Positions 1 to 64,000 of a DNA stretch of 64,000 nucleotides are shown piece by piece (within the stretch, counting starts at the first letter, position 1; every line of letters starts with the position of its first letter). The stretch spans positions 7,317-71,316 of the forward strand of contig JBDRCT010000029.1 in NCBI GenBank assembly GCA_043821445.1, read 5' to 3'. The translations under genes were made by a program, and so were the position numbers. This stretch comes from Candidatus Omnitrophota bacterium (GTDB lineage Bacteria; Omnitrophota; Omnitrophia; Omnitrophales; Aquincolibacteriaceae). The notes below the pieces were generated by a model. It did not search any database. It saw only the letters and a list, made by a program, of their open reading frames with translations, and was not told the origin of the DNA.

Positions 1-213
1 CGCGGGATCGATCAAGTGGCGCTTGAAACGGGGATACCGATCGCGACCGGAGTGATCACGGTAGATAATCTGGAACAAGCGATCGATCGGGCGGGATTGA
101 AGCACGGCAATAAAGGCGAGCAGGCAGCCTTGGCGGCGCTTGAGATAGCGGGTCTCAACGAACGGTTATCCATAAAGGCAAAAAGCGCGGGGGCTCGAAA
201 AAGAAAGAAATAG
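1..213 (+). CDS. ribH: 6,7-dimethyl-8-ribityllumazine synthase, 3' end (gene starts before the window)
   Basis: Frame open from base 1. C-terminal sequence ...[22 protein letters not shown]...AALEIAGL is typical of the lumazine synthase C-terminus. It lies next to nusB and other rib genes. Confidence 0.75.
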
Positions 214-246
214 AATTTTTATCTTAGGATAAACCAAAGGCAAAAA

Positions 247-696
247 ATGCTTCGCAAAAGAACCCAGGCGCGAGAGTGTGCGCTTCAGATCCTCTATCAG
301 TACGAGATGAACCCGGAGCCTATGCCGGAGATCCTGAAAAAATTCTGGTCTCAGCAGGATGAGGCTTTTTCCGAGGATGTTCGCGTTTTTGCGGAGAAGC
401 TCGCCCTCGGGACGGTTGAACATCAAGCAGAGATCGACAAGGTCGTTGAGCGATATACGGACAACTGGGAACTATCCCGGATGGCCATGATCGATCGTAA
501 CATCATGCGATTTGCGACCTACGAACTACTTTATCTGGCCGATGTTCCACCTAAAGTGACCCTTAATGAAGCTGTGAACCTGGCAAAGAAATTTTCACAA
601 GAAGAATCCGGGAAATTTGTTAACGGTATCCTCGATAAGATCAACCACACCGAAAAGCCCAAAAGCCCCAAGGATCATGACCCTTCCGCCGCATGA
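247..696 (+). CDS. nusB: transcription antitermination factor NusB
   Basis: 149 aa. The N-terminus RQARECALQILYQ...RFATYELLY matches the NusB family. Conserved ribH-nusB adjacency. Confidence 0.9.
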   Translation: MLRKRTQARECALQILYQYEMNPEPMPEILKKFWSQQDEAFSEDVRVFAEKLALGTVEHQAEIDKVVERYTDNWELSRMAMIDRNIMRFATYELLYLADVPPKVTLNEAVNLAKKFSQEESGKFVNGILDKINHTEKPKSPKDHDPSAA

Positions 697-1792
697 AGTT
701 TGGATGAAACGAGCTCTTGCTTTGGCGGAGAGGGGACGTTTCAGTGTTAGCCCCAATCCCATGGTTGGGGCCTGTGTTGTTTCCAGCGGGAAGCTCGTGG
801 GTTCCGGTTTCCATGAGAAATTCGGCGGGCCACACGCTGAGTCGAATGCTTTGGCCAGGGCCGGCAAAAAGGCTCGGGGCGCCACACTTTACGTGACCAT
901 GGAACCTTGTGCCACTTGGCAGAAAACTCCGCCCTGTGCTCCGTATATCAAAGAAAGAGGGATCAAGAAGGTTGTAATCGGTTGTCTTGATCCCAATCCC
1001 TTGAATCGTGGCAAGGGTGTTCGCTTTCTTCGCGAGCAGGGAATTGACGTCAATATCGGTATCTTGGAAGATGAAGTTTGCAAGCAGAATGAGGGATTTT
1101 TTAAATACATAGCCGAAAAAAGGCCGTTCGTGACGTTTAAGATGGCGCAGACCCTAGACGGCAAGATCGCCACACGAAAAGGTTTTTCCCGTTGGATTTC
1201 CTCGCCCCCTTCACGTGAATTTGTTCACAAACTCCGGGCAAGCCATGAGGCAGTTTTAGTGGGAAAGAATACGTTCTATCAAGATGATCCCCGGCTCACG
1301 GTCCCGAAAGGTTCTCATTCGCTCGCCGTCGGAAAACCATGGAAGATTGTGATGATCTCCGCACGAGGTTGGTCGCCGAGAGCGCGTATCTTTGAAGACG
1401 GTCGGCTTACGATCCTTGTATTTCCGGAGAGAGATCTAAAGGCAATCGTTAAAAAAGCGGAGACCCAAAAAGAAACACGGATGCTCTTGCCCGTTAAAGG
1501 AAAACACGGCAGGATCGAGGTCCGCGAGCTTCTTAGAAAACTCGCGTTACTAGGTGTGACCAAACTTCTGGTTGAAGGCGGAGGGGAATTGGCCTGGTCC
1601 TTTCTGGAGACGGGATGCGTGGACCGCGCTTTTTGGATCGTCGCGCCGAAGATTTTTGGTGGTATTCACGCCAAGACCTCCGTGGAAGGCCTTGGCGTGA
1701 GGACCCCGGATCAGGCGTTTTTGTTCAAAACGGCTAAAATAACGCGTTCAGGCGGTGATTGGATTTTTGAAGGAACATTTCACAAAAAATAG
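677..1792 (+). CDS. ribD: bifunctional riboflavin biosynthesis deaminase/reductase RibD
   Basis: Cytidine/dCMP deaminase zinc motifs (HAE...PCATW/C) followed by a RibD C-terminal reductase domain. Start chosen at MTLPPHEVWMKRALALAERG; the upstream ORF extension overlaps nusB. Confidence 0.85.
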   Translation: MTLPPHEVWMKRALALAERGRFSVSPNPMVGACVVSSGKLVGSGFHEKFGGPHAESNALARAGKKARGATLYVTMEPCATWQKTPPCAPYIKERGIKKVVIGCLDPNPLNRGKGVRFLREQGIDVNIGILEDEVCKQNEGFFKYIAEKRPFVTFKMAQTLDGKIATRKGFSRWISSPPSREFVHKLRASHEAVLVGKNTFYQDDPRLTVPKGSHSLAVGKPWKIVMISARGWSPRARIFEDGRLTILVFPERDLKAIVKKAETQKETRMLLPVKGKHGRIEVRELLRKLALLGVTKLLVEGGGELAWSFLETGCVDRAFWIVAPKIFGGIHAKTSVEGLGVRTPDQAFLFKTAKITRSGGDWIFEGTFHKK

Positions 1793-1804
1793 GGCGAAAA
1801 GATT

Positions 1805-2476
1805 ATGTTTACAGGCATTGTTGAAAATCAGGGCATGGTTGTAAAGAAAGAAGAGCGTGGCGGCCAGGTCCGGTTCGGGTTCCGGTTTCAGAAAAAAGAA
1901 AGAGGTCTGAAGATTGGGGATAGCATTGCTGTATCCGGAGTGTGTCTGACCGCGGTTCGTGTTACTCCGGACGATTTTGAAGTGGATGTAGTGCGTCAAA
2001 CCTTGGAAGCGACTACGTTAGGAATGTTGGAAAAAAGAGGTTGCGTGAATCTTGAGAGGTCCCTGAAGCTCGGGGATGGGCTTGGGGGTCATTTCGTGAC
2101 CGGGCACATTGATGGTCGGGGTACGATCGTGAAGATCGAAAAGCGAAAGAGGAATACAACCTTGTTCCTGACAGCCTCGAAGGATATAATCGCACTACTT
2201 GCGGACAAGGGGTCGGTCGCTTGTGATGGAATCAGTTTGACAGTGCAGAAGGTTCGCGGAAAAGTATTTCAAATAGCCGTGATCCCGCATACCCTCCAGG
2301 TCACGACCCTTGGTATCAAGCGAGTGGGCTCCGAAGTCAATCTGGAGGTCGATATTGTCGCACGTTACCTTCAGATGTGTTTCGCAAAAGAAAGATCACG
2401 AAGGACTTTTTCGTCTCGCACCATTCTCCGGGAGCTCCTCCAGCGGGGGGTTGAGTGGAAAAAAGATTTGAACTGA
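1805..2476 (+). CDS. ribE: riboflavin synthase alpha subunit
   Basis: MFTGIVENQG N-terminus and two lumazine-binding repeats. 223 aa. Confidence 0.9.
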   Translation: MFTGIVENQGMVVKKEERGGQVRFGFRFQKKERGLKIGDSIAVSGVCLTAVRVTPDDFEVDVVRQTLEATTLGMLEKRGCVNLERSLKLGDGLGGHFVTGHIDGRGTIVKIEKRKRNTTLFLTASKDIIALLADKGSVACDGISLTVQKVRGKVFQIAVIPHTLQVTTLGIKRVGSEVNLEVDIVARYLQMCFAKERSRRTFSSRTILRELLQRGVEWKKDLN

Positions 2477-2859
2477 ATGCATCCTCCGAGGTTCTTTCGC
2501 CTTTTCGGAAAGAACTCCGCCAGATCCTGATCCATGCGGGGTGGGAAAAGAAGACCACCGAGGAGATCCTTTTGGCGGTCGATGAGGCTTTGACAAATAT
2601 TATCCGGCATGCTTATCAAGGCGGAACAGGTAAAATGACGGTCTCCGTTATGGTAGCCGATGACAGAATCGAGATCGTGCTGGAGGATCGAGGCAAGAAA
2701 TTCGATCCGACCCAACTGCCGCCACCGGAACTTCCGCGTCTTAAACCGGGTGGTTTGGGAGTTCATTTTATCAAGACGATCATGGACCAAGTGATTTATG
2801 ATAACCAGAATCGGGGTGGAAATCGACTTCGTTTGATCAAGCACAAGACTAAAATTTGA
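2455..2859 (+). CDS. anti-sigma regulatory factor / Ser-kinase (RsbW/SpoIIAB-like HATPase_c)
   Basis: 134 aa. ILLAVDEALTNIIRHAY N-box and a G-box (KPGGLGVHFI) typical of partner-switching kinases. It lies immediately upstream of a STAS protein. Confidence 0.7.
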   Translation: MEKRFELNASSEVLSPFRKELRQILIHAGWEKKTTEEILLAVDEALTNIIRHAYQGGTGKMTVSVMVADDRIEIVLEDRGKKFDPTQLPPPELPRLKPGGLGVHFIKTIMDQVIYDNQNRGGNRLRLIKHKTKI

Positions 2860-2875
2860 AAGAGAAAGGTGAACT

Positions 2876-3220
2876 ATGAAAATACAATCGACGAATCAAG
2901 GGGACATTCATGTGTTGGAGCTATCAGGGGAATTGGATTATCATTCTTCACCCGAGCTTCGCGAAAAATTAACAGAATTGACCGCGAAACAGGCTCCCAA
3001 GATCCTCGTGAATCTGGGTGGTGTGGATTACATGGACAGTTCCGGCATCGCGACCTTTGTCGAAGCTTTCCAAAAGGCTAAACGCTATCAGGGCCGTCTT
3101 ATTCTCGCGGCGCTTACGCCCACGGTTCGTGGCGTTTTTGAAATTGCCAAACTCGATAGTATTTTTGAAATCGCCTCAACTATCGCGGAAGCCGAGAAGT
3201 CTTTGGGCGTCAAAACCTGA
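2876..3220 (+). CDS. STAS-domain anti-sigma-factor antagonist (SpoIIAA/MlaB-like)
   Basis: 114 aa. Phosphorylatable-serine motif YMDSSGIATFV. GAGGT RBS upstream. Confidence 0.8.
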   Translation: MKIQSTNQGDIHVLELSGELDYHSSPELREKLTELTAKQAPKILVNLGGVDYMDSSGIATFVEAFQKAKRYQGRLILAALTPTVRGVFEIAKLDSIFEIASTIAEAEKSLGVKT

Positions 3221-3245
3221 ACGTAAATTAAGGGAAAATATTCGT

Positions 3246-4046
3246 ATGAAGGAATTTGCAGGAAAGACCGGACAGTCGGTATTTTTTATTTTATCGGGTG
3301 TCGCCCATTTGTGGAATCTCGGATCAGCGGTCGCCGGTTATACACTTTCAGCTTTTTTTAAGAAGAAGGTCATTCCCAAGGAAGCTCTTTTTCGCCAGAT
3401 GGTTTTGATCGGTATTGATTCTACGGCGATCGTTTCTCTCGTAGGGGCTTCAGTCGGGACCGTTCTGGCCTTACAGGCGGCGTATTCCCTGAAAACCTTT
3501 GGAGCCCTTATGTACACGGGAAGTCTTGTTTGCGTCGCGATGGCCCGCGAATTGGGGCCTTTGATCGCGTCGATCGTGATCTCCGGCCGGATCGGAGCAC
3601 GCATGGCCGCAGAGATCGGGACCATGATGGTTCAAGAAGAAGTGGATGCCCTTACCACGATGGGTATTAATCCGATACGGTATCTCGTCGTGCCGCGCGT
3701 TCTCGCGCTTGCCTTAATGCTTCCGTGTTTAACTGTTATCGTGGATATCGTGGGGATGATCGGTGGTTGGGCGATCGGGACGACAGGGCTTGGGATCAAT
3801 TCCACCCTTTATATCGCCAAGAGCATTGAGGCCCTTTGTCTCAAAGACATCTATACGGGGCTGCTTAAGAGTTTTATCTTCAGTATTTTGATCGCACTGG
3901 TGAGTTGTCACCAAGGGCTTTCCGTTTCAGGTGGCGCAGATGCAGTAGGGAAGGCCACGACGCAAGCGGTCGTAATCTCGATCGTACTGATCATTGTCGT
4001 GGACTGTTTGGCGACGGCAGTCATTTATTACGCCTTGCCCACTTGA
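3246..4046 (+). CDS. mlaE: Mla/Ttg2-type ABC transporter permease MlaE
   Basis: Multi-TM permease with MlaE family signature (…LVGASVGTVLALQ…GARMAAEIGTM…). The longer ORF from 3018 overlaps the STAS gene, so the start is set at ATG 3246. Confidence 0.85.
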   Translation: MKEFAGKTGQSVFFILSGVAHLWNLGSAVAGYTLSAFFKKKVIPKEALFRQMVLIGIDSTAIVSLVGASVGTVLALQAAYSLKTFGALMYTGSLVCVAMARELGPLIASIVISGRIGARMAAEIGTMMVQEEVDALTTMGINPIRYLVVPRVLALALMLPCLTVIVDIVGMIGGWAIGTTGLGINSTLYIAKSIEALCLKDIYTGLLKSFIFSILIALVSCHQGLSVSGGADAVGKATTQAVVISIVLIIVVDCLATAVIYYALPT

Positions 4047-4053
4047 GGAACTT

Positions 4054-4860
4054 ATGAGCGAATCTGAATCGCACGTTATTGAAGTTAGGAATCTCATTAA
4101 GCGTTTCGGGGACCTTACGGTGCTGAACGGGATCAACGTTAAGATCCCTCGCGGCAAGATCACGGTCATTATGGGTGGCTCGGGATGTGGCAAAACGACC
4201 TTCTTGAGACATCTCATAGCCTTGCATCAGCCGACTTCTGGCGAGATCCTGGTGGACGGAACCAATATTGTGGGCCTCAACGAAAAAGAGATGAATAATG
4301 TGAGACGGAAGTTCGGCATGCTTTTTCAAGGATCGGCCCTTTTTAATTCAATGACCGTTGGCGAGAACGTTGCCGTGCCGCTCAAGGAACACACGGATCT
4401 TTCGCCTGAGATTATCCGCATCATTGTCCGCGTGAAATTAGAACTTGTGGGACTAACGGGTTTTGAAGACTTCATGCCCCACCAGATCTCGGGTGGCATG
4501 AAAAAACGCGTGGCGCTTGCGCGTGCGATCGCATTGGATCCAAAAATTGTTTTCTATGACGAACCGGGCGCGGGCCTGGATCCGATCACGGCGAGCATGA
4601 TCGACCGTCTGATCCTGGATCTTAGCAAAAAGCTCAATATCACGTCGGTGGTGGTGTCGCATGAAATGAAAAGTGCGTTCCGAATTGCCGACCAGATCAT
4701 TGTTCTTCATAAAGGCAAAGTGCTACAAATCGGCACGGCTGATGAGATCAAGAATTCAAAGGATTCCTATGTTCAGCAGTTCATTCACGGAGAGTCTGAA
4801 GGTGTCATCCCGTTCAAGCAAACGAGCGAAGCTTATTTAAAAGGGCTTCTTTCCACTTAA
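4054..4860 (+). CDS. mlaF: Mla-type ABC transporter ATP-binding protein MlaF
   Basis: Walker A GGSGCGKTT, ABC signature LSGGMKKRVALARA, Walker B VFYDEPGAGLD. Start at MSESES (ATG 4054). Confidence 0.9.
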   Translation: MSESESHVIEVRNLIKRFGDLTVLNGINVKIPRGKITVIMGGSGCGKTTFLRHLIALHQPTSGEILVDGTNIVGLNEKEMNNVRRKFGMLFQGSALFNSMTVGENVAVPLKEHTDLSPEIIRIIVRVKLELVGLTGFEDFMPHQISGGMKKRVALARAIALDPKIVFYDEPGAGLDPITASMIDRLILDLSKKLNITSVVVSHEMKSAFRIADQIIVLHKGKVLQIGTADEIKNSKDSYVQQFIHGESEGVIPFKQTSEAYLKGLLST

Positions 4861-4884
4861 GAATAGTTTCCAGAGGAGGAAAAG

Positions 4885-5517
4885 ATGGATTCGGCAAATA
4901 CTTATTCGGCATCCGAGATCAAATCCGGATTTTTTGTGCTGGTCGCGCTCGTGCTGCTTCTGATAATGACGTTCGTGGTCGGAGGCTACTTTAAGAAGGG
5001 AGCCAACGAATGGAAAGTGCAGTTTGGGTACTTGAGCGGCTTAAGCGATAGTGCCCCCGTTTATTACGCAGGCCGCGAGGTCGGCAAGGTGGATGGTATC
5101 CAGATCGTTCCAGGGAGCGCACGACCCGTGCTGGTGACGGTCAAAGTTTCCAAGGATGCCTATGTTCGCACCGATAGCGTTGCTTATATTGACACCCTCG
5201 GGATGATGGGGGAGAAATTCATTGAGATCTCCGTGGGTTCGGAAAATGCTCCACCTATGGAAGTCGGTAAGGTGATCGAAGGCGTGGACCCGATCCCGAT
5301 GCACGTTCTGATCCGCAAGATGAATCTTTTAGCAGACGAAGTGTCTGAGATGACCGAAGACCTCAATCCCTTGCTGAAGACCGTCAACGATGTGGTGGGC
5401 GGGAATAAAGAGGAGATCTCCAAGAGCATCGGTAATCTTCATGAGGTGTCGGCGAATCTTCGAGACATGACCGCAGAACTGAAATTGCATCCGTGGCGTT
5501 TAATCCGCAAAGGTTAA
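4885..5517 (+). CDS. mlaD: MCE-domain substrate-binding protein MlaD
   Basis: N-terminal TM helix followed by an MCE fold (…YYAGREVGKVDGIQ…). Follows mlaEF. Confidence 0.8.
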   Translation: MDSANTYSASEIKSGFFVLVALVLLLIMTFVVGGYFKKGANEWKVQFGYLSGLSDSAPVYYAGREVGKVDGIQIVPGSARPVLVTVKVSKDAYVRTDSVAYIDTLGMMGEKFIEISVGSENAPPMEVGKVIEGVDPIPMHVLIRKMNLLADEVSEMTEDLNPLLKTVNDVVGGNKEEISKSIGNLHEVSANLRDMTAELKLHPWRLIRKG

Positions 5518-5531
5518 TGAAAGGATCTTTT

Positions 5532-5870
5532 ATGCGTCTAAGAATATCAATCCTGTTGCTCGCGCTGACAGTGCTTTTGGCGCCTTTTGTGCTGGCCGAG
5601 GAAACATTCGGTGATTATATGTATGGGATCGGGACTAAGTTTGGTCGCGGGCTCGAGAACGTTGTGACCAGCCCTGCCGAAATTCCGTGCACGATCCATG
5701 CGGATATGAAAGATCAAGGCGGTTCCGGATTTTTCCCGGGGTTGGGTATGGGGACTGTTTACATGTTGCGCCGGATGTTTATCGGAGTATGCGAAGTGGG
5801 AAGTTTTTTTATTCCGATGGAACGGACGATCCCCAGGGTTTGTCACGAAGCGGAACCCGCGGTTGTGTGA
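5532..5870 (+). CDS. small secreted protein, paralog A (possibly TIGR04073-type exosortase-associated family)
   Basis: AAAGGA RBS then ATG 5532, followed by a signal peptide. Shares motif FGRGLENVVTSPAEIPCTI with the paralog at 30084. Confidence 0.6.
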   Translation: MRLRISILLLALTVLLAPFVLAEETFGDYMYGIGTKFGRGLENVVTSPAEIPCTIHADMKDQGGSGFFPGLGMGTVYMLRRMFIGVCEVGSFFIPMERTIPRVCHEAEPAVV

Positions 5871-5968
5871 AGCGGTTGGGTGTGTGAGTGGGTGCGGTTG
5901 TCCGCATCAATTTTTGGGATCGAGCGAACGATTCATGGTATCGTTCTCACAATTTTTAGGATTGCGCC

Positions 5969-5998
5969 TTGACGACTGTGCGCGGGTCTTTCTATAAT
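5969..5998 (+). promoter_or_regulatory. sigma70-like promoter (TTGACG-18-TATAAT) for the gene at 6028
   Basis: TTGACG at 5969-5974 and TATAAT at 5993-5998, read directly from the sequence. Confidence 0.5.
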
Positions 5999-6027
5999 GC
6001 TGCGTTCGGCTAAACGAAGGAGAAACG

Positions 6028-6369
6028 ATGACTAAGAATGAAAAAGTTGTTGCGTCCAAAGACCCGGAGGCACAGGATGCGCAGTTTTTTGCGGCGATCG
6101 GCTATTTGAGTTTTCTTTGTTTTGTGCCGCTTGCACTCAAAAAGGAGAACAAGTTCGCGCTTTTCCACGGGAAACAAGCCCTGGTGCTTTTTATCCTTGA
6201 ATTGGCTGCGGCGATCCTGAAGGTTGTTCCCGTGTTCGGAGATCTGGTATTTACTTTGTCGTTCGTAGTGTTCGGGATTCTTTCGCTCATCGGGATCGTG
6301 AAGGTGCTGATGGGAGAGCGGTGGGAGATTCCGGTGATCCACGAGATCGCCGAACGGATCACGTTCTGA
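6028..6369 (+). CDS. small membrane protein, DUF4870-like
   Basis: 113 aa with 2-3 TM helices. Pattern AIGYLSFL…PL…FHGKQALVL resembles the DUF4870 family. Confidence 0.55.
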   Translation: MTKNEKVVASKDPEAQDAQFFAAIGYLSFLCFVPLALKKENKFALFHGKQALVLFILELAAAILKVVPVFGDLVFTLSFVVFGILSLIGIVKVLMGERWEIPVIHEIAERITF

Positions 6370-6439
6370 AGCGAACAGGAATTTAAGCCTCATTACACAA
6401 CATCCTTTTCTTTAAAATTGAAAATTTCCAAGGGTTGGT

Positions 6440-8011
6440 ATGCTTACAGGCACTAAAAAAGTTCAGCAAGGCGGGCAGGACTGGTTCGTGGTCCTCAATC
6501 CCCTCCAGAGCGAGTTGGAACGCAACAAAATCGCCCGTGAGATCGCCAAGGCTTTTCGTCTTCCCGTGGACGAGGCTCTCGATCTCGTGCAGAACACCCC
6601 CATCATCCTGGTAGACAATCTTTTGTATGCGACCGCGCTTCAGGTAAAGCAATATTTTCGAAACGCTCAAACGGATATCGTGATTAGTAATGATGGTTTT
6701 TTGAAGCGACGATGTTATCGAACCGTATGGCCTACACCGCCCAATCTCGCATTCCTTCATCAGGCAGAGTCTTCGGCGGCTTCATCCAAAAAAAATGAGA
6801 CTGAAAAGCTTGATCACAGCGAAGCGATCCAGGAGATCCGATCCTGGGTTCAGGCCGAGGGGGTTTCTTCGGAGCGTGGCGATCGGGCCCCTTTGGGGAA
6901 TGGTATGGCCCATCAAAACGGCCGTCATTTTCGGAGCATTCTTGAGGAAGAGCGTGAAAAACTTTTAAAAGAGAGCGTGGGGCTAAGAGAGAGCGTGAGC
7001 CAGCTTCGCAAGGCGCTTGAAAAGGCACAGGCGGAAGTTTCAGAAAAAGAAAGGATTGTAAAGGTTGGCGAGGCTGCAACAAAACAGAAAGAAAAAGAGG
7101 CCCAGGAATTGCAGACTTTGGTGAATCACGCTGAGGAGAAATATGAGCTTCTCCGTGAGGAGTTCCGCCAGACACGCCAGTATTTTGAAGAAAAGCTGGG
7201 TTCCGAAGATCATAAGGCTGAAGAGTTATTGAAGCAGATCGAAGAGCGCGATCTGACCCATAAAGAGCTGCTGCAAGAGAAGCAGATGCTCCTCAAAAGT
7301 TTTCATGCTGTAAAGAATGATCTCCAGCGTGCGAAGGATGAGCAGGAACAGGCGCGTCGCGAATGGGAAAGCCAGACCGCTCAGTTCCGGAGAGAACTCG
7401 AGAATCAAAAAACCCTGGTGGAGGGTCTCCACGCGAAGATTAAAAATCTCGAAGAAGGCAAGAGGATCGTCCAGTCGAGTGAAACTCGCCTGATTCAGGA
7501 ATTAGAACTCCAGACCCAACAGGCCAAACGGTGGGAGCAGAAATCTTCCGAGTTCGAAAAAGAGATTCGGCAGATCCGGGCATCTTTCGAAGACCAGCAG
7601 AAGTCCTGGCAAGTGCGTCTAGCACAGCTTGAGGCCCGGGAGATGGATTTGGAAAATGCTCGCAAGCAGATCCGTCAGCTTTATGCCGAGCTGGATCAGC
7701 GTGAGACTGTGCAGAAAAAGGCCCAGTTCCATGAGCAACTCATGTCCAAAGAGGCGCGCTTGAAGCAGGTGGTCAAACAGCAGGAGAAGATCGAATCCGA
7801 GATCCGTGACCGTGAGGAGGATATGAGGAAACTCTTGGCAGAACAGGAAACGATCGAACATGAAATGATTGAAACGAAGCAGGCCCATCGGCATTTGGCC
7901 GAGAAAACAAAACGTGAGGGTCCTGTTTTGGAACAACGCAAGCACGAAAGTTCTCCAGACGCCTCTGTATTTCACACCTCCCAAGCTCATCCCGAGGCTA
8001 TTGATGATTGA
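6440..8011 (+). CDS. coiled-coil protein with a small N-terminal globular domain
   Basis: 523 aa. About 85 aa globular N-terminus, then roughly 400 aa of E/Q/K/R-rich heptad-like sequence. Confidence 0.6.
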   Translation: MLTGTKKVQQGGQDWFVVLNPLQSELERNKIAREIAKAFRLPVDEALDLVQNTPIILVDNLLYATALQVKQYFRNAQTDIVISNDGFLKRRCYRTVWPTPPNLAFLHQAESSAASSKKNETEKLDHSEAIQEIRSWVQAEGVSSERGDRAPLGNGMAHQNGRHFRSILEEEREKLLKESVGLRESVSQLRKALEKAQAEVSEKERIVKVGEAATKQKEKEAQELQTLVNHAEEKYELLREEFRQTRQYFEEKLGSEDHKAEELLKQIEERDLTHKELLQEKQMLLKSFHAVKNDLQRAKDEQEQARREWESQTAQFRRELENQKTLVEGLHAKIKNLEEGKRIVQSSETRLIQELELQTQQAKRWEQKSSEFEKEIRQIRASFEDQQKSWQVRLAQLEAREMDLENARKQIRQLYAELDQRETVQKKAQFHEQLMSKEARLKQVVKQQEKIESEIRDREEDMRKLLAEQETIEHEMIETKQAHRHLAEKTKREGPVLEQRKHESSPDASVFHTSQAHPEAIDD

Positions 8012-8408
8012 AATGGTTTTGAGTAAGATCAAGGTCGATGAGAATCGGCATGAGCAACTCGTGGTTTTCCGGGAAAAAGACGGGAACCGGTTTCTTCCCG
8101 TGGTGATCGGGTTGCCGGAGATCCATGCCATCAAATTGAAGCTGGGCAACGTCAAGCCGCCGCGGCCGATGACCCATGATCTGATGCTCAAAATCGTCCA
8201 AGAGCTTGGCGGTAAACTTCAGAGGGTCGTGATCGACAAGCTCGAGAACAATACGTTTCACGCCAAGTTGTATATCCTCAAGGAAAATGGGCAAGAGGTG
8301 GTGATCGATTCCCGGCCTTCCGATAGCGTGGCGATCGCGTTACGGGCACAGGTGCCTGTTTTTGCTGACGACGAGATATTGAAGACGGCGAGCGTTTACG
8401 AGGTCTAG
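8004..8408 (+). CDS. bifunctional nuclease (BFN/DUF151) family protein
   Basis: Start ATG 8004 overlaps the upstream stop. …LVVFREKDGNRFLPVVIGLPEIHAI…FHAKLYI… matches the BFN family. Confidence 0.7.
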   Translation: MIEMVLSKIKVDENRHEQLVVFREKDGNRFLPVVIGLPEIHAIKLKLGNVKPPRPMTHDLMLKIVQELGGKLQRVVIDKLENNTFHAKLYILKENGQEVVIDSRPSDSVAIALRAQVPVFADDEILKTASVYEV

Positions 8409-8411
8409 GGT

Positions 8412-9338
8412 ATGGAAAAAAAGATCCATGATGTGATGATCGTCGGTGGCGGTGGAGCAGGGCTGACCGCCGCCCTCTATGCCTCACGCGCAAATCTTTC
8501 CACAATACTTTTTGAAAAACTTGTTTCGGGAGGACAAATTGCCGCCACCGATTTGGTGGAAAATTATCCAGGATTTACGGAAGGCATTCTGGGATCTGAG
8601 ATTGCCCGGAGAATGGAAGCTCAGGCTGTCCGCTATGGCACCCAAATTATTTATGAGGAAGTGAAAGGTCTTTCGCGGAAAGAGGATATTTTTGAGGCTG
8701 CAAGCGTTGAAACGAGCTATGCCGCTCGAGCTGTCATTCTTGCGATGGGGGCCTCGTTTCGCATGATAGGGGTTCCCAACGAAAAGGAGCTCACGGGCAA
8801 GGGTGTTTCTTATTGCGCAACCTGTGATGGGGCGTTCTTTAAGGGCAAAAAGGTCGTTGCGATTGGCGGCGGAGATTCCGCACTTCAGGAGGGGATCTTT
8901 TTGACGCGGTTTGCCGAGCGGGTGATCATCGTTCACCGCCGCGATAAATTGCGTGCGAGTCCAATTCTTCAGGAACGCGCTAAAACGAATTCTAAGATAA
9001 GCTTTATTTGGGATACCGTTGTTGATAAAATCGAAGGCGACAGGAAAGTAGAAGCTGTTCTTTTGAAAAATGTGAAAACAGATGAGAGGCAGAAGATATC
9101 GGTAGACGGTGTTTTTGTTTTTATCGGACATGATCCCAATAGCGGTTTTCTAAAAGATTTTGTGACCCTGGATGAAAAAGGGTACATTGTGACCGATGAC
9201 TCACTCGCAACTTCCGTGCCCGGGGTTTTTGCGGCGGGGGAAGTGCGCAAGGGGGCTGTGCGCCAATTGGTGTCAGCTTGCGGCGAGGGCTGCGCCGCAG
9301 CTTTAGCGGCTCAAGATTTTTTAACCAACCATAGTTAA
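8412..9338 (+). CDS. trxB: thioredoxin-disulfide reductase
   Basis: FAD motif VGGGGAGLTAA, redox-active CATCDG, NADPH motif GGGDSA. Confidence 0.9.
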   Translation: MEKKIHDVMIVGGGGAGLTAALYASRANLSTILFEKLVSGGQIAATDLVENYPGFTEGILGSEIARRMEAQAVRYGTQIIYEEVKGLSRKEDIFEAASVETSYAARAVILAMGASFRMIGVPNEKELTGKGVSYCATCDGAFFKGKKVVAIGGGDSALQEGIFLTRFAERVIIVHRRDKLRASPILQERAKTNSKISFIWDTVVDKIEGDRKVEAVLLKNVKTDERQKISVDGVFVFIGHDPNSGFLKDFVTLDEKGYIVTDDSLATSVPGVFAAGEVRKGAVRQLVSACGEGCAAALAAQDFLTNHS

Positions 9339-9370
9339 ATCGGACGTTTTTATCATTTTATCTGAAGGGA

Positions 9371-9691
9371 GTGTCCATGAGTTTTGACAAAGAATTTGAG
9401 CAAAACATGAAACAACTAATGCATCTTCTAAAAAAGATCATGAGTCAATATCCAATGGAGGGGAAAAATCCTGCGGAGATGATGAAATTCTTTAAAGATA
9501 TGAAAGACAAGAGCTCGGACGTGAATATTTTTTTTCTGAACATGTCGCCGCTTTCTCCGGAAGAACTCGATGAGATCGAGGGAATGTTCGAAGAAGGTGT
9601 GATGGGCGAATATCTCAGGTCGGGAGAGCTTAAATGCGAGCTCAACGATGATGACCAGGTTTTCCTTAAGCGGCATGGCATCCGTTTTTAG
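9371..9691 (+). CDS. small acidic hypothetical protein
   Basis: 106 aa, no recognisable domain. Plausible RBS (GAAGGGAG). Confidence 0.4.
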   Translation: MSMSFDKEFEQNMKQLMHLLKKIMSQYPMEGKNPAEMMKFFKDMKDKSSDVNIFFLNMSPLSPEELDEIEGMFEEGVMGEYLRSGELKCELNDDDQVFLKRHGIRF

Positions 9692-9703
9692 GGCTATCGA
9701 CTC

Positions 9704-10525
9704 ATGACGCTTCAAAAATTTCTCTCTCTCTGGATTTTCCTTCTGTGCTTCTGTCCCGCAGGACTTCACGCGTCGACCGCTTTTGATTATTCGGCATGGG
9801 ATGCTTTCCTCAAAAAAAATGTGAACGAAAATGGCGAGGTGGATTATCAATCAATCAAGAAGGATCCGAAGGAACTGAACGATTCTCTGGCGAGTTTAGA
9901 ATCCGTTGATGGGCTGGCAATGCGGACGTGGCCGCGGGAAGAAACATTGGCGTTTTGGCTGAACGCCTATCACGCAGCGCTGATCAAACAGGTGGTTGAA
10001 AATTATCCCATAGCCTCCGTTCAAAAAATCCCAAGTTTTTGGGATATTTCGTCGTTCCATCTCGGAGAGAAACCGCGTCAAGGGAGGTACAGTTTGAACG
10101 ATATCCGAGCGGTAAATCTGATCCGGGTCTATCGTGACGAGAAGATCCATCTGGCGCTTTCGATAGCGGCTAGAGGAGGTCCCAAATTGATGCAGGAAGC
10201 CTTCACGGGTCCCAAGGTGGAAGGGCAGCTTTTTCTTTTGACGAGGAAATTCGTGACAGATCCGGCTTATGTGGATGTTACCCCTGGTCGGAAAGCGATC
10301 CGGATCTCGAAGATCTTCAAGTGGTATGGAAAGGATTTTAGGTTGGATTTTGGGACCCCGGAACCTCGCGGTAAGTTCTCAGAGGACGATAACGCCATAC
10401 TTTCTTTTTTGGCGTATTATCTTGAAGATGAAGCTAAAGGAGAGTATCTGCAGGAAGCCAACTACAAGATTGAATATCCCTCCTTCGATTGGTCACTGAA
10501 CGATTTCAAAAAAGAGGTTACTTAG
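9704..10525 (+). CDS. DUF547 domain protein (secreted)
   Basis: Signal peptide. AFWLNAYHAALIKQVVENYP motif typical of DUF547. Confidence 0.7.
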   Translation: MTLQKFLSLWIFLLCFCPAGLHASTAFDYSAWDAFLKKNVNENGEVDYQSIKKDPKELNDSLASLESVDGLAMRTWPREETLAFWLNAYHAALIKQVVENYPIASVQKIPSFWDISSFHLGEKPRQGRYSLNDIRAVNLIRVYRDEKIHLALSIAARGGPKLMQEAFTGPKVEGQLFLLTRKFVTDPAYVDVTPGRKAIRISKIFKWYGKDFRLDFGTPEPRGKFSEDDNAILSFLAYYLEDEAKGEYLQEANYKIEYPSFDWSLNDFKKEVT

Positions 10526-10606
10526 ATCGGTCCAGGATTTTTTAAGCACTCGTTCAAAAGTATTTAACTCCTTTCGCATCAATATGTTACGTTTTTTTTA
10601 AAAGCA

Positions 10607-10635
10607 TTGACAGTCCTAGTGAATTCTCATAAGAT
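10607..10635 (+). promoter_or_regulatory. putative sigma70 promoter (TTGACA-17-TAAGAT) upstream of rplU
   Basis: TTGACA at 10607-10612 and -10-like TAAGAT at 10630-10635. Seen in sequence. Confidence 0.4.
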
Positions 10636-10667
10636 ATGCGCTCTCTTACAGTCAAAGGAGTCATTTC

Positions 10668-10991
10668 ATGGAAAAGTATGCAATTGTTGAGACGGGTTCC
10701 AAGCAGTATTGGGTAGCACCCCAGCAGGTGATCGAAGTCGAGTTGTTGGATGTGGCTGAGGGCCAAAAAGAGGTTATTTTGGATCAGGTGATGCTCGTTC
10801 AGGATGGAGGCCAGGTGAAGGTCGGGACTCCGGTGATCGCGGGGGCCAAGGTCGTTTGCGAAAATCTCGGGGAGTTTAGGGGCCCTAAGTTGGTTCATTA
10901 CCGGATGCGCAAGCGTAAATCATCCCGACGTAAACAAGGACATCGGCAGGATCTGCTCAAGTTGCTTGTCAGAGAGATTAAAGTTGGCTAA
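10668..10991 (+). CDS. rplU: 50S ribosomal protein L21
   Basis: MEKYAIVETGSKQYWV… matches the L21 family. Confidence 0.9.
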   Translation: MEKYAIVETGSKQYWVAPQQVIEVELLDVAEGQKEVILDQVMLVQDGGQVKVGTPVIAGAKVVCENLGEFRGPKLVHYRMRKRKSSRRKQGHRQDLLKLLVREIKVG

Positions 10992-11012
10992 TCATATTTT
11001 TCAGAGGAAAAC

Positions 11013-11255
11013 ATGGCACATACAAAAAGTCAGGGTAGCACAACCAACGGAAGAGACTCCAATTCCAAACGCTTGGGCGTAAAAGCCTATGGTGGGCAGA
11101 AGGTCACCGCAGGCAGCATTATTGTCCGTCAGCGTGGGACCCGGTACCATCCTGGGAATTTTGTTGGGATCGGCACCGACTACACTCTTTTCGCGAAGCG
11201 AGCTGGGATCGTGGAGTTCTGGGCGAATCGATCTGTCCATATCATTCCGGGTTAA
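11013..11255 (+). CDS. rpmA: 50S ribosomal protein L27
   Basis: [24 protein letters not shown]… matches the L27 family. Confidence 0.9.
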
Positions 11256-11277
11256 TCCAGTTCCAATCAAGTTCGAA

Positions 11278-11320
11278 AAGGCTAAAAAGCGATCCTAAGC
11301 TTTTTGGCCTTTTCTATTTT
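11278..11320 (+). terminator. possible hairpin/attenuator between rpmA and obg
   Basis: GGCTAAAAAGC…GCTTTTTGGCC imperfect inverted repeat followed by a T-rich tract. Confidence 0.3.
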
Positions 11321-11331
11321 TAAGGACTTTT

Positions 11332-12303
11332 ATGCTAGTTGATAAAATTCATCTGAAAATCCAGGGCGGGCATGGTGGCAAAGGCTGTGAAAGTTATAAT
11401 CACCGCAAGGATCACAAGAGAGTCCCTAACGGCGCCGACGGCGGCGACGGAGGGAGTGTAATCTTCCGCGCTTCGCATAACGCCCCGGGTCTCGATCGTC
11501 TCAGGTTGAAGCAGCATTTGGACGCGGAGTCCGGCCAACATGGCAGTAGTGATAACAAACGTGGAAGTAAAGGGGCGGACTTGATCGTGTTGGTTCCCAT
11601 TGGGACTTCGATTTATCGCCGTGAAAATCATCTTGCGATCCGGGATCTTTTTCTGGAGGGCGAGGAAGTGATCGTCGCTCGGGGTGGCCGAGGTGGGTCC
11701 GGGAATATCGGCGACAAAACGGCAACTTCCGGTGAAGAAGGCGAAAAACTCGAGATCGATGTGGAATTTCGCATCATGGCGGATGTCTTTCTCGTGGGGC
11801 TCCCAAGCTCCGGGAAATCCTCCTTACTTCACCATTTGACGCGTGCCCCTGTGGAAGGTAAAAATTATCCTTTTGCGACACGCAGTCCAGTATTGGGCGT
11901 TCATCCCTACGACGACTATAAACAGATCAATTTCTGCGAACTGCCGTCCCTTTTTGAAGGTTCTACAAACGGGAGGGGATTGGGGACCGATTTTTTAAGA
12001 CACTTGGCTCGTGCCAAGCTGATCGTGTTCATGATCGATGCGACCTTGAAGTTCTCCCATACTGCCATCGAAGGATTGAGTGTCCTACAAAGGATCGTTT
12101 ATGAGCATGATGCAGCCTACCGGCAGATTCCGAGCGTGGTCGTGGTCAATAAGATTGATCTGGGACACGATATTGGGAAAATTCAGGAGGAGTTCCAGAG
12201 CTCGGGACAGATCTATTTTTTGATTTCAGTGAAAACCGGAGAAGGGGTAGAATCTCTCATGAAGTTTATCCATGAGAGAATCGAGAACGAAGACCATGTC
12301 TGA
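11332..12303 (+). CDS. obg: GTPase Obg/CgtA (short form lacking the C-terminal OCT extension)
   Basis: Glycine-rich Obg fold N-terminus (GGHGGKGCES…GGDGG) plus GTPase motifs (GLPSSGKSS). 323 aa. Confidence 0.9.
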   Translation: MLVDKIHLKIQGGHGGKGCESYNHRKDHKRVPNGADGGDGGSVIFRASHNAPGLDRLRLKQHLDAESGQHGSSDNKRGSKGADLIVLVPIGTSIYRRENHLAIRDLFLEGEEVIVARGGRGGSGNIGDKTATSGEEGEKLEIDVEFRIMADVFLVGLPSSGKSSLLHHLTRAPVEGKNYPFATRSPVLGVHPYDDYKQINFCELPSLFEGSTNGRGLGTDFLRHLARAKLIVFMIDATLKFSHTAIEGLSVLQRIVYEHDAAYRQIPSVVVVNKIDLGHDIGKIQEEFQSSGQIYFLISVKTGEGVESLMKFIHERIENEDHV

Positions 12304-13411
12304 TCGCCTCCAGCGTGCTCAAAAGATTGTTATCAAGATCGGCACGAGCATCCTCAAAATCCGTGGGGAAAGTTTTTCCTATAAGGAGCATACCCGTGTC
12401 TGCCAAGAAATCTACGCTCTCATCAAGAAAGGTCGGCAACCGGTCTTGGTGAGTTCCGGCGCAATCGCTCTCGGGATGAAAAGTTGCGGTTTTAAAAAGC
12501 GGCCAAAAGAAATGGCTGAGCTTCAGGCTTGTGCCGCCATCGGGCAGGGGAAGCTCATGCATGCCTATGAGAGCTTTTTTGCTAAGAAAAAGGTGCACAC
12601 CGCCCAATTGCTTTTAACCCGCGACGGGCTTGAAGATCGCAAGAGGTTCCTTTGTGCTCGTAATACCCTCGAGACACTTTTAAAACGCAACATCCTTCCG
12701 ATTGTTAATGAAAACGATACCATAGCGGTCGAGGAGATCGCTTTTGGGGACAATGACATTCTTTCTGTTCACGTGGCGCATCTTGTAGGCGCGGATCTTC
12801 TGATCAATCTGTCGGATGCGGAAGGGTTTCTCCTGAAGGATGGAACGCGTGTGCGGGAAGTCACTTCCGAAGATGAGATCGACAACAAACTCGTGTTGCA
12901 TCTGACAGATCAAAAAAGAGAAGAGACTGTCGGCGGGATGCGTGCAAAGCTTAAAGCTGCGCAGGTGGCGATGCGTCTCGGGATCCCCTTTCTGATCGTG
13001 AATGGCCACCGGCCGAATATTCTACAGGAGATCCTGGGCGGGAAAGATGTCGGGACTTTATTTATCACCTCCGGCGTCAAAAAGAACATGAGGCGCAAAT
13101 GGATCGCATTCTCAGCGACCCGGAGCGGCAGTATCATAGTCGATGGCGGAGCTTATCAGGCGTTACTTGCGAAAAAGAGTTTGCTGCCGGGAGGAATCGT
13201 GAAGGTCCAGGGGAGTTTCGAAGCGGGGCGGGTCGTGGAGCTCGAGACGCCGGACGGAAAGATCTTTGGTCGCGGAGTAGTGCGCTACAATAGCCGTGAT
13301 CTTAGCCGTATTGCGGGCAAACGGACCGGAGAAATTCAGGCGATCTTGGGCAAAAAATCATGTGATGAGGTGATCCATCGTAACGATCTTGTGATCTGGA
13401 GCGAACGATGA
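12296..13411 (+). CDS. proB: glutamate 5-kinase with C-terminal PUA domain
   Basis: Start MSDRLQRAQKIVIKIGTS. Amino-acid kinase fold with a PUA tail. Confidence 0.9.
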   Translation: MSDRLQRAQKIVIKIGTSILKIRGESFSYKEHTRVCQEIYALIKKGRQPVLVSSGAIALGMKSCGFKKRPKEMAELQACAAIGQGKLMHAYESFFAKKKVHTAQLLLTRDGLEDRKRFLCARNTLETLLKRNILPIVNENDTIAVEEIAFGDNDILSVHVAHLVGADLLINLSDAEGFLLKDGTRVREVTSEDEIDNKLVLHLTDQKREETVGGMRAKLKAAQVAMRLGIPFLIVNGHRPNILQEILGGKDVGTLFITSGVKKNMRRKWIAFSATRSGSIIVDGGAYQALLAKKSLLPGGIVKVQGSFEAGRVVELETPDGKIFGRGVVRYNSRDLSRIAGKRTGEIQAILGKKSCDEVIHRNDLVIWSER

Positions 13412-14664
13412 ATTGGAAACGTGAATTGGAAGGAGTGCTGGTGGGTGCCCGGCAGGCGGCATCTCATGCCGGGCAAGAGTCCGCGGTTTTTAAGAAAAGG
13501 CTTCTTTTTGATATTGCTTCTCGAATCGAGAAAAAGGCGAAGTGGCTTGTTGCCGAGAACCACAAAGATCTTAGGAAAGCCAAGGGGAGCGGATTTTCTT
13601 CCGCTATGATCGATCGGTTGACGCTTAGTGAAGGGCGTGTCAGAGCCATGGCGGCAGGCGTTCGTGCTGTGGCTCGTCTCAAAGACCTGATCGGTCGCGT
13701 GCAGGCACGGTGGATGAGACCGAACGGCCTCAGACTCCAAAAAGTGACTGTTCCGATCGGCGTTATCCTGATGATCTATGAGTCCCGTCCCAATGTGACC
13801 GTGGAATGTGCGGCGCTTTGTCTTAAGAGTTCGAATGTGGCGATCCTTCGCGGGGGGCGTGAGGCGATGGCTTCTAACCATGCGCTTGTGTCGATCTTCA
13901 AAGAGTCTCTCAAACGATACGGTCTCTCATCTTTCCACGTGAATCTTGTGACGACGACAGAATATGCCGCACTCGATTTTCTTTTGGAGAAAGAGGGACG
14001 GATTGACCTTGTGATCCCGCGCGGTGGGGAAAAACTGATCCGGCGAGTCGTGGAAAAGTCGCGTATTCCCGTGATCAAACACTATCAAGGAATCTGCCAT
14101 GTTTATGTCGACAAAAAGGCGGATCTCGAGAAAGCCGTTGCGATCACGCTGAATGCCAAACTGCAGCGTCCGGGAGTTTGTAATGCGATGGAAACGCTTT
14201 TGGTTCATCAAAGCATCGCCGGGAAATTTTTGCCGATCGTCGGCAATTTTCTAAGAAAAGGAGGGTGTGAGGTCCGTGGTGATCGCATGGCCTGTCGCCT
14301 TATTCCTTGGGCGAAGTGTGCGAAGGCGGCCGACTTCGGTCATGAATTTCTGGAGAAGATCCTTGCGGTGCGTGTTGTCAAGGATTTGGAGGAAGCGATT
14401 CGGCATATTGAAACCTATGGTTCCCATCATACGGATGCGATCGTGACCCAAGACAAAAATGCGGCCAAAACCTTTCAAGCAAAAGTGGACTCTTCGTCTG
14501 TGATGGTCAATGCCTCGACTCGTTTTTCCGACGGATTCGAGTATGGGTTTGGCGCGGAGATCGGCATTTCGACCGACAAGATCCATGCTCGCGGTCCGAT
14601 GGGACTGGAGGGGCTCACGTCGTACAAGTATATCGTGGAAGGGAATGGCCATATACGCGCTTAA
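13408..14664 (+). CDS. proA: gamma-glutamyl phosphate reductase
   Basis: 418 aa aldehyde dehydrogenase-family protein, overlapping the proB stop. Confidence 0.9.
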   Translation: MNWKRELEGVLVGARQAASHAGQESAVFKKRLLFDIASRIEKKAKWLVAENHKDLRKAKGSGFSSAMIDRLTLSEGRVRAMAAGVRAVARLKDLIGRVQARWMRPNGLRLQKVTVPIGVILMIYESRPNVTVECAALCLKSSNVAILRGGREAMASNHALVSIFKESLKRYGLSSFHVNLVTTTEYAALDFLLEKEGRIDLVIPRGGEKLIRRVVEKSRIPVIKHYQGICHVYVDKKADLEKAVAITLNAKLQRPGVCNAMETLLVHQSIAGKFLPIVGNFLRKGGCEVRGDRMACRLIPWAKCAKAADFGHEFLEKILAVRVVKDLEEAIRHIETYGSHHTDAIVTQDKNAAKTFQAKVDSSSVMVNASTRFSDGFEYGFGAEIGISTDKIHARGPMGLEGLTSYKYIVEGNGHIRA

Positions 14665-14679
14665 AAGCGGTCTTTCCGC

Positions 14680-15258
14680 ATGAAGATTGGTATTTTGGGA
14701 GGGACTTTCGATCCTATCCACCTCGGGCATTTGCAGCTTGCTCAAAATGCCCAGGCCCAATTCTCGCTCGATAAAGTCATTTTCGTTCCAGCCTATCAGC
14801 CTCCCCATAAACTGGAATTTCTTTCTCGCACACCTGCTGCAGACCGTTACGAAATGGTCCGTTTGGCCCTCGAAGGCGAGCCTTTCCTTGAATCTTCAGA
14901 TTGCGAACTCGTGAGAAAGGGCATTTCTTATACCTGTGACACCCTCGATGAATTTGAAAAAAAATATCCTAACAGCACATTTTTTTTGATCCTCGGGAAA
15001 GACACATTCGAAGGGATCGATGCCTGGTATCGTGCTGCTGAACTTAAGAAAAAGGTCCGTTTCCTGGTGGCGGAACGGGGTACTGGTGAAATTTCTGCGC
15101 CCGAAGGCGCCCGTATCGAACGAATCCAAATGCCTTTATGTCCGATCTCTGCCTCCGGGATCCGTGAGGCTATCCAACAGGGAAGGAATGTGGACGATCA
15201 TGTGCCTCCGAAAGTTCTTCAATTGATTCACGCACGTGCGCTTTACCGGAAAAACTAG
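14680..15258 (+). CDS. nadD: nicotinate-nucleotide adenylyltransferase
   Basis: GGTFDPIH(L)GH nucleotidyltransferase motif. Confidence 0.85.
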   Translation: MKIGILGGTFDPIHLGHLQLAQNAQAQFSLDKVIFVPAYQPPHKLEFLSRTPAADRYEMVRLALEGEPFLESSDCELVRKGISYTCDTLDEFEKKYPNSTFFLILGKDTFEGIDAWYRAAELKKKVRFLVAERGTGEISAPEGARIERIQMPLCPISASGIREAIQQGRNVDDHVPPKVLQLIHARALYRKN

Positions 15259-15261
15259 AAC

Positions 15262-16497
15262 ATGAACACAACTTTACCTTGGGCTATTTTGGGAGTGCTC
15301 TTCATAGTTTCCTTTTTCTTTTCCGCGTCCGAAACAGCTCTTTTTTCACTTTCTAAGCTCGATAAACGCAAGCTTAAAGAGCAATACCCACATCTTTCAA
15401 AATGGATCTTTGAACAATTACAAACACCACGCAAGACGCTCGGCACGGTTCTGATCGGCAATTTGGCGGTGAACACATTGGCAACATCGACAGTCACGCT
15501 TGTAGCTCTCAATCTTTTTGGGAATGCGCGGCTCGGCATAGTTTTGGCAGCATTGACTGTTTTCCTGATCGTTTTTTGTGAGATGCTTCCCAAGATTCTG
15601 GCGGTCCGGTCGCGTGTCAAAATGGCCTTATTCGTATCTCTGCCGCTTAAGTTTTTTGCGATGTTGTTCGCTCCCTTTAGGCTCTTGATGCGTTTTATAA
15701 CGGATCGTATTCTCTCCTTTCTTGTTCACGAAAAAATCGATCAGTCAGACATGATCTCTGAAAAAGAACTCAAGGTGCTTGTGAAGATTGGAGAGGAAGA
15801 AGGGGTTTTGGGAGGACAGGAGCGGCATATGATCCAAAAGCTTTTAGAGCTCGGGGAACGACCGGTCAAGGATATCATGACGCCGCGAACGGATCTTATT
15901 GGTTTGGATATCGAGGAGCCTTCGGAGAAGCATGAGGAACTTATTCGAAAATTTCACTTCACGCGTTTGCCTGTTTTTCAAGGCTCGATCGATCATATTC
16001 TTGGAGTTGTTGAATCGCAGAACTATCTTTTGCAAGAACCGCTTCCCGATGTGAAGCAAGTGATGCAGGAGCCGCTTTTTGTTCCGGAAAGCAAACGGAT
16101 CGATGATCTTCTGGAAACATTCCGAAGTAAGAATGAACGTTTTGCGGTCTGCGTGGATGAGTTTGGCGGGACGGCCGGGGTGGTGACACAGGAGGATATT
16201 CTTGAGGAGATTTTCGGGGAGTTTTACGATGAATATGCCAAGATCGAGCATCCTATCAGGCGTTTAGGCGAGGATCTTTACCTGGTGGATGGAAAAGTCA
16301 GCCTTGTGGAGTTCAACGATGTTCTTTCCTCGCATCTGATCGCAGAAGAGGCGACGACGCTCGGGGGTTATCTTTTCGAAAAAATGGGAGTGGTTCCTGT
16401 CAAAGGTGCAGTTTTTAATACAGAACAATTCGATTTTGTGATCCAGGATATGATCCGCCAGCGTATCCACCAGGTCATGGTCAGGAGGAAGCCATGA
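15262..16497 (+). CDS. CorC/HlyC-family transporter (DUF21-CBS pair-CorC_HlyC)
   Basis: 411 aa. N-terminal DUF21 TM region, two CBS domains and a C-terminal transporter-associated domain. Confidence 0.8.
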   Translation: MNTTLPWAILGVLFIVSFFFSASETALFSLSKLDKRKLKEQYPHLSKWIFEQLQTPRKTLGTVLIGNLAVNTLATSTVTLVALNLFGNARLGIVLAALTVFLIVFCEMLPKILAVRSRVKMALFVSLPLKFFAMLFAPFRLLMRFITDRILSFLVHEKIDQSDMISEKELKVLVKIGEEEGVLGGQERHMIQKLLELGERPVKDIMTPRTDLIGLDIEEPSEKHEELIRKFHFTRLPVFQGSIDHILGVVESQNYLLQEPLPDVKQVMQEPLFVPESKRIDDLLETFRSKNERFAVCVDEFGGTAGVVTQEDILEEIFGEFYDEYAKIEHPIRRLGEDLYLVDGKVSLVEFNDVLSSHLIAEEATTLGGYLFEKMGVVPVKGAVFNTEQFDFVIQDMIRQRIHQVMVRRKP

Positions 16498-17447
16498 TAG
16501 GTCTCCTGACCCTGTTTTTTCTATCTCTGGTGGCTTCGGCGTTTTTTTCAGGGGCTGAGATGGCTTTTGTTTCGGCGAACAAGCTGAAGCTTCACGAAAT
16601 AGCGGATGCCGGAGATAAAAAAGCCAGGTTCATTATGCATCTCCAGCAGCATCCCAATTATTTCCTGACCGCCATTCTCATAGGGAATAATGCGGCAAAC
16701 GTTACGGCGATCTCGATCGCGACGTGCATTTTCAAGGAATATTTAGGATGGAACAGCGAATGGGCCGTGATGCTGGTGATCGCACCAGTATTGATCATTT
16801 TTACGGAAATGGTTCCCAAGGATTACGGTCGCTTAAATGCGATTTCTTTTTTGCAGGGGAAGATCTTTTGGCTTAAGGGCCTCAAGGCGGTCCTGTACGG
16901 ACCGATCATCCTGTTCTTCAAGATGCTGAATTTTTTCTGGCCCTCTTTTCAACAGGGTGTTGTCCGGGATATCTTTGTGAATGAGGAGGAATTTCGCTCA
17001 CTCATCGATGAAAGTACCCAGAGAGGCATTGTAGGTCCGCAGGAAGAGAAACTGATCCACACCATCCTCGACTTTGAACGGATCCAGGTCTCCTCGGTGA
17101 TGATTCCAGCGGGGAAAGTGCCGATGGTGGATATTCACAGCAAGATCGAGGATGTCAAACAAATCGCACGTGAGACCCACGCTCGCATGATGCTCGTTTA
17201 CGAGGAAATACCGTCCATTGTGATGGGGATGGTCTATGTCTTCGATATCCTATGGGAGGAAGAGAACGCTCAGGGGCTCCATGATTTTCTCAGGGCCCCC
17301 ATTTTTATCTCAGAGGACACTTCCTTGGAGAAAGCTTTCCTGACACTCCAGAAAAAACGCCAATCCTATGCCGTTGTGACTGATCGAGCCGGGGACATTA
17401 AAGGGGTTGTCCCGATCGAGCGGCTTCTTATGTTCGAGAAGCACTGA
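16494..17447 (+). CDS. DUF21-CBS domain membrane protein (paralog lacking CorC_HlyC tail)
   Basis: 317 aa. The start overlaps the upstream stop. Same N-terminal architecture as the preceding gene. Confidence 0.75.
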   Translation: MIGLLTLFFLSLVASAFFSGAEMAFVSANKLKLHEIADAGDKKARFIMHLQQHPNYFLTAILIGNNAANVTAISIATCIFKEYLGWNSEWAVMLVIAPVLIIFTEMVPKDYGRLNAISFLQGKIFWLKGLKAVLYGPIILFFKMLNFFWPSFQQGVVRDIFVNEEEFRSLIDESTQRGIVGPQEEKLIHTILDFERIQVSSVMIPAGKVPMVDIHSKIEDVKQIARETHARMMLVYEEIPSIVMGMVYVFDILWEEENAQGLHDFLRAPIFISEDTSLEKAFLTLQKKRQSYAVVTDRAGDIKGVVPIERLLMFEKH

Positions 17448-17646
17448 ACGACGCGCGATTTTCTCCGTCCGATAAACTCTTCATTCCAATAGATTCTAAT
17501 AAAACAGTTCCTGTTTTTTTTGCTCTTCCTACCGTTTTTCTCCGGAGCATTTTGATCTCTTCTAGTGCGACGCCATTACTATAAAGCTTTACTAAGTGAG
17601 GCCGTTACATTGATATCGGAAGATTTAACTCGAGGAGGCAGACTTT

Positions 17647-18747
17647 TTGAGAATTATTGCTATCGCGAACCAAAAAGGCGGGTGTGGAAAGACCACAACC
17701 AGCATCAATTTTTCGGCGTGTCTGAATTTTCTTCAAAAAAAAGTTCTCGTGATCGATTTGGACCCGCAGGGGCATTCCACGATCGGGTTGGGGGTCAAGA
17801 CGCAGAAGGGAATACGGACCCTTTATGATCTACTAAGTCCGCTTCAACACGTGGCGCCTCCTCTCTCGCAAGTCATACGGAGCTTGAATCAGGATTTTGA
17901 TCTCATTCCCTGCAATGCCAGCCTGAATGCCCTTGAGGAAGAATTCGGGTTTGTGCCTAATTATCATCTCAAACTCCGGGATCTTCTGACCCGGATCGGC
18001 GAAGACCAGCGTCATTATGACTTTGTGGTTCTGGATTGCCCCCCGAATCTCGGGGTTCTCACCTGGAATGCCCTCAGTGCGGTTGATGAAGTCGTGGTTC
18101 CGGTTGAGCCGTCATTTTTTTCACTTCACGGGCTTGCGAAAATTTCGGAAACTTTCCAAGTTGTGAATCGGAGCCGGGAAACGCCCCTTGCCGTTCATGC
18201 GCTTTTGACGCTTTTCAATTCCCAAGTGAATTTTTCTCATGAGATCTATGATGAAGTGAAAGCTCATTTTCAGGACCGACTTTTTACGACGATTATCCAT
18301 GAACATGTAAGTCTGAAGGAAGCGGCGGCTGCGGGACAAAGTATTGTCCAATATGCGCCCCAATCGACGGCTTTTCAGGATTATTTGAATCTTGCAGTCG
18401 AATATTTGGAGCGGGATTGGAACCGGAGGCTTCCAGAGAAAGAACTCGGATGGGAGCAGGTTTTTAAAAATCATTTCGGGCCACGTTTGATCTCGGATGG
18501 GATCCTTTTTCAGTTCTCGAGTAAAACAGCATCCTCGGTAGAAATCGCCGGAGATTTTAATCGTTGGATTCCTGAGCCGCTCATTCGCCGTGATCAGGAC
18601 GGACTTTGGCAGAAGGTTATTTCGGTGGAGCTCAAGACGTTTCGCTACAAGTTCATTGTGGACGGAGAGTGGCAGGTGGATCCCCATCAGCCCGCGCAGA
18701 AAGAAAATGCCTATGGCGGCATCGATTCTTATATGGAATTTGCCTGA
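17647..18747 (+). CDS. ParA/MinD-family ATPase fused to a C-terminal AMPK-beta/CBM48-like glycogen-binding domain
   Basis: TTG start with a GGAGG RBS. Deviant Walker A KGGCGKTT. The C-terminal 85 aa (…GDFNRW…FRYKFIVDGEWQVDPHQP…GGIDSYMEF) align with the AMPK beta GBD (…GSFNNW…HQYKFFVDGQWTHDP…). Confidence 0.8.
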   Translation: MRIIAIANQKGGCGKTTTSINFSACLNFLQKKVLVIDLDPQGHSTIGLGVKTQKGIRTLYDLLSPLQHVAPPLSQVIRSLNQDFDLIPCNASLNALEEEFGFVPNYHLKLRDLLTRIGEDQRHYDFVVLDCPPNLGVLTWNALSAVDEVVVPVEPSFFSLHGLAKISETFQVVNRSRETPLAVHALLTLFNSQVNFSHEIYDEVKAHFQDRLFTTIIHEHVSLKEAAAAGQSIVQYAPQSTAFQDYLNLAVEYLERDWNRRLPEKELGWEQVFKNHFGPRLISDGILFQFSSKTASSVEIAGDFNRWIPEPLIRRDQDGLWQKVISVELKTFRYKFIVDGEWQVDPHQPAQKENAYGGIDSYMEFA

Positions 18748-18749
18748 TC

Positions 18750-19556
18750 ATGGATGATCCCAAAAAGCTCGTTCGTGGATTGAAAGACATTTCGCCTCTC
18801 TTTGGCGCGGTTTCCGAAGACGTCCCGGTCCGTCGTTCTCCCGAAGTTCAGGTGCTGGGTGTTTCGAGCCCCGACTGCGATGGCGATTCGCTTCTCCTGA
18901 ACACATTCTTTGCATTGCAGATCGCATCCCCGGAGAGAGCCTGTTCTCTTCTCAGCATTCTATCGCGCAAGGCCAGGGTTCCTTCGGGGTCCGGGGATAG
19001 TCTGTCAGAATCGTTTGGGGACCATCTCGTGCGGTATTGTCTTTATTGGGATGAGCTTCATGATCTTGTTAGCGGTCCTTCTTTGCCTCGATCCGAGAGA
19101 GTGCTCCGGAGCCGGGATATTTTCCTGGATTTCGAGTATCGTCACCTACTTCAGTTTGAGAAGGTGATTTCTTTGCTAGATAAATGGGTTCTTTTGTTGA
19201 GACCCACGGCTGAATCCTTGACGGAAGGTTACAAAATGATGAAAGTGGGGCTTGCACTTAACCCGCAACTCGAATTTTACGTCACCTTGTCCGGAAGCGC
19301 GGAGGAGGCTAAAGGGGTGGTAGTCTTCGATCAGTTTTCAAGCTTTGTGTTCACACATCTTGATGCTCATCTTGGATGGTTAGGGTGGATGGATCTTGCG
19401 GATCCTGCGCGACATTTTTCTGCGGCTCTTCACACGGAGCCGTTGAAATATCAGCATTGGAATGCAAAGCCCAGCCTCCAGAAGTACCTGCTGGCTGATT
19501 GGATCGAATCTTTGGAAAGAAAAACGCAGGTTTGTGCTCCGGCCGAGGTGCAATGA
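18750..19556 (+). CDS. MinD/FlhG-like protein with degenerate P-loop (putative pseudo-ATPase)
   Basis: VLGVSSPDCDGDS replaces the Walker A. It retains the LRPTAESLTEGYKMMK segment, homologous to the FlhG/MinD TPEPTSLTDAYALIK. The ORF upstream of ATG 18750 overlaps the previous gene. Confidence 0.5.
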   Translation: MDDPKKLVRGLKDISPLFGAVSEDVPVRRSPEVQVLGVSSPDCDGDSLLLNTFFALQIASPERACSLLSILSRKARVPSGSGDSLSESFGDHLVRYCLYWDELHDLVSGPSLPRSERVLRSRDIFLDFEYRHLLQFEKVISLLDKWVLLLRPTAESLTEGYKMMKVGLALNPQLEFYVTLSGSAEEAKGVVVFDQFSSFVFTHLDAHLGWLGWMDLADPARHFSAALHTEPLKYQHWNAKPSLQKYLLADWIESLERKTQVCAPAEVQ

Positions 19557-20092
19557 TGATCACGATCCAAGAGCGCGTTACCCGGCAGGAGATCTTCCAG
19601 CTGATCCGCCTTTCGATCCAGGAACTTCACGCGGACAAAATAATCCTCGAGGATATGAATGGCACCCCGTTTCTTTTTAAGAGCAAGGATGCACAAGTTT
19701 GGGCGCGTATTTTTTACCGGTCGATGCGGGATTATTCCGTGGAAGAATTACAGCAGGAAATCAAAAAGCTTTGGGTGCTGATGCCTAACGATGCGATACT
19801 CTATCTTTTCTATCCAGAATTGGACCGGCAACAGATCTTCAAGATGAACGGCTTCAGTGATCGCTTGAGCTTTTTTGAGTACGGCGGGCTTTTGAGTGCA
19901 GATCGGGAAAAAGTTGGTGCCCGAATATGCAAATGGATTCCCTCTTCCATGCCTGCCCTCAGCCTGGCCCAAGATGGGGAGATGCTCTCCCGCGTTCATC
20001 TTTCCCCAGGGAGTTTTTTGCAAAGCGCTCGCCTGACATCACAGGAAATCGCAGGTCTCGCCGAATTGTCTTTGGCTTTGCATCGGGTCTGA
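19553..20092 (+). CDS. hypothetical protein, third gene of the ParA cluster
   Basis: 179 aa. ATG 19553 overlaps the upstream TGA (ATGA). No recognisable domain. Confidence 0.4.
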   Translation: MMITIQERVTRQEIFQLIRLSIQELHADKIILEDMNGTPFLFKSKDAQVWARIFYRSMRDYSVEELQQEIKKLWVLMPNDAILYLFYPELDRQQIFKMNGFSDRLSFFEYGGLLSADREKVGARICKWIPSSMPALSLAQDGEMLSRVHLSPGSFLQSARLTSQEIAGLAELSLALHRV

Positions 20093-20427
20093 AACAGCTC
20101 TTCCGGATAATCTCGCGATCTTTTGGGACATTGACGGGCGCTAAGGAACGTGCGTTTTTTTTCAATACGATAGCCGTTGACGTTTTTTGTCCTTTGCGGG
20201 AGAATGCCCCCGAGGTTTGGGATTTTGGGCACGGGCATGCGCTTTAGCAGGTTCAAAAAGAGAGAAGTAAGGAGCCGCCTTATTTTCTCTCAAGAAATAG
20301 TTTCTTCCGTTTTGAAAAAGTGAGGCGCGACGGTCCGGAAGCCCAGATCGCCCAAAGAGCTCGCTTGGATTTCGTGACAGCCTTTTTGATCGCCAATGTT
20401 CGTTTCAACAGGCCGGAAGGGGACATC

Positions 20428-21861
20428 ATGATGACTAAAGTTTGTCGGAGGCTTTCTCTCATTTCCACTCTTTTTTTTCTTCTTCTTTTTTGCGGAAAAG
20501 ACGCTTCCGCCCAGGAAGATCTCAAGAACGAAATCGGGACTGTCCACAGTGAAAGCCGGCTTACAGAAAAGATATCCAAAACCGCCGCCAAGTCGGAAGA
20601 AAAAGAGCGGACGGACAAATACAAGACGGGGATCACCTATGCGGACGTCCTGAAGGAACCCGACAATATCGACCTCAATTTCCGTTACGCGCAGGAGCAG
20701 ATCGTCAAGGGCAGACTTCTAGGCGCCGCGGCGACTTTGGAGCGTATTCTTCTTGTCAATCCGAACCTTGCGGATGTGCGGCTCCTTTACGGAGTCGTGC
20801 TTTACCGGCTGGACAATTTGAATGAGGCTCAGAGGGAGCTGGACGCCCTCAAGGCCGTGCCCCTGCCGGCCAGGATCAAACAGGACGTCAGCCTTTACCT
20901 AAAGAAGATCCAGTCGCGAAAAAGGAGCACCCACGTTTCCGTCCGGGAGTCCCTGGGATGGGGCTATGACACGAACCGTAACGCGTCGCCCTCTTCAAAG
21001 TTTCAGTGGTTTAACGAGGTCCCGCTCGCCACTACCGGCAACAACGTCAGGCGGCCCGACACGAATTTCCTGAACGTTACGACCGTGGACGTGAGCCATA
21101 ATCTGGGGTTCCAGGCCGGTCACTCCGTTTTCGGGTCTTTTACTTATTTCCTGCAGGAACAAACCAACGTGAATTCTCTGGATCTTAGTTCTTTTCAGTA
21201 TGAATTTGGCGGGACCTTCAAGAACAAACACGTCGATTTTACGCCGTCTTTTTATGCCAGCAACGTTCTCCTTTCCAGGGAAGGTTTTTTAAGGACCCAA
21301 GGGGGGAAATTCCTTTTCGAGCGTAACGTCACGAAAAGGCTGGGCGCGTTCTATAGTTTCGGAATCGAACGCCAGGATTACACGAACATTTTCGAGGACA
21401 ACAATGCCTACAACCGCAAAGGGCCCCAGATTGATAATTTTTTGGGGATCAACTATATGCTGCTCCCGACGATGCGATGGACCACGAGCGTCGGTTATTC
21501 CCATAAATTCGCCAAACAGGACTACTACGCTTACGACCACGTTACTCTGAATAACAGCCACACGTGGATCTTGCCGAAGGGGCAGTTTTTGATCAATGCG
21601 ATCAATGCCTATTTCGATAATTACGACGCGCCGGACTTTGCCGTCTCCCCCCGCAACCGCCATGACAAGATCATGAGGTACCGGGTGACGTACGGCGTGC
21701 CGCTCACGACGCTTTTGATCGGAAAGATCCTGCCCGGGCCGCTCAAGGACACGGTCTTTACTTTTTCCTACGAATATTACAGGTCTCTTTCGAATATCAC
21801 GAATTACTCGTATAACGACAGCAAACTCCAGGCGCTTCTCAACTTCCGATGGGAGTACTAG
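20428..21861 (+). CDS. outer-membrane protein: N-terminal TPR-like region + C-terminal beta-barrel (Slam/DUF560-like topology)
   Basis: GGAAGGGGA RBS, then a signal peptide and a TPR-like segment. The C-terminal roughly 350 aa is rich in alternating aromatic/Gly/Asn/Tyr residues and ends …LLNFRWEY, a beta-barrel C-terminal aromatic signature. Confidence 0.55.
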   Translation: MMTKVCRRLSLISTLFFLLLFCGKDASAQEDLKNEIGTVHSESRLTEKISKTAAKSEEKERTDKYKTGITYADVLKEPDNIDLNFRYAQEQIVKGRLLGAAATLERILLVNPNLADVRLLYGVVLYRLDNLNEAQRELDALKAVPLPARIKQDVSLYLKKIQSRKRSTHVSVRESLGWGYDTNRNASPSSKFQWFNEVPLATTGNNVRRPDTNFLNVTTVDVSHNLGFQAGHSVFGSFTYFLQEQTNVNSLDLSSFQYEFGGTFKNKHVDFTPSFYASNVLLSREGFLRTQGGKFLFERNVTKRLGAFYSFGIERQDYTNIFEDNNAYNRKGPQIDNFLGINYMLLPTMRWTTSVGYSHKFAKQDYYAYDHVTLNNSHTWILPKGQFLINAINAYFDNYDAPDFAVSPRNRHDKIMRYRVTYGVPLTTLLIGKILPGPLKDTVFTFSYEYYRSLSNITNYSYNDSKLQALLNFRWEY

Positions 21862-21932
21862 ACCGTGTCAATTTTGAAATTAAGGGTACACGGTAGAGTA
21901 CTGTTTACCCTGCTAAAATTAAATGGAGAACA

Positions 21933-23279
21933 GTGCTAGCCATGAAAAAAACACCATCGTTCTTTGGTATTTTTTTGATGCTTGTTTTCAACGCGTCCGT
22001 TTCTGCCCAAGTCCCGCTTGCGGGGTCGGGAGCCGTTCCGGCGCAGGCGGGTCTTGAGCAGGTCGGGGTCGTGGCCGCCGCCTTCGGCAAGGTCGAGCTT
22101 AAAACGCCCGGCCAAGTCGGCCGCGTCGCCGAAAGCGGGAAGCCAGTCTTCATGGGCGATGAAGTAAAGACCGATGCGAAGGGGCGTTTGCAGATCCTGC
22201 TTCTTGACGAGACGGTTTTTACCGTTGGACCCGATAGCGCGATCGTGATCGATGATTTTGTTTATGACCCCGCGACCGATGAGGGGAAAGTAAGGGCAAG
22301 CGTTACCAAGGGTGTTTTCCGTTATGTTTCCGGGAGGATCGCGGCCAAAAAACCCAATAATGTCGCGATCAAACTCCCTTCGGCCATGATTGGTATCCGA
22401 GGAACGATCGTCGTGGGGCAAGTGGCGGCGCTTACCTCCCTTGCGATACTTATGGGCCCAGGCGAAAATAACGACGCCAGGGCCACAGTAGGAAGTTTTG
22501 TCGTCCAGGGCGAAGGGGCTCATGCAGGGGTGGAGCGAACTGTCAACCGGACGGGCTTCGGCGTTCAGGTGGACCAGACCGGAACGCTTTCCGCCACGTA
22601 CAAAGTTCCCGATGCTGACGTGAGCCGGTTGACTTCAGTTCTGGCCCCGGCGCAAGGATCGACCGAGGACTCCGGGCTGGGCGGCGGGGATTCCGCGACC
22701 AATCTTTCGGGCGAAGGGGGGGTGATCACGGAAGAAAATTCGAATATTTCCGGAGGCGTTACTGAGATTTCCAACAGCCTCGGCGATGATTCAACAAAGG
22801 GCGCCCAAGACACGGCCTCGGGCGCCACCAGCGTCGCGGACGGTATTTCAAAAATAGTGGATCTGGCGCGCATCACGACAGGGATTTTCTATTACTCCGC
22901 CTATGGATCATATCCGGGCGTTGGAGGCTACGCATCCGGACAATTGGAAATTAATTTTGGCACAAGAACGATTGGCAGCGGAAATTCCAATCTTTACGTC
23001 ACCGACGGCACCAACTGGGACGAGACATCGAGCTTCAGCGGCGGCGCAAAGTCTTTTGACCAGGCGGTTGGCGGGGGGCCTAACGCGGTTTACGATTGGA
23101 GCGGCACACCCGGCGACAACGGCGGCACTTTTACGACACTTCAGGTTACGCTTTCCAATGTCGGCGGAGAGGTCGCCCATCATGCAACGGTAGATTATAG
23201 CTACTCACAGGGCGGTACGGGTCCGATTAGTGGTAGCGGTAGCGCCACCGGAGACCGTTATGCGGGGTCCGCCCCCTGA
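21933..23279 (+). CDS. secreted FecR-domain protein with Gly/Ser/Thr-rich C-terminal region (paralog 1)
   Basis: Signal peptide. FecR-like core GDEVKTDAKGRLQILLLDETVFTVGPDSAIVIDDF…IGIRGTIVV. Very GC-rich. Confidence 0.6.
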   Translation: MLAMKKTPSFFGIFLMLVFNASVSAQVPLAGSGAVPAQAGLEQVGVVAAAFGKVELKTPGQVGRVAESGKPVFMGDEVKTDAKGRLQILLLDETVFTVGPDSAIVIDDFVYDPATDEGKVRASVTKGVFRYVSGRIAAKKPNNVAIKLPSAMIGIRGTIVVGQVAALTSLAILMGPGENNDARATVGSFVVQGEGAHAGVERTVNRTGFGVQVDQTGTLSATYKVPDADVSRLTSVLAPAQGSTEDSGLGGGDSATNLSGEGGVITEENSNISGGVTEISNSLGDDSTKGAQDTASGATSVADGISKIVDLARITTGIFYYSAYGSYPGVGGYASGQLEINFGTRTIGSGNSNLYVTDGTNWDETSSFSGGAKSFDQAVGGGPNAVYDWSGTPGDNGGTFTTLQVTLSNVGGEVAHHATVDYSYSQGGTGPISGSGSATGDRYAGSAP

Positions 23280-23369
23280 ACGGGACATTTCCATTCTGAA
23301 ACGGAATCAAAGAAAAGGGGACAGGCAATCAATGAATGCCTGTCCCCTTTACCTTTAAGGAAAATTCTC

Positions 23370-24227
23370 ATGAAAAAAAATATTCTCTGGATTTCCGTTA
23401 CTTTGATCGTTGCACTGATCGGGGCGTGGGGTGTTCTGTCCGCGCAGCCCGCGGGGCCGGCGCAGGCGGGGGTGGCGGGCGCCGTGAGGGGAGAGGTAAA
23501 GGCGGCGCCGGAAAGCGCGGCGGAGCGGCCTCTTAAAAGCGGTGACAAGATTTTTATGGGTGACCGGATCGAAACGGGCAAGGATGGCCAGATGCAGGTC
23601 CTTTTGCTCGATGAGACCGTTTTCACGCTTGGGCCTTCGAGCGCGACGGTCGTGGATGAATTCGTTTACGATCCGGCAACCGATGACGGCAAGGTGCGGG
23701 CCAGTATGCTGAAGGGGATCTTCCGTATCGTCACCGGAAGTGTGGCGCACAAAAAACCGGAGAACATGGAGGTCGCGCTCCCGGCCGGGGTCATTGGCTT
23801 TCGTGGCACGATCGTCGGCGGCATCATTGAAGGTTTGCGGTCGATGGTCGCGCTTCTGGGCCCCGAGCAGGCGGCCGGGCAGATCTACGTGAGCAATACG
23901 GTGAATGGCAAAACGGTCGGCGTGGATATCACGCAAGGCGGATACGGCACGGTCATAGGTGGCGCCGGCATTGCGCCGGTCCCCGCGTTCCACATTCCCG
24001 AGTCAGACCTTAACCGGATTGCGAACGCGGTAGGGCAGTCCATGACTCCCGGCGCGGCGGCCGAAACGACCGGGGAAGACATGACGACGGCCTCGAAAGC
24101 GAGAACGGGCGCTGGTGCGGAGGCTGCGGGAGAGCTCTTCAAGACCACGGATAAGATGGATCAGTATTCGCAGCAGGCCGCTCAGGATAAGGGGAGCAGT
24201 TCGTCGTCAGGCCATAGTTCCAGTTAA
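23370..24227 (+). CDS. secreted FecR-domain protein (paralog 2)
   Basis: Clear paralog of the 21933 protein (…GDRIETGKDGQMQVLLLDETVFTLGPSSATVVDEFVYDPATDDGKVRASM…FRGTIVGG). Confidence 0.6.
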   Translation: MKKNILWISVTLIVALIGAWGVLSAQPAGPAQAGVAGAVRGEVKAAPESAAERPLKSGDKIFMGDRIETGKDGQMQVLLLDETVFTLGPSSATVVDEFVYDPATDDGKVRASMLKGIFRIVTGSVAHKKPENMEVALPAGVIGFRGTIVGGIIEGLRSMVALLGPEQAAGQIYVSNTVNGKTVGVDITQGGYGTVIGGAGIAPVPAFHIPESDLNRIANAVGQSMTPGAAAETTGEDMTTASKARTGAGAEAAGELFKTTDKMDQYSQQAAQDKGSSSSSGHSSS

Positions 24228-26037
24228 AAAGCAGAAATAAAGGCGCCCCTTTATTTTGGAGGTCGCGATGGTGACACCGTCCCAGGATGGGCCCGGCGGA
24301 TCGGCGCGGCAGGATTGAACGCGGGATGCGTAGAGATCGTAAAGTGGCCCCAGTTCAATGTCCGGCAACTTGATCTTCCTGCAGTTTTCAAGCGATTTTT
24401 CGACTTCTTCCCAACGTCCGCTCCGGTAAGAGGCGAGCATCCGTTCTTGTTCCGTTTTGAGTTCCCGGAAGACCGCGCGGTCGTTTAAATCCTTATCTCC
24501 CAAAAGTGCGAAGATATTGACCGGGGTCTTCTTTCCCTTCACACGGATCAGGTCCACTTCCAGGGCCGCATTTCCGGCACTCCTGCCATTGTATTGGCCC
24601 CCAGGATGGTGGTCGTGCCATAATTTTTTGAGGCGCCTTCCAGCCGCGAGGCGAAATTGACGTCATCGCCCAGGACCGTGTAATCGAACCGATGCTCGGA
24701 CCCCATGTTGCCGACGCAAGCCTCGCCGGTATTGATGCCGACACCGCTCTTGATCTCCAGGAACGGTTTGCCTCGCTCCTCAGCCTCCCGCTTCCGGAGT
24801 GCGTTCCACTCCCGCAGGAACTGCTGCATCTCGATTGCCGCGAGACACGCGTGTTTTGCATGGTCCTTGTCCCCGAGCGGAGCGTTCCAGAACGCCATGA
24901 TGCAGTCCCCGATGTGTTTATCGATCGTGCCGCCGTGCTTCAGGATGATATCGGTCATGGGCGTCATGTAATGGTTCATGAATTTTGTGAGTTCCTGGGC
25001 GGTCATGGTCTCGGAAAGGCTCGTGAAACTCCGGATATCCGAAAAAAGAAAGGTCATGGTCCTGGTCTCGCCGCCGAGCTTGAGCTGTTTCGGATCCTTG
25101 ACCGGTTTTGCCACCAAGGCCGGGGAAAGATAACGGCTGAAGGCGCCGCGGATCTGGCTTTTCTCGCACTCGGTACGCAAAAAATTCAGGAATGAGGACA
25201 CAAGATAGATGAGGAAGATCACAAGCGATGGGAACACGGGGTCCGTGAGCAGATGGTGCCGATCAAAGGCGTACCACGAAAGTCCCATGGCGAGCGTCAC
25301 GGCCGTGATGCCGACCGCTGCGCAGAGAACGGCGCCCGCCCGCGGCAAAAGCAGGATCAAAATGAGCCCCAGCAGGACCAGGTAACTGAATTCGGCGCCT
25401 TCGGCCCAGTCCGGCCGTTCGAGGAAGTTTTGAAGAAGGATCTGTTCGGCGATCCCCGCATGGATCTTCACCCCCGGAGCGCGCGGATTGAGCGGCGTTG
25501 AACGGAGATCTTTAAGGCCTGCCGCGCTTGTCCCGATAAAAAGCAGGGTCCCTTCCAGACTCGCAAGGTCAAAATCGTCCGAGAGAACCTTCCAGGCCGG
25601 GAGGTAACGTTCGGGCTGATCGCCCGTATCATAAAGCCAGACCCTGCCGTGTTTGTCCGTGGGAATCGTGAGTTTGCCGATGCGGACCTTCACGATGCCC
25701 GTCCTTTCTCCGAAGGCCCGTTCGCCGCTGCCGCCGCTGAGCTTGATCTTGTAGAGGGTCGCCCCTTGTGCGACCCGCAGGGCTTCCGCTGCCAGGGAAG
25801 GATAAATGGTTTCCCGCAGGTTGAAAAAGAGGGGGAGACGGCGGATGACGTTATCCCGGTCATCCGGCATCGCGATGCTTCCGTTGCCGGCCGCGGCTTT
25901 CTCCAAAACGGGCAGATCGACAACAGCGCCCTCATAAGAAGGGCGAAGGTGGTCGATGGCCTTATCGCCCGCGATGCCGCCGTTCCCGTTCGAAGCCGCG
26001 ATTGCCGTTTCTCGATCAGTCCCGAAGACGGAGCTTG
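24207..26037 (-). pseudogene. CHASE2-domain class III adenylate/guanylate cyclase, 5'-truncated and frameshifted near the 3' end
   Basis: The 452-aa ORF (24548-25906) carries the distal part of CHASE2, TM helices and the cyclase core (FLFSDIRSFTS…GDCIMAFWNAP). The cyclase C-terminus (DLIRVKGKKTPVNIFALLG) continues in another frame in the ORF at 24207-24557. The frame is open upstream to 26037 with no start codon and no N-terminal TM or CHASE2 N-half. Confidence 0.65.
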
Positions 26038-26140
26038 GTCAAAATTTCAATGATCAAGATCATACAAAAAAATCCAACTTAGAACGGTGCCGGGTAAACG
26101 AGGGCCAAACTAATTTAAAAGTGTTAAGAGCACGTCAAGA

Positions 26141-27432
26141 TGTCCGCTTTCCGTAGCACGTGATTTGTCCGCTTTTGGTTTTTGGTTATTTTGAGCTCCT
26201 GGGTTTCTTCGGGTTTGAATTTGGCAATTATGTGCGGTCCGTAGGTGACGGTGATTGATTCATCGAGATGCTCATGGATCGTAACTTTGCATTTAGCAAA
26301 GGAGATTCTGAATTTCGAAGGTTGAATCTAAAGGATCCTGTTGTTCCAGTGTACGGTGTTGTCGCATCCGACGGAACGTTGCTCTTTGATTGAGAAGACG
26401 AGGTCAAGGTTCTTGCCCCGGTGAGGGGTAAAGGCCGTTCCTTTTTGTTCCGGGGGTTTTACGAAAGATGCCCGGTACTGTGGCAGAAAGGTCTCAAGGA
26501 TGTAGCGGTTGGCATCGGGAATGGTCTTGATGCCGTAGAGTTTGAGTTCATTGGGCAAACGACCCTGTCATGTTCCGAAGATCCTTTCGGATCGGCCCCG
26601 TGCTTGAGGGGAATAGGCAGGAATGGGCTCGATGCCGAGCTCGTAGAGAGCTTGTCCGATCTGAGTGAGATTAGAGAGATCGACTTTGGGGCTAGACGGC
26701 AGGGTTCGGAAGAAGTGACTGGCGCGATCCGAATAAAGGAGGCAAAAGACCCCCTTGGACCGGACCACATGGCGTAGAGCGAGCATGCATTCCCTGGAGT
26801 TTTCCTGGGGAACGAGCTTGGCGTAATAGATGTCACCGGTGGCATCATCAGCGACCACGATGAGATCTTGGTGGCCTGGAAGGTTCGGGATCCATGAATG
26901 CGTGGAACCGTCGATATGGAGCATCATTCCCGGGATGGGTTTTCTGGGCCGGCGTTGGTGGTGTTTTGATTTTTTGGAGCGGACCTCGACGTACCCAGCG
27001 CCTTGGAGCAGGTTTTTAACCCAGGTGTATTTATAACCGATGCCGTGCTTGGCGAGTTGTTCATAAAAGTGCCATGTGTTCCAATCTTTGTATTGGTCGC
27101 GGTAGAGCTGAAGAACGCGGCTTCTGACGGGTTCTGGCGCCCTTTTAGGGCTCGGACGCCTGCTTCTGCGGTCGAGAATGCTTTCGTAGCCGCCCAGTTC
27201 GACGGATTCTTTCCAGCGGCGAATGGTGCGTTCGTCAACTTTCAAGATTTCAGCAACCTCTCTCCAGGTTAAGGATTTGTGATAGGCCCTGGTGAAGACA
27301 TCTTGTATTTTCATGATCCGCTCCCATTGAGCCGGGGGATAGAGCATAATCAGCCTCCTGTTCTGAGCTTGAAAAGCTGATTATACGGTCCGGCATAAAA
27401 GCGGACATTTCACGTGCTACGGAAAGCAGACA
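26141..27432 (-). mobile_element. IS element (~1.29 kb) with 36-bp imperfect terminal inverted repeats; ISNCY/IS481-like DDE transposase
   Basis: IRL at 26141-26176 (TGTCCGCTTTCCGTAGCACGTGATTTGTCCGCTTTT) against the reverse complement of IRR at 27397-27432: 33 of 36 positions match. One transposase gene lies between them. Confidence 0.7.
26328..27347 (-). pseudogene. DDE transposase (HTH + rve-like core, HIDGSTHSW motif) interrupted by an in-frame TGA at 26568-26570
   Basis: The ORFs 26568-27347 and 26328-26558 are in the same frame, separated only by the TGA. The joined product reads …RGRSERIFGT*QGRLPNELKLYGIK…, like uninterrupted ISNCY-type transposases (…ER.FGTLQDRL.KELRL.GI…). Confidence 0.65.
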
Positions 27433-27467
27433 ATTCATTAGCTTACGACAGCGTTGGTCACTTCCAT

Positions 27468-27496
27468 TGACAACGCCCCCTAAAACGATAATAATA
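27468..27496 (+). promoter_or_regulatory. putative promoter (TTGACA … TAATAA) upstream of the bactofilin-HTH gene
   Basis: TTGACA at 27468-27473, an AT-rich -10 region about 16-17 nt downstream, and an AAGGAGA RBS at 27528-27534 before ATG 27540. Confidence 0.35.
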
Positions 27497-27539
27497 AGTT
27501 AGCTTCTGTATCCCACAATGCCTCCAAAGGAGAACGACC

Positions 27540-28076
27540 ATGGCCAATAATAAAAAGAAGGAAGATATCCAGGAGAAGATTCTTGACGTTGACGCGAGCA
27601 TGCAGGGCACGATTTCGTTCAAGGATCCCGTGAATTTGCGCATCAACGGAAGTTTTGAGGGCAAGCTTGACACGCGCGGCAATCTCACGATCGGCGAGAA
27701 CGCCAAGGTCAGCGCGAATATTCACGGCGACAATATCGTCATAGCCGGAAAAGTTTCCGGAGATGTCATGGCGACTCAAAGCATTTCCATTCTTGGAACG
27801 GCAACTCTCAAAGGGAACCTTACCACGCCACGCTTGAGCATCGGAGACGGCGCAATCCTTCAAGGACTTGTGAATATGCAAGGCCTGAGCGTTTCAGATG
27901 GATCGGATGTTTTTTTGACTTTAAAGGATGTGGCGCAGTATTTGGAGGTGGAGGCTCGCATTATTGAAGAGTGGGCACATTCCAAAAAGATCCCGGCCCG
28001 TTTTGATAATGGTCACTGGATCTTTACCAAGACCGAGGTGGATCAATGGGTCCAGCGGGAGAGGGCTTCGGTCTAA
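27540..28076 (+). CDS. bactofilin (DUF583) domain fused to a C-terminal excisionase/MerR-type helix-turn-helix DNA-binding domain
   Basis: Residues ~30-125 have a bactofilin beta-helix repeat pattern (NLTIGENAKVSANIHGDNIVIAGKVSGDV…LKGNLTTPRLSIGDGAILQG). The C-terminus LTLKDVAQYLEVEARIIEEWAHSKKIPARFDNGHWIFTKTEVDQWV matches the HTH_17/excisionase signature. Confidence 0.7.
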   Translation: MANNKKKEDIQEKILDVDASMQGTISFKDPVNLRINGSFEGKLDTRGNLTIGENAKVSANIHGDNIVIAGKVSGDVMATQSISILGTATLKGNLTTPRLSIGDGAILQGLVNMQGLSVSDGSDVFLTLKDVAQYLEVEARIIEEWAHSKKIPARFDNGHWIFTKTEVDQWVQRERASV

Positions 28077-28155
28077 CGTCGCGCGTTTTGTCCGCGGTGT
28101 TTTTCCTGTCGCAAAGCATTCTCACGCTTTTTAGCTATAAGGCGACTAATACATT

Positions 28156-28464
28156 ATGAATAACATGCTGACCTTCGACGAGGTGAAAAACTTTCTCGGG
28201 GTCGAACAACAAGTGATCGAGCAGTTCATCCGGGATGAAGTTTTGCACGCCTACAAGATCGGCGGCGTGTATATTCGCTTCCGGAAAGAAGAGGTTCTCG
28301 GTCTTAAGTATGATGTCCTGCTTAAGAAAAAAAAAGGCGCGACTTCCGGTTCCTTCGGGCAGCGGTTGTGGGATTTTTGGCGATTCAATAATTTTTATAT
28401 CATCTCCGTTCTGATCATCGCGGCATTGGCGTATTGGTTTTTGCACACCACGGTGTCTTCTTAG
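28156..28464 (+). CDS. membrane-anchored helix-turn-helix protein (N-terminal excisionase-type HTH, C-terminal TM helix)
   Basis: LTFDEVKNFLGVEQQVIEQFIRDEVLHAYKIGGVYIRFRKEEV is paralogous to the HTH of the preceding gene. C-terminal hydrophobic helix FYIISVLIIAALAYWFL. Confidence 0.55.
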   Translation: MNNMLTFDEVKNFLGVEQQVIEQFIRDEVLHAYKIGGVYIRFRKEEVLGLKYDVLLKKKKGATSGSFGQRLWDFWRFNNFYIISVLIIAALAYWFLHTTVSS

Positions 28465-28474
28465 GGCGGCTATT

Positions 28475-28858
28475 TTGAAAATCCTTCAGGGTATCGATCT
28501 GGTCAAGGTCGAGCGGATGGAACGGACGATCGAGCGGACGTCAGGGAAGGCCTTTCTGAATCGCGTTTTTAGCGCTGTGGAGCAGGCCTATTGCGGCTCT
28601 AAACGCATGAAATTCGAGCATTACGCGGCCCGCCTTGCTGCAAAAGAAGCGGTTCTGAAGGCCCTCAAGGTTCGTCCGAAAAAAAACAGGCGGCTTTCGG
28701 AGATCGAGGTCAGGCACGAAGCTACCGGGAAGCCGTTTATTGCCCTAAGCTTAAAGTGTCGCAAGCAGTTCCATATCCCGGCACAGGCTCAGATCGAGTT
28801 GTCGGTTGCGCACGAACGTGAGTATGCGATCGCGACCGTTGTGGTCGTGATTCCCTAG
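28475..28858 (+). CDS. acpS: holo-[acyl-carrier-protein] synthase
   Basis: GIDLVKVERM…AARLAAKEAVLKALKV matches the 4'-phosphopantetheinyl transferase family. Confidence 0.8.
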   Translation: MKILQGIDLVKVERMERTIERTSGKAFLNRVFSAVEQAYCGSKRMKFEHYAARLAAKEAVLKALKVRPKKNRRLSEIEVRHEATGKPFIALSLKCRKQFHIPAQAQIELSVAHEREYAIATVVVVIP

Positions 28859-28874
28859 AAAAAAGAGATATGAA

Positions 28875-29648
28875 ATGAAACAAAAAATGCTCATCGTCAA
28901 CGCGGATGACTGCAACTTAACCTCTCAGGTCACATCAGCCATTTTGAAAGCCCACGAGAACGGAATTGTGACCAGCACGACCTTTTTAATTAATCTTCCA
29001 GTGGGGCCGGGCGTAGTCCGAGAGCTTCTGGGCAGAAAAAAACTCGGGATCGGACTTCATATCAATGTGACCCTTGGAAAGCCTGTGGCCAAGCCGGAAC
29101 TCGTGAGATCTCTCCTTCAGAAGGACGGGCGCTTCAAGAAAAAGGAACAGTATTCTGAAAAGAGACTGCCGCCTGTTTCCGAGATCGCAGAAGAGTTTAA
29201 AGCACAGCTCCTGAAATTTGTAAAGGTCTTCAAGCGATTGCCAACTCATGTGGATGTTCATCATCATATGCACGATTTTCGGCCATTTCTGGAAGCGCTT
29301 GCGGCGATCGCCCGAAAACACAATCTTCCTGTCCGTTGGACGCGGCTTTTGACCGAACCGGAGGTCAGAAATGCCCACAAGGATCTCAAAACCACGGACC
29401 ATTTTTATGGGAATATAGACCCGCACACATTCTGGACGGAAGAAGTGCTGAGGCATTTACTTTTCACACTTCCGGAGGGGACAAGCGAGATCATGTGCCA
29501 TCCGGGATGGGTGGATGATGAACTTTGCTCCATCAGTTCGCTTACGATCCCGCGTGAGAGAGAGTATCAGCTTTTCAGTTTGAAGGAACTACGCAGGTAT
29601 GTCGACCATCTCGGGATCCGGTTGGCGCATTTTGGATGCTTGCGTTAG
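28875..29648 (+). CDS. YdjC/ChbG-family carbohydrate deacetylase-like protein
   Basis: MLIVNADDCNLTSQVTSAILKAHENGIVTSTTFLIN matches the YdjC family signature. Confidence 0.75.
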   Translation: MKQKMLIVNADDCNLTSQVTSAILKAHENGIVTSTTFLINLPVGPGVVRELLGRKKLGIGLHINVTLGKPVAKPELVRSLLQKDGRFKKKEQYSEKRLPPVSEIAEEFKAQLLKFVKVFKRLPTHVDVHHHMHDFRPFLEALAAIARKHNLPVRWTRLLTEPEVRNAHKDLKTTDHFYGNIDPHTFWTEEVLRHLLFTLPEGTSEIMCHPGWVDDELCSISSLTIPREREYQLFSLKELRRYVDHLGIRLAHFGCLR

Positions 29649-29770
29649 GGTCACAAAGAATAATGTGAGAGCGATTTAGGACGTCGCGGTATTTTTATTT
29701 ATGTCATTCCTTTGACAGCGGAAACCCAGAGTGGATCCCCGATGAAAGCATCCAAGGATGACAAAAAGCG

Positions 29771-29962
29771 CTACTTTACGATGGTTCCATCAAGTGTTTC
29801 AAAGATGATCGTGACGAGGTTATGACATTTGGGGCATTTGATTTGCTTAAAAGCCTGGATATTATCATGTTTGGGGCGGTACATGATCGAGAGAATCTTA
29901 GTGACGAAGCTAGCTTCACTGCCGGACCATTGGCAAGCGGGACAGTTATAAGCTGATTTCAT
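29771..29962 (-). CDS. small zinc-ribbon protein (CPxC…CPKC)
   Basis: 63 aa with two CxxC pairs. Confidence 0.4.
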   Translation of the reverse strand: MKSAYNCPACQWSGSEASFVTKILSIMYRPKHDNIQAFKQIKCPKCHNLVTIIFETLDGTIVK

Positions 29963-30083
29963 GGGCGCCTCTTGTTAACGTTTGCTGATCTTTGTTGCGC
30001 ATGGAAAGCATCGGCTAGCGTGCTTAAAAACTTTAAATATGTTTGGATTTCCGTGAAGATTCCAAAAGTGTCCGGAGGATGTT

Positions 30084-30425
30084 GTGAAAATCAGAATGAT
30101 CAGTCTCGTGTTTGTGCTGCTGTTTTGCCAGCCATTTTCTCCCGCTTATGCGGCCGAGGAGCCTGGATATTTCACCCAGTTGGGACGGGCTTTCACACGA
30201 GGGCTCAAGAACATAGTGAGTTTTCCGTGGGAGATCCCTTTGACCATCAGCCGCTATGATCAGAAAACTAACGGTAACCCCCGTGTTTTCCGGAATGCGG
30301 AGGGTTTTGTGGATGGAACGTTCCGTGCCGTGACAAGATTTGGCTGCGGTGCTTGGGATGTTCTCTTTTCTGTGGTACCCGGGCAGCAAAATGAATTACC
30401 TCTCAAGCCCGAGACTCTTTTTTGA
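30084..30425 (+). CDS. small secreted protein, paralog B of the 5532 gene
   Basis: GGAGGA RBS then GTG 30084 and a signal peptide. Shares TRGLKNIVSFPWEIPLTI with paralog A. Confidence 0.6.
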   Translation: MKIRMISLVFVLLFCQPFSPAYAAEEPGYFTQLGRAFTRGLKNIVSFPWEIPLTISRYDQKTNGNPRVFRNAEGFVDGTFRAVTRFGCGAWDVLFSVVPGQQNELPLKPETLF

Positions 30426-30542
30426 GCTTCGGAACCCTTTTCTTGTAAATCCGCAGTATCTTAAGTAGAATACCGCCTCTTGCGTTTTCGGAACCTGAGA
30501 GCAGATAGGACAATCGGAAAGAAATCTTTGTTCCTTGTATCA

Positions 30543-30555
30543 TGGGCCGGTAGTT
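30543..30555 (+). repeat. 13-nt exact duplicate of the tRNA-Ala 5' end (TGGGCCGGTAGTT), also at 30651-30663
   Basis: Seen in sequence. Chance expectation within 115 bp is about 1e-6. Confidence 0.5.
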
Positions 30556-30651
30556 TCCATCTCGCTTATAGCGAGGACGGATCCGTCCTTCGGCAACGCC
30601 GGAGGCGGACAGTTGGGTTGGATAATAGCTAAGCTCATAGGTGCTTATCGT

Positions 30652-30727
<76 letters not shown>

Positions 30728-30819
30728 TTCTTTCAGCCATGAGTCTTGACTGCAGGGGTGGGGTATGGGTCCGATATCGCCAGCGGCTCAAGGCATGGAA
30801 TTCATGGTTCTGTGCTGAA

Positions 30820-30862
30820 TTTTGCGGGGATGGCGGAACTGGCAGACGCACTGGACTCAAAA
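30820..30862 (+). repeat. 43-nt direct repeat = 5' half of tRNA-Leu(CAA) (through the anticodon loop) plus 4 upstream nt; identical to 40800-40842 (putative attL)
   Basis: TTTTGCGGGGATGGCGGAACTGGCAGACGCACTGGACTCAAAA is present at both sites. The copy here diverges after the anticodon loop. Confidence 0.75.
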
Positions 30863-30880
30863 AGCGTCTGCCTTTTTTTT
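30841..30880 (+). terminator. rho-independent terminator built from the tRNA-Leu fragment
   Basis: 9-bp stem GGCAGACGC/GCGTCTGCC with a 14-nt loop, followed by T8. Confidence 0.6.
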
Positions 30881-30990
30881 GCGAACCTCTTGTGTTTCCT
30901 TCATTTACATCATTTCTTCTCTACAAAATATCTTTTTTGATTTGTTCTGTGCTGACCTCTCTTGACCTCACATAAGGCTTATTCAGCGCT

Positions 30991-31016
30991 AAAATAGACA
31001 CAAAATGGTCACAAGG
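30991..31016 (+). repeat. 26-nt direct repeat AAAATAGACACAAAATGGTCACAAGG, second copy at 40704-40729
   Basis: Exact copy, seen in sequence. Nested inside the 43-nt repeat pair. Confidence 0.7.
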
Positions 31017-31585
31017 GGTTCATGTTGGATTTCGGTTATAAAGCCAACGGGCGAAGCAAACGCAGAAGCGGGTACTTAAATTCAAGGATTTCCATCTTTT
31101 ACCAGTTTTATGCGGGTGCATTGTTTTTGATAAAATGAGCTGCACTCCGGACATTTTTCGGACGCCAGCTTTTTATTTTTTATCCTTCAAAAACTAAACT
31201 CCCACCCTCGTTTCATTCTTATCATTTTTAGTATCATTCTGATTAGCCCCACCATGAAAGGTCATAAACCGCGAGCTTCAATATCGAGTAAAAACCACCT
31301 ATTTAAATATCGGTTTCTTGTAAATCGCGACGTTTGCCCAGGGGAATACGCTCGATAGCGTGTTACCTTCTTGGAGCAACAGTGGACAAAAAATAAGAAG
31401 ATTTCAAAAAAGGTCTGTGGAGTTCTTTCAAGAGAAACAGCGGTGATGGCGATTTTTTCTTCAATCTTGGGAAACGGAGCGGGATTCAAGGTTTTTGGCG
31501 TATAATATAGTTCGTGAGAGGGGTCATTGTTCTGAAGACTTTGTCTTCCGAAGGTCCCATTAAACCAAAAGAATAGGAGCGCGCG

Positions 31586-34500
31586 TTGAGTCTAAAGTTT
31601 TTTAAGGACTTCATTCTGGCTGTCAAAATGCGTCTCGGTGCTTTTTGGGCCCGGAAGAAGATCGCCGAGGAACAGCCTCTTCGTGCCGAGCTTTTCAGTA
31701 TTGATCAGTTTAAGGCGCATGCGAAAGGCCTGGCCCAAAGACATCGTGTCAGTTACAAAAAGGGGCAGAACCGGCTCTTGCTTCGGTTGAGAAAAAATGA
31801 ACAGGTGCTTTCGGAGATCCACGAATTACTTAACGAGACGGGAAAACCCAAACGAAGGATCGCGCCGGCCGGAGAATGGCTTCTCGATAATTATTATCTC
31901 ATTGAAGAACAAATAAGGCTCGCCCAGAAATACCTCCCGGGAAAGTACATCCGCGAACTTCCCCATCTTCTTCGAGGACCGCTTGCCGGTTATCCGCGTG
32001 TTTATGAGCTTGCCATGGAGCTTGTCTCCCACGGCGACGGACGGCTGGATAGCCAGGGGCTTGCGGAGTTTGTCACGGCATATCAAACCGTCAGCCACTT
32101 GAAACTCGGCGAACTGTGGGCCATCCCCATTATGTTAAGGCTGGCGCTTATCGAAAACTTGAGGCGCGTATCCTCCCGGTTGATTGTGGCACAAATGGAA
32201 AGAGATAAAGCGGATCATTGGGCGACGCGGATCCTGGGAGTTTCGGCCAAAGATACCGATGGGGTGATCTTTGAAATCGCAGCGATGGCCAAAGGGAACC
32301 TGCCGCTTTCCGACGCTTTTGTCGCGGAATTCACACGGCGTTTGCATGGTCAAAGCCAAGCGCTCACTCTTCCTTTTGCTTGGTTGGAAAAGAAACTTGC
32401 GGAGCAAGGAGAGACCCTCGACAGAATCATCCGGGCAACCAGCCAAAAACAGGCGGCCGATCAGGTCTCGATCGCGAACACGATTGGGAGTCTGCGTCTT
32501 CTGGAAGTTACCAATTGGCATGATTTTGTCGAAGCCTTGAGCGTTGTCGAAAAGGTTTTGAGCCAGGATCCATCGGGAGATTACAGCCGGATGTCTTTCG
32601 AGACCCGCGATCGCTATCGGCATGTCGTGGAGAAGCTTTCTTTGAGAAGCAAGACCGGCGAAGAGAAGATCGCGGCGCGCGCGATCCAGATCGCAAAGAG
32701 GGCCGAAGGGGAGAAAGGTCCTGGCCACGTCACGACGCATGTAGGTTTTTATCTTCTCGATAAAGGATTGGAGCTTTTTTGTGGCGAACTGGGCTTTCGC
32801 TTACCTCTCCGGCAGTATCTTCAGGCGAAAAAAAATTTTTGGCCGGCTGTCCTGTATTTTTCTTCCATTACTGTGATGACCCTTACCTTGACCGCAGGTA
32901 TTTTGTTTTGGATGAAGCCAGGGGGGAGCTCGAATTGGCCGTGGTTTCTTTTATTCGGGATGCTCCTTCTGTTCGCGATAAGCCAGACGGCGGTGTCACT
33001 TGTCAACTGGTTTTCCGCGATGCTCGTGAGCCCCCAAGACCTTCCCCGGATGGATTTTTCAGAAGGAATTCCCGCTTACGCCCATACGCTGGTCGTGATC
33101 CCTTGCATGCTCAGTAACGCGCGCATGGTTACCGCACTTTTCGAAGGGCTAGAGGTCCACTATCTTGCGAATATCGACGCGAATACGGATTTTGCCCTCT
33201 TAACGGATTTTTGCGATGCCCCGCAGGAGACGATGCCTGAGGATGCGGCCTTGTTGGAGCAAGTTACGGACGGGATTGAGCAGCTGAATCACAAATATCG
33301 ACGGCGGAAAGATCACGTTTTCTATCTTCTTCACAGGCCGCGCCGGTGGAATGAAAAAGAAAAGGTGTGGATGGGGTATGAACGCAAGCGGGGCAAACTG
33401 GCGGATCTTAATGCGTTCCTTCGCGGAAAAGGGGAAGGCCGGTTTAGCGTGATTCTCGGGGACCCGCAGAGGCTTCAGACCGTGAAATATGTCATCACGC
33501 TGGATACGGACACCCGGATGCCACGGAACGCGGCGCGGGAGCTTGTCGGGGTCATCGCGCATCCGTTGAACAAGGCGGTCTATGATGAAAAAAAACAGCG
33601 GGTCATCTCCGGATACGGGATCCTCCAGCCCCGGGTCGAATCCAGTTATCCTGGAGAAAATCCTTCTTTGTTCGTGAGAGTCTTTGGAGGCGATTCCGGG
33701 ATCGATCCTTACACCAAAGCGGTGTCCGATATTTACCAGGATCTTTTCTTCGAAGGGTCTTTTATCGGTAAAGGGCTTTATGACGTCGATGCGTTCGAAA
33801 GATCCATGGAAGGCCGTTTCCCGGAAAATCTTATCTTAAGTCATGATCTTTGGAGGGCTGTTACGCCCGCTCAGGGCTTGTGACGAATGTTCAATTCTAC
33901 GAGGAATATCCCTCGGGTTATCTTAAAGACTCAAACAGGAGATACCGTTGGATCCGCGGGGATTGGCAAATCGTTCCCTGGTTGTTCGCTTCGGTCCGCG
34001 GGTCCAGCGGCGCAAAGGCCCGAAATCCGGTTTCTTTTCTGTCTCAATGGAAGATCGTGGATAACTTAAGACGGAGTCTTGTTCCTTTTGCGACGGTTTT
34101 GCTGCTTGTGTCAGGCTGGATGTTTTTTCAGCCATCCTGGATGTGGTCGGTCTTTGTGATCGTTCTTCTTGGTTTTCCCCTCGTGCCGATATCTCTGACG
34201 GAGGCGGTGAGGAAACCCGGGGATCTGACCTTCAAGACCCATTTTGGGCTGGTGTTGTCTTCATTCAAGAAGAACGTGGTCCGGTTCTTCTTCTCGATCG
34301 CTTTTTTGCTGCACGAGGCGTTCTATTCTTTGGATGCGATCGTGCGAACTTTGTGGAGAATGTTCGTGTCGCGGAGGCATTTGCTGGAATGGCGGCCCTC
34401 CCGGGATTCGGAAGTGTCTCTGCGAAAAAATATTTTAGATTGCTACAGGAACATATTCCTGGAACCCATTGCCGCGGGGCTATTGCTGGTTTGCCCTTCG

Positions 34501-37500
34501 GGTGTGTTCCCGACTTTCGACGGGTTGGCGCTGATCCTTTTAAGCCTGTGGTTCCTTTCTCCTCTTGTGGCGTATGGGATCAGCCGACCCTCTTCTCCCC
34601 GCAAGATCCTGCTGTCCAAAACGCAGGTCCTGTTTCTCAGAAATCTTGCCAGGAGAACTTGGGCGTTCTTCGAGAACTTTGTGACCGAGAAGGAACATTG
34701 GCTACCTCCGGACAACTTCCAGGAAGAGCCCGTGAGGGTCGTAGCCCACAGGACCTCTCCGACGAATATCGGCCTGTTGCTGCTGGCGAATTTGACGGCC
34801 TATGATTTTGGTTATGTTTCGATGGGAATGATGTTCCACAGGACCGAAAAAACATTCGATACCCTAAACTTAATGGAAAAATTCAGGGGGCATTTTTATA
34901 ATTGGTACGATACGGAATCGCTCAGGCCGCTCCTGCCTCTTTATGTCTCTTCAGTCGACAGCGGGAACCTGGCCGGTCATCTCATGGTGCTTCGCTCGGG
35001 GCTCGCGGAAATGAACGCGCAAAAGGTCGTCTCTCCTAAAGCATTTAACGGCCTTACGGACACGTTGAATATCCTGCATCAAAGTATCACGGAGCTTGAG
35101 AAAAGCCAAAAAAACGCCGTCTCCGAACCTCTTCGGGGAGTTTTCGAAAGGATCAAGCAATTCCAGGAAAAGACCAAGACTTCACCCGCATGCCTTTCGG
35201 AGATCCATACGCTTTTACGCCAACTTTCAACAGATATTTCAAAGGTCCTTTCGGTCCTGGACCAGAAATATTATGAAAAAGTCAAAAAATGGGCCCGTGC
35301 CTTCGAGAGGCAATGTTACGATTTTCTGGAAGATATGTCTTTTATCGCTCCCTGGATCCTGCTTGCCCCGGAAACGCCCGGGATGTGGGACGGAGGAGAT
35401 GAGGCGCAAAATAAGCGGCTGGCCCGGCTCCGTGAGGCCTTGCAGTATTTGGATGAGATCCCTACTCTCGGGGAAGTGGCAAGGCTTGAGCAAAAACTGG
35501 TTCCGCTTATCGAGGAGATCGCTCGGGCCCTGGTCCTTACGGACGAGGAGTCCCGTAGGACCTACGACTGGTTCATGAAACTCCGTGACGCGATCAAGGA
35601 AGCCGGGACACGGTCCGCAGAGCGGATCAAGGCGATCGACTATATCGTTTTGCGATGTAATGAAGTCTCCGGCATCGAATATGAGTTCTTGTACGACAAG
35701 GACTCTCACCTCCTTTCCATCGGATACAATGTCAGTGAGCACAAGGTGGATCGCGGTTGTTATGACCTTTTGGCGTCCGAGGCCAGGCTCTGCAGTTTTG
35801 TCGCGATCGCCCAAGGAAGAATGCCTCAGGATCATTGGTTCAAGCTTGGCCGGATGATCTCAAAGTCCGAAGGAGATCATGTCCTGGTCTCCTGGGGCGG
35901 ATCGATGTTTGAATATCTCATGCCTCTCTTGGTGATGCCGACCTATGAAGGGAGTCTGCTGGACCGGACCTACAAGGCCGTGGTCAGCGGTCAGATCCGG
36001 TATGCGGCCAAGAACAATATTCCCTGGGGGATATCAGAGTCCGGCTACAATAAGATCGACGCGAACAGGGTCTACCAGTATCATTCGTTCGGAGTTCCGG
36101 ACATGGGGTTCAAGCGCGGCCTCGCGGAGGATCTGGTCGTGGCTCCGTATGCCTCGATGCTAGCCCTGATGGTAGAACCGGAAAAGGCCTGCGAGAATCT
36201 CGGGCGCTTATCCGCGGAAGGAGCCGGAGGAATCTATGGTTTCTACGAAGCAGTGGATTACACGCCGGCGCGTCTTACCCCGGATGAAACCCGGGCGGTC
36301 GTGAAATCCTACATGGCCCATCATCAAGGTATGAGTTTGTTGTCCCTGGCTTATGTGTTACTGGATCGTCCGATGCAAAGACGCTTTCTCGCGGAACCGA
36401 TGTTCAAATCAACGGAACTTCTTCTCCAGGAACGGGTCCCCACCGCCGAATCTTTTCTCTACGATTTTGAAGTGACTGGTATGCTCCGGAAATTTGGAGA
36501 ACGGGAAACGCTTTTGCGGGTGTTCACGACCCCTCACACACCGGTGCCTGAAGTCCATCCTCTCTCGAATGGCCGGTATCATGTGATGGTCACCAATGCC
36601 GGAGGAGGCTACAGCCGTTGGAAAAATCTTGCAGTGACGCGATGGGTCGAGGACTCGGCGCTCGACAACGACGGAACCTTCATCTACATCCGGGATGTGG
36701 AGTCCGGCCAGTTCTGGTCCTCGGCGTATCAGCCGACGCAAAAAAAACCAAGAAACTATGAGGCCTTGTTTTCCCAGGCTTGGGTGGAATTCAAACGGAG
36801 GGACCACCAGATCGATACGCATACCGAGATCGCGGTCTCTCCGGAAGATGACATTGAACTGCGTCGCGTGACGATCACCAATCGGTCTCGGAACAGACGT
36901 ATCATCGAAGTGACTAGCTATGCGGAAGTCGTCTTGAACGATCCCGCAAGTGATCAGGCCCATCGGGCGTTCAGCAACCTGTTCGTTCAGACCGAAATTA
37001 TCCGGTCTCACCAAGCGATCCTTTGCCGGCGGCGGCCGCGGTTCGACAAGGAAATATTCCCTTGGATGTTGCATCTGATGGCGGTCCATGGGGATGCGGT
37101 CGTTGGTGCCTCTTACGAGACGGATCGGAACAAATTTATCGGACGAGGCCATACCGTGGCTGATCCCGCAGCGATGGAGGGGCGCGGCCATCTCTCAGAT
37201 AGTGAAGGTTCTGTGCTCGACCCGATCGTTTCGATACGGAGCCGGATCGAGCTGGCGCCCGACGAATCAGCCGTGATCGATTATGTGATGGGAATGTGTG
37301 AGAATCGCGAAGCTGCTCAGGCCTTGATGGAAAAATATAGGGACCGGAATCTGGCCGACCGTGTTTTTAACCTGGCCTGGACCCACGGGCAGGTTGCTTT
37401 GCAGCAGATTAATGCTACGGAGGCTGCCGCCCAGTTGTACGGCCGTCTGGTCAGTGCCATTCTGTATGCCAATCCCGCGTGGAGAGCGAGCGCGAGTATC

Positions 37501-40374
37501 TTGCGGCGAAATAACCGGGGGCAGCCGGATCTTTGGGGATACGGTATTTCGGGTGATCTTCCGATCGTGCTTGTATGCATCGAAAATCAGGACAATATCG
37601 ATCTTATCGTGCAGATGATCCAGGCTCATGCCTATTGGCGCATGAAGGGGCTGGCGGTCGATCTGGTCATATGGAACGAAGATACTTCCGTTTACCGCGA
37701 TAGTCTTGGGGAACGGATCAGCGGGTTGATCGCTGCGAATGCCGAGGAAAGAGCGGGCCAGAGAGGCGGTATTTTCTTAAGGCGCGTCGATCAGATGTCA
37801 GATGAGGACCGGATCCTTATGCAAACGGTTGCGCGGATCATTATTTCGGATCGCGGAGGTACGCTAGCTGAGCAGCTGGAGGATATGACGCAGCCCAAAG
37901 CGAACTTGCTCCCTTTTGTTCCGACCCGGAAAGAGGATCAAGAGGAAGAGGATCGAGGCCCCGCGGAGCGCTCCGATCTGGCTTATTTTAACGGCGTAGG
38001 AGGATTTACCTTGGACGGGCGGGAATACGTGATCACGACCTCACGATCGAGGCCTACTCCCGCTCCGTGGGTCAATGTGCTGGCGAACCGGCATTTCGGT
38101 ACGGTGGTTTCGGAAAGTGGAAGTGCTTACACCTGGAGCGAGAATGCACATGAATTTCGTCTTACACCTTGGAAGAATGATCCCGTTTCGGATGCTTCCG
38201 GAGAGGCGCTTTACATCCGCGATGACGAAAGCGGGAGATTTTGGTCTCCAACCCCGTTTCCCGCGATGGGGAAGACCCGTTACACTTCGCGCCATGGATT
38301 CGGCTATAGCATTTTTGAACACACTGAAAACGGGATCGTTTCGGAATTAACGGTGTTCGTTTCCCTGGAGGAGCGCGTTAAATTCTCAAGTTTGAAGATC
38401 AAGAATATTTCCGGGCGCCGGCGGCGTCTTTCCGTGACGGCGTATTATGAGCTGGTCATGGGAACCATCCGGGATAAATATCACACGCATATCGTGACCG
38501 AGATCGATCCTAAAAGCGGTGCTCTGCTTGCGCGGAATCCCTATAACAAAGCATTTCCGGACCGGGCTGTTTTTTTAGATGTCAGTGAACCGGTGCGTTT
38601 CGTCACCGGGGACCGGATCGAATTTATCGGAAGGAACGGGATGATGCAAGCGCCTTCCGTGATGCGAAGGGACAGGCTTTCCGGCAAAGTGGGCGCGAGG
38701 ATCGACCCTTGTGTTGCCACGCAGGTTAAATTCGATCTTGAGGGAGACCAGGAAAAAGAGATCCTTTTCACTTTCGGCTCCGGGAAAACGGTAGATGAAG
38801 CGCGGGACCTCGTCCGGCGTTTTAGCGGCAGTGAGGCAGCGCGTCAGGAACTTGAAAGAGTGTGGGAATACTGGAAACGGACTCTAGGGGTCGTGTATGT
38901 GGAAACGCCCGATGTCTCGATCGATTTTCTCGTGAACGGATGGTTGCAATATCAAATCATCAGCTGCCGTCTCATGGGGCGAAGCGGTTTTTATCAATCC
39001 GGCGGGGCCTTCGGCTTCCGGGACCAGCTTCAGGACGTGATGGCGCTCGTCCATTCGAAACCGGAAATGGTCCGGGAGCAATTGCTCTTCTTTGCTGCGC
39101 ACCAGTTTGTGGAAGGAGATGTGCAGCACTGGTGGCATCCGCCCTCCGGCCGCGGGGTTCGGAGCCAGTGTTCGGATGATTATCTGTGGCTTCCGTTCGT
39201 GACGTGTCTCTATGTCGAAAAGATCGGGGACACAGGGATCCTTGATGAAACGATCGGGTTCCTGGAAGGGCCGCCGGTCAAGCCGGAAGAAGAATCTTAC
39301 TACGATATGCCGAGAGCCTCCGCCTTGGCTGGGACCCTTTACGAACATTGTGTTTTGAGTGTTAAAAGAGGGTTGAAGTTCGGCGCTCACGGCCTTCCTC
39401 TCATGGGAAGCGGGGACTGGAATGACGGGATGAATCTGGTCGGGCGCGAAGGAAAAGGCGAAAGCGTCTGGCTCGCTTTTTTTCTTTTCGATGTTCTTAA
39501 ATCGATGGCGGTTCTGGCAGCCCAGCGCGGGGATACGGCCTTTTCGGAGTTCTGTGTTGCAGAGTCCGGAAAGCTTGCTAGGAATATTGAAGAGCATGCG
39601 TGGGACGGCGAGTGGTATCGCCGGGCTTATTTCGACAATGGAGATCTTCTGGGTTCTTCCCAGAATAGCGAATGCCGGATCGATTCGATCTCACAGTCCT
39701 GGGCGGTCCTTTCAGGCGCGGCCGAGCGGGACAGGGCCCGAAGGGCCATGGATCAGGTGGACCGGCAGTTGGTCGACAGGAAACACGCGCTCGTCAAATT
39801 ATTCGACCCGCCTTTTAATAAAGCTTTTCCCAACCCGGGATACATCAAAGGCTATGTCCCCGGCGTGCGGGAGAACGGCGGACAGTACACGCACGCTGCC
39901 GTCTGGGTGGCGATCGCGTTCGCGGTCTTAGGGGATAAAAAACGGGCTTGGGAGTTACTTAATATGATCAACCCGGTGCATCATTCCGATACTGCCGATA
40001 AGTGCGCCGTTTACAAAGCGGAACCGTTCGTGATGGCCGGAGATGTCTATGCCGCTCCGGGTTTTTCCGGACGCGGGGGATGGACTTGGTACACAGGATC
40101 CGCGTCCTGGATGTATCAACTTATCGTGAAGTATTTGATGGGGCTCCGGCTGAAAGTGGACAGGCTTTATTTCGAGCCGTGTCTTCCCGCGGATTGGTCT
40201 TCTTGGAAGTTGCATTACCGATATCGGGAGACCTTCTATCACATCACATTTCTTCGGGCGGGATCTTTGGACCACGTGATTTCCGTGACCGTGGACGGCG
40301 TCGAGCAGGAAGAGAGAACCCTCCTGCTTGTTGATGACCGGATTGAGCACTCAGCCGAGGTGAAAATCGGATAA
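31586..40374 (+). pseudogene. cyclic beta-1,2-glucan synthase (Cgs/NdvB/ChvB-like, GT84 + GH94 domains, ~2930 aa) split by a -1 frameshift at ~33848-33850
   Basis: ORF1 (765 aa) ends …NLILSHDLWRAVTPAQGL*. ORF2 begins (TTG) LEGCYARSGLVTNVQFYEEYPSGY…RWIRGDWQI. Intact homologs read …SHDLLEGCYARSGLV…, so one T is missing from a T-run (CTTTGG where CTTTTGG is expected). The N-terminus (…GYPRVYELAMELVSH…GELWAIPIMLRLALIENLRR) is typical of Cgs. Confidence 0.8.
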
Positions 40375-40422
40375 TCTTGGGCCGAGTCTTCACCTAAGCC
40401 CTCTTTAAATCTGATTCTGTTA

Positions 40423-40641
40423 TTGAAAAAAGGGCCGGATTCACCTAATATCTTCACCTCGTCTCATCGGGAAGCGTTTGATGCTGTGTTAACGCGGGCG
40501 GAGATTAAGGATGCCTCGTTACATTCATTGTGCCACACCTTCGCTTCTCATTTGGTAATGAGAGGCGTTGACCTTGTGACCGTTTCGAAACTGCTGGGGC
40601 ATGTGTCGATCCAAATGACCATGTGCTCTACAGCCATTTAG
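40423..40641 (+). pseudogene. tyrosine recombinase/phage integrase C-terminal fragment (remnant)
   Basis: …LHSLCHTFASHLVMRGVDLVTVSKLLGHVSIQMTM… corresponds to the integrase catalytic box II region (HxLRHTFA…LLGH.S…T). The N-terminal ~250 aa are absent and the catalytic Tyr context has degenerated (MCSTAI instead of RYAHL). Confidence 0.6.
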
Positions 40642-40703
40642 GTCCCGAGCATCAGGCGAGAGCTGTAGATGTTTTGGATGGTTTTTGGGGGCCTACGAGT
40701 CAA

Positions 40704-40729
40704 AAAATAGACACAAAATGGTCACAAGG
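40704..40729 (+). repeat. second copy of the 26-nt direct repeat
   Basis: Identical to 30991-31016. Confidence 0.7.
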
Positions 40730-40803
40730 CCGGATTTTTACGGATGTAGTCGTTGCATTTGAATGCTATTTAAGTCGTTATAGTTGAAGTAGTTATAGCT
40801 TTT

Positions 40804-40887
40804 GCGGGGATGGCGGAACTGGCAGACGCACTGGACTCAAAATCCAGCGGTAGCAATACCATGAGAGTTCGACTCTCTCTCTCCGCA
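40804..40887 (+). tRNA. tRNA-Leu (anticodon CAA), type II with long variable arm, no encoded CCA
   Basis: Acceptor stem GCGGGGA/TCTCCGC, anticodon loop CUCAAAA, variable arm CGGTAGCAATACCATG, T-loop AGTTCGACTCT. Confidence 0.85.
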
Positions 40888-40916
40888 TGATTTTACTTCT
40901 AGGAGATAGCCCGTTC

Positions 40917-43574
40917 ATGGCCAGCGGCTTTAAAGCATATCCTTTCGACGAGATCGAAAAAAAATGGCAGACCTACTGGGCTGACCACAAGACCTTCCGC
41001 GCTCCTGATCCCGGCGAAACCGGCAGCGACAAACTTAAGTATTACGTCCTCGATATGTTTCCTTATCCTTCCGGTTCGGGTCTCCATGTCGGTCATCTCG
41101 AAGGTTATACTGCGACCGATATTGTCAGCCGTTATAAACGCATGCGTGGGTTCAATGTTTTGCATCCCATGGGCTGGGACGCATTCGGACTTCCAGGCGA
41201 GCAATACGCCATCGAAACCGGTACACATCCTCGCGAAACCACCCAAAAGAATATCCAAACCTTCAAGCGCCAGATCCAGCAGGTCGGTTTCAGCTACGAC
41301 TGGGATCGTGAGGTCGATACGACGGATCCCCATTATTTCCGCTGGACCCAGTGGATCTTCATGAAGCTCTTTGAAAAAGGCCTCGCCTACGAATCTGAGA
41401 TCCCGGTGTGGTGGTGCGATGGCTGCAAGACCGTTCTCGCGAACGAGGAAGTGGATGCCAACGGTACCTGTGAACGTAAAGGTCACAAGGATGTCTACCG
41501 CCGCCCGCTTCGCCAGTGGATCCTCAAAATTACCGCCTATGCCGAACGTCTTTTGAAAGATCTGGATCTTTTGGATTGGTCCGAATCCATCAAGGAAATG
41601 CAGCGTAATTGGATCGGGAAATCCGTTGGCGCAGAAGTCGATTTCAGATTGGAAAAAAGTTCCGACGTCATTCGTGTTTTCACCACACGGCCGGACACCC
41701 TGTTCGGAGCGACGTATATGATTTTAGCGCCGGAACACCCCCTGGTGGCAAAGATTACGACTCCGGCCCAAACGAAGGCCGTGCAAGCTTATGTGGCCAC
41801 CGCGACGCACAAATCCGATCTTGATCGCACCGATCTTGCCAAAGAAAAGACCGGCGTTTTTACGGGCGCTTATGCGATCAATCCCGTGAATGATAAGAAG
41901 ATCCCGGTCTGGATTGCGGATTATGTGCTTATGGGGTATGGAACCGGTGCGATCATGGCTGTTCCTGCGCATGACACTCGTGATTTTGAATTTGCGAAAC
42001 AATTCGGATTGGATATAAAAACAGTTATCATTCCAGATGAAGCGTGGGCAATAGAACACGGAAAGAGCATTTCATTAACTGAAAATCTGGAAAATCTTAA
42101 GGACAAATATCGCGATGCGATTCTATCAAGAAGTGTAGTTGCCCCCGAAATAGCTCGGTTAATAGAGAATGGCTCATGGGATATGCAGCAAGCAGGTCCG
42201 GCATTGCGAGGGGCTTATATTCGTTGGCCAGAAAAATTTGATACTGCTTTTACTGGTGTTGGGTTTTGCATAAATTCTAAGACGCCGAATCAAACATTTT
42301 CGATCGATGGAATGTCTAGCGATGCGGCGATTGAAAAAATCACCGCATGGTTAGAAGAGAAAAAAATAGGGAAAAAAACAGTCCAATATAAATTGCGCGA
42401 CTGGCTCTTTAGCCGCCAGCGCTACTGGGGTGAGCCGATCCCGGTTGTTCATTGTGCAAAATGCGGTCCGGTCCTTATTCCTGAAACTGAACTGCCGCTC
42501 AGACTTCCGGAAATGAAGGATTATACGCCGACAGAGAATGCGGAACCGCCGCTTGCCAAGGCCAAGGATTGGCTCCATTGCAAGTGTCCGAAATGTGGCG
42601 GCGCAGCCACGCGCGAAACGAATACCATGCCCCAATGGGCGGGCTCGTGCTGGTATTATCTTCGTTATCTCGATCCCAAAAACACGAAGGCCCCGGTCGA
42701 TCCCCCAAAAGAGAAATACTGGATGAATGTGGATCTTTACGTCGGAGGCGCGGAACATGCGGTGCTTCATCTGCTTTATTCAAGGTTCTGGCATAAGATA
42801 CTTTATGACCTTGGGATCGTCTCCACGCCCGAGCCATTCCAGAGGCTTACGAACCAGGGTATGATCCTCGGCGAAGATAGCCAGAAAATGTCCAAATCGC
42901 GGGGCAACGTGGTCAATCCCGATGAGATGATCGCGCAATACGGCGCCGACAGTCTCCGGCTTTACGAAATGTTCATGGGACCTTTGGAAATGACAAAGCC
43001 GTGGGCGAATTCCGGCGTGGAAGGTGTCTACAGATTTCTCGGGAAAGTGTGGAGGCTTTTTATCGATAAGGACGACAGACTGCACGCCAGTATCGCCCAA
43101 CGTGTCCCCAGTGCCGTCGAATTGAAGACACTCCACAAGACGATCAAAAAAGTGACGGAAGATCTGGAAGGGTTACGTTTTAACACGGCGATCTCGGCTT
43201 TGATGATCTTCATGAACGAAATTGCACAGGAACGAGATCACACGAGGGAAGTGCTGGAGAAATTCTTGCTCCTTTTGGCACCTTTTGCGCCTCATGTGGC
43301 AGAAGAACTATGGCAACGTTTGGGTCACAACCAGACGCTTGCTTATGAAAAATGGCCCGAGTATGATGAAAGGTATCTTGTCGAGGAAGAAACAGAACGG
43401 GCGATCCTGATTGGCGGTAAAGTTCGAGATAAAATAGTCGTTCCTCGTAACCAAGACGAGGAAACTATTAAAAAACAAGTATTAGAATTACCGAAAATCC
43501 GAGCGCTTACGAATAACGGTAAAAATGTTAAAAGGATTATCATTAAAGCCAACACTATAAACTTAGTTGAGTAA
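40917..43574 (+). CDS. leuS: leucyl-tRNA synthetase
   Basis: AGGAGA RBS then ATG 40917. HMGH-type class I motif (…[16 protein letters not shown]…) and KMSKS (QKMSKSRGN). 885 aa. Confidence 0.9.
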
Positions 43575-45621
43575 GATGCCTAAAGTCGAGATCAAAGACC
43601 AGAAGATCTTTGTCGGGAAGAAAGAAGTGCCGCTCATTTCCGGCGAAGTCCATTACTGGCGCCTCAATCCCCACTATTGGCGTGAAGCACTCCACCGCGT
43701 TAGGGAAATGGGACTTGAGATCATTTCGACGTATGTTCCCTGGGATTTTCACGAGTATAAGCGGGGCCATTTTGATTTTACCGGCAAGACCGATGCTGCC
43801 CGCAATCTCAAAGCATTCCTCGAATTGACCCGCAAAGAGAATTTCTGGCTTATTCTCAGGCCGGGACCCTATATTTATAGTGAATGGCCGCGGGATGGCG
43901 TTCCTGATTATGCCTACAAATATCATCGCCTGCATCCCAAGTTCCTGTCCTATGCCAAAGAATATTTGAATCAAGTAAGCAAGATCTTTATGCCCTATCT
44001 GGCGTCCCGAAAGAACGGCCATATCCTGATGCTTCAGGCGGATAATGAGATCGATCCATGGCCGGACATATTCGGACATCAGTACGGACTTTCGGAGAAG
44101 CCGGGACTTTTCCAGGATTTCATGCGCGATCTTTACAAGGGGGATCTTCCGGCGCTGAACGAATGCTGGGGCACGAATTATGCTTCCTTCCTGGAAGCGT
44201 CGCCTTTTATCGCGACCATGCTTGCCCACGAAACGGGGCTTCCGCTTAAGGGGGATAAAGAGCTTAAGCGGCATCTTGATTATTTTAAATTCAAGTATGG
44301 GTATTCCAAGGAGGTCGCGAAGAGAAGCATCCGGATGTACCGCGATCTCGGGGTCGATATTCCGATCTACTTGAACACCTATCCGTTTTTTTATGCGCAC
44401 GATTGGGCTGATTTCCAAGAAGTCGCGGACGGGGTCGGACTGGATCTCTATCCTTCCAATGAACTCAAAGAAGATGAGTTCGAGCATCGCAAGCTTTGCG
44501 ACAAGATCCGTTATCTTGTGAGTGTTTCCAAGCTCCCGTTTATCGCGGAATTCCAGTCGGGCATCTGGCACGGCCGTCATTATGAAACCAGTGTGCTCAC
44601 GCCCAACCATTACCGGATGATCTGTTTTTCTGCGCTTCTTGCCGGGATCAAAGGGTGGAATTGGTACATGCTTGTCAATCGTGATAATTGGTACATGTCG
44701 CCGATCAACGAATGGGGCCGGGTGCGTGGTGAACTTTATGATGTTTTCAAAAAGATTGTTTCCGTTTTTAAGCAGTTAAAACCGACCTCGCTTCAGAAAC
44801 TGACCGAGATCGGCGTCACTTTCAACCCACTCCAGTATGCGGCCCGGACGCTTACGCACAACAGTCCCATTCTTACCGCGCTTTACCAAGGAGATGTGGA
44901 CTATGACGTGTGCGATCCTCGTTGCAAACTTCCCAAGAAGAAAGTAGTCTTTTACTCTGGCAATCAGTGGCTTGAGAAAATCGCACATCAGAACCTGCGA
45001 CGTTATGTGGAGGAAGGCGGAACTTTGGTGGCGTTCCGGTCATTCCCGCGCAAGGACAACGATTTTAAACCGTATCAAGTGGTCGGGTTTGAGGAGCCAG
45101 AGCGCACTCTTTTTGAGTTCAAGAGGCAATTCACATTAATGCTCGACAGGGGTGTCGCACCGATCGCTGTCAATAGTTCGGTTTATGTTTTTAAGGCGAA
45201 GGGATGTAAAAAGATCCAGGTGGATCTCGGGACCTACGGAAAACAGACGGTCGGATACATTAAAAAAATCGGCAAAGGAAAGATCATACACTTAGGTGTG
45301 GAACCGATGCCGAATTTAGTGCTTGGGGTTTTGAACTCTCTCAAAACACCGCTGGTCAGTAATTCAATGACTCGGGATGTCAAAACAGCGCTTTTTAGCC
45401 GAAGCAGACGTTATTTTCTTGTGGTAGTCAATAACGGCAATGAAGATAAAAGCGCCGCGGTCTATCTTCCGGCGCTTGCCAAAATCATGGGGAAAATGAC
45501 CGTCCGCGATTTGATGAGCGGAGAAGTGGCGGTTTATTCGAAAGAGGGTCGTCATCCACTCAACATTCACGTTGCACGCAAAGACGGCCGGGTTTTAGAG
45601 ATGACGTTCTCCCGCGGTTAG
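43567..45621 (+). CDS. glycoside hydrolase family 35-like beta-galactosidase
   Basis: …[10 protein letters not shown]…[26 protein letters not shown]…[32 protein letters not shown] matches the GH35 catalytic-domain pattern. Confidence 0.7.
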
Positions 45622-45700
45622 GGACGGTTTTCCTTCGACGGTGTTCTTTTTTGCCGTTATTTGAACGGATGTACCAAGTGATTTCTGGAAAGGAAAGAAT

Positions 45701-46510
45701 ATGTATGAAGCCTTTTTTGGATTGAGAGAACCCCCCTTTAATATGACGCCGGACCCGCGTTTTGTTTATCTGAGCCACCATCATCAAGCTGCGCTGGCCG
45801 CAATGTCCTATGGTGTGAACCGTCGCTCTGGGTTCATCCAGATTACCGGTGAGATCGGGGCTGGGAAGACGACGCTTTCGCGTATGTTTCTTCAGCAGCT
45901 AAACGAGAATGTGCATAGCTCGCTGATCTTCAATCCCAAACTTTCCGAGCTGGAGCTTTTGCAGGGGATCGTCGAGGATTTCGGGCTGAAACCCAAGTTG
46001 AAGCGGCGCAAAGATTACTTTGATTGCTTGAACCGTTTTCTTCTTGAAGAGAGCGCCAAAGGATTTAACTCGGTTTTGATCATCGATGAGGCGCAGCTCC
46101 TCCCAGCGCGGGCTTTGGAGCAGATCCGTCTTCTTTCGAATCTTGAGACCACGACGCAAAAGCTTTTGCAGATCATTCTTATGGGGCAGCCGGAGCTGAA
46201 AGACCTTCTCAAGCGTCCGGACCTTAAGCAACTCCGGCAACGCATTACGGTGCGTTATCATTTGCCGGAACTGAGCCTGGAAGAAGTAGGGCAGTATATC
46301 GCGCATCGTTTGAATGTGGCGGGGGCAAGCGAGAATTTTTTTACTGCCGAAGCTATGCAGCGTATCTACGAAATTTCCACGGGGATTCCAAGGATTATTA
46401 ATGTGTTGGCAGACCGGGCTTTGCTCGCTGCCTATACCCGAAGTGCTTTCGTGATCGATCCGCTGTTGGTGGAATGTGCCGAAGCCGATCTCCAGGGAGC
46501 AAGCGTATGA
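45701..46510 (+). CDS. ExeA/GspA-like AAA ATPase (type II secretion / secretin-assembly accessory protein A)
   Basis: Walker A GEIGAGKTT. AAA_22/ExeA family N-terminus (…FGLREPPFNMTPDPRFVYLSHHHQAALAAM…). Confidence 0.7.
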   Translation: MYEAFFGLREPPFNMTPDPRFVYLSHHHQAALAAMSYGVNRRSGFIQITGEIGAGKTTLSRMFLQQLNENVHSSLIFNPKLSELELLQGIVEDFGLKPKLKRRKDYFDCLNRFLLEESAKGFNSVLIIDEAQLLPARALEQIRLLSNLETTTQKLLQIILMGQPELKDLLKRPDLKQLRQRITVRYHLPELSLEEVGQYIAHRLNVAGASENFFTAEAMQRIYEISTGIPRIINVLADRALLAAYTRSAFVIDPLLVECAEADLQGASV

Positions 46511-46986
46511 GTCTGATCCAACAAGCTTTGGAAAAAACAAAGCGCATGCAAGAGACGAGAACTACGAATCCCCCTTCGACTTCGAGGACATATGAACGTG
46601 ATCCGATGGGGGCTGCTCTTGAACAGGAGCTCATCCAGGTCCAGCAATCCTATGCCAAGAGGCGAAAGTTATATTGGTTGGTTTTTTTGGCGCTACTCTT
46701 GGTGTGTCTTGTCACCGGACTTTTCTACCTCGGGAGCCGTAACAAAAATGTTACGCCCAAGAAAGCTGAGTCTGGGGGGGTGCCGCAGGTTCCGGTAAAG
46801 ATCGTCTCCGGGTATCTCTACCGGCTTACCGGCATCACGAATGTTAGCGGCAAGGCCATAGCGGTGATCAACAATCGGCTTGTTGGTGTTGGGGATGTGC
46901 TTAACAACAGAGCTGTTGTTATGGCGATCGGGGAGGGCGAAGTCCGCCTGGGCGTCGAGGATAAAGAGATCATTCTGACGATGTAG
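46507..46986 (+). CDS. GspB/ExeB-like protein (single TM helix + C-terminal GspB domain)
   Basis: ATGA overlap with the upstream gene. The C-terminus …LTGITNVSGKAIAVINNRLVGVGDVLNNRAVVMAIGEGEVRL resembles the GspB C-terminal domain. Confidence 0.5.
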   Translation: MSLIQQALEKTKRMQETRTTNPPSTSRTYERDPMGAALEQELIQVQQSYAKRRKLYWLVFLALLLVCLVTGLFYLGSRNKNVTPKKAESGGVPQVPVKIVSGYLYRLTGITNVSGKAIAVINNRLVGVGDVLNNRAVVMAIGEGEVRLGVEDKEIILTM

Positions 46987-47001
46987 GAGATCCGGTTACG
47001 A

Positions 47002-47097
47002 ATGCCGTCCTTTTCTAAATATCAAAATACCATCCTTCTCGTCCTTCTTTTAGTCCTCGCCCTGGTTATCGCTTTTCGGTATTGGCAGCTGGCCTGA
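47002..47097 (+). CDS. possible 31-aa single-TM mini-protein (MPSFSKYQNTILLVLLLVLALVIAFRYWQLA)
   Basis: AGGAGA RBS about 11 nt upstream. Hydrophobic core. Below the ORF-track length cutoff. Confidence 0.3.
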   Translation: MPSFSKYQNTILLVLLLVLALVIAFRYWQLA

Positions 47098-47248
47098 AGC
47101 AAAAGGGCGCGTAGCTCATCGTAGGTCCTCCTCGGATACTGTTTTCTTTCGCGTTCATTCGATTTCCAACAGCGGCCACCATGAAAGCGAAAATTTTTCT
47201 AAAATAAAAGTTCATAAAAATCAATTTTATATTGTATAATAAACAAAT

Positions 47249-49555
47249 ATGAAGCTGCCATTTTTATGGATCGCAATGGGGTTTTCGCTAGGGATCGTGA
47301 CAGAAAAGTATTGGAATCTTCCCTTCTTATGGGTTGAATGCGGACTTTTCGCAGGGATCGTTCTGCTGTGGTTCTTCCGTGGGAAAAAGTGCTTTGGGGT
47401 GCTTTTTGTGCTTCTTGTGGGATTCTCAGGAGTTCTTTGGGCGCGTCTTGACGCTTATGTTCCGGTGAATGCGGTCCAACACTTTGCAGGTACTGAGCGC
47501 GTGTCGCTCAGGGGGGTTGTTGATTCCTTGCCGGAGATAAAGACGCACGGGAAAAGGAAAACAGTCTCCTTTGTTCTTTCCGCAAATTCGATCACAAAAA
47601 AAGAAAACGGGCGCCGGAAGTTCCTCAAAATAACCGGGAAGGTCCAGGTTTTTTTGCTTCAGTCGCCGGTGATTCCGCAGGTGGGGGACGAGCTTCGACT
47701 TTATGGGGATTTAAACTTGCCCCGTGAAGCTCTCAATCCTGGGGAATTCGATTATGGGAAATTTTTAGAGCAAAAAGGTATCCACGCAATTTTCACGACG
47801 ATCGGAAAAAAAAGCGCGCGGATGACAAAGGAAGGGAATTCTTGGGCCCCAGCCAGGATGATTGCTGTCTCGCGCCGGCACCTTGCAGAGCTTGTGGATA
47901 AAATCTACCAACCTCAGGAAGCCGCGATCGTCAAAGCGCTCGTGCTTGGCCTCCGCAGCGATGTTTCGCCCGAAGTCCGTAGCCAATTCATGAAGACCGG
48001 GACAATCCATTTGCTTGCGATCAGCGGGATGAATATCACTATGATCGCCGGAACATTCTATTTGATATTTCTATTTTTCGGAATGGGGTTTCGGAGAGGC
48101 TCGTGGGTCACTATTCTGATCGTGATTGTTTATGTCGGTCTTGCAGGGTCCGGGATCCCTATCCAACGTGCGGGATATGGCGCGGTGCTGGTACTCCTCG
48201 CGGTGCTAGCCGGGAGGCCGGCTCACCTCTTAAATTCTCTCTGTTTTGCTTTTTTTGTGATACTTGTCTGGAATCCTCAAAGTTTCTGGAACATCGGATT
48301 CCAACTTTCTTTTCTTTGTGTTTTTTCGCTTATTTTGATTCTGCCGCTTTTGGCTCGAGTCAATGCGTGGATCCTTTCCTTGGGCTCAAGTCTGGCGGTG
48401 CTTTTCGGAACGTTCCCTGTCGTGATTTATTATTTTAATATTTTTTCACCGGTCAGTGTTCTAGCGAACATTGTGGCTATTCCACTCTGTGATGCAGCGC
48501 TGTTCATGTCGCTTTTCGCACTCTTGCTCTCAGGGGTGCCATTTCTGAGCATTGTTTTTTTGAAATTTTCTTCCTGGATTATTGTGTGTTCGCTTGTTTG
48601 GGTGAAATGTCTTTCTGCGTGGCGATGGGGGTACTGGTTTCTCGAGCGACCATCCCTCGGTCGACTTGCGGCGTATTACGCGTGCATGGGGATGATCTTG
48701 TTTTTCCATAAAAGGGCTTTTCGCGGAAAACGTTTTCTTATGACCTGCTTAATCGGTTGTTGGATAGGTTTTTCGGTCCTATTTTTCATAGGACCAGGAG
48801 GAAAAGAGTTTACGCTTACAATGCTTGCAAGTGGCAGGAACCAGATCGTATGCGCGCGATTTTCAAACAAAGCATGCTGGCTTCTGAACGCTGGAAGGAG
48901 TTTTCCATCCGATCAGGGTGAATGGCTGATCGCTCCCTTTCTGCGGAACCAGGGGATTCGACGTCTGGAAGGGATACTGTTCTCCGATCTTTCCAAAAAG
49001 CACACGGGAGGTCTCCTATCGGTCTTGAGAGATTTTCCAGTCCGTTATCTTCTTTATCCTGCCGTATCCCTCTATCGGCCCGGCGAATTTCACAAAAACC
49101 TTCTTAAATTGAGCCGCAAAGCTAAGAATTTTCAGCAAGGAGACGAGGTGTTGATGGGGACGGAGAAAATAAGGATGATCGCGCAGTCACAAAAGGGTGC
49201 CGCTTATCTGATCCAATCCGGTCCGTGGCGTATTCTGTTCATCTCGCAGTGGGAGTCCGGGCTTTTCAGGGAATTACTTCGGGGGCATGAGGACGCGGAT
49301 GAGATCCACGCAGTTTTTTTGCCGGCATTGGGGCATGGAATTCCAATCGAAGTTCGAGATTGGCTAGAGCGAGTTCGGCCATTGCTTGTTGTTTTCCCGG
49401 ACTTCCAGGAGGAACTTGCTTCGTATTTTTCCGTCCGCTGCGTTCCTTTTCTTGCTCTGAAACATACCGGTGCGTTGCATTTCAAGAGAAGTGGTTCCCA
49501 GCTTGTGCTGGCGTCGTTCTTGAGGGGACCTTTGGGTGTTTATTCGTACCTGTGA
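47249..49555 (+). CDS. comEC: DNA internalization-related competence protein ComEC/Rec2
   Basis: 768 aa polytopic membrane protein with a DUF4131-like N-terminus, a competence domain and a C-terminal metallo-beta-lactamase-like region. Confidence 0.8.
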   Translation: MKLPFLWIAMGFSLGIVTEKYWNLPFLWVECGLFAGIVLLWFFRGKKCFGVLFVLLVGFSGVLWARLDAYVPVNAVQHFAGTERVSLRGVVDSLPEIKTHGKRKTVSFVLSANSITKKENGRRKFLKITGKVQVFLLQSPVIPQVGDELRLYGDLNLPREALNPGEFDYGKFLEQKGIHAIFTTIGKKSARMTKEGNSWAPARMIAVSRRHLAELVDKIYQPQEAAIVKALVLGLRSDVSPEVRSQFMKTGTIHLLAISGMNITMIAGTFYLIFLFFGMGFRRGSWVTILIVIVYVGLAGSGIPIQRAGYGAVLVLLAVLAGRPAHLLNSLCFAFFVILVWNPQSFWNIGFQLSFLCVFSLILILPLLARVNAWILSLGSSLAVLFGTFPVVIYYFNIFSPVSVLANIVAIPLCDAALFMSLFALLLSGVPFLSIVFLKFSSWIIVCSLVWVKCLSAWRWGYWFLERPSLGRLAAYYACMGMILFFHKRAFRGKRFLMTCLIGCWIGFSVLFFIGPGGKEFTLTMLASGRNQIVCARFSNKACWLLNAGRSFPSDQGEWLIAPFLRNQGIRRLEGILFSDLSKKHTGGLLSVLRDFPVRYLLYPAVSLYRPGEFHKNLLKLSRKAKNFQQGDEVLMGTEKIRMIAQSQKGAAYLIQSGPWRILFISQWESGLFRELLRGHEDADEIHAVFLPALGHGIPIEVRDWLERVRPLLVVFPDFQEELASYFSVRCVPFLALKHTGALHFKRSGSQLVLASFLRGPLGVYSYL

Positions 49556-49577
49556 GCTGTTTTTTGGGTCATTTCTA

Positions 49578-49607
49578 TTGACAATTTTTCTTGCCCCATG
49601 ATATAGT
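49578..49607 (+). promoter_or_regulatory. putative promoter TTGACA-17/18-TATAGT upstream of the 49651 gene
   Basis: Seen in sequence. Confidence 0.4.
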
Positions 49608-49650
49608 AACTCCTCGCAAATTTTCCTAACTTGAAGTTTTTAAACGACTT

Positions 49651-52600
49651 ATGAAAATCTCAAAGGTTTTTGCCCTCATTTTTATACTGCTTCTTCCGTA
49701 CACTTTCGCCTTTGCGGATTGGGTCTGGTCTCCCGAGCAGGGGAAGTTCGTCAATACTGAATCCGAAACTCAAAGCGGTGCTGATGACATCTTCGATAAT
49801 GCCCTCGATCTTTATAAAGAGAAAAAGCTCGATAAAGCGGCCGATCAATTCAAAATAGTTCTCAAGCAATACCCCAAATCCCGGGTAGCCCCCGAATCAC
49901 AATATCGGCTTGGGACCATTTTTGAAGAGACGGGTGATTTTGTGGAAGCTCATAAGGCCTATCAGGCTCTGATCAAAGAATATCCCCAGAGCGAGCGTTT
50001 TGAAGAGGTGATTGAGCGCGAGTACCAAATTGGGACTATGTTCCTTTCCGGGAAAAAAGGAAAGCTCATGGGGCTCGATATTCGCCCATCATTGCCGTTG
50101 GCCATTGAAGTGTTCCAAAAAATCGTGGCAGCGGCGCCTTATGGGGCATTCGGGGACAAAGCTCAGTTCGATCTCGGGGTTGCTTACCAAAAGTCCGGAA
50201 GCTTTGATGATTCACTAGAAGCCTACCAAAATTTGATCGATCAATACCCGCAAAGCAACCTGCTTCAGGAGGCTCGTCTTCGGATGGCCGAAGTTTCGTA
50301 TGCGAAATCCTCAAGCCAGACACGTGACCAAAGTGCGCTCGAAGAAGCGGCCCGTCAGGCACAGGGCTATCTTAAGCGGTATCCGGGTTCCGAAGAAGCC
50401 GGAAAGGCAGAGAAGATCAGCCAGGAAGTAGATGAACTGAATGCTGAGAAGAACTATCGGATCGGTCTCTATTATGAGAAGGATAATTATCTTACAAGTG
50501 CACTGATCTATTATTCGGATACCGCGAAGCGCTATCCGAATACGAGTTGGGGCCAGAAGGCCGTAGAAAAACTTCATTCATTGCAAGAGCCTGTGAAATA
50601 TCTTAATGCCAAGGCCGGAGAGTTACAGAAAGAGTTGGAGGCTTTGCAGGCGAAATACCAGGCGCTGGGGCCGGGGCAGAAGTCCGAGCGGGAACAACTT
50701 AAAAAGGAGATCGCTGAGCTGCAGAAGCGTATTCAGGCGATCGATAAGAACAAATCCGAGAGTTTGAATCGACGTAAACAGGACCTTAAACGCCGCGAAC
50801 GGGAACTGAATGAAAAATTTAAAGAGCTCGCGCGTAAGAAAAAACGCTTCAAGAATAATACATCTCCCGAATTCCAAAATGCCATGGATCGCTGGCAAGG
50901 ATCTCTTGAGGCCGAGCGTGATGCGCTTGCCGAAGAAAAGAGCCGTCTCGCGTCTTGGCGCTCAGAGCTCGGGATCTCGGATACGAAGTTTTATGAAAAC
51001 CTGATCCCGGACCACCTGATACCGTTTATGGGAAAGCCCGAGACTCCGCTACAAAAGATCCAACAGATGGACGAAAAAGAACTTTATAAGCTCTCCCGGA
51101 AGAAGAAGGAACTTCTTGAAAAGAAAGAGAAGCTCTACAAGCGTTATAGTGAGCTTCAGACCTTGCTGATGCCTGAGCGTTCCGAAAGCGGCCTGAAACG
51201 AAAGCGTTTGCGTGGTGTCGCGAAAAAAGATTCCGGCGAGCCCACCGATCCCAAACTTTTGGCGCGAAAGAATGATATCGAGGCTCTCGAGGCTAAGTTG
51301 GACGAGAAAATGGCGCTCTATGAAAAACATTTTGGAAAATCCGCCGAGCAGGAGCTTGAGGCGATGATCGAAAATCAAGCGGCTCAAAAGCAGGCTTTTA
51401 ATCCGTTTACCGTCGAAACGGGCGACCTTCAAAAGAAGAGCATCGAAGAATTACTTGAGTTGAAAATGCATCTTGCGGAGCAGGTCAAGGCCCAACAGGA
51501 TATTGTTGAAACTCTTAGCACTGCTTTTGATAAGGAGCTGGCTTTGAGGGAACAGCAGGCTATGATGAAGTCTTTTGATGACCAAAAGGATGTCGATGTG
51601 CGTAAGCTTCGCAAAGAGATCAAAAGTACGGAAAAGGAACTCCGCAAACGTTATCAAGACATTCAAGATCGTCAGAAGAACAAAGGGAGGCTTCTTGCCA
51701 GCTTGGATGAGGCGTTGAAACCTGAGGAAGGGAGGGGAAAAGTTCTGAAGACCCTTGCCAAACCGGTTACGGGTCCTGCCTATCTTGCCCAAGCATTTAT
51801 TTTTGGGCTTCCGAACAAGGATGTTACTTTGACCGACGCCGCGAAGAAACCGGGCTCCGATGCGAAAGCAAAAAAAATTCAGCAAGGGATTGAGCTGGAA
51901 AGTCTCATGATCCAGGCGCAGGCTGAGGAGATCAACAAGCTTGAAAAAGAGCTCGAAATTTTGAACGCGAAGGCATCGTTCGCCGGAGGTATGAAGTTCC
52001 GTGCTTCGTACGTTAAGGTGCCGTACACATTTATTGAGGAGGCCGTTCAAAGCTCGCGCCGCGTTGTTCCAAGGAAAAACAGGAAAGATGTGCTTCTGAA
52101 TCGATTGGACAATCAGACCCAAGAGCTTGACCGGTTCAAAGCTGAGTTGGAGGCTACGGAGGCCGTGATCAAGGAAAAGACGCCTGCGGCCCTTCCTAGT
52201 CATTCTACGGCTACAGAAACAGACGCGGACAAAAAGGAAAAGGCCGAATTGGTCCCGGATGAGAAACAACTCCGGGAAGATGCTATGAGCCTGCGGGAGC
52301 AGCTTGAGATCTCCTACAGTATTTACGCCCGTGAGCAAGGACTCGTGCTTGGCGATGCGGGTCTGGAAGAAGTTCCAACGGACGCTGAAGGCGCTAAGAG
52401 GTATCGAGAGTACAAAAAAGTGGAGGCGGAACTCGCCGGTGTGATCGATGAAGAACTTGTGATTGAACAGCAGGAGAGGTCGATCCTTGAAAAGCGGATC
52501 GCAGAAGCTGATAAAGTGATACCGACCGTGACTTCCAAGGCGATGCAGCAGGATCTTGGGACGGAAAAGACTCGCATCGGGCAGCGCCTTTCAGACCTGG

Positions 52601-52653
52601 CCACGCGGCATGATTTTCTTTCCAAGGAAAAAGAACGTTTCAGCATCAAGTGA
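49651..52653 (+). CDS. secreted 1000-aa protein: BamD/YfiO-like TPR N-terminal domain + ~700-aa coiled-coil tail
   Basis: Signal peptide with no lipobox Cys. Residues ~45-290 resemble BamD-family TPR lipoproteins (…YRLGTIFEETGDFVEAHKAYQALIKEYPQSE…AQFDLGVAYQKSG…YQNLIDQYPQSN…). The remainder is a K/E/Q/L-rich coiled coil. Confidence 0.6.
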   Translation: MKISKVFALIFILLLPYTFAFADWVWSPEQGKFVNTESETQSGADDIFDNALDLYKEKKLDKAADQFKIVLKQYPKSRVAPESQYRLGTIFEETGDFVEAHKAYQALIKEYPQSERFEEVIEREYQIGTMFLSGKKGKLMGLDIRPSLPLAIEVFQKIVAAAPYGAFGDKAQFDLGVAYQKSGSFDDSLEAYQNLIDQYPQSNLLQEARLRMAEVSYAKSSSQTRDQSALEEAARQAQGYLKRYPGSEEAGKAEKISQEVDELNAEKNYRIGLYYEKDNYLTSALIYYSDTAKRYPNTSWGQKAVEKLHSLQEPVKYLNAKAGELQKELEALQAKYQALGPGQKSEREQLKKEIAELQKRIQAIDKNKSESLNRRKQDLKRRERELNEKFKELARKKKRFKNNTSPEFQNAMDRWQGSLEAERDALAEEKSRLASWRSELGISDTKFYENLIPDHLIPFMGKPETPLQKIQQMDEKELYKLSRKKKELLEKKEKLYKRYSELQTLLMPERSESGLKRKRLRGVAKKDSGEPTDPKLLARKNDIEALEAKLDEKMALYEKHFGKSAEQELEAMIENQAAQKQAFNPFTVETGDLQKKSIEELLELKMHLAEQVKAQQDIVETLSTAFDKELALREQQAMMKSFDDQKDVDVRKLRKEIKSTEKELRKRYQDIQDRQKNKGRLLASLDEALKPEEGRGKVLKTLAKPVTGPAYLAQAFIFGLPNKDVTLTDAAKKPGSDAKAKKIQQGIELESLMIQAQAEEINKLEKELEILNAKASFAGGMKFRASYVKVPYTFIEEAVQSSRRVVPRKNRKDVLLNRLDNQTQELDRFKAELEATEAVIKEKTPAALPSHSTATETDADKKEKAELVPDEKQLREDAMSLREQLEISYSIYAREQGLVLGDAGLEEVPTDAEGAKRYREYKKVEAELAGVIDEELVIEQQERSILEKRIAEADKVIPTVTSKAMQQDLGTEKTRIGQRLSDLATRHDFLSKEKERFSIK

Positions 52654-52666
52654 TCAACGGGGACTT

Positions 52667-53194
52667 ATGATGAAAAATATGCGATGGGTGGGGTTTTGGG
52701 GTTTAGTGGTAGCGGTGGCGTTCAGTGGCTGCGGTTACACCCGTAAGACAGTGTTGCCGCGGAATATGAAAACGATCTATGTGGAGACGGTGAAGAACAA
52801 GCTCGATCCCGAGAATCTTTACGCTTATCAGCCTGGAGTTGAGATGAATATCACCAATGCGGTGATCCAGCGGCTCCAGATGGATGGCACTTTGAAGGTT
52901 GTGGAACAGCAGAAAGCCGACACGATCCTAAAAACGGATTTGCTATCTTTGGATCAAGAGGGGCTTCGTTTCAATTCCTTGGAAGGTGTGTCGCAGTACC
53001 GTCTTTTCATGGTCGTCAGGTTGCAACTTGTGGACGCGAAGACGGGAGATCTGATCTGGGAGGAGCCGAATTTTTCGGGAGGTACTGAGTACTATGTAAC
53101 CACCGTTACATCGATCGGTGAGCAGAAGGCGGCCGTGGATGCCGTTCGTACCCTCGCATATAACATTGCGGATCGTATTGTCGAAGACTGGTGA
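52667..53194 (+). CDS. lptE: LPS-assembly lipoprotein LptE
   Basis: Lipobox AFSGC-GYTR at the start of the mature protein. About 175 aa. Conserved position immediately upstream of holA. Confidence 0.65.
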   Translation: MMKNMRWVGFWGLVVAVAFSGCGYTRKTVLPRNMKTIYVETVKNKLDPENLYAYQPGVEMNITNAVIQRLQMDGTLKVVEQQKADTILKTDLLSLDQEGLRFNSLEGVSQYRLFMVVRLQLVDAKTGDLIWEEPNFSGGTEYYVTTVTSIGEQKAAVDAVRTLAYNIADRIVEDW

Positions 53195-53218
53195 TCCTTT
53201 TTCACGGACGGTACCCTT

Positions 53219-54160
53219 GTGACAGAAGTTTTTCTTATTGCCGGCGATCCGTTCCTTAGAACCCAGAAAACCAAGGTTCTTATTTCTGAGATCGAAAAAA
53301 AAACCGGAGAGTCTCTCGCCCAGCAAACCTTCGACCTGGACGAAACGCCTCTTGAAATCGTTCTAGCCGCCGCAAGAACCCTTCCGTTTCTATCATCGAG
53401 GCAGGTGATTTGTGCGCGGGGAGCTGGATCCTTAAAGGAGCCTGATCTCGCAGTCCTAGCTGCCTACCTCGGAAATCCCGCGTCGAAAACTACTCTGATC
53501 CTGGAATCGGATGATCTCAAAGGCGCTTCGGAGCTTCAAAAGCTTATGAAGGCCAAGGGGCAGCTGATTCTTTTGACGAGGGACGAAGCCCGGGGGGCAG
53601 GCGCGATATTCATCCAGCAAAAGCTCAAGCAATATCACAAGATCATGTCTTCTGGGGCCAAGGCTCGGATTCTTGCCATGTGCGGAGATGCCATGATGTT
53701 CCTGGATACCATGCTTGAGAGGCTCGTGCAGTTTTCGGGTGACCAGCAAGAGATCGATGAAGACATGGTCAACCGGTTCGAAGAGAACTGGACGGAAATG
53801 GATGTTTTTAAGCTCACGAACGCTCTGGTCGACCGTGATCCGGCGAGGGTTCTTAAAGTTTTTCGCGATCTGACAGAATTTTACGAAGCGGATCTTTTTG
53901 CTCTGGTCGGGATCCTGCATTGGCAGCTCCGGCAATTATGGCAGGCGGCCATGCTTTTAACCTCGGGAGTTTCCGAGCGTGAGATCGGCTCCAAGCTTCG
54001 GATGTCCCCGGGCCGTTTGAACGCGTTGAGGCGATTTCCTGTTGAGCGCCTAGAATCAGCCGTGGAAGTACTTTATCAGATCGACCGAAAGTCCAAGAGC
54101 GGTCAACTCGACGGTATTTCAGGGTTGGAAGCTTGGCTTTTGGAATATAGCGCTTTGTGA
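53219..54160 (+). CDS. holA: DNA polymerase III delta subunit
   Basis: 313 aa with an N-terminal delta-subunit domain. Conserved lptE-holA synteny. Confidence 0.8.
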   Translation: MTEVFLIAGDPFLRTQKTKVLISEIEKKTGESLAQQTFDLDETPLEIVLAAARTLPFLSSRQVICARGAGSLKEPDLAVLAAYLGNPASKTTLILESDDLKGASELQKLMKAKGQLILLTRDEARGAGAIFIQQKLKQYHKIMSSGAKARILAMCGDAMMFLDTMLERLVQFSGDQQEIDEDMVNRFEENWTEMDVFKLTNALVDRDPARVLKVFRDLTEFYEADLFALVGILHWQLRQLWQAAMLLTSGVSEREIGSKLRMSPGRLNALRRFPVERLESAVEVLYQIDRKSKSGQLDGISGLEAWLLEYSAL

Positions 54161-54228
54161 TGTCCGATCCAAAGCCGGGTTTTGTGCGGGAATAAAACCA
54201 GGCTTTGAAAGGAAAAATTCAGAGAGTC

Positions 54229-54491
54229 TTACTTTTTCTTGATCTTGGTGAGGAAAAGTGCGATGCGGGATTTTCTCCGGTCCGCACGGCCGTGCGGGAT
54301 CACACCTTTGGTGACCGCGTGGTCATAACGGGCCACCAGGGTGGCAGCTAGCGATTTGGCCTTTTCGGGCTCGGAGGCAAGCTGAGCCAGTTTTTTGCTG
54401 AGGGACTTCAGCTCAGAAAGAACGGCCATATTCTTCGCGCGTTTTTTAGCATCACTTCGAATACGTTTTGCAGCAGAACGAATATTGGGCA
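54229..54491 (-). CDS. rpsT: 30S ribosomal protein S20
   Basis: MPNIRSAAKRIRSDAKKRAKN… matches the S20 family. The longer ORF to 54555 is rejected as an extension. Confidence 0.85.
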
Positions 54492-54595
54492 TTTCAATGA
54501 CTCCTTTGAGTGAAAAAAGTGGCGACAATGTAACACGGGACCCCCATTCTGTCAATCCGCATCCCCAGGGGCAGAAGAGCGGAAAGCATCATCTC

Positions 54596-56182
54596 ATGAG
54601 AGCGGCCGCTGTGGTGGCGGCTATGACACTGATCAGTCGTATTTTAGGGTTGATCCGTGATATTGTGAGCGCCAAAAGCTTCGGGACGAACTGGCACTAT
54701 GACGCCTTTCTATATGCCTTTATGCTCCCGAACCTTTTCCGCCGTATCGTGGGCGAAGGTGGACTCACGAGTGCTTTTATTCCGGTCTATAACGAGATCG
54801 GAGAAAAACGGGGGCGTGCGGAGGCGTTCCACTTTGCCAATATCACACTCAGTTTCCTGAGCCTTGCGCTTTTTGCTTTTATTCTGGCTGTCGAAGGTGT
54901 ACTCCATATCCTTCTTAGAATCGGTTTTCATTCCCAGACTGTGATGCTGACTCTGGAGCTTTCGCGCATTCTTTTCCCTTATCTCTGGTTCCTGTCGCTT
55001 TATGCGCTCGGGATGGGGATCCTGAACAGCCATCGACATTTTCTTGCGCCAGCCATGGGTCCCGCGATCCTCGATCTTGTATGGATCGGCGCAGTGCTTT
55101 GGGTGCCGTCCTGGATGGGGCATGATTATCTTGCGAAGATCAGCTGGCTTTCCTACGTCATTCTTTTCGGCGGGTTTTTGCACGTGGCGGTCGAGTTACC
55201 ACCGCTTCGCAAGATCGGTTTCAAGTTCCGTTGGGTCTGGGATATTGGTTATGAAGGTCTTAAGAAGACATGGCAGCTCTTGTTGCCGGTGATGCTGAGC
55301 TTTGCAGTGGTCCAGATCAATATCGCCGTGGATATGACGCTGGGTATGGCCATCGGGCCCGGCGCGAACTCGAGCCTCTGGTACGGGAACCGTCTCATGC
55401 AATTTCCGCTCGGGATCTTTGCCTTAGCCATGGGGACTGCGCTGCTTCCGATGCTTGCTCAACAGATCGCTCGGGGTGAGAAGGAAGCGTCCCGCAAAAC
55501 GCTTTCGTTCGCACTCCGGAGCATTTTCTTCATCATCATACCGTCATCGGTCGGACTGATCGTACTTCGGGAGCCCATCATCCGTGTGCTTTTTGAACGC
55601 GGTGAATTTAACGCCGTTTCAACCGCGCGCAGTTCCGCCGTTCTTTTGGGGTACACGATCGGCCTTTTTGCGTTTGCGGGACAGAAAATCATGAATAGCG
55701 GCTACTACGCCGCGCAGGATTCCAGGACCCCCATGAGGACTTCGATCATTGCCCTTATTTCGAACATTGTCCTGAATCTGATCCTGATGGTTCCTTTCAG
55801 AGAGGCGGGGTTGGCGGTCGCGACCTCGATTGCCGGCATTATTCAGTTCGGGCAGTTGGTCTATTTTTATCCTAAAAAAGTCGGAGAATTCCCGTTCCGT
55901 GAAGTCGGCACTTCTTTTTTGCGCATCCTGCTCGCCTCTCTCGTGATGGGCATGATCGGTCATTACAGTCTCGAATTTTTAAGGTGCTGGATACCGGGGC
56001 AAGGGACTCGGATGCAGATTCTTCAGGTGTTCGGCAGCATCGCCGTCGCAACGCTCGCTTATCTGGGCCTGTGTCTTGCGTGCCATGTCCCAGAAGCCAA
56101 GGAGGCTTGGACATGGTTCCGGAAAAAGCGAAAACCTGTCGCCGGCCCCATTAATACAGAAAGCCTGATGGATGGAGCATAG
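54596..56182 (+). CDS. murJ: lipid II flippase MurJ/MviN
   Basis: MRAAAVVAAMTLISRILGLIRDIV… is the canonical MurJ N-terminus, with 14 predicted TM segments. The ORF upstream of 54596 overlaps the divergent rpsT. Confidence 0.85.
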   Translation: MRAAAVVAAMTLISRILGLIRDIVSAKSFGTNWHYDAFLYAFMLPNLFRRIVGEGGLTSAFIPVYNEIGEKRGRAEAFHFANITLSFLSLALFAFILAVEGVLHILLRIGFHSQTVMLTLELSRILFPYLWFLSLYALGMGILNSHRHFLAPAMGPAILDLVWIGAVLWVPSWMGHDYLAKISWLSYVILFGGFLHVAVELPPLRKIGFKFRWVWDIGYEGLKKTWQLLLPVMLSFAVVQINIAVDMTLGMAIGPGANSSLWYGNRLMQFPLGIFALAMGTALLPMLAQQIARGEKEASRKTLSFALRSIFFIIIPSSVGLIVLREPIIRVLFERGEFNAVSTARSSAVLLGYTIGLFAFAGQKIMNSGYYAAQDSRTPMRTSIIALISNIVLNLILMVPFREAGLAVATSIAGIIQFGQLVYFYPKKVGEFPFREVGTSFLRILLASLVMGMIGHYSLEFLRCWIPGQGTRMQILQVFGSIAVATLAYLGLCLACHVPEAKEAWTWFRKKRKPVAGPINTESLMDGA

Positions 56183-56188
56183 ATCAGG

Positions 56189-57703
56189 ATGACGGAGAGA
56201 GGACGGCGGATAACGATTAAAAGAAGGATGAGAGATAACGAAGAACCAAGCACCACCTGCCATCCTCCAGCCGATGTCTTTCAACATCTCCGCTCTGTTG
56301 CAAGCAAACTCCCTCTGACGTCCGGTATTTATCTGATGCGCGACGGGCGGGGAGAGATCCTTTATATCGGTAAGGCCAAGTCGCTTCGCAAGCGAGTGCT
56401 TTCGTATTTCAGAATTCCTGCGCCGATCCCCAAGATCGCGATTTTGATGCAAAAGGTGCGGGCGATCGATCATGTTGATACTCCCACGGAAGTGGATGCG
56501 TTGCTCCTCGAGGCGCATCTGATCCGCAGGCAACAACCCCGCTACAACCAGGACCTTAAAGACGATAAAAGCTTTCCTCTTCTCAAGATCACGCGTGAAA
56601 AATTTCCGAGGATCTGCATCACGCGTCAAAAAACCGACAAGCGGGCGATCTATTACGGCCCCTACACCGATGCGAAGCTTCTGCATCAAGCGGTGAATCT
56701 GATCAACGATCTTTTTCCAATCCGCAAATGTCAGTTGCTTCCCAAAATCGCATGTCTTTACCATCACATTGGGCAGTGCATTGCCCCCTGTGTCAAGCCG
56801 GAGGTGAAGCCGCAATATGATCGTTTGATCAATGAAGTGAAGCGTTTCCTTGGGGGAGGCAAAAAAAGCTTCGCTCAGTATCTCAATGACAGGATGGAGA
56901 GGGCGAGTCGGGAGTTGCGATTTGAGGACGCTCAGTTTTTCAAGGAGCAGATCAACGCTCTTTCAAAACTCCGCAGAAAATGCTTCCTTCCGAAGAATCC
57001 TGGACAAGGCATCTCGCTTTCGGCGACGATCGAACTTAAACAGAAGCTGAAACTCGAAAAGATCCCCGAGCGCATCATTTGTTTCGATGTCTCGAACGTG
57101 CAGGGAGATCAAGCCGTGGCATCGAAGGTGAGCTTTTACCGGGAACTTCCAGACAAGTTCGGATACCGACGTTACAGGATCCGGGGCGTTTCCGGGATCA
57201 ATGATTACGCCATGATGGCAGAGGCCCTGAGACGTATGCTTCGCGGTATCAAGGAAGGCCGGGAAGATTTCATGCCGGATCTCATGATGATCGATGGTGG
57301 CAGGGGGCATCTCAACACTGCATCCAAGGTGCTCGCGCAGGAGGGGATGACAACGATAGATATCATTTCCATCGCTAAACAGTTCGAATGGATCCACTCG
57401 CCAAAGTTCCGTGCGCCGCTTGTTCTGGCCCCAGATTCCCCGGCTCTCTACCTTCTGAAAAAGGTTCGGGATGAAGCGCATCGGTTCGCGATCACGTATC
57501 ACCGCCAGCTTAGGGCAAGGGTCCTGCAGCGTTCTATTTTAGATGACATTCCGGGTATGGGCGCGAAGCGTAAGCGTATCCTTCTCAGGCACTTTAATTC
57601 CATAGAGGAGATCCGTCATGCCGGCGTTGAAAAACTTCGCGCGGTTCCCGGGATTGACCAAAAAACCGCTGAAACTGTTCGAGCCCATTTTTCCCCCCGG
57701 TAG
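56189..57703 (+). CDS. uvrC: excinuclease ABC subunit C (short form)
   Basis: GIY-YIG motif (GIYLMRDGRGEILYIGKAKSLRKRV) and a C-terminal (HhH)2 (…DDIPGMGAKRKRILLRHFNSIEEI…). Confidence 0.8.
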   Translation: MTERGRRITIKRRMRDNEEPSTTCHPPADVFQHLRSVASKLPLTSGIYLMRDGRGEILYIGKAKSLRKRVLSYFRIPAPIPKIAILMQKVRAIDHVDTPTEVDALLLEAHLIRRQQPRYNQDLKDDKSFPLLKITREKFPRICITRQKTDKRAIYYGPYTDAKLLHQAVNLINDLFPIRKCQLLPKIACLYHHIGQCIAPCVKPEVKPQYDRLINEVKRFLGGGKKSFAQYLNDRMERASRELRFEDAQFFKEQINALSKLRRKCFLPKNPGQGISLSATIELKQKLKLEKIPERIICFDVSNVQGDQAVASKVSFYRELPDKFGYRRYRIRGVSGINDYAMMAEALRRMLRGIKEGREDFMPDLMMIDGGRGHLNTASKVLAQEGMTTIDIISIAKQFEWIHSPKFRAPLVLAPDSPALYLLKKVRDEAHRFAITYHRQLRARVLQRSILDDIPGMGAKRKRILLRHFNSIEEIRHAGVEKLRAVPGIDQKTAETVRAHFSPR

Positions 57704-57795
57704 AGTTTTCCGCACCAGGCTCTCAGCAATTTGCCGTGTCCACCTAAAGACGAAACTCGTTTAAATTTCAAAAGTTGTGATAAAATAACCTTACT

Positions 57796-60700
57796 ATGAC
57801 ACATCCATTCCTGAAGCGGCTTAATGAGAAGATCCTTGTGTTTGACGGGGCACTGGGGACAAATCTCCAGACCCTCGGCCTTACTCCCCAGGATTTCGGA
57901 GGTAAAGACGGCTGTAATGAATATTTGGTTATCACTAAGCCTGACGCCATTCAGAGTGTCCACGAAAGTTTTCTGAAAGCAGGCTGCGATGTCATCGAAA
58001 CCGACACGTTCGGCTCGAATCGTATTGTGCTTACGGAGTACGGTTTAGAGGACCGGGTGGTTGAGCTGAACGAAAGGGCTGCGCGTCTTGCTAAGGCGCT
58101 CGCCCAAAAATACTCCTCGCCAGATCATCCGCGATTTGTCGTGGGCGCTGTCGGCCCCGGGACCAAGCTCCCATCGCTTGGCCATATCGGCTTTAATGAG
58201 CTCAAGGAATGTTACAAAGAGCAATATAAGGGGCTCATCGCAGGCGGGGTGGACGGACTTCTTATCGAGACCTGCCAAGACCTGCTTCAAACCAAGATCG
58301 CTATTATTGCCGCAGTGGAATATTTTAAAGAGACGGGCCGTCGGTTGCCGCTCATGGCCCAGGTCACTCTCGAACCTACGGGCACGATGCTGCTTGGGAC
58401 AGACATCCATGCAGTGATCGCTACGCTCGAGATGTTCCCGGTGGATGTGATCGGGATGAATTGCGCGACAGGTCCCGCCGAAATGACAGAGCACATTCGC
58501 ACGCTTTGCGAAAGTTCCGTCAAGCATATTTCCGTTTTACCGAATGCCGGGCTTCCTGAGAACGTCGGCGGCGTGGCTCATTACCATTTGACTCCTACGG
58601 AGCTTGCGGATTTCCACGAGCGTTTTGTCAAAGAATTCGGCGTTTCAGTCGTGGGCGGTTGCTGCGGTACGACGCCCGAACACTTAAAAGCCGTCGTGGA
58701 TCGCGTGGGGAAATGCATTCCCAAAAAGCGAACGCCTAAACATGAGCCCTCTTGCGCGAGTCTTTACGGGATTTCTGCTTTTGCGCAAAAGCCCGCGCCG
58801 CTTTTGGTAGGCGAGCAGGCGAATGCCAACGGCAGCAAAAAATTCAAACAGCTCCTTGAGCACGAAGATTATGATGCGATCGTTGATGTAGCGCGCGAGG
58901 CCGTGAAGGAAGGCGCGCATCTTGTAGACCTTTGTGTGGCGTATGTGGGACGCGATGAAAAAAAAGATATGGGCGAAGTGATCCGCCGTTTCAATCAGCA
59001 TGTCACCGTTCCAGTGATGATCGATTCGACAGAATACGTGGTGATCGAGGAGGCTCTGAAGCGTGTCGCGGGAAAACCCGTCATCAACTCGATCAATCTT
59101 GAAGATGGCGGAGAACGGTTACGCAAGATCTGTCCCATGGCAAAAAAGTATGGTGCCGCACTGGTGGCTTTGACGATCGATGAAAAAGGTATGGCGAAAA
59201 CGCGCGAGGAAAAGCTTCGTATCGCTAAGCGTATTTATCAGATCGTGACTCAGCAGTACGGTATCCGGCCGGAAGATCTTTTCTTCGACTTGCTGACTTT
59301 TACCGTTGGGAGCGGCAGTGAGGAGTTCCGCAATGCGGCACCTGAAACGATAGCGGCCATTCGCCGTCTCAAAAAAGAACTACCCGATGTTCACACGATC
59401 CTCGGGATCAGCAATATTTCTTTTGGTCTTGCGCCGCATGCCCGGCAGGTGTTGAACAGCGTTTTTCTTCATGAATGTGTGGAAGCGGGACTTGATGCCG
59501 CGATCGTTCATGCCCAAAAGATCGTGCCGATCTTTAAGATCGCAGCGGACGATCTTGAGATCGCAAGGAGATTATTGCATAACAAGTGGATCGGCGGTAA
59601 AGATCCTTTGCAGGAATACATCGTGCATTTTTCTGGGAAACGGGGGACTGCTGGGAGGCCCCGCGAGAAGACCTGTGCGGTCGAAGAAACTTTGAAAAAT
59701 CATATCCTTGACGGAAGCTCCGACGATCTTGCCTTGCATCTAGATGAAGCTCTTAAAAAATACAAGCCGCTTGAGATCATCAATGAGCTTTTGCTGGATG
59801 GCATGAAAGTGGTCGGAGAACTTTTTGGCACGGGGAAGATGCAGCTTCCTTTTGTGCTTCAGTCGGCAGAGGTTATGAAAAAGGCCGTGGCCTATTTGGA
59901 AAAGTTCATGGATAAAACGGAGGGCCAGGAACGTGGACGGATCGTGCTTGCGACCGTCAAAGGTGATGTTCATGACATTGGGAAGAACTTGGTCGATATT
60001 ATTCTTACCAACAACGGGTATAAGGTCTTCAATATCGGAATCAAGCAGCCGGTTGAGGCGATCATGAAAGCCGCGATCGAGAATCGTGCGGATGCGATCG
60101 GGCTTTCGGGACTTTTAGTGAAGTCGACTCTTATCATGAAAGAGGACCTTGAAGAAATGAGCCGACGCGGGATTAAGTTGCCGGTGATCTGCGGAGGCGC
60201 GGCGCTCACGGAGCGTTATGTAGAGCGTGACCTTACACCGGTCTATCAGGGAGCGGTTTATTATGGGCGTGATGCCTTTTCCGGTCTGAAGATCATGGAA
60301 GGGATCAAGCAGGGCTCGGCTCCGGATAAACAGGAGGTCAAAACCTCCGCGCCGGTTATTTCGGCTTCACCTACTCCGCCGCCTAAGGCTATGCCTCCAC
60401 GTTCGAGCGCCACGAATATCATTAAGGGGCCATCGTTTCATATTCATCGCGATAACCCCATACCCAAGCCTCCGTTCTTTGGCTACCGAATTCTCAAGAG
60501 TCTCCGGATGCAAGATGTGTTCCCTTGGATCAACAAGATCGCGCTTTATCGGGCGCAGTGGCAATTCAAGCAAGGGGATAGAACTCCGCGCGAATTTGAA
60601 CTTTATCTTCAGGAGAATGTAGAGCCTATTTTTGAGCGATTCAAAGCTCGAACGGTCCGTGAGAAGATCTTAGAACCCAAGGTTATCTATGGCTTTTACA

Positions 60701-61248
60701 AGTGTTATTCCGAGGGTAATGACCTGGTGGTGTTGGATGGGTCCGCTCAGAATGAATTGACCCGATTCACATTTCCCCGGCAATCACGGGAGCCTTACCA
60801 GTGTATTGCGGATTTCTTTAGACCGAAGGGAGAAGAGCCTGATATTGTCGCTTTTCACGCGGTGACCGTGGGTAAGCGTGCCAGTGAGATGGAGAAAAAA
60901 CTTTTTAAGGCAAATAAGTATTCGGAATACCTTTATCTTCACGGACTCTCCGTGGAGGCTACCGAGGCTTTGGCCGAGTATACGCATCTTCTGATCCGTC
61001 GTAATCTTGGGATCGATAAGCGGGACAAACGCACCAAAGATGAGATTTTCCGGCAAGGGTATCAGGGGTCGCGTTATAGTTTCGGGTATCCCGCCTGTCC
61101 GAATCTTGCGGACCAGAAAAAACTTTTCCATCTCCTTCCTGTGGAAAAGATCGGGATCACCCTGAGTGAGATCTTCCAGATGGTACCGGAGCAATCCACC
61201 TCCGCTGTCATTGTTCATCATCTGCAGGCAAAATATTTCAGCGTGTAA
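57796..61248 (+). CDS. metH: cobalamin-dependent methionine synthase
   Basis: 1150 aa. Hcy S-methyltransferase N-terminus (LVFDGALGTNLQ), pterin-binding and B12-binding (…GDVHDIGKN…) domains, and an AdoMet activation domain. Confidence 0.9.
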   Translation: MTHPFLKRLNEKILVFDGALGTNLQTLGLTPQDFGGKDGCNEYLVITKPDAIQSVHESFLKAGCDVIETDTFGSNRIVLTEYGLEDRVVELNERAARLAKALAQKYSSPDHPRFVVGAVGPGTKLPSLGHIGFNELKECYKEQYKGLIAGGVDGLLIETCQDLLQTKIAIIAAVEYFKETGRRLPLMAQVTLEPTGTMLLGTDIHAVIATLEMFPVDVIGMNCATGPAEMTEHIRTLCESSVKHISVLPNAGLPENVGGVAHYHLTPTELADFHERFVKEFGVSVVGGCCGTTPEHLKAVVDRVGKCIPKKRTPKHEPSCASLYGISAFAQKPAPLLVGEQANANGSKKFKQLLEHEDYDAIVDVAREAVKEGAHLVDLCVAYVGRDEKKDMGEVIRRFNQHVTVPVMIDSTEYVVIEEALKRVAGKPVINSINLEDGGERLRKICPMAKKYGAALVALTIDEKGMAKTREEKLRIAKRIYQIVTQQYGIRPEDLFFDLLTFTVGSGSEEFRNAAPETIAAIRRLKKELPDVHTILGISNISFGLAPHARQVLNSVFLHECVEAGLDAAIVHAQKIVPIFKIAADDLEIARRLLHNKWIGGKDPLQEYIVHFSGKRGTAGRPREKTCAVEETLKNHILDGSSDDLALHLDEALKKYKPLEIINELLLDGMKVVGELFGTGKMQLPFVLQSAEVMKKAVAYLEKFMDKTEGQERGRIVLATVKGDVHDIGKNLVDIILTNNGYKVFNIGIKQPVEAIMKAAIENRADAIGLSGLLVKSTLIMKEDLEEMSRRGIKLPVICGGAALTERYVERDLTPVYQGAVYYGRDAFSGLKIMEGIKQGSAPDKQEVKTSAPVISASPTPPPKAMPPRSSATNIIKGPSFHIHRDNPIPKPPFFGYRILKSLRMQDVFPWINKIALYRAQWQFKQGDRTPREFELYLQENVEPIFERFKARTVREKILEPKVIYGFYKCYSEGNDLVVLDGSAQNELTRFTFPRQSREPYQCIADFFRPKGEEPDIVAFHAVTVGKRASEMEKKLFKANKYSEYLYLHGLSVEATEALAEYTHLLIRRNLGIDKRDKRTKDEIFRQGYQGSRYSFGYPACPNLADQKKLFHLLPVEKIGITLSEIFQMVPEQSTSAVIVHHLQAKYFSV

Positions 61249-61343
61249 ACAGACTCGCTTCTTGGTAAGTTCGCTCGGGAAACGTCAAACGTTTTGCGCT
61301 AACTGTTTTCTGTTCAACGGAGACGTAGAATATTTAAAGACGA

Positions 61344-61382
61344 AAAACCGGGTTGCTTTTATAAAGCAACCCGGTTTTTTGA
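61344..61382. terminator. bidirectional rho-independent terminator between convergent metH and pckG
   Basis: AAAAACCGGGTTGC-TTTTATAAA-GCAACCCGGTTTTTT: 11-bp perfect stem flanked by A- and T-runs. Confidence 0.7.
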
Positions 61383-61390
61383 AAGTGTAC

Positions 61391-63178
61391 TTATTTCGAA
61401 ACGGCTTGTCCCAGTTTTTCAGTCAGCGTCCGGTACTCCTGCCAGATCGCTTCAGGCATATGAGAACCGAATTGTCGAAGGTATTTTTCGATCTCCTGGA
61501 GCTCCTCCGTCCATTCCGAAGGATCTACCGAAAAAAGTTGCTGGATCTTATCCTGCGGGATAGAAAACCCTGAAAGATCAAAATCTTTCATTTCGGGAAT
61601 GATCCCGATCGGGGTTTCTTTGGCGCCGACCTTGCCTTCAATACGATCGATGATCCACTTGATCACGCGGATGTTATCGCCAAAGCCCGGCCAAATGAAT
61701 TTTCCATTTTCATCGGTACGGAACCAATTGATGGAATAGATTTTGGGTTCGTGCTTGAGTCTTTTCCCGAAGTCGAGCCAGTGTCCAAAATAGTCACCCA
61801 TATTGTAGCCACAGAAGGGAAGCATGGCCATGGGATCACGGCGGGTGGCACCTACGGTAAGCGCTGAGGCGGCAGCGGTGATCTCAGAGCCCATGCGTGT
61901 GCCGAAAAACACGCCCTGCTGCCAGTTAAGGGCTTCCGCGACAAGTGGGATGAGTCTTGCGCGTTTCCCGCCAAAAAGGATCGCCGAGATGGGAACGCCT
62001 TGAGGGTTATCAACCTCTTTTGAAAGACTGGGGCAGTTATACATGGAGACCGTGAACCGGGAATTGGGATGCGCAGCCTTTGTCGCCTTGGAAGCGTCCC
62101 ACGGATTTCCCTGCCAGTCTTCAACATGTTGAGGGACCGCTCCGTCCAGGCCTTCCCACCAAGGTTCATTGCTGTCACGATCGATCGCGGTGTTCGTAAA
62201 AAGAGTCGGAAAGAACTTATTGTTCTTGAGCGTTTCGATCATCTTGGGGTTTGTCTTACGGGAAGTTCCCGGCGCGACACCGAAAAATCCAGCTTCGGGA
62301 TTGATTGCGTAAAGACGTCCATCGGGGCCTACATTGAGCCATGCGATATCATCGCCGACAGTCCAGATCTTATAGCCTGGAAGCGCGGATTGCATGAGTG
62401 CCAAATTCGTTTTTCCACAAGCGGAAGGAAGTGCCGCGGCGATGTAAGTGATTTTGCCCTTGGGGTCTTCGATCCCCATAATGAGCATATGCTCTGCGAG
62501 CCAGCCTTCCTTTTTTCCAAGGCAGGATGCGATGCGTAGCGCGAAGCATTTTTTGCCGAGCAGGGCGTTTCCGCCGTAGCCGGAGCCGAAGCTTTGGACA
62601 AGGTTTTCCTTGGGGAAATGCATGATGAAACGTCGTTCGGGATTGAGGTCCCCGATGGAATGGAGACCGCGGACAAAATTTTCGGAGTTTCCGATGCGGT
62701 CAAGAGCTTCTTTTCCCATGCGGGTCATGATGCGCATACTGACGGCAACGTAGCTATTGTCCGTGATTTGCACGCATGCTTTGGCATAGGGAGATTTGGG
62801 ATGTCCCATCATGTAGGGCATGACGTACATGGTGCGGCCTTGCATGCAGCCGTCGAAAAGGGCCGTCATTTTGGCCTTGGCTTCTTTCGGATCCATCCAA
62901 TTGTTGTTGGGTCCCGCCATTTCTTTGTCGGGATGACAGATAAAGGTCAGCTGTTCTGTCCGTGCGACGTCATTGGGATGCGAATGGTGGTAGTAGGCGT
63001 TTGGCCAGTTCTTTTCGTTCAATTTCTCGAAAATAGGTTTTCCGTTGAGGCGTTCTTCTTTGATGCCGATCTCGATCAACTCTTTCGCCTCCGCTTCCGT
63101 GCCGTCACACCAGTAGATCTTGGAAGGTTTGGTCAGTTTTGCTTGTTCTTCTACCCATCGTTCAAGTGGCGTTGCCAT
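61391..63178 (-). CDS. pckG: phosphoenolpyruvate carboxykinase (GTP)
   Basis: 595 aa. The PEPCK-GTP family pattern runs throughout (…YWCDGTEAE…, kinase-1a motif region …GSGYGGNALLGKKC…). Confidence 0.9.
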   Translation of the reverse strand: MATPLERWVEEQAKLTKPSKIYWCDGTEAEAKELIEIGIKEERLNGKPIFEKLNEKNWPNAYYHHSHPNDVARTEQLTFICHPDKEMAGPNNNWMDPKEAKAKMTALFDGCMQGRTMYVMPYMMGHPKSPYAKACVQITDNSYVAVSMRIMTRMGKEALDRIGNSENFVRGLHSIGDLNPERRFIMHFPKENLVQSFGSGYGGNALLGKKCFALRIASCLGKKEGWLAEHMLIMGIEDPKGKITYIAAALPSACGKTNLALMQSALPGYKIWTVGDDIAWLNVGPDGRLYAINPEAGFFGVAPGTSRKTNPKMIETLKNNKFFPTLFTNTAIDRDSNEPWWEGLDGAVPQHVEDWQGNPWDASKATKAAHPNSRFTVSMYNCPSLSKEVDNPQGVPISAILFGGKRARLIPLVAEALNWQQGVFFGTRMGSEITAAASALTVGATRRDPMAMLPFCGYNMGDYFGHWLDFGKRLKHEPKIYSINWFRTDENGKFIWPGFGDNIRVIKWIIDRIEGKVGAKETPIGIIPEMKDFDLSGFSIPQDKIQQLFSVDPSEWTEELQEIEKYLRQFGSHMPEAIWQEYRTLTEKLGQAVSK

Positions 63179-63275
63179 GGATATGACTCCTTTTGTATAG
63201 GGAATTGGGTTGCCGGTACGGGGTGAAGTCTACCGATGCAGGGTGAATTTGCAAGAAATTTTTGACTATCCTTGT

Positions 63276-64000
63276 CTAAGAAGCTGGATGGGAGGGGGAT
63301 GGAGGATTGTGGGAATGGATAAGTTCCGCGAACTCGTCAGATGTGATGACGTATTTTTTAAGTTCACGAGGTGTTTTACCCCAAACGCTGTATTCCGCCG
63401 CAACGAGGATCTCCTGAGCAGGTCCCGTCTCCATCAGGATCTTGGGAAGATGGACGTCGGCTTGCTGGATGTCTTCCGGCAGGAGGTCAGGATTCGTGAA
63501 TATCTTCCGATGCCATTCGTCCAGGGTTCCTGAGGAAACGGCATTTTTTTTGTCCGTTAAGTAAGAACGATTCTCCTGAAAAACGAGAAGAGGCATCCGT
63601 GAATAAATGACAACATGACCGTGCTTTTTCTTCCGCTTGCGACGGATCATCGCGTCATGAACTTTTTCGACGCTCATCACGACATCCGAACTGAATCGTC
63701 CGATCTTTTGACCGACGTATTTCAAGCCTCTGGAGATTTGCCACCTTAAAAAACCAAGGCCGTCGGCGGCGTAGCCGAGACTTTGGATGCGGGTCGGTTC
63801 CTCGCGCACTGACGAGATCCCCCAATTCAGGGGGGCCATGACAGCGCTGTCCAGGTCATAAAGGATGTCTTCGACCCAGACAACGAGTTTGTAAACGCGG
63901 ACTTGCATGATAGGTGTGATCCCGCCATAGCCGCCGGTCAGGACCGAGCCTAACAACCGGGCATCCGATAAAGAGGCTTGGCGGAGCTGAAGCGCATCCC
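63276..64000 (-). CDS. hypothetical protein, 5' end beyond the window
   Basis: The reading frame stays open to the window edge. No confident family assignment. Confidence 0.35.
   Translation of the reverse strand, partial: DALQLRQASLSDARLLGSVLTGGYGGITPIMQVRVYKLVVWVEDILYDLDSAVMAPLNWGISSVREEPTRIQSLGYAADGLGFLRWQISRGLKYVGQKIGRFSSDVVMSVEKVHDAMIRRKRKKKHGHVVIYSRMPLLVFQENRSYLTDKKNAVSSGTLDEWHRKIFTNPDLLPEDIQQADVHLPKILMETGPAQEILVAAEYSVWGKTPRELKKYVITSDEFAELIHSHNPPSPSHPAS

Follow-up and report, generated by a model that had tools for sequence, protein, structure and literature searches.

ParA/MinD ATPases are a general bacterial means of placing chromosomes, plasmids, carboxysomes, chemoreceptor arrays and division sites, and in every case known to us the matrix is DNA or the membrane and a protein adaptor sits on the cargo. 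In the McdA-McdB, PpfA, ParC and PomXYZ systems, the ATPase binds the nucleoid and its partner binds a protein cargo. Here, we analyzed a three-gene cassette encoded within a 64-kb stretch of Omnitrophota DNA (hereafter, the window), which likewise places an orphan ParA-type ATPase beside a small partner expected to stimulate it, and whose presumed role is also the distribution of a large cytoplasmic body. In contrast to these systems, the module for cargo binding is part of the ATPase itself, and a polysaccharide would be its cargo. At about even confidence, we read the cassette as a chromosomal orphan ParA/MinD-type positioning module acting on intracellular alpha-glucan (glycogen). Neither a ParA-CBM48 fusion nor the positioning of glycogen by a ParA was described in the literature that we searched, and the combination of this fusion with a partner that lacks an ATP site and carries a ParB-like peptide suggests a so far undescribed system on storage-glycogen granules.

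The ParA-CBM48 fusion

The three ORFs run in the same direction at window positions 17647-20092 (Table 1), in a context of housekeeping chromosomal genes. An earlier note on this DNA had described them as tightly coupled through ATGA overlaps behind a single ribosome-binding site. Such an overlap is present between genes 2 and 3, but genes 1 and 2 are separated by a 2-nt gap (TGAtcATG), and the single site was an overstatement, since gene 3 has its own upstream GAGGT. No Rfam match was obtained between 16.5 and 21.5 kb of the window, and a promoter scan returned fewer sites than shuffled controls. A terminator scan returned 9 sites versus 4.4 in shuffles; as most of these fall inside coding sequences, no operon boundary was drawn from it.

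Table 1. Features of the cassette, in window coordinates.
Feature	Position	Strand	Description	Basis
Shine-Dalgarno-like GGAGG	17633..17637	+	9 nt 5' of the gene 1 TTG start	Sequence reading
Gene 1	17647-18747	+	TTG start, 366 aa; ParA-CBM48 fusion	
Gene 1 ParA/Soj-like ATPase domain, aa 1-256	17647..18414	+		Pfam AAA_31, E 3.6e-47
Gene 1 conserved linker, aa 257-277	18415..18477	+		Alignment A3
Gene 1 CBM48/AMPK-beta-type glycogen-binding domain, aa 278-366, and stop codon	18478..18747	+		Pfam, PDB profile match
Gene 2	18750..19556	+	ATG start, 268 aa; predicted MinD/FlhG/FleN-fold pseudo-ATPase, probable ATPase-activating partner	
Gene 2 N-terminal peptide KKLVRGLKDISPLF, aa 5-18	18762..18803	+	Candidate ParB-type ParA-binding motif	
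Gene 2 degenerate P-loop SSPDCDGDS, aa 39-47	18864..18890	+	Asp46 at the Walker A lysine position	
Gene 3	19553..20092	+	179 aa; putative accessory protein	

The Pfam scores of gene 1 (AAA_31, CbiA, AMPK1_CBM and CBM_48) are far beyond chance. Its N-terminal domain scores above threshold for both AAA_31 (161 bits, cut-off 27) and CbiA (61 bits, cut-off 25.4; E 1.4e-16) and contains the deviant Walker A motif KGGCGKTT, with the signature lysine K10 and K15, in addition to D39 (Walker A') and D130 (Walker B), which confirms the ParA/Soj-like deviant Walker-A ATPase proposed earlier. Across the 75 fusions used for residue conservation counts, K10 is kept in 74, and K15, D39 and D130 in all 75. 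Judged by its motifs, gene 1 is a catalytically intact ParA, and it shares the deviant Walker A ATPase and all catalytic residues with the ParABS proteins M. xanthus ParA (8RAY; E 4e-48) and Thermus Soj (E 2.5e-42), the nearest solved structures to this domain. It departs from ParABS in its extra C-terminal CBM48 and, in the clade of the window, in the loss of two critical DNA-binding arginines.

The DNA-binding residues of Thermus Soj are R182, R194, R208 and R211, and R189 and R218 are critical in B. subtilis Soj (PMC6393308). The four Thermus positions read Q193, K205, E219 and S222 in gene 1 of the window, which lacks the basic patch, and the two critical B. subtilis arginines are replaced by Q and S. 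Other fusion clades retain two to three of the four residues. With both critical arginines gone in the clade of the window, it is uncertain whether a classical nucleoid ratchet applies to this protein.

The kinship of the ATPase domain to chromosomal ParA/Soj, together with the ParB-like peptide on the partner and a possible DNA-binding, nuclease-like fold in gene 3 (both described below), would fit an ordinary ParA for partition of a chromosome or plasmid, with no particular significance of the C-terminal domain. Against this, gene 1 shares only 35-40% identity with chromosomal ParAs, which are 52% identical among themselves, and it scores 109 bits with the NCBIfam ParA_partition model, below the cut-off of 180; the substituted arginines and the housekeeping neighbors also argue against it. 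According to the earlier note, a cassette always located beside partition (parB, parS) functions would indicate ordinary DNA partitioning; no ParB-like gene was found within 6 kb at any of the 80 loci sampled for neighborhood analysis, nor do parS or parB lie near the cassette, a further difference from ParABS. We consider a partition role very improbable, and this reading was rejected on the absence of ParB and the loss of the DNA-binding arginines.

The ATPase domain is joined through a linker, in which W258, P263 and L267-G268-W269 are invariant, to a C-terminal domain that the earlier note had likened to CBM48 and the AMPK glycogen-binding domain. Both assignments exceed their Pfam gathering thresholds (AMPK1_CBM, aa 293-354, E 2.5e-10, 40.9 bits, cut-off 26.8; CBM_48, E 5.6e-6, 27 bits, cut-off 22.4). 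The top PDB match of the domain profile is the AMPK beta1 CBM 1Z0N (E 7.8e-8), and the nearest solved structures are AMPK beta CBMs, followed by pullulanase, GlgB and SEX4. With these proteins, gene 1 shares the family and the glycogen-contact residues; it differs in that the fusion partner of the module is a P-loop ATPase, and not a kinase scaffold or glycoside hydrolase. Compared with the AMPK beta CBM, the gene 1-type domain has Tyr/Phe at L146 and Asp/Asn at N150.

Residues W307, K335, W342 and G357 of gene 1 correspond to W100, K126, W133 and G147 of rat AMPK beta1, of which W100G and K126Q abolish glycogen binding (PMC6274970). Among the fusions, W307 is present in 75/75, position 335 is Lys in 68 and Arg in 7, W342 is present in 73/73 and G357 in 72/73. 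At the level of residues, the domain retains all those required for glycogen binding by AMPK beta. It could be argued that the CBM48-like domain is instead a protein-protein module or binds another ligand, so that a protein cargo is positioned and glycogen is irrelevant: the AMPK-beta CBM also contacts proteins such as the kinase domain and debranching enzyme (PMC6274970), the Pfam scores of 40.9 and 27 bits are modest, and most loci have no glycogen genes nearby. We regard this as unlikely, taking into account that the sugar-contact residues (two Trp, one Lys and one Gly) are near-invariant over several phyla, which would be difficult to account for if the ligand were not a glycan, and that GH57/DUF4912 or GlgB genes neighbor the fusion in two independent lineages.

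The partner proteins

Gene 2 gave no match in Pfam or NCBIfam. Its predicted structure adopts a SIMIBI fold of the MinD/FlhG/FleN type without the P-loop lysines, and in the model the SSPDCDGDS loop is flanked by strand 33-39 and helix 47-58. Conservation of D46 and S47 is at least 90%, and when the ATP site was re-checked for intactness it again proved degenerate throughout 33 homologues. The P-loop-less MinD/FlhG-like protein of the earlier note is thus upheld by the loop and by the modeled fold; it differs from MinD, FlhG and FleN in lacking both P-loop lysines and Pfam membership. With hhalign, gene 2 could not be matched to the ParA alignment, and its kinship to ParA is visible only by fold and via c14, a more distant family of gene 2 orthologues weakly linked to ParA/CbiA (E 3.6e-5 and 2.7e-4). 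The gene 2 family is small: at 50% identity it forms 220 clusters in a set of 1.84 billion proteins.

FlhG is known to activate another SIMIBI NTPase, FlhF, through an N-terminal peptide. In the N-terminal peptide of gene 2, L7, R9, L11, S15 and F18 are invariant and L7-x-R9-G10-L11-x-x-I14 is conserved, a pattern (L-x-R-G-L-x-x-I) that matches L11/R13/L15/L18 of M. xanthus ParB (PMC12462528). Gene 2 therefore bears ParB's N-terminal motif for ParA binding, and may bind the ATPase in the same manner. As in ParABS, an unstructured peptide of the L-x-R/K-G-L-x-x-L type is present at the N-terminus of the partner, and the ParB-contacting hydrophobic residues of the Walker B-proximal loop are kept in gene 1 (L135, V137 and W140). 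Unlike in ParABS, the partner is predicted to be a MinD-fold pseudo-ATPase, and the ParB/Srx CTPase and HTH centromere-binding domains are absent from it (no Pfam match; MinD-like fold). The peptide reads KKLGKGLEDISYLF in distant gene 2 orthologues and KKQGRGLARVSHYF in an unrelated RodZ-like neighbor of the fusion in a Desulfobacteraceae genome (L079), and is therefore found on three different partner scaffolds. The earlier note had suggested that gene 2 may act as a regulatory partner; because of the ParB-type peptide it is better read as a ParB-analogous activator, probably the ATPase-activating partner of gene 1.

Gene 3 gave no domain match, in keeping with the earlier description of a protein with no recognizable domain, and nothing was found in support of its suggested role as a cargo adaptor. 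A putative PD-(D/E)xK-like domain at the N-terminus of the protein is followed by a disordered linker and, at the C-terminus, by a conserved helix (LTxxEIAxL). Its structure model is poor (pLDDT 65) and the fold matches are weak. A positional analogue in distant Omnitrophota shares the LTxxEIAxL motif and has a weak NucS match (E 0.018). No ExK motif is visible in the alignments of gene 3 (A2) or of this analogue (A5), and it is possible that the N-terminal domain is an inactive PD-(D/E)xK-like domain.

Distribution and gene neighborhood

A search of GTDB species genomes with the linker and CBM of gene 1 identified 292 relatives, with the fusion present in Omnitrophota, Planctomycetota, Desulfobacterota and UBP3. 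Exact-sequence look-ups of the window's own proteins in a contig index gave no record. The earlier note had proposed to look for the three-gene cassette in relatives. In 54 of the 80 loci, clustering placed gene 2 immediately 3' of the fusion, with the divergent version c14 in 12 more, so that one or the other follows the fusion in nearly all sampled Omnitrophota loci, and gene 3 is present in 40 loci. The Planctomycetota fusions, on the other hand, have no recognizable gene 2- or gene 3-like partner or ParB-like peptide alongside, and no glycogen neighbors.

In 39 of the 80 loci, those of the window-type Omnitrophota, a gene for a CT398-like zinc-ribbon protein comes next after the cassette and, in most of them, the mraZ-mraW-ftsL-ftsI division and cell-wall cluster comes after that, with no glycogen genes (mraZ in 29 loci, mraW in 35, and STAS, probable ftsL and ftsI likewise in most). 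This arrangement keeps alive a division-linked role, in which the cassette would be a spatial regulator of cell division or envelope growth, similar to MinD, MipZ or PomZ, and the CBM48 would sense glycogen or energy status as in AMPK, linking storage to division instead of moving granules. Other neighbors point in the same direction, including Cu-oxidase_4 (PgeF/YfiH) as the next gene in distant Omnitrophota, the HTH and RodZ_C domains of the peptide-bearing partner in the Desulfobacteraceae locus, FtsK near one fusion (L078), and a bactofilin-HTH gene 3' of gene 3 in the closest relative of the window (L001). The dcw adjacency is nevertheless broken in both the window and this closest relative and is absent outside the window-type clade. 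It should be noted that the upstream genes obg, proB, proA, nadD and CNNM are as syntenic as the dcw side, and the adjacency may therefore reflect a gene order that was inherited, without any functional link. In addition, a pure sensor role explains the architecture of a ParA ATPase with an activator no better, and we consider this reading rather doubtful.

Many Omnitrophota MAGs have been inferred to encode the synthesis of glycogen (PMC8542988). Glycogen genes, which the earlier note proposed to look for near related cassettes, are absent near most of the 80 loci, including the dcw-type ones, and none was found across the 64-kb window, but they do occur elsewhere. In 7-8 distant Omnitrophota species, GH57 and DUF4912/Glucodextran_B are encoded three to four genes further downstream, in another lineage (L060) the gene immediately 3' of the fusion encodes GlgB, and a stand-alone CBM48 protein is encoded upstream of the Desulfobacteraceae fusion.

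A candidate glycogen-acting positioning module

Taken with the conserved sugar-contact residues, the GH57/DUF4912 and GlgB neighbors independently support a link to glycogen. Counted against it are the lack of any glycogen gene in the window, the 39 loci with CT398-like and dcw-side neighbors instead, and the Planctomycetota loci, which have neither glycogen neighbors nor a recognizable partner. The cells of many Omnitrophota are reported to be very small, and active granule positioning would seem less needed in them.

Under the glycogen-acting module that we favor, ATP-driven dimerization of gene 1 would pair two CBMs, so that the protein would attach to glycogen granules multivalently and in a nucleotide-dependent manner, in the way that dimerization turns on membrane binding by MinD. 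The dimerization-dependent avidity for a surface would be alike in both proteins, whereas the C-terminus of gene 1 is a CBM48 rather than an amphipathic helix. The peptide of gene 2 would then dock at the dimer interface and stimulate ATP hydrolysis, releasing the ATPase, and gene 3 would be an accessory factor. Such a cycle could distribute or tether granules, or bring the products of genes 2 and 3 to them; granule positioning itself is what we infer from these parts. In relatives with Soj DNA-binding residues, the dimer could bridge nucleoid and granule, while in the window's clade, with its DNA-binding arginines gone, glycogen may itself be the binding surface. A bolder version, which we put forward tentatively and consider rather unlikely, is that this clade swapped nucleoid binding for polysaccharide binding, with ATP-dependent dimerization controlling glucan attachment, a pseudo-ATPase with a borrowed ParB peptide resetting the cycle, and glycogen granules forming a new class of ParA/MinD substrate. 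It would be the first ParA/MinD system to use something other than DNA, membrane or a protein body as its matrix or cargo.

If the favored reading is true, a ParA that directly binds storage polysaccharide would represent a new cargo class and an adaptor-less design, with a bearing on the bacterial control of where glycogen is placed and how it is inherited. The gene 2 family would represent a P-loop NTPase fold that has been reused as a nucleotide-free activator with a ParB-type peptide. This peptide also occurs in Desulfobacteraceae on an unrelated, RodZ-like protein, which points to a portable activation tag. Finally, the fusion is found in Planctomycetota, a phylum with some cultured and genetically tractable members, and the hypothesis is therefore open to direct testing.

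The ATPase and carbohydrate-binding halves of gene 1

The three genes of the cassette lie in the same direction on the + strand (17647-20092; see table). Gene 2 starts at an ATG 2 nt past the gene 1 stop, rather than at the more 5' TTG that opens the mechanical ORF. All close homologs of the cassette proteins are labeled Omnitrophota, and the gene 3 product is 100% identical to an Omnitrophota MAG protein at NCBI.

The N-terminal half of gene 1 is a ParA-type ATPase (Pfam AAA_31, E = 3.6e-47), with M. xanthus ParA (8RAY, E = 4e-48) and Thermus Soj as closest solved structures. Since it shares only 35-40% identity with these two proteins, which are 52% identical to each other, and scores below the NCBIfam partition-ParA cut-off, we regard it as a diverged paralog. 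The signature lysine, Walker A lysine, D39 and Walker B D130 are kept in 74-75 of 75 fusions (gene 1 and its homologs). The DNA-binding basic patch of TtSoj comprises R182, R194, R208 and R211, and the BsSoj equivalents R189 and R218 have been shown to be needed (PMC6393308). At the four patch positions the window protein has Q193, K205, E219 and S222, planctomycete fusions have R, R, F and K, and those of distant Omnitrophota R, Y, N and R. The fusion family was probably a nucleoid binder ancestrally, and both critical Soj arginines are gone in the window's clade.

The C-terminal half matches AMPK1_CBM (E = 2.5e-10) and CBM_48 (E = 5.6e-6), both over the Pfam gathering thresholds, which bears out the CBM48/AMPK-type domain claimed in the earlier note. 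Its nearest solved structures are the AMPK beta1/beta2 carbohydrate-binding modules, then pullulanase, GlgB and SEX4. Residues W307, K335, W342 and G357 align to AMPK W100, K126, W133 and G147; in AMPK, glycogen binding is lost with W100G or K126Q and reduced with W133L or G147R (PMC6274970). Across the fusions (75, from several phyla) the equivalents are conserved in 75/75, as K in 68 and R in 7, in 73/73, and in 72/73, respectively. Because these sugar-contact residues match AMPK and are conserved, the predicted sugar site looks functional, and the domain would bind glycogen.

A putative activator and its N-terminal peptide

Gene 2 had no match in Pfam or NCBIfam, and profile comparison with a ParA alignment revealed no similarity. 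A divergent gene 2-like family (c14) matches gene 2 (hhalign, 95% probability) and ParA (hhalign E = 3.6e-5), and its HMM matches planctomycete fusions; through this distant partner family gene 2 is connected with ParA at the sequence level. At the Walker A site, the loop joining strand 1 to helix 1 reads SSPDCDGDS, and D46 at the lysine position is near-invariant among homologs; gene 2 is a pseudo-ATPase, as proposed in the earlier note. With 220 clusters (50% identity) among 1.84 billion proteins, the gene 2 family is a small one.

The N-terminus, KKLVRGLKDISPLF, is the best-conserved region of the protein. The orthologous partner of distant Omnitrophota starts with KKLGKGLEDISYLF, which resembles the canonical ParB motif, and at L079, a Desulfobacteraceae locus, the gene 3' of the fusion encodes an HTH and RodZ_C protein, unrelated to gene 2, with the N-terminus KKQGRGLARVSHYF. 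The peptide is thus common to three scaffolds, every time adjoining the fusion, which argues for a putative ATPase-interaction tag. At L079 the HTH_17 and RodZ_C partner (6378-7733 of that locus) has the N-terminus KKQGRGLARVSHYFLSG, which carries the same peptide as gene 2, and a stand-alone 103 amino acid AMPK1_CBM (CBM48) protein is encoded 5' of the fusion (3692-4000).

The structure model of gene 3 is of low confidence (pLDDT 65). Its positional analog in distant Omnitrophota (alignment A5) gave NucS as the sole near-significant match in a PDB search (E = 0.018); both share a C-terminal LTxEEIAxF/L helix, and no catalytic ExK motif is visible in either. We consider the gene 3 product an accessory protein.

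The best-supported reading makes the cassette a module of the ParA/MinD type that would act on glycogen: its ATPase, intact and joined to a glycogen-binding domain that looks functional, would be paired with a cognate activator that carries the ParB-type peptide. What was observed are the domains, the conserved residues, the MinD/FlhG-type fold of the gene 2 model, the peptide motif and the gene neighborhoods. Beyond these, the peptide would stimulate hydrolysis, avidity may depend on dimerization, and positioning is a conceivable outcome. Glycogen synthesis has been inferred for many Omnitrophota MAGs (PMC8542988). In full-text literature searches we found neither a ParA-CBM48 fusion nor ParA-driven glycogen positioning described; the fusions are publicly annotated either as "AAA family ATPase" or as "chromosome partitioning protein".

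Distribution and gene neighborhoods

A scan with linker plus CBM as query, over one genome per GTDB species, returned 292 relatives, and 76 of the 80 best loci carry a ParA-CBM48 fusion family gene. The loci come from Omnitrophota, Planctomycetota (Pirellulales, Phycisphaerae, Mucisphaera), Desulfobacteraceae, UBP3 and one record labeled Methanomassiliicoccales. The earlier note had named a partition-gene neighborhood as evidence against its reading; a ParB-like motif was found in none of the 80 loci, and ordinary DNA partition is unlikely. The neighbors of the cassette in the window are chromosomal housekeeping genes (ribD/ribE, mlaEFD, trxB, obg, proB, proA, nadD and two CNNM/CorC genes).

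Window-like Omnitrophota (type I) show the order obg-proB-proA-nadD-CNNM-CNNM-fusion-gene 2-gene 3, followed in 39 loci by a CT398-like zinc-ribbon protein and mostly then by mraZ, STAS, mraW, probable ftsL and ftsI. Distant Omnitrophota (type II) have manC, a pilin-like gene, the fusion, gene 2-like and gene 3-like genes, Cu-oxidase_4, DUF4912/Glucodextran_B and GH57. The main rival explanation, a division- or envelope-linked regulator whose CBM serves as a storage sensor, draws on the type I adjacency to these division (dcw) genes, the RodZ-like partner, and the PgeF and FtsK neighbors; however, upstream synteny is conserved to an equal degree, and the dcw adjacency is broken in the window and its closest relative, L001. 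At L060, GlgB lies directly 3' of the fusion.

The CNNM/CorC (CBS-domain) transporter pair is kept in 53 related loci, 26 loci having an additional unannotated gene (~162 amino acids) between pair and fusion. The type II pilin-like gene is type IV pilin-like, and Cu-oxidase_4 corresponds to PgeF/YfiH; Cu-oxidase_4, DUF4912/Glucodextran_B and GH57 lie 3' of the cassette (~8900-12300) at L057, L059, L066, L068, L071, L072 and L075, and L070 has only the DUF4912 protein of the DUF4912/GH57 pair. The Methanomassiliicoccales record (L060; CP070739.1, 3.2 Mb) encodes a bacterial-type ParA-CBM48 most like the Desulfobacteraceae fusion, which may reflect mislabeling or horizontal transfer. At L048 (5275-6372) an in-frame stop between ATPase and CBM splits the fusion (5275-6153 and 6157-6372), which marks a pseudogene, a naturally divided gene or a misassembly.

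The region downstream of the cassette in the window

The window follows neither arrangement 3' of the cassette. Relative to L001, where a bactofilin gene lies directly 3' of gene 3, it has an additional ~7.4 kb between gene 3 and the bactofilin-HTH gene, with the GC content rising to ~58% at 22-26 kb; this segment is probably an insertion. In Myxococcus, ParA and ParB are organized by bactofilins. The window also encodes a GH94 protein, whose architecture resembles that of a cyclic beta-1,2-glucan synthase or phosphorylase, with an unannotated ORF 5' of it.

Features of the cassette and its surroundings in the window
Feature	Coordinates	Strand	Details
CNNM/CorC tandem pair	15262-17447		directly 5' of cassette
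Gene 1	17647-18747	+	TTG start, GGAGG 9 nt 5' of start, 366 aa
Gene 2	18750-19556	+	ATG start, 268 aa
Gene 3	19553-20092	+	ATGA overlap with gene 2, 179 aa
Probable insertion	20100-27500		~7.4 kb
TPR protein	20320-21861		in ~7.4-kb segment
Two FecR-domain proteins	21933-24227		in ~7.4-kb segment
CHASE2-nucleotide cyclase	24548-25906	-	in ~7.4-kb segment
HTH transposase-like gene	26568-27347	-	in ~7.4-kb segment
Bactofilin-HTH_17 fusion	27540-28076		178 aa, bactofilin domain and DNA-binding HTH_17
Unannotated ORF	31586-33883		765 aa
GH94 protein	33850-40374		2174 aa; Glycoamylase, GH94 supersandwich and GH94 catalytic domains

Follow-up and report, generated by a model that had tools for sequence, protein, structure and literature searches.

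Does the gene cluster at 20428-26037 in a 64,000-nucleotide stretch of DNA from a Candidatus Omnitrophota MAG (the window) represent a signalling system that spans the cell envelope, and how did it come to be there? A sequence-only reading had placed three exported proteins on the plus strand with a CHASE2 cyclase converging on them from the minus strand, and we confirmed all four genes in place: an outer-membrane protein (OMP) gene, two FecR-domain genes (FecR-1 and FecR-2) and a convergent CHASE2/class III cyclase gene (Table 1). Comparison with relatives showed that Omnitrophota conserve an envelope module of which the region from ~20.1 to 26.04 kb is an additional, partly deleted copy. In this module a Slam/DUF560-family OMP gene is followed by genes for one to four secreted FecR-domain proteins and by a CHASE2 class III cyclase gene, usually in convergent orientation. 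This gene set combines an outer-membrane pore of the secretion type with secreted FecR-domain proteins and a CHASE2 cAMP cyclase (the enzyme is probably of the adenylate type), and it matters because it suggests a protein partner for the CHASE2 sensor, which has long been unexplained.

Table 1. Features of the module copy and its borders in the window.
Feature	Position	Strand	Details
Left boundary and upstream intergenic region	20093-20427	.	Synteny with closest relatives stops at 20092
Slam/DUF560 (T11SS)-family OMP	20428-21861	+	477 aa; signal peptide, TPR head, 14-strand barrel
OMP TPR head	aa 71-165 = 20638-20922	+	Helices in AF2 model
OMP 14-strand barrel	aa 168-476 = 20929-21855	+	AF2 model; C-terminal end ...RWEY
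FecR-1, long form	21933-23279	+	448 aa; Pfam FecR 32.7 bits
FecR-1 N domain	aa 40-240 = 22050-22652	+	AF2 pLDDT > 90
FecR-1 disordered Gly/Ser/Thr-rich linker with conserved ..AQD helix	aa 244-298 = 22662-22826	+	
FecR-1 C-terminal 8-strand barrel	aa 300-448 = 22830-23276	+	AF2 pLDDT > 90
FecR-2, short paralog	23370-24227	+	285 aa; Pfam FecR 32.2 bits; signal peptide, FecR N domain
CHASE2/class III cyclase pseudogene	24255-26037	-	CHASE2 and Guanylate_cyc profile matches
Spacer, AT-rich, 100 bp	26041-26140	.	Between cyclase truncation point and IS; GC drop visible
Decayed ISNCY-family IS	26141-27432	-	36-nt terminal inverted repeats 26141-26176 / 27397-27432

The window OMP gave weak TPR_19/TPR_9 matches in the Pfam profile search, and its AF2 model (pLDDT 84.8) contains 14 long strands at aa 168-476, with the 14-strand OmpG yielding the best TM-score. 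The model and the C-terminal residues bear out the TPR-like head and the barrel with a C-terminal aromatic that had been read from the sequence, and the Slam/DUF560-like layout proposed at the same time also held. The window OMP itself has no SlipAM match, even at E <= 10, so its membership follows from its orthologs: P0115, P0050, P0081, P0112 and P0114 score 25.9-35.8 bits against SlipAM (PF04575, Pfam gathering cut-off 22 bits), one ortholog spans profile positions 3-287 of 288, and SlipAM and TPR_Slam are matched by 18/65 and 16/65 members of the OMP family, respectively. These profile matches place the OMP in the Slam/DUF560 (type 11 secretion, T11SS) family. Profile searches of the OMP and its family gave no match to any TonB-dependent-receptor, plug or STN family.

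Both middle proteins score above the Pfam FecR gathering score of 24 bits and share 37% identity over ~280 aa (E 4e-48), as expected of the FecR-domain paralogs that they had been taken for; FecR-1 is annotated by NCBI as a protein of 445 aa (P0121). Direct reading of the sequences gave Sec-type signal peptides in both (..VSA|Q in FecR-1, ..LSA|Q in FecR-2) and neither a Cys lipobox nor a transmembrane segment in either, in agreement with the earlier view that they have no membrane anchor. Of the Gly/Ser/Thr-rich tails attributed to both proteins, that of FecR-2 is disordered, ends in a conserved ..QQAAQD helix and has no barrel, but the supposed tail of FecR-1 is a disordered linker that leads into an 8-strand folded barrel (aa 300-448; AF2 pLDDT 81 for the whole protein and above 90 for both folded domains). 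The long form of the family comprises FecR-N, a disordered linker and at least one such barrel, with giant forms carrying up to 18 in tandem, and the short form consists of FecR-N and the linker helix only; the conserved ..AAQD helix is common to both, and the tail motif is also found in the short paralogs of relatives.

Foldseek matched the FecR-1 N domain to the PupR CCSSD (6ovk, E 6e-6) and to a Bacteroidetes anti-sigma factor, and the C-terminal barrel to NHBA (prob 1.0), HphA (prob 1.0), hemophilin (prob 0.97), fHbp and TbpB. The barrel matches had modest E-values (2e-3 to 0.2), and folds with eight-strand barrels are common. At the sequence level the barrel has no likeness to TbpBBD/Lipoprot_C (the PDB profile search returned nothing relevant and Pfam gave no match), and its hhalign comparison with the fHbp barrel had a probability of 0.1. 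It is carried by only 277 representative proteins, is fused to FecR-N in every one checked, and is not a general cargo tag. Among NCBIfam models, retention_LapA (NF033682) is matched by FecR-2 (E 2.6e-6) and by the first ~65 residues of FecR-N in 46/63 members, and Lsa33 and LipL45 are matched in 57/63 and 52/63 FecR members; the first ~65 residues of the domain also superpose on the MpIBP anchoring domain (5ix9) over 62 columns with an rmsd of 1.1 Å and 29% identity.

At the OMP-anchored loci (species-level, at least 7 kb downstream of the OMP, n = 32, five taxonomic labels), FecR genes were present in 32/32, a CHASE2 cyclase in 31/32 and a barrel-bearing FecR in 26/32. The carriers are Omnitrophota together with MAGs labelled Elusimicrobia, Planctomycetia, Rhodospirillaceae and Pseudomonadota. 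In metagenomes, all 13 loci of distant FecR-N homologs with enough flank contained a CHASE2 cyclase, and the Slam-like OMP was absent from these 13 FecR-anchored loci. These counts substantiate the recurrence of FecR-like genes beside CHASE2 receptors, which the sequence-only reading had named as established and on which published work has briefly remarked (PMC9239204, PMC5192318, PMC5498481), and the OMP-anchored loci mark the OMP, FecR and CHASE2 genes as a conserved unit. Genes for a GAF-SpoIIE (PP2C) phosphatase and a DUF3307 protein lie beside the cyclase gene at 14 or more native loci, even where the order is rearranged. Five lineages (L024, L025 and L027-L029) have kept the OMP and the cyclase with FecR proteins that are all barrel-less, so barrel export cannot be the sole role of the OMP. 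Partial correlations of identity matrices, with the cyclase catalytic domain controlled, were 0.65 for OMP barrel and FecR-N and 0.53 for TPR and FecR-N; between its own two halves the OMP gave a partial r of 0.60, and FecR-N and CHASE2 co-varied weakly (partial r 0.18). Adjacent genes may co-vary through joint recombination as well.

In the window copy the OMP gene and both FecR genes are still intact, and family-conserved residues are kept, with deviations at 5/104 positions in the OMP and 5/80 in FecR-1. The cyclase is inactivated by a 5′ truncation and a late frameshift, just as had been noted. Its remnant matches Guanylate_cyc and positions 102-254 of 257 in the CHASE2 profile, and covers positions 193-638 and 643-743 of an HMM of 743 positions. 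By tblastn, frame -1 carries homolog residues 168-643 at 25981-24569 and frame -3 carries residues 644-748 at 24569-24255, the frame being shifted by a 1-nt deletion at ~24569; residues 1-167, comprising TM1 and the first part of CHASE2, left no trace within the whole window. A possible extra A near 24254 lengthens the reading frame. No DEAD helicase, GAF-SpoIIE or DUF3307 gene occurs anywhere in the window, and with the cyclase dead and the downstream partners absent the window module cannot signal.

The horizontal acquisition proposed earlier is supported in the form of a foreign or translocated copy. A relative with 82.5% nucleotide identity (L132) was aligned by blastn over 7653-20092 of the window and no further; past the breakpoint it carries CT398/MraZ/STAS genes without a homolog in the window, and L131 has the same upstream synteny. 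The segment is indeed GC-richer, at 0.56-0.61 between 22 and 26 kb where the window as a whole averages 0.507 (sd 0.03), but the figures first quoted, 60-65% against flanks of 40-50%, were overstated. Overall GC leaves the OMP gene out of the rich segment and GC3 puts it in: the four module genes have values of 0.676, 0.616, 0.719 and 0.741 against 0.577 ± 0.055, an excess over the rest of the window of +0.11-0.12 that compares with 0.002 ± 0.026 in 27 relatives. Identity between the window cyclase and its native counterpart in a close-relative MAG is 60% (housekeeping block 77% nt, ParA 90%), whereas relatives whose neighbouring genes are conserved to a similar degree have cyclases with 72-93% identity. 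Because synteny breaks at the module start (20092/20093), GC3 is atypical and the cyclase is merely 60% identical, the window copy, which also lacks the canonical neighbours, is probably a foreign or translocated extra copy and not the native one. The IS reported to follow the segment proved to be a decayed ISNCY element whose transposase (27347-26141 region) has in-frame stops at 26568-26570 (TGA) and ~26328-26330 (TAG); no target-site duplication was found at its ends.

Taking all of this together, we estimate a probability of roughly 55% that the best explanation as a whole is a decayed extra copy of a module in which a Slam-like pore docks or exports FecR proteins that act as CHASE2 co-sensors. 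In the periplasm the FecR-N domain would serve the CHASE2 domain as its protein partner or co-sensor. FecR proteins would dock at the TPR head or in the pore of the Slam-like OMP, which, by analogy with T11SS pores and their barrel-ended cargo, may export the barrel part of the long FecR. In this way cAMP synthesis would respond to the state of the cell surface, with output at native loci possibly passing through the adjoining GAF-PP2C phosphatase.

The foreign and decayed appearance might instead be an assembly artefact, with the contig chimeric at ~20.09 kb and ~26.04-27.4 kb and the truncation and indels reflecting mis-joins or errors. The window comes from a MAG, breaks in composition and synteny fall at the module edges, and the IS, which lacks a target-site duplication, is the kind of element at which mis-joins classically occur; however, there is no repeat at the left junction, 100 bp separate the truncation point from the IS end, and the two nonsense changes in the transposase are not of the assembly-error type. 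Other long genes in the window, up to 2174 aa, are unbroken, which makes a general indel-error problem unlikely, and in another genome a second, orphan OMP-FecR copy (L039) shares a contig with L032 and has no cyclase. We consider an artefact quite improbable. Hardly more credit is due, and perhaps rather less, to a plain secretion pair in which the OMP exports the FecR proteins as surface adhesins and the cyclase is a habitual neighbour with no sensing link. Leptospira LipL45 and Lsa33, to which most FecR members match, are annotated as surface adhesins, the giant forms string barrels in tandem, and in close relatives OMP and FecR evolve far faster than the cyclase (e.g. DEAD helicase 96%, cyclase 86%, OMP 62%), a surface-protein pattern. 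Against this, the FecR-CHASE2 linkage holds in the distant lineages that have no OMP (13/13) and also where CHASE2 has a different output, for example a histidine kinase (PMC5192318), which argues for a direct FecR-CHASE2 relationship.

The FecA-FecR analogy drawn in the sequence-only reading would have the OMP sense an extracellular cue and pass it through its periplasmic head to a wholly periplasmic FecR and on to the cyclase, with no export. This is a serious alternative, if an unlikely one. The PupR cell-surface signalling and anti-sigma factor folds matched by FecR-N favour it, as do the co-diversification of OMP and FecR-N and the retention of the OMP in lineages without the C-terminal barrel, and a precedent is offered by NsrA, an OMP upstream of CHASE2 cyclases that acts with CyaK in S. 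meliloti (PMC7529298, PMC13001267). It leaves the 1-18 cargo-like barrels of the long paralog unexplained, however, and NsrA, at ~1200 aa, probably belongs to a different family. Because the OMP is a T11SS-type 14-strand barrel with a TPR head and no TonB-dependent-receptor, plug or STN match, and the FecR proteins lack anti-sigma and transmembrane parts and include a cargo-like barrel, a pore or dock is more likely than a ligand-gated transducer. What stands of the analogy is that coupling of the OMP with the FecR N domain is plausible, judging from their correlated divergence (partial r 0.53-0.65).

Several known systems resemble the module in part. T11SS OMPs combine a ~140-aa TPR domain with a 14-strand barrel (PMC8406197), and their cargo has a Sec signal and runs from a functional domain at the N terminus through a disordered region to an 8-strand barrel at the C terminus (PMC12282271). 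Like Slam1-TbpB/fHbp, HrpB-HrpC and HsmA/HphA, the module has an OMP with an N-terminal TPR and a 14-strand PF04575-type barrel and a cargo-like gene directly downstream; FecR-1 is built like Sec-dependent cargo, and the nearest solved folds of its barrel are T11SS cargo barrels. The module differs in lying outside the Proteobacteria covered by the T11SS literature, in a barrel without detectable TbpBBD/Lipoprot_C similarity, in an N-terminal domain that is FecR-like (a word absent from the main text of the survey of T11SS cargo), and in having barrel-less paralogs and a CHASE2 cyclase as constant partners; secretion is a prediction here. Published FecR-CHASE2 neighbourhoods (PMC9239204, PMC5192318, PMC5498481) comprise CHASE2 cyclase / PDE / FecR / TPR-protein in Campylobacterota, where a TPR protein is thus also present by description, BiofilmReg RR / LysM-FecR / CHASE2-HK / DUF4136 in Burkholderia and cyaD1-smc02177 in S. 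meliloti. In each a secreted FecR-domain protein gene adjoins a CHASE2 receptor gene, but in our module the third partner is a Slam/T11SS-type OMP and the FecR proteins carry cargo-like barrels. The FecR-CHASE2 neighbourhood was already known; the OMP family, the cargo-like FecR barrel, the conserved trio and the GAF-PP2C and DUF3307 neighbours are new. NsrA-CyaK likewise sets an OMP gene beside a CHASE2 adenylate cyclase and is needed to perceive an external (protein) signal, although the NsrA barrel is reported at residues 600-1200 of ~1200, against an OMP of 477 aa (PMC7529298, PMC13001267).

LapA is anchored inside its own TolC-like pore (bioRxiv 10.1101/198937), and LapA/MpIBP-type adhesins, which an N-terminal retention module keeps in their OM pore, resemble the FecR proteins in this N-terminal fold, behind which the FecR family has a linker and as many as 18 repeats. 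A LapA-like retention topology is a conjecture. Export would use Sec and a Slam-like pore in place of T1SS with a TolC-like pore, and no LapG/LapD genes were seen. With FecA-FecR and PupB-PupR the module shares a FecR (PF04773) domain of PupR CCSSD fold encoded next to an OMP gene, but it has no TonB-dependent transducer, anti-sigma domain, transmembrane segment or ECF sigma factor, and its output is a nucleotide cyclase. The self-cleavage site of E. coli FecR, G181-T182, approximately coincides with the invariant G157-T158, as estimated from PF04773 profile coordinates only.

ORF listing and profile searches confirmed the four genes proposed in the sequence-only reading, namely an outer-membrane protein (OMP) gene, a pair of FecR genes and a convergent CHASE2/class III cyclase gene. 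The two middle proteins, the long FecR-1 and the short FecR-2, are FecR-domain paralogs as had been claimed, scoring 32.7 and 32.2 bits on PF04773 against a cut-off of 24 and sharing 37% identity across approximately 280 residues.

Features of the module and of the adjoining insertion sequence (window positions)
Feature	Position	Strand	Description
OMP	20428-21861	+	477 aa; Sec-type signal peptide (..DASA/QE); weak TPR matches
FecR-1	21933-23279	+	448 aa; above Pfam FecR gathering score
FecR-2	23370-24227	+	285 aa; above Pfam FecR gathering score
CHASE2 + Guanylate_cyc cyclase remnant	25981-24255 (aligned)	-	tblastn with full-length homologs
ISNCY element	26141-27432		36-nt inverted repeats, 92% complementary

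The contexts of OMP homologs in other genomes exhibited the order OMP, FecR, FecR and a convergent CHASE2 cyclase of 742-748 aa. A one-genome-per-species scan produced 44 loci, which were annotated with HMMs built from the window family, and module counts were taken over the 32 loci whose sequence runs on for 7 kb or more past the OMP gene on the downstream side. Each of these 32 loci contained one to four FecR genes, one of them adjoining the OMP gene; the combination of a signal peptide with this adjacency is a trait of cargo of the type 11 secretion system (T11SS). A CHASE2 cyclase was present in 31 of the 32 loci and a FecR protein with a C-terminal domain in 26. The carriers are mostly Omnitrophota, together with MAGs labelled Elusimicrobia (L044), Rhodospirillaceae (L045), Pseudomonadota (L049) and Planctomycetia (L050), and a DEAD-box helicase gene lies directly upstream of the OMP gene in approximately 25 Omnitrophota. 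Genes for a GAF-SpoIIE (PP2C) phosphatase and a DUF3307 protein adjoin the cyclase gene in at least 14 loci (including L001, 18177-20183; L003, 17276-19306; and L005, 17719-19718) and stay with it despite rearranged gene order in L034 and L047; they may represent a cNMP-responsive output of the module. We also noted one contig (CAYSSX010000004.1) that carries two OMP-FecR copies in one genome, of which one (L032) has a cyclase and the other (L039) is an orphan pair with no cyclase within 8 kb.

The recurrent FecR/CHASE2 neighbourhood named in the sequence-only reading extends beyond the loci with an OMP: a CHASE2 cyclase was found in 13/13 distant metagenome loci that encode the N-terminal FecR domain (FecR-N) and have enough flank, and a Slam-like OMP was absent from all 13. 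FecR-N and CHASE2 thus form the old core, with a variable third partner. In distant freshwater loci (L051, L061, L097, L104, L125 and L074) a FecR-like gene is followed by a gene for a secreted curlin-like-repeat protein and then by the CHASE2 cyclase gene; the repeat proteins reach 700 aa and were read as …N.I.I.Q.G..N… repeats.

The window OMP is 100% identical to an NCBI entry named 'tetratricopeptide repeat protein [Candidatus Omnitrophota bacterium]', which places the window in an Omnitrophota MAG, and it has TPR_19 and TPR_9 matches at aa 95-142. Its AF2 model (pLDDT 84.8, pTM 0.76) has helices at aa 71-165, in keeping with the periplasmic N-terminal TPR domain of approximately 140 aa that typifies T11SS pores, and then 14 long strands spanning aa 168-476, mostly with pLDDT > 90. 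This is the layout published for the T11SS pore, a TPR domain of that size in the periplasm ahead of a 14-strand DUF560 barrel, the system being called proteobacterial (PMC8406197, PMC12282271). When each of the 65 OMP family members was scanned against Pfam, SlipAM (PF04575) was matched by 18 at E < 0.01, TPR_Slam (PF24575) by 16 and DUF2860 by 19. Five orthologs exceeded the SlipAM gathering score (25.9-35.8 bits against a cut-off of 22), one of them covering profile positions 3-287 of 288, and the SlipAM-scoring orthologs are 45-63% identical to the window OMP and share its synteny. The window protein itself had no SlipAM match at E <= 10, so its family membership follows from this orthology, by which the Slam/DUF560-like layout suggested in the sequence-only reading is retained as a predicted Slam/T11SS-family assignment. 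A structure search of the model against the PDB gave the 14-strand OmpG as the top TM-scores (TMt 0.68-0.69), with no Slam chain among the 50 best matches. NsrA was considered as a homolog and ruled out by size and layout.

Both FecR proteins carry Sec signal peptides, with N-termini read from the sequence as MLAMKKTPSFFGIFLMLVFNASVSA/Q and MKKNILWISVTLIVALIGAWGVLSA/Q. As the sequence-only reading had stated, neither has a membrane anchor: both lack a transmembrane segment, and profile searches with E. coli FecR as comparison found no DUF4880 or FecR_C domain in either protein. The FecA-FecR analogy was not upheld, since the FecR proteins lack DUF4880 and the transmembrane segment and neither the OMP nor its relatives matched a TonB-dependent-receptor family in profile searches; the features point instead to a T11SS-like pore with a cargo-like FecR protein. 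No sigma factor was matched among the neighbouring genes scanned.

The AF2 model of FecR-1 (pLDDT 81) comprises a confident N domain (aa 40-240), a disordered linker (aa 244-298) and a C-terminal domain (aa 300-448) in which eight strands at aa 318-444 have pLDDT > 90. The Gly/Ser/Thr-rich tail described earlier therefore stands as far as the linker is concerned, but the protein ends in a confidently predicted eight-strand domain. In Foldseek searches against the PDB the N domain resembled a Bacteroidetes anti-sigma factor and, at 6e-6, the cell-surface-signalling domain of PupR. Its first approximately 65 residues resembled the anchoring domain of MpIBP (5ix9) with an rmsd of 1.1 A and 29% identity; consistently, 46/63 FecR family members matched NCBIfam retention_LapA. 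The long and short paralogs have in common a conserved amphipathic helix with the ending ..AAQD, which lies in a linker that is disordered elsewhere. The Gly-Thr of the motif IG(F/I)RGT is invariant in 63/63 members of the family alignment, and G157-T158 of FecR-1 (22401-22406) falls, in profile coordinates only, at about the same PF04773 position as the self-cleavage site G181-T182 of E. coli FecR. We regard this possible correspondence as a lead; an hhalign comparison of the family with a single E. coli FecR sequence was uninformative.

The C-terminal eight-strand barrel is absent from FecR-2, leaving FecR-1 as the only one of the pair with a barrel resembling those of T11SS cargo. Its Foldseek matches, with modest E-values, were NHBA (6cuj), fHbp (2w80), TbpB (4o3z), HphA (8gmm) and hemophilin (7re4), most of which have been named as T11SS cargo, the named set including TbpB, fHbp, HphA and haemophilin homologues (PMC12282271). 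By sequence there was no relevant Pfam or PDB profile match to TbpBBD or Lipoprot_C, and hhalign against the fHbp barrel gave a probability of 0.1 (the fHbp query was confirmed as fHbp); the likeness to T11SS cargo barrels is one of predicted fold only. A full-library search with the barrel profile recovered only 277 representative proteins, and every full-length protein checked had an N-terminal FecR domain ahead of the barrel. We rejected the idea that the barrel generally tags diverse proteins for secretion, because it occurs only with FecR-N, the short matches being gene fragments. Giant relatives (P0361, of 3297 aa, P0362, P0363, P0364 and P0443) contain up to 18 tandem eight-strand barrels, and those scanned (P0362, P0363 and P0443) start with a FecR domain; these proteins look like an adhesin or fibre.

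The linkage of the genes, their assignment to families and folds and the decayed state of the window copy are shown, whereas the mechanism is inferred. We favour, with a probability of roughly 0.55, a reading in which the FecR proteins, handled by the pore, serve as protein co-sensors of CHASE2. FecR-N would then be periplasmic, as needed to meet CHASE2, the periplasmic TPR head or the lumen of the secretion-type pore would engage the FecR proteins, and the barrel part of the long form would probably be exported. All three would be satisfied together if the long FecR were threaded through the Slam-like pore, giving one-protein trans-outer-membrane signalling to a cAMP cyclase, a more specific arrangement that we consider unlikely as it stands. 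Under it, a FecR-N resembling the LapA 'retention module' would remain folded in the periplasm, docked on the OMP and touching CHASE2, the disordered linker would span the OMP barrel, and the C-terminal eight-strand barrel, or as many as 18 of them in the giant relatives, would be exposed on the outside. Events at the surface, whether binding, pulling or cleavage, could be relayed directly to the cyclase, and the short paralog would serve as a periplasmic competitor or adaptor. Such a tethered FecR would resemble LapA, whose retention module keeps it in its pore (bioRxiv 10.1101/198937). At native loci, cAMP could plausibly act on the adjacent GAF-PP2C phosphatase.

Where neighbouring helicases are 93-96% identical between genomes, the cyclases are 72-93% and the OMPs only 59-90% identical; in L017/L024, L016/L017, L022/L025 and other pairs with helicases in that range, cyclases at 84-88% accompany OMPs at only 59-65%. 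Such rapid or mosaic change in the OMP and FecR genes fits the usual pattern of proteins exposed at the surface or of exchanged cassettes. In a mirror-tree comparison of 25 loci, controlled for the cyclase catalytic domain, the partial correlation with FecR-N was 0.65 for the OMP barrel and 0.53 for the TPR domain, compared with 0.60 between the TPR domain and OMP barrel, which are halves of the same protein. FecR-N and CHASE2 gave 0.18, and the C-terminal barrel about 0 with any other part. The OMP and FecR-N thus behave as one evolving unit, a pattern that physical coupling would explain, as would recombination that moved the adjacent genes together. In five lineages the OMP persists beside FecR proteins that all lack the barrel, so the role of the OMP is not confined to barrel export.

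Each element of the module is of a known kind, the T11SS on the one hand and the FecR-CHASE2 pairing on the other. The pairing has been recorded as a CHASE2 cyclase, PDE, 'FecR OMP' and TPR-protein cluster in Campylobacterota (PMC9239204), as RR, LysM-FecR, CHASE2-HK and DUF4136 genes in Burkholderia (PMC5192318) and as cyaD1-smc02177 in S. meliloti (PMC5498481). It is noted in the literature only in passing, with no mechanism reported in these three papers or elsewhere in the literature searched, and what CHASE2 domains recognise has been described as unknown (PMC5192318). The near-obligate pairing points to a candidate protein partner for CHASE2, and threading of the long FecR, if true, would mean that CHASE2 receptors have a protein ligand. 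In Omnitrophota the third constant gene encodes a putative Slam/T11SS-family pore, and the long FecR has a T11SS cargo architecture; if this is correct, T11SS-like machinery extends beyond Proteobacteria and, in place of nutrient capture or adhesion, is for the first time linked to second-messenger signalling. Related FecR-CHASE2 clusters occur in culturable Campylobacterota, Burkholderia, P. aeruginosa PAO1 and S. meliloti (cyaD1-smc02177), with Arcobacter and Sulfurospirillum also among the carriers; that of PAO1, PA4035/PA4036, consists of a FecR-domain protein and a CHASE2 histidine kinase. The interest lies in this conserved family more than in the dead window copy, whose appeal is chiefly evolutionary, as a half-deleted and probably foreign extra copy decaying beside a dead IS.

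The cyclase remnant retains both domains, with 96.5 bits for CHASE2 (partial, profile positions 102-254) and 67.6 bits for Guanylate_cyc, and is 60-68% identical to full-length homologs of 730-780 aa. In tblastn alignments homolog residues 168-643 correspond to 25981-24569 and residues 644-748 to 24569-24255 in another frame, and residues 1-167 had no match anywhere in the 64 kb. The frameshift at approximately 24569 is one missing base (…CCG GAA AT_ GCG GCC CTG…), which together with the missing N-terminus leaves the gene without an intact ORF, bearing out the inactivation proposed previously. We read by eye in the motif …TIDKHIGD… what we take to be the Lys of adenine-specific class III enzymes. 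At 24230-24260 the TAA that would stop the cyclase where its homologs stop is put out of frame by a single A, so that the remnant continues through 15 more codons into a 21-nt overlap with FecR-2; this A may be a second indel. A palindrome, AAATAAAGG-GGCG-CCTTTATTT, lies in the same 24230-24260 interval between the convergent FecR-2 and cyclase genes.

The GC rise reported in the sequence-only reading is real, though smaller than claimed: GC is 0.56-0.61 over 22-26 kb, and the window as a whole averages 0.507 (sd 0.03, 1-kb windows). The OMP gene is not GC-rich overall (0.512) owing to an AT-biased amino-acid composition, and at third codon positions (GC3) the OMP (0.676), FecR-2 (0.719) and cyclase (0.741) are the top three of 39 genes (mean 0.577, sd 0.055). 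Module minus flank GC3 in 27 related loci was 0.002 +/- 0.026, and the excess of +0.11-0.12 is thus specific to the window copy. The related locus L132 is collinear with the window, at 82.5% nucleotide identity, from approximately 7.65 kb until position 20092 exactly, where the gene preceding the OMP has its stop codon, and continues beyond the equivalent point with CT398/MraZ/STAS and dcw genes that are absent from the window. A second locus, L131, is collinear from approximately 7.65 kb to 19294, near its contig end, at 77% nucleotide identity and belongs to the same MAG as L022, which holds a native module in the canonical position beside the helicase gene. The window cyclase is only 60% identical to this native cyclase and at best 68% identical to any, and no canonical module neighbours or remnants of them were found in the window. 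We dropped OMP divergence as an argument for foreign origin (62% identity to the close relative's native OMP) because OMPs of close genomes differ by 35-40%, and used the cyclase comparison in its place. A metagenome scan for closer relatives or a donor of FecR-1 recovered only distant FecR-N homologs at 33-49% identity, and exact-sequence look-ups of FecR-2, the OMP and the bactofilin gave no entry. The OMP and FecR-1 of the window still have the family-conserved residues and show no visible degradation.

Synteny, cyclase divergence, the absence of neighbours, the GC3 excess and the adjacent dead IS together support a translocated or horizontally acquired extra copy from which the cyclase end and beyond were deleted, in line with the foreign, decayed state originally proposed. 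A chimeric MAG contig would give this copy the same foreign look, and we consider it improbable. The ISNCY transposase scored 221 and 55 bits on NF033594 in two ORF pieces and is in a single frame, free of frameshifts, except for two stops (TGA 26568-26570 and TAG ~26328-26330). The element has no target-site duplication, its flanks ..GTCAAGA and ATTCATT.. being different.

Plus-strand housekeeping genes flank the module and IS, with proA-like, nadD-like, two CNNM/CorC and ParA-CBM48 genes upstream and bactofilin-HTH, acpS and ydjC genes downstream, and a promoter/terminator scan found nothing beyond chance. The upstream fusion protein (17647-18747) joins a ParA/MinD-type ATPase to a C-terminal glycogen-binding module (AMPK1_CBM / CBM48), is kept at 57-91% identity in many Omnitrophota and may be a positioning ATPase for polysaccharide granules. 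Downstream, a bactofilin fused to a C-terminal HTH_17 DNA-binding domain (27540-28076) is followed by a small protein (28156-28464) with HTH_17 at its N-terminus and a hydrophobic stretch at its C-terminus. Further along, 33850-40374 encodes a 2174-aa protein with GH94 supersandwich and catalytic domains and a glucoamylase-like domain, which resembles a cyclic beta-1,2-glucan synthase or phosphorylase and lies in a region of mildly raised GC (0.54-0.56).

Follow-up and report, generated by a model that had tools for sequence, protein, structure and literature searches.

What is a bactofilin doing with a DNA-binding type of fold at its C-terminal end? The question is raised by two neighbouring genes of the window, i.e. 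the whole stretch of 64,000 nucleotides that was analysed. The first is predicted to encode a bactofilin fused to an excisionase-type helix-turn-helix (HTH), and the second a small protein with an HTH of its own. Omnitrophota are an uncultured phylum, with cells that are often ultra-small, and the way in which bactofilins attach to membranes and clients is understood for a few model species only. The present automatic annotations read 'excisionase family DNA binding protein' and 'helix-turn-helix domain-containing protein'. No description of the fusion turned up in literature searches that paired bactofilin with the phylum name, with excisionase or helix-turn-helix, or with domain architecture.

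The features of the first gene (ORF A, called BacHTH hereafter) are the following:

27540 to 28076 (stop codon included), + strand: BacHTH gene, encoding a bactofilin-winged HTH (wHTH) fusion of 178 amino acids (open reading frame, Pfam, AlphaFold2)
27540 to 27572, + strand: charged N-terminal tail, residues 1-11 (MANNKKKEDIQ), without a canonical membrane-targeting peptide
27573 to 27878, + strand: bactofilin beta-helix core, residues 12-113 (Pfam, 82.2 bits; AlphaFold2 strands at 12-113; Foldseek)
27879 to 27911, + strand: short acidic linker, residues 114-124 (pLDDT <50 at 117-121)
27912 to 28073, + strand: winged HTH of the excisionase/MerR type, residues 125-178 (HTH_17, 40.4 bits; Foldseek), with an acidic 'recognition' helix, EVEARIIEEW

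The first-pass annotation, made from the letters alone, had proposed this fusion, and both of its halves were recovered. In a Pfam scan, residues 14-110 matched Bactofilin (PF04519) with 82.2 bits (cutoff 27.9, E = 3.3e-23), over positions 2-96 of the 98 of the profile, and residues 125-174 matched HTH_17 (PF12728) with 40.4 bits (cutoff 27). The score against TIGR01764 ('excise'), 33.6 bits, was also above cutoff (28.8). The AlphaFold2 (AF2) model, with a pLDDT of 85.8, agreed with this division: a beta-helix spans residues 12-113 (pLDDT 90-96), a low-confidence linker residues 114-124, and a winged HTH residues 125-177. The elements of the latter, all with a pLDDT >90, are a strand (125-127), two helices (128-135 and 139-147), two strands (154-156 and 159-163) and a last helix (164-177). 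Foldseek superposed the core on BacA (2n3d) with a TM-score of 0.85, normalised to the target, and an rmsd of 1.8 Å, and on 6rib with a score of 0.78. We conclude that the core is a bona fide bactofilin beta-helix; the range of ~30-125 first given for it was shifted, and the correct one is 12-113.

Residues 13-55 of the fusion are near-invariant throughout Omnitrophota. At the other end of the core, Leu107 is the aligned equivalent of the polymerisation-interface residues F130 of BacA and F105 of TtBac. It is hydrophobic, not aromatic, and L, I or M occupies this position in 77 of 79 sequences (Phe in 1). The linker between core and HTH is 10-13 residues long in 73/79 fusions. The membrane-targeting consensus of bactofilins is MFSKKKK, of which Phe2 and the lysines are essential (PMC12448750). 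No peptide of this type is present at the N-terminus of the fusion (MANNKKKED) when the 79 sequences are compared: position 2 is Ala in 65 of them and Phe in none, and the N-terminal pattern is MA-KK, acidic thereafter.

The second gene (ORF B, HTH-TM) starts shortly downstream, on the same strand:

28156 to 28464 (stop codon included), + strand: HTH-TM gene, encoding a tail-anchored partner of 102 amino acids (open reading frame, Pfam), which adjoins the fusion gene in 79/79 loci
28165 to 28299, + strand: winged HTH of the partner, residues 4-48; its wing carries the invariant motif AYKIGG.Y.RFRKEEV (HTH_17, 26.3 bits; hhalign; conservation)
28369 to 28401, + strand: conserved aromatic juxtamembrane motif WDFWRFNNFYI, residues 72-82 (invariant residues in orthologues)
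28390 to 28452, + strand: C-terminal transmembrane helix, ~residues 79-99, with a basic KKKK stretch before it and few residues after it (AF2 helix at 79-101, low confidence)

The HTH of the partner scored 26.3 bits against PF12728, slightly below the cutoff of 27, and 22.6 bits against TIGR01764 (cutoff 28.8); many partner orthologues are annotated with PF12728. Comparison of the partner and fusion HTH profiles by hhalign gave a probability of 97.6% (E = 3e-12, 30% identity), and BLASTP between the two HTH segments returned no alignment. Because their homology is visible by profile only, the description of the second protein as a membrane-anchored paralog of the first HTH stands for its transmembrane helix and its homology, and the word paralog is valid at the profile level only. 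The same order of winged-HTH elements is found in the AF2 model of the partner, which is of low confidence (pLDDT 64). In the C-terminal half, residues F74, W75, R76, F77, N78, N79, F80 and Y81 are invariant in close orthologues, and the juxtamembrane motif is still recognisable in divergent lineages (DFFYFNSFYI, YNDFYI, TYDFYA). A hydrophobic C-terminal window of 19 residues is found in 80/80 partners, with a Kyte-Doolittle value that averages 2.10 and is never below 1.58. In these 80 proteins the hydrophobic stretch ends ~2 residues before the stop codon and has K/R on its N-terminal side. From these features the partner is predicted to be a tail-anchored membrane protein of ~100 amino acids, the cytoplasmic part of which is a winged HTH homologous to that of the fusion.

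How widespread is this pair, and does it belong to the element next to it? The fusion architecture recurs in 80 species-level genomes, far beyond chance. The fusion and partner genes are adjacent in 79/79 Omnitrophota species-level loci, both flanks of which vary, and the gap between the two genes is -4 to about 120 nt in most of them. The partner also lies beside the fusion in four more divergent lineages, whose fusions are ~35-45% identical to the query. This adjacency across Omnitrophota strongly supports the earlier suggestion that the two proteins act together. Two lineages, the P0174 and P0138 clusters, have no partner. Two HTH-less variants (P0122 and P0126) were set aside: their C-terminal sequence is unrelated, and a frameshift in the gene call seems a better explanation for them than true paralogy. 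Around the pair, the following elements were found:

27467 to 27495, + strand: sigma-70-type promoter, TTGACA, 17-nt spacer, AATAAT (11/12 match), downstream of the right IS end (27432) and upstream of the start codon
27526 to 27532, + strand: Shine-Dalgarno sequence AAAGGAG, 7 nt upstream of the ATG (read from the sequence; kept in the upstream alignment of relatives)
28475 to 28858, + strand: acpS, holo-ACP synthase (Pfam ACPS, 49 bits; TIGR00516, 79 bits)

A promoter-like signal proper to the pair had been suspected, and the 11/12 site is indeed conserved among relatives, at an equal distance from the ATG in the upstream alignment. In a survey of 77 related loci, promoter-like sites of at least 10/12 were found in 39, compared to 0.9 expected from shuffled sequences, with a median distance of 44 nt between the -10 element and the ATG. 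No operator-like repeat was recognised as conserved in the promoter alignment of relatives. Downstream, acpS has the orientation of the pair and is the gene that usually comes next (69 of 80 loci). A search of 27300-28900 gave no terminator-like site, and acpS is probably co-transcribed with the module.

Upstream, as first noticed, the pair adjoins an IS element. It belongs to the ISNCY family, has 36-nt terminal inverted repeats (26141-26176 and 27397-27432), and its right end is 108 nt upstream of the fusion gene. This position, together with the 'excisionase family' domain name and weak matches to MADS1 and phage excisionase families, could suggest that the pair is cargo of the IS or of an integrated element, i.e. 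an excisionase (recombination directionality factor) or a defence HTH such as MADS1. However, the IS has its own boundaries and is missing at this locus in all relatives examined, which carry housekeeping genes upstream instead (e.g. mnmA, tsaD, gatAB), so that its proximity is incidental. Moreover, no integrase was found nearby, and the pair is vertically conserved across the phylum. Synteny effectively refutes the cargo explanation, to which we give almost no credit. As for a defence HTH, the match to MADS1 (NF047737, mad1 of PADLOC) reached 40.2 bits for a cutoff of 80, the PADLOC score was 22.9 bits over the HTH only, and the neighbours are housekeeping genes; the phage and defence matches in general were weak and confined to the domain level. 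We conclude that the pair is a conserved core two-gene module of Omnitrophota, with its own promoter and independent of the neighbouring IS.

We then come to the central functional claim of the first-pass annotation, namely that the fusion makes a DNA-binding filament. BldC is a minimal wHTH without effector domain, in which neighbouring HTHs make head-to-tail contacts, the head-to-tail dimer being formed on DNA only; it reads DNA with K26 and R30, plus H46, R47 and R48 of the wing (PMC5859096). It was the closest structural match of the fused HTH in Foldseek (6ama and 6amk, TM-scores of 0.78-0.83 normalised to the target, rmsd 1.3-1.7 Å; for DNA-bound 6ama, 0.78 and 1.6 Å), other structural neighbours including RdfS, RacA and the centromere-binding domain of pSK1 Par. 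Membership of the BldC family proper (NF033787) was rejected, with 18.5 bits for a cutoff of 77.

At the position of R30, the base-reading Arg of both BldC and RacA, 73 of the 79 fusions have E or D. At that of T29, a phosphate contact, 68/79 have Glu, and the wing Arg R47 is replaced by Trp in 75/79. Glu-Glu thus stands where BldC has Thr-Arg and RacA Gln-Arg, and the net charge of the domain is -2.5 on average, versus +6 for BldC. Some basic positions are mostly retained: K26 is matched by K or R in 61/79 sequences, and K36 by K in 74/79. The partner HTH has K/R at the positions of R41, R48 and R50 in 78-80 of 80 sequences, and at that of R30 in 52/80; the domain proper is roughly neutral, and its recognition helix is the most variable segment of the protein. 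In both proteins, the positions of DNA side-chain contacts are below the mean conservation of the domain. To judge from these alignments, the fused HTH has lost the residues that its relatives use to read DNA, which speaks against this domain as a DNA reader and leaves the DNA-binding filament with partial support only. We also considered a rule by which a basic recognition helix would occur only where the partner is absent; it fails, as P0137 has VKKW in this helix and a partner.

Part of the evidence nevertheless keeps a DNA-tethering scaffold among the alternatives, although we consider it rather unlikely. In such a scaffold both HTHs would bind DNA, the polymer would form an array of HTHs, and the tail-anchored partner would pin the same DNA to the membrane, the chromosome being anchored or organised in a manner likened to RacA-DivIVA, Noc or BacNOP-PadC-ParB. 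As bactofilin filaments are non-polar, two C-terminal HTHs could come side by side at tail-to-tail junctions, like a MerR dimer. The nearest folds to the fused HTH are those of DNA binders (DNA-bound BldC, RdfS, RacA, pSK1 Par), and its best sequence relative in the PDB is a chromosome anchor, RacA (E = 0.0056). BldC and RdfS multimerise along DNA, and a polymer would pre-organise such arrays. The basic wing kept by the partner, its K/R at the R30 position and the K26-equivalent of the fusion are also in line with DNA contact. Lastly, one very distant fusion lies beside genes for a ParA/MinD-like ATPase and an actin-like protein. Against the tether are the Glu-Glu pair, the Trp in the wing and the acidic charge of the fused domain, the low conservation of contact positions in both proteins, and the variable recognition helix and near-neutral charge of the partner HTH. 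In addition, no linkage to parA, parB, padC or smc genes was found in the 80 Omnitrophota loci, and no conserved repeat or operator was recognised. The comparison first drawn with the bactofilin-PadC-ParB arrangement keeps the value of a functional speculation.

If not DNA, what would the surface of the fused HTH be kept for? The residues that BldC uses for its head-to-tail contacts gave a reciprocal picture. In the fusion, mean entropy is 0.21 at the 'head' positions and 1.50 at the 'tail' positions; in the partner it is 1.52 and 0.39, respectively. Among 20,000 random position sets, only 28 were equally extreme, and the conservation profiles of the two HTHs are uncorrelated (r = -0.06). Some of these head and tail residues are also among those that determine the fold in the HTH family. 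Net charges of the two HTHs showed no complementarity (rho 0.03 and -0.16). A mirror-tree comparison of fusion and partner gave a partial r of 0.56 (p about 0.001), to which we attach no weight, since the test is confounded by the phylogeny that the two proteins share and by the near-invariant core. We conclude, from conservation, that constraint falls on reciprocal surfaces of the two HTHs, namely on the counterpart of the 'head' face of BldC in the fusion and on that of its 'tail' face in the partner.

The best reading of these data, which we hold tentatively, is that the bactofilin polymer may be fastened to the membrane by docking of one HTH onto the other. The core would polymerise as other bactofilins do, via its retained hydrophobic end residues, and the polymer would display one HTH per subunit. 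On this HTH, an invariant acidic/aromatic patch (Y134, L135, E136, V137, E138, E143, E144, W145) would take the place of the basic DNA-reading residues, on the face with which BldC touches DNA and which also forms the 'head' in its head-to-tail dimer. The patch could then dock on that surface of the partner HTH which is best conserved, made of its N-terminal residues and the wing motif AYKIGG.Y.RFRK, i.e. the 'tail' face of BldC. Through its tail anchor, the partner would attach the polymer, devoid of the canonical N-terminal targeting peptide, to the cytoplasmic membrane; the conserved basic wing of the partner could also contact DNA or anionic lipid.

Besides the reciprocal surfaces, the replaced DNA-reading residues, the missing targeting peptide and the use of such folds for protein binding, the following observations argue for docking: the genes remain adjacent in all 79 loci, in spite of changing flanks, and in divergent lineages; and all 80 partners have a C-terminal transmembrane segment, with basic residues on the cytoplasmic side. 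Against it, HTH_17 is a family of DNA binders, and the solved proteins nearest to the fused HTH (RacA, BldC, RdfS, pSK1 Par) bind DNA as well. The basic residues kept at the K26 and K36 positions, the lack of charge complementarity and the overlap with fold-determining residues also count against docking. Furthermore, a strict BldC-like head-to-tail arrangement would set Glu136 opposite Glu9 in place of the R22-E16' salt bridge, which means that the geometry of docking cannot be identical to that of BldC. The simpler idea of a partner that substitutes for the membrane-targeting peptide, the two being mutually exclusive, was rejected, since one divergent lineage, P0161, combines a partner with an MTS-like N-terminus (MFKRKPK).

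A third possibility is that at least one of the HTHs serves as a transcription factor, for instance in autoregulation of the operon, with access to DNA gated by sequestration in the polymer or at the membrane. The precedent comes from Bacillus, where bactofilins recruit the DNA-binding HTH protein of their operon to the membrane and inhibit it (PMC13649987). The module would then be a fused version of this BacR-BacE/F circuit, or a membrane-tethered regulator, and the strong conservation of its own promoter and 5' leader fits with regulation. Several points make this improbable in our eyes. Neither protein matches DUF4004 in Pfam scans (E up to 0.1), the fused HTH is without the residues for reading DNA, and an HTH that is covalently fused 1:1 to the bactofilin cannot leave the polymer in the way of BacR. 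The partner has no sensor domain and only ~2 residues outside the membrane, and no conserved operator-like repeat was noted.

Whichever of these readings holds, Omnitrophota have replaced the usual terminal peptides of bactofilins by a folded HTH and a dedicated tail-anchored partner with a homologous domain. Should the two HTHs bind to one another, a bacterial cytoskeleton would be anchored by a new principle, and a DNA-binding fold would clearly have been turned into a protein adaptor; should DNA be what they bind, no simpler way of connecting chromosome, membrane and cytoskeleton would be known. In its boldest form, the proposal is that two excisionase-type wHTHs were re-purposed throughout the phylum as a DNA-independent heterodimerisation device that fastens a bactofilin to the membrane in a hitherto unknown way, or else form a minimal tether that joins DNA, polymer and membrane without ParB. 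We put this forward with reserve, as a possibility that stays somewhat doubtful.

Compared to canonical bactofilins such as C. crescentus BacA and T. thermophilus TtBac, the fusion has the same domain and the same beta-helix fold; its residue at the polymerisation-critical end is hydrophobic, not aromatic. It differs by having a folded winged HTH in place of the usual disordered C-terminal tail, and by the missing MFSKKKK peptide. A bactofilin is known to be partnered with a small single-pass membrane protein, PbpC, whose cytoplasmic part contacts the polymer (PMC12448750). Unlike PbpC-type clients, the partner described here is tail-anchored, has practically nothing on the extracytoplasmic side and lacks an enzymatic domain, and its cytoplasmic domain is homologous to the one fused to the bactofilin.

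In Myxococcus xanthus, the BacNOP scaffold is linked to DNA through a separate adaptor, PadC, and through ParB bound to parS (PMC5703909). The likeness put forward in the first-pass annotation is that of a bactofilin polymer connected to HTH proteins of a DNA-binding type. However, the HTH of our module is of the MerR/excisionase type rather than the ParB type, its DNA-reading residues are acidic, and the 80 loci have no linked ParA, ParB or PadC. In B. subtilis, BacR (YhbD, DUF4004) is co-encoded with BacE and BacF and interacts physically with them, and the bactofilins bring it to the membrane (PMC13649987). BacR is a separate, releasable and dimeric DNA binder of a different family, whereas here one HTH is covalently fused and the second HTH protein is inserted in the membrane.

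Proteins with a fold like that of the HTH complete the comparison. RacA of B. subtilis (PDB 5i41, 5i44) resembles the fusion in joining a MerR-like wHTH to a self-associating module, but it uses a coiled coil and DivIVA, not a bactofilin. The Arg of its recognition helix, SAKTVQRW, makes a base contact, and the fusion has VEAKVVEEW at the same place (QRW versus EEW). With regard to BldC, most of the DNA-reading residues are not kept in the fusion. Finally, the Foldseek neighbours with the same fold include CbpM with the CbpA J-domain (3ucs) and a pathogenicity-island protein (6hn7), neither of which has a detectable specific sequence relationship with our proteins. From the PDB titles, we take both to bind protein rather than DNA, which suggests that a MerR/excisionase-like fold can serve as a protein-binding module.

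The first-pass annotation had proposed a DNA-binding bactofilin filament: a bactofilin beta-helix fused to an excisionase-type helix-turn-helix (HTH), which, with the product of the next gene (the same HTH type and a C-terminal transmembrane (TM) helix), could tether DNA to a membrane-associated scaffold. Both genes are present exactly as described.

27540-28076: ORF A, the fusion, 178 aa
28156-28464: ORF B, the HTH-TM partner, 102 aa

Residues 14-110 of ORF A match Pfam Bactofilin with 82.2 bits (cutoff 27.9), residues 125-174 match HTH_17 with 40.4 bits (cutoff 27), and a match to the excisionase-family domain TIGR01764 was also found (33.6 bits, cutoff 28.8). The AlphaFold2 model, computed with 40 orthologues as input (mean pLDDT 85.8), consists of a beta-helix (12-113), a low-confidence linker (114-124) and a winged HTH (125-177). 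In Foldseek searches of the PDB, the N-terminal half aligned with C. crescentus BacA 2n3d (target-normalised TM-score 0.85, rmsd 1.8 A) and also with the T. thermophilus bactofilin, while the C-terminal domain aligned with DNA-bound BldC 6ama/6amk (TM-score 0.78-0.83, rmsd 1.3-1.7 A), then with the RdfS excisionase, RacA, HiNmlR and the pSK1 Par centromere-binding domain. By profile and by fold, ORF A belongs to the bactofilins. Its HTH belongs to HTH_17 by profile and fold, but not by its DNA-contact residues. ORF A is outside the BldC and MADS1 families, since its scores are far under both cutoffs.

ORF B scored 26.3 bits against HTH_17, just below the cutoff of 27, and BLASTP found no similarity between the HTH segments of ORF A and ORF B. 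Profile-to-profile comparison of the two HTH families gave a probability of 97.6% (E = 3e-12, 30% identity over 47 columns), and we conclude that the two HTHs are homologous. A hydrophobic C-terminal window of 19 residues was present in 80 of the 80 members of the ORF B family (mean Kyte-Doolittle 2.10, minimum 1.58); it stops ∼2 residues short of the stop codon and has K/R on its N-terminal side. The description of the neighbour gene is borne out, and its product has a tail-anchored topology with a cytoplasmic HTH. The window is from a Candidatus Omnitrophota genome; a database protein 100% identical to ORF B is named 'helix-turn-helix domain-containing protein [Candidatus Omnitrophota bacterium]'.

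All of the 120 best relatives of ORF A carried both Pfam domains, the named ones being Omnitrophota 'polymer-forming cytoskeletal protein'. When 1.84 billion cluster representatives were searched exhaustively, ∼10,800 bactofilins were returned, with the full-length fusion in only ∼25-30 clusters (50% identity); named members of the divergent fusion clusters are 'PVC group bacterium'. A species scan, with one genome per species, yielded 80 loci (49-95% identity), nearly all from Omnitrophota MAGs; two are labelled Planctomycetia, yet are syntenic with Omnitrophota loci. The HTH-TM gene directly follows the fusion gene in 79 of the 79 loci reaching far enough downstream, in most cases with a gap of -4 to ∼120 nt, and genes after the pair include acpS (69 loci) and ydjC (62 loci). 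Flanks on both sides differ between clades: mnmA, gatCAB with tsaD, or def with PAP2 upstream; acpS with ydjC and surE, greA, or a LarB-like gene with GspE/PilB ATPases downstream. Four more divergent lineages, with fusions ∼35-45% identical to ORF A, have a gene for HTH_17 and a C-terminal TM immediately downstream; two others, the P0174 and P0138 clusters, have no such partner. Given this invariant adjacency amid changing flanks, and the partner in four divergent lineages, we conclude that the pair is an old module of the core chromosome whose two genes are functionally coupled and inherited vertically.

The region upstream of the module contains the following features.

24548-25906, minus strand: CHASE2 and adenylate/guanylate cyclase gene, just left of the IS
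26141-27432: ISNCY-family IS, 1,292 bp, terminal inverted repeats of 36 nt, 92% complementary
26141-26176 and 27397-27432: inverted repeats of the IS
27347-26328, minus strand: IS transposase frame, one in-frame TGA at 26568-26570
27467-27495: sigma-70-like promoter site outside the IS, TTGACA, 17-nt spacer, AATAAT

The IS does adjoin the pair, as had been noted, its right end lying 108 nt upstream of the ORF A start codon, but it is incidental to the module: relatives without the IS keep the pair and, equally far from the ATG, the promoter-like site. That the pair has its own promoter-like signal is confirmed by this conservation, a site of at least 10/12 being found in 39 of 77 loci versus 0.9 expected in shuffles, although the loci are related and the counts non-independent. 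A mobile-element or defence role was rejected on family scores, conserved synteny and IS boundaries. The IS is single copy within the window, and its in-frame TGA means that the transposase is a pseudogene or needs readthrough. The cyclase gene is apparently N-terminally truncated, as its CHASE2 match begins with residue 4 aligned to position 102 of the 257 in the profile. Close relatives carry mnmA and glycosyltransferase genes upstream of the module; their absence here suggests a rearrangement or deletion associated with the IS. In three relatives' loci (L002, L010 and L015), the TTGACA/ATAAT promoter is absent, and an inverted repeat, CCCCAATTTCAGGTTCTCTGAAATTGATGAGAATTGGG, lies between mnmA and the fusion gene, ∼90-40 nt ahead of the fusion start codon; candidate explanations for this repeat are a terminator, an attenuator and a small inserted element.

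In the BldC-DNA structures, K26 and R30 read bases, T27, T29, K33 and W31 contact phosphates, and H46, R47 and R48 occupy the minor groove; RacA uses an Arg equivalent to R30 (PMC5859096). Among 79 fusion HTHs, 73 have Glu/Asp at the R30 position, 68 have Glu at T29 and 75 have Trp at R47, with Glu also at the R22 (76) and D24 (78) positions. Their mean net charge is -2.5 (range -6 to +1), compared to +6 for BldC; basic residues remain at the K26 (K/R in 61/79) and K36 (K in 74/79) positions. The proposed DNA-binding filament is weakened at this point: the HTH fold stands, but the DNA-reading residues of the fused HTH are mostly lost. The partner has retained a basic wing (K/R at the R41, R48 and R50 positions in 78-80 of 80), and 52/80 partners have K/R at the R30 position; the partner's HTH proper has a net charge near zero, and conservation within the domain is lowest in the recognition helix (entropy 2.21, domain mean 1.36). 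In both families, positions of DNA side-chain contact are less conserved than the domain average (entropy 1.76 and 1.73), the opposite of what would be expected of readers of a conserved DNA site. The main rival explanation, a scaffold tethering DNA, accords with the general function of the family and with the similarity to RacA, which by sequence is the best relative of the fusion HTH in the PDB (E = 0.0056), although SAKTVQRW of RacA is VEAKVVEEW in the fusion; at each tail-to-tail junction, non-polar bactofilin filaments would moreover bring two C-terminal HTHs together. Faced with an acidic recognition helix and the absence of par-gene linkage in the 80 loci, we consider it somewhat less likely than the docking mechanism described below.

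BldC subunits contact each other head to tail, through F21, R22, V23 and W31 on the head, and L11, E16, I40, T42, L43 and G44 on the tail (PMC5859096). The fusion HTH is almost invariant at head positions (mean entropy 0.21) and variable at tail positions (1.50), and the partner HTH has the reverse pattern (1.52 and 0.39). So extreme a contrast arose in just 28 of 20,000 random position choices, with the caveat that some head and tail residues also determine the fold. Together with uncorrelated conservation profiles (r = -0.06), this reversal points to different, complementary constraints on the two HTHs. Strict BldC geometry would turn the R22-E16′ salt bridge into Glu136 facing Glu9, no complementarity was found between the net charges of the two HTHs, and phylogeny confounds the mirror-tree signal.

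The mechanism that we tentatively favour as the likeliest is a polymer fastened to the membrane through HTH docking. The bactofilin core would polymerise, each subunit displaying a single HTH on its short linker; this HTH, acidified, would serve as an adaptor, docking on the face formed by the partner's conserved N-terminus and wing; the tail-anchored partner would fasten the polymer to the cytoplasmic membrane, and its basic wing may additionally touch DNA or lipid. Polymerisation is plausible, because 77/79 fusions have Leu, Ile or Met at the position matching the polymerisation-critical BacA F130 / TtBac F105. Canonical bactofilins bind the membrane via an N-terminal peptide (consensus MFSKKKK, Phe2 and lysines essential), and membrane binding and polymerisation are mutually reinforcing (PMC12448750). 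The Omnitrophota fusions start with MA(N)KKK followed by acidic residues, position 2 being Ala in 65/79 and Phe in 0/79. A BacR-like regulatory switch would have its parallel in the Bacillus bactofilins that sequester an HTH regulator at the membrane (PMC13649987), but a covalent fusion fits it poorly and the DUF4004 domain is absent, so that we hold it improbable.

Some divergent loci have other neighbours. At L082 (2289-3946; P0137 lineage, 35% identity), a SPOR-domain protein and a TPR/PDZ protein precede the module; the binding of SPOR domains to septal peptidoglycan hints at a connection with cell division. The most distant fusion (28% identity, N-terminus MKFFPQKKR), at L081 1-3982 on JGI metagenome contig Ga0105164_10002154, has no HTH-TM partner downstream; its neighbours encode an actin-like 'Volactin', a ParA/MinD-like ATPase (465 aa, with an AMPK1_CBM domain) and two unknown products of ∼216 aa, possibly a cytoskeletal or positioning gene cluster. 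The partner-less fusion of L089 (3001-3558; P0138/P0417 lineage) has the recognition helix SMVRKW, basic as in RacA and BldC, and the next gene encodes a 234-aa coiled-coil protein with an N-terminal TM; the lineage may have retained DNA binding.

Further features lie downstream of the module in the window.

29771-29962, minus strand: 63-aa ORF, two CxxC pairs, zinc-ribbon-like
30084-30425, plus strand: 113-aa protein, N-terminal signal-peptide-like segment
30652-30727: tRNA-Ala (GGC)
31586-33883, plus strand: 765-aa ORF, middle region transmembrane-looking

No Pfam match was found for the 63-aa or 113-aa products, nor, despite its size, any Pfam-A match at E up to 0.01 for the 765-aa ORF. The 63-aa ORF, found in 54/80 loci, is 94-100% identical in species whose neighbour proteins are only 70-90% identical, and encodes an unusually constrained small protein; the 113-aa protein is conserved beside it in 38 loci.

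Both domains were already tagged by automatic annotation pipelines; a full-text literature search on bactofilins with Omnitrophota, HTH/excisionase or domain architecture found no description of the fusion or its partner. A cytoskeleton specialist would be surprised by the paired-HTH design and by how widely it is conserved in the phylum, and the competing mechanisms are separable with few constructs although the hosts are uncultured. Three known systems are somewhat alike: BacA with PbpC (a polymer with a single-pass membrane partner), BacR with BacE/F (an HTH and bactofilin at the membrane) and RacA with DivIVA (a MerR-like HTH on a self-assembling anchor). The Omnitrophota pair is distinct from each of them.

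Follow-up and report, generated by a model that had tools for sequence, protein, structure and literature searches.

A probable degraded integrative island duplicating the 5' half of a tRNA-Leu(CAA) gene in Candidatus Omnitrophota

In the tDNA islands collected by Islander, an intact tRNA gene and a directly oriented fragment of a cognate gene end enclose the island with its tyrosine integrase; in 159 of 3,919 of these islands the displaced fragment is a 5' one, a rare but known class (Hudson, Lau & Williams 2015, PMC4383910). In this sub-class, the crossover belongs to the class centred on the anticodon and the 5' fragment is found on the upstream side of the gene. Replacement of a 5' end is also described for dusA-specific integrases, which, according to the available parts of the source (Farrugia et al. 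2015, PMC4482086), enter the 5' end of their target and supply a substitute, the target being protein-coding and the enzymes belonging to another integrase family. CIMEs, as the accessible portions of two accounts present them (Guedon et al. 2017, PMC5704250; ICEberg 2.0, PMC6323972), retain seemingly intact att sites with no working recombination module and accrete in tandem with related elements. The heterobivalent integrases of phages lambda, P2 and HP1, finally, have three domains (arm-binding-like N-terminal, core-binding and catalytic), and these phages carry the 3' part of their target, with int pointing away from or lying beside the 3' end. HP1, too, integrates at the anticodon region of a tRNA-Leu gene.

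Here, we analysed a 64-kb stretch of DNA from Candidatus Omnitrophota (the window), in which positions 30820-40842 very probably represent a degraded integrative island in a tRNA-Leu(CAA) gene (Table 1). Like the Islander islands, the locus has a full tRNA gene, a cognate 5' fragment upstream of it on the same strand, and an uninterrupted counterpart in related genomes. It differs from them in that its integrase is only a remnant, and the integrase filter of Islander might reject it; it differs from the 5'-fragment sub-class in its Omnitrophota host and in belonging to a whole integrase clade that has the 5' geometry. The parallel with the dusA-specific integrases holds for entry at the target's 5' end and for the supply of a replacement, although here the target is a tRNA gene. 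In the manner of a CIME, both att sites are apparently intact (the two copies of R1 match exactly, as do those of R2) and there is no working recombination module; CIME-like tandem accretion with related elements is seen in relatives, and no conjugation or mobilization genes were seen.

Table 1. Features of the island and its borders, in window coordinates.
Feature	Position	Strand	Basis and remarks
tRNA-Ala(GGC)	30652-30727	+	ARAGORN; Rfam tRNA 67.7 bits; chromosomal left neighbour
R1-left, attL core	30820-30862	+	exact repeat; displaced native 5' half with native upstream context
Hairpin GGCAGACGC/GCGTCTGCC + T8, candidate terminator	30841-30880	+	dG -21.8 kcal/mol, z -2.4
P' arm of attachment region (AGCG..T run..AACCTCTTG..)	30863-31052	+	conserved in four loci
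R2-left, candidate arm-type site GACAC-N6-GTCAC, in P' arm	30991-31016	+	exact repeat; positional match in L102
Rest of conserved left end, shared with L079 only	31053-31312	+	95% identical to L079 1350-1608
Window-specific cargo segment	31313-40408	+	cgs with 273 nt upstream and 34 nt downstream
cgs ORF1, N-terminal part, 765 codons	31586-33883	+	cytoplasmic/transmembrane region and glycosyltransferase domain
cgs -1 frameshift site	33849-33852	+	CTTTGG; conserved frame needs CTTTTGG (T run)
cgs ORF2, C-terminal part, 2,174 codons	33850-40374	+	transmembrane, glucoamylase-like/cyclization, GH94 phosphorylase
Tyrosine-integrase remnant, C-terminal only	40409-40790	+	residues 254 to end of ~376-379 aa
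R2-right, candidate arm-type site, P arm, in int 3' coding end	40704-40729	+	exact repeat; encodes KIDTKWSQG
Candidate -10 box TATAGT for rebuilt tRNA-Leu, element-supplied	40779-40784	+	read off sequence
R1-right, attR core	40800-40842	+	exact repeat; element-derived 5' half, now in working tRNA-Leu
tRNA-Leu(CAA), chimeric: element 5' half and chromosomal 3' half	40804-40888	+	ARAGORN (40803-40888)
leuS, chromosomal right neighbour	40917-43574	+	Pfam

The repeats on which the sequence-only reading was built are present as described. R1, two exact 43-nt copies on the same strand, consists of TTTT followed by tRNA-Leu positions 1-39 and stops with the final base of the anticodon loop (CTCAAAA). 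R2, an exact 26-nt pair in the same orientation, is nested within it (R1-R2...R2-R1), its left copy starting 128 nt past the end of R1-left and its right copy ending 70 nt ahead of R1-right. With up to three mismatches allowed, each repeat gives two matches in the 64 kb, against 0 expected from 100 shuffles. The insert of 9,980 bp lies between tRNA-Ala(GGC) and the tRNA-Leu(CAA)-leuS pair, and the leuS product is 82-86% identical in amino acids to Omnitrophota LeuS. The DNA upstream of R1-left is native tRNA-Leu upstream sequence, collinear with that of the unoccupied loci L004 and L005, whereas integrase sequence lies upstream of R1-right.

The empty site predicted for relatives was found in five related Omnitrophota genomes (L004, L005, L008, L009 and L058), in which tRNA-Ala lies 25-360 nt upstream of tRNA-Leu and leuS follows next. 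Deletion of the island in silico yields a virtual empty site collinear with L005 and L004, and the window tRNA-Leu(CAA) is identical to the tRNA-Leu of L004. These sites, together with full-length integrase genes at the same position in other relatives, bear out the proposal of an integrase-made tRNA-gene island that duplicates a 5' half. The closest sequenced relative, L079, has the R1 pair (R1-left is identical), the 450-nt left end and the truncated integrase, all as in the window, but a six-gene hydrogenase operon where the window has cgs; no trace of cgs was found in L079, nor of the hydrogenase operon in the window. The two islands stem from one shared event, and since L079 has the same ends around a different cargo, the integration is older than the split of the two lineages and the shell is old. 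The homology between the left ends stops at 31312, and the cargo segment beyond it has no homology to L079 or to the other loci fetched; cgs is one of several cargos found within the same ends.

The integrase remnant near the right end is real, although it had been taken to be 72 codons long and has ~127 codons; against full-length relatives, the alignment spans residues 254-358 of 379 (window 40411-40727). Its DNA is 85-87% identical to the full-length int genes that L095, L097 and L099 have at this site and tRNA, where L011 has a partial but apparently intact int. A 2-nt insertion just ahead of the catalytic Tyr codon, the context of which had been noted as eroded, places that codon out of frame. 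In addition, HxxR reads HSLC, with Arg replaced by Cys, and the N-terminal 253 residues, Arg I included, are missing. The catalytic set R..K..HxxR..H..Y therefore does not stand in one frame, no working integrase is present within the island, and the remnant is dead. With ~253 codons lost, the frame shifted and the catalytic Arg gone, the island would be unable to move by itself; it is real but old, apparently immobile and fairly ordinary.

In nine of nine lineages seen of this integrase family, xis (an HTH_17 excisionase-like gene) and int lie immediately ahead of the tRNA gene's 5' end, be it tRNA-Leu, tRNA-Met or tRNA-Thr, and the int stop codon falls between a 10-nt overlap with the tRNA 5' end and 24 nt upstream of it, in the same orientation (spacing taken from L011, L084, L088, L090, L095/L097, L102, L103 and L104). 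The 5'-half geometry is thus a rule of the whole integrase clade; the duplication of the 5' half had been called unusual, and while the duplication stands, the oddity dissolves into a clade rule and a known minority class. Among solved structures, P2 Int (5c6k, E 8e-26) and HP1 Int (1aih) match the sequence best. In the predicted integrase structure, residues 19-64 form an N-terminal sheet of three strands with a helix (pLDDT 81-91), and the fold aligns with full-length lambda Int (1z1b) over ~350 columns, pointing to the three-domain plan of the phage enzymes; in contrast to those phages, the attP of this family would carry the 5' half, and int reads into the 5' end of the tRNA gene. None of the cargos showed phage genes, and IMG/VR relatives are at most 42% identical. 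An integron integrase with a cassette array was also considered and rejected: integron-integrase models scored lower than XerC/D and far short of their cut-offs (42.5 against 265 bits), and the repeats are tRNA halves, not attC sites.

Both ends of an island are documented for the window/L079 event and for L102 only, as the 10-13 kb ahead of the intact int genes of L084, L090, L097 and L103 showed no attL. L102 is an independent, complete island at tRNA-Thr with an intact int. It has the tRNA-Thr 5' half repeated exactly over 39 nt, likewise up to the anticodon loop. Between the two copies is nested a 21-nt repeat, ATGGACACTATTTGG(A/T)CACCA, which lies 120 nt past the left copy and 73 nt ahead of the right; one of its own copies is in the coding 3' end of int, its partner near the left end. 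Because L102 independently has this equivalent nested pair, the 26-nt pair of the window is best read, from its sequence and position, as candidate arm-type integrase sites, one of the possibilities raised by the sequence-only reading. Consistent with this, the pattern GACAC-N6-G[AT]CAC has two matches in the 64-kb window, both of them the R2 copies (0.24 expected), and is found in the C-terminal coding end of int in nine family members; paired sites of the form GACAC-N6-G(A/T)CAC occur in the window, L079 (left copy intact) and L102. The integrase tail encoded by R2 is predicted to be disordered (pLDDT <50). The P' arm, made up of the motif part followed by a nearly invariant block of ~90 nt, is common to the window, L079, L100 and L101, with different DNA after it in each lineage, and the AGCG/T-run/AACCTCTTG motif is present in L102 as well. 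L100 and L101 were retrieved with the 21-nt core pattern of R2, so conservation of this core in them reflects ascertainment. In the tRNA-Leu(UAA) sub-family (L098, L002), the P' arm showed no R2-like copy.

We propose that the island is the work of an arm-binding tyrosine integrase of the lambda type, whose attP would have held a copy of the tRNA 5' half (-4 to +39) right after the int stop codon. Crossover would have taken place in or beside the anticodon loop, at the limit of the identity block, displacing the native 5' half and its native upstream DNA ~10 kb upstream as attL and joining the element's 5' half to the chromosomal 3' half, to give attR and a working tRNA-Leu. The arm-type sites would flank the core, in the int 3' end (70 nt before) and in the P' arm (128 nt after). 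As the 5' half and upstream region of tRNA-Leu would now be element-derived, its transcription would have to come from element DNA, either by read-through or from a promoter within the 3' part of int; the TATAGT in this region, which reads TATAAT at the same position in L079, L095 and L097, may be the -10 box. Later decay has cost int its first ~253 codons and its catalytic Arg and introduced the frameshift. At the left junction, a hairpin is formed with its 5' arm in tRNA sequence and its 3' arm in the first island bases. Its T run is kept in L079, L100 and L101, where the stem is weaker (z -0.4), and only in the window is it clearly stabler than shuffled sequence; it may function as a terminator.

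The cargo is, judging from its translated sequence, a Cgs/NdvB-type cyclic beta-1,2-glucan synthase gene that carries a frameshift in this sequence. It had been reported as a single gene of ~2930 aa, and its identity as Cgs is upheld while its integrity is not: a -1 frameshift at codon 754, within the glycosyltransferase domain, divides it into two ORFs. ORF1 matches the Agrobacterium Cgs/NdvB structures 8rf0 and 8rf9 over residues 58-741 (E 1e-129), and ORF2, with the Pfam domains GH94_b-supersand, Glyco_hydro_94 and Glycoamylase, matches residues 1264-2818 of the same structures (1,504 bits). Apart from the broken frame and the Omnitrophota host, the window Cgs is collinear with the Agrobacterium protein (Cgs/NdvB/ChvB) across the whole ~2,900 aa, with the expected multi-domain architecture (~2,800-2,900 aa). 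In all 150 best relatives, the alignment stops at ORF1 residues 753-764, where the frame is lost, and the addition of one T restores a single ORF of 2,929 codons reading ..SHDLLEGCYARSGL..; the frameshift may be a sequencing error. The island had also been described as GC-richer than its flanks, which is true numerically but not meaningful, as both the GC content of cgs (0.534, against 0.511 +/- 0.031 for the other 33 window genes) and its GC3 (0.575-0.587, against 0.578 +/- 0.059) are typical of the window, with no compositional sign of foreign origin relative to those genes. The nearest Cgs homologues, in Goldiibacteriota, Endomicrobiales and Omnitrophota MAGs, are just 62-70% identical, so no donor can be named.

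How cgs came to lie between these ends admits several accounts. Delivery in one step was implicit in the sequence-only reading, and of this the integrase-made island stands, but the simple delivery does not, as the L079 shell holds a hydrogenase operon. That the integrase nevertheless brought cgs as the original cargo, later replaced by the hydrogenase operon in L079, is possible but doubtful: cgs occupies nearly all of the space between the conserved ends, and the live relative L097 has a giant single-gene cargo, a 3,425-codon ORF beside an intact int, yet L079 combines the same left end and truncated int with no vestige of cgs, the window has none of the operon, any replacement could have run either way, and cgs occurs in no other locus having this shell. 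An ancestral island with both the hydrogenase operon and cgs (at least 17 kb of cargo), from which each lineage deleted one, is likewise only a tentative explanation. It needs no coincident breakpoints, because the homology limits are simply deletion ends, and the truncated int, 80.5% identical between the window and L079 with many indels, would be inherited and looks pseudogene-like; however, a locus with both gene sets was not found and neither genome keeps remnants of the other's cargo. Rather unlikely is the arrival of a related second element at the same tRNA, with deletions fusing parts of the resulting tandem and leaving new cargo between old ends. Relatives do show such series, in the two successive displaced 5' fragments of L100, the int scrap, 5' half and P' arm of L101, and the 158-nt duplication of int 3' end and 5' fragment that flanks a toxin-antitoxin cassette in L002, but the window has a single displaced 5' half and a single int remnant.

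Two further alternatives concern the repeats. R2-left could be a scrap of a second integrase 3' end from an earlier tandem element rather than a binding site, given that R2 is coding on the right side and that weak protein similarity extends ~5-10 codons upstream (P0006, 13 aa, 77%, E 0.04). We consider this improbable: the copy is downstream of its 5' half, whereas an int end would belong upstream, the tRNA-Thr island L102, which is unrelated and has an intact int, repeats the arrangement and spacing, and L079 keeps R2-left exactly despite the decay of its int remnant. Segmental duplication or rearrangement without site-specific recombination has nothing specific in its favour and is extremely improbable, with an integrase remnant abutting the tRNA, live family elements at the same site, empty sites in existence, and an identity block that, in each of two independent islands, stops precisely at the anticodon loop.

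Returning to the integrase-made island, its displaced 5' half, P' arm and arm sites are more conserved than leuS between the window and L079 (43/43 and 95.8%, against 88% for leuS and 80.5% for the int remnant), and we therefore raise the speculative, and on balance unlikely, proposal that they are maintained as a docking shell, functional in exchange in trans or in tRNA expression. The shell could provide att sites for related integrases acting in trans, with cargos such as cgs, a hydrogenase operon or giant-protein genes exchanged at a fixed tRNA-Leu hotspot in Omnitrophota, or the element's terminator and promoter could now be essential for expression of tRNA-Ala and tRNA-Leu. If true, and taken with the clade-wide int rule, this would define a phylum-specific family of elements that exchange a tRNA gene's 5' half for their own copy and supply the tRNA promoter as well.

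The sequence-only reading had proposed a 43-nt identity (R1) enclosing a 26-nt repeat (R2), and both pairs were recovered as exact matches by repeat detection, each with two matches within the window at ≤3 mismatches and none in 100 shuffles. R1 consists of TTTT followed by positions 1–39 of the tRNA-Leu gene, its final base being the last base of the anticodon loop. The LeuS protein of the window belongs to Candidatus Omnitrophota, with its top match in the MAG fen_1321 (locus L079; 82% identity in the best segment, 86% over the whole alignment). The predicted empty site was found in five loci from relatives (L004, L005, L008, L009 and L058), which carry tRNA-Ala(GGC), 25–360 nt, tRNA-Leu(CAA) and then leuS, and when 30863–40842 is deleted in silico, what remains of the window is collinear with L005 and L004. 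The DNA upstream of the left R1 copy resembles the native tRNA-Leu upstream DNA of the empty-site genomes, whereas that upstream of the right copy is integrase sequence; this identifies the left copy as the chromosomal 5' half, now displaced, and the right copy as element-borne. The repeats, the empty sites and an integrase remnant thus bear out the core interpretation of an integrase-made island in a tRNA gene with its 5' half duplicated.

Features of the island and other genes in the 64,000-nt window.
Feature	Position	Detail
Three high-GC genes	21933-25906	
Transposase-like ORF	26568-27347	HTH only
Bactofilin-HTH_17 fusion gene	27540-28076	
108-nt insertion	30538-30645	
tRNA-Ala(GGC)	30652-30727	ARAGORN
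R1, left copy	30820-30862	attL core
R2, left copy	30991-31016	
cgs ORF1	31586-33883	matches Agrobacterium Cgs/NdvB (8rf0, 8rf9) residues 58-741
cgs ORF2	33850-40374	matches Cgs/NdvB residues 1264-2818; GH94 and glucoamylase-like Pfam domains
Tyrosine integrase remnant	40409-40790	C-terminal third
R2, right copy	40704-40729	
R1, right copy	40800-40842	attR core
tRNA-Leu(CAA)	40803-40888	ARAGORN
leuS	start 40917	
LeuS lineage-specific segment	~42030-42330	LeuS residues ~372-470

The integrase remnant had been described as a 72-codon C terminus with an eroded catalytic Tyr context. It is present near the right end and the Tyr context is indeed broken, but its homology is more extensive, spanning residues 254–358 of the full-length relative P0019 (379 aa); the catalytic Tyr codon is out of frame through a 2-nt insertion, and the HxxR motif reads HSLC. 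Full-length integrase genes (int) with 85–87% DNA identity to the remnant are present in the metagenome contigs L095, L097 and L099 at the same site, immediately before the same tRNA-Leu and leuS, and a partial, apparently intact int occupies this tRNA-Leu site in the MAG locus L011. The structure predicted for P0019 (mean pLDDT 81.6) has three parts, namely a three-strand sheet with a helix at the N terminus, a core-binding domain and a catalytic domain, and aligns with full-length lambda Int over ~350 columns; the nearest solved sequences are the P2 and HP1 integrases. An integron reading was rejected on integrase profile comparison. A phage origin was likewise rejected: the search of IMG/VR with R2 gave zero matches, the viral relatives of the integrase there are at ≤42% identity with none close, and phage structural genes were seen in none of the cargos.

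In every lineage with downstream DNA available, int ends close to the 5' end of a tRNA gene on the same strand, the position of its stop codon ranging from a 10-nt overlap to 24 nt upstream, whether the target is tRNA-Leu(CAA) (L011, L084, L090 and L095/L097), tRNA-Met (L088 and L104) or tRNA-Thr (L102 and L103). Replacement of the 5' half is therefore the normal mode of this clade, and the family, whose integrases are 43–85% identical to the L011 protein and whose int gene is usually preceded by an HTH_17 excisionase-like gene, is common in Omnitrophota. Duplication of the 5' half had been called unusual, which is correct for tRNA islands at large but not within this integrase clade. Islander, which defines islands by this same signature of a tRNA gene plus its end fragment, counts 159 islands in which the fragment is a 5' one and 3,760 in which it is a 3' one, with roughly half of all sites centred on the anticodon (PMC4383910); the island belongs to this known minority class. 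The 5' end of the target gene is reported to be replaced in dusA islands too (PMC4482086). The left end of intact elements was not found in the 10–13 kb upstream of int in L084, L090, L097 and L103.

The nested repeat had been guessed to be an integrase arm site or the trace of a second event, and the first reading is favored by an 8.2-kb island with an intact integrase in L102 (GCA_018830005.1). Its outer repeat is 39 nt, exact, and made up of one upstream base plus positions 1–38 of tRNA-Thr(UGU), and it too stops where the anticodon loop ends. Nested inside the outer pair are two copies of a 21-nt repeat, ATGGACACTATTTGG(A/T)CACCA, one 120 nt after the left outer repeat and the other in the 3' coding end of int, 73 nt before the right one; R2 in the window (ATAGACACAAAATGGTCACAA) has the same form and comparable spacing (128 and 70 nt). 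The pattern GACAC-N6-G[AT]CAC has two matches in the 64-kb window, both of them R2 copies, against an expected 0.24, and is present in the C-terminal coding end of int in nine family members. The C-terminal part so encoded is predicted to be disordered, and conservation of the motif is thus easier to explain at the DNA level. On these sequence patterns, the R2 pair is best explained as putative arm-type integrase sites in the P and P' arms, the DNA on either side of the core. In the P' arm of the tRNA-Leu(UAA) sub-family (L098 and L002), an R2-like copy was not found.

The window, L079, L100 and L101 share a conserved stretch of ~190 nt directly past the crossover, after which the DNA differs from lineage to lineage. 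This left end contains AGCG, a T run, AACCTCTTG and a ~90-nt nearly invariant block around the left R2 copy, and its start (AGCG, T run, AACCTCTTG) is recognizable also in L102. The window can form a terminator-like hairpin (dG −21.8, z −2.4) in which GGCAGACGC of the tRNA is the 5' arm and GCGTCTGCC, the first bases of the island, the 3' arm, followed by T8; the stem carries a mismatch in L079 and L100, where it does not outdo shuffled sequence, and in L102 the T run is present without a good stem. As the stem clearly beats shuffled sequence solely in the window, the terminator reading was downgraded, leaving the junction hairpin a plausible but weak candidate for this role. RNAalifold gave no grounds for a structured RNA in the P' arm (one compensatory pair of 52), and Rfam gave zero matches in the left end. 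L100 contains two displaced 5' fragments, and L101 a series of int scrap, 5' half and P' arm; these traces of tandem insertion indicate repeated integration at the tRNA-Leu site.

L079, the closest relative of the window, carries the identical 43-nt pair (1117–1159 and 9884–9926). Its left end is 95.8% identical over window positions 30863–31312, and its truncated integrase, for which homology begins at window position 40409, is 80.5% identical with many indels; the corresponding identities are 88% for leuS and 89–91% for the intergenic DNA at the flanks. As the ends and the truncated int are common to both, integration and truncation are older than the split of the lineages. The island is what is left of an old, presumably immobile member of a family of 5'-half-replacing elements. 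Conservation of the left end and of the displaced 5' half exceeds that of leuS, which suggests selection or gene conversion. Between the shared ends, L079 holds a six-gene group-4 (Hyf/Ech-like) NiFe-hydrogenase operon and no cgs, the gene for the Cgs/NdvB-type cyclic beta-1,2-glucan synthase. Differential loss, replacement, and accretion followed by deletion all fit this difference; both genomes were searched for traces of the other's cargo and none were found. Near both cargo junctions there is a TTTAAAT microhomology, which was set aside as too short and too imprecisely placed. The cgs gene need not have arrived with the event that produced the repeats. Other cargos comprise SIR2/SLFN-type genes (L084), RhuM/SLFN/ATPase genes (L090), PIN and nSTAND genes (L102) and glycosyltransferase/efflux genes (L087). 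In L097 (365–10642), a live family member, the main cargo is a 3,425-codon ORF without a confident Pfam domain, beside a ParE toxin gene and an intact integrase.

The cargo of the window had been read as a single Cgs/NdvB-type gene of ~2930 aa. Its identity holds, but as sequenced the frame is broken: two ORFs are split by a −1 frameshift in CTTTGG, and addition of one T restores a 2,929-codon frame reading ..SHDLLEGCYARSGL.. across the site. In the best 150 relatives, the alignment with ORF1 ends at query residues 753–764, where the frame is lost. The break falls inside the glycosyltransferase domain, so that cgs, if correctly sequenced, would be inactive. Programmed frameshifting and transcriptional slippage were rejected on inspection (no X XXY YYZ heptamer and a run of just 3–4 T). 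A single homopolymer error is a possible source; nine other overlapping ORFs in the window were all found to be separate genes, and the assembly is thus not generally error-prone. A representative search with cluster look-up placed the nearest Cgs homologues (62–70% identity) in Goldiibacteriota, Endomicrobiales and Omnitrophota MAGs, and farther ones in Victivallales, Phycisphaerae and Methanospirillum, a patchy spread that agrees with horizontal transfer and points to no donor. The proposed GC contrast was not upheld as a mark of foreign origin, since the GC and GC3 of cgs are within one standard deviation of those of the other genes in the window.

The island itself is a routine case of horizontal gene transfer into a tRNA gene, in an uncultured phylum that has been little studied. 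Its att sites are intact while its integrase is dead, as in cis-mobilizable elements (PMC5704250), and any mobilization in trans would be hypothetical. Its wider family is of more use, being a coherent set of integrases in Omnitrophota that have predictable targets (the 5' halves of tRNA-Leu, Thr and Met) and a readable layout of the element's attachment site, attP (int 3' end with a candidate arm site, tRNA 5' half, AGCG and T run, second candidate arm site). This layout could delimit islands in Omnitrophota MAGs, whose contigs often break at these sites, and the family could be a source of further integrase/att pairs for engineering. The hotspot adjoining leuS is a place where metabolic and envelope traits are exchanged, among them the cyclic-glucan synthase, an energy-converting hydrogenase, genes for defence and a giant protein.

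Metagenome contigs end repeatedly inside, or a short way upstream of, the integrase or tRNA-Leu (L001, L094, L011, L007, L087 and L092), which suggests strain-level variation or repeats disrupting assembly at this hotspot. Some relatives have two tandem tRNA-Leu(CAA) genes (L001 590–817, L094 12037–12273 and L058 9640–9978), the upstream one decayed with a shared 11-nt T-arm deletion and adjoining an int remnant in L001 and L094, the downstream one intact with a different acceptor stem. In two unrelated contigs (L058 9660–9760; L100 reverse strand ~68–150), the D-loop part of a tRNA-Leu gene fragment is interrupted by the same ~100-nt insertion (TCCCAATT...GACAAGGG). In L098 (11300–11800, reverse strand) and L002, int is followed by the 5' half of tRNA-Leu(UAA) alone and then by non-tRNA DNA, an arrangement that is an attP-like or tandem junction; a 158-nt duplication in L002 (1652–1809 and 2589–2746; int 3' end plus 5' fragment) brackets a PhdYeFM/PIN toxin-antitoxin pair.

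Small insertions were also observed beside tRNA genes. The 108-nt insertion just upstream of tRNA-Ala in the window is missing in the sister locus L079, is flanked by the 18-nt repeat TATCRTGGGCCGGTAGTT (the first 12 bases of tRNA-Ala preceded by six upstream bases), gives no Rfam match and holds the perfect palindrome GAGGACGGATCCGTCCT, which recurs in L001 (671–687) between the decayed and intact tRNA-Leu genes. Elements of ~150–250 nt lie directly 3' of tRNA-Ala or tRNA-Leu in L008 (9645–9835), L009 (955–1212) and L084 (11233–11395), each flanked by a 16–20 nt repeat of the tRNA 3' end and sharing a ~90-nt core, GAAGGGAGCACTTG...GTGCGGGTGGCCGAC..AGCGAATA.AATGAGCGGAG.GCGCC. No Rfam family matched them; a miniature mobile element that targets tRNA genes, or the scar of another integrase family, would be a possible origin.

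Elsewhere in the window, LeuS is 885 aa versus 819 aa in relatives, with a lineage-specific stretch of ~100 aa in place of ~35 aa after the editing domain. The three high-GC genes, which include a CHASE2-adenylate/guanylate cyclase and are adjoined by the transposase-like ORF, have GC 0.575–0.61 and GC3 up to 0.74 (window means 0.51 and 0.58), a stronger compositional outlier than the island. The fusion of a bactofilin domain to an HTH_17 DNA-binding domain is kept in the relative L090, beside GreA, ACPS and YdjC genes.
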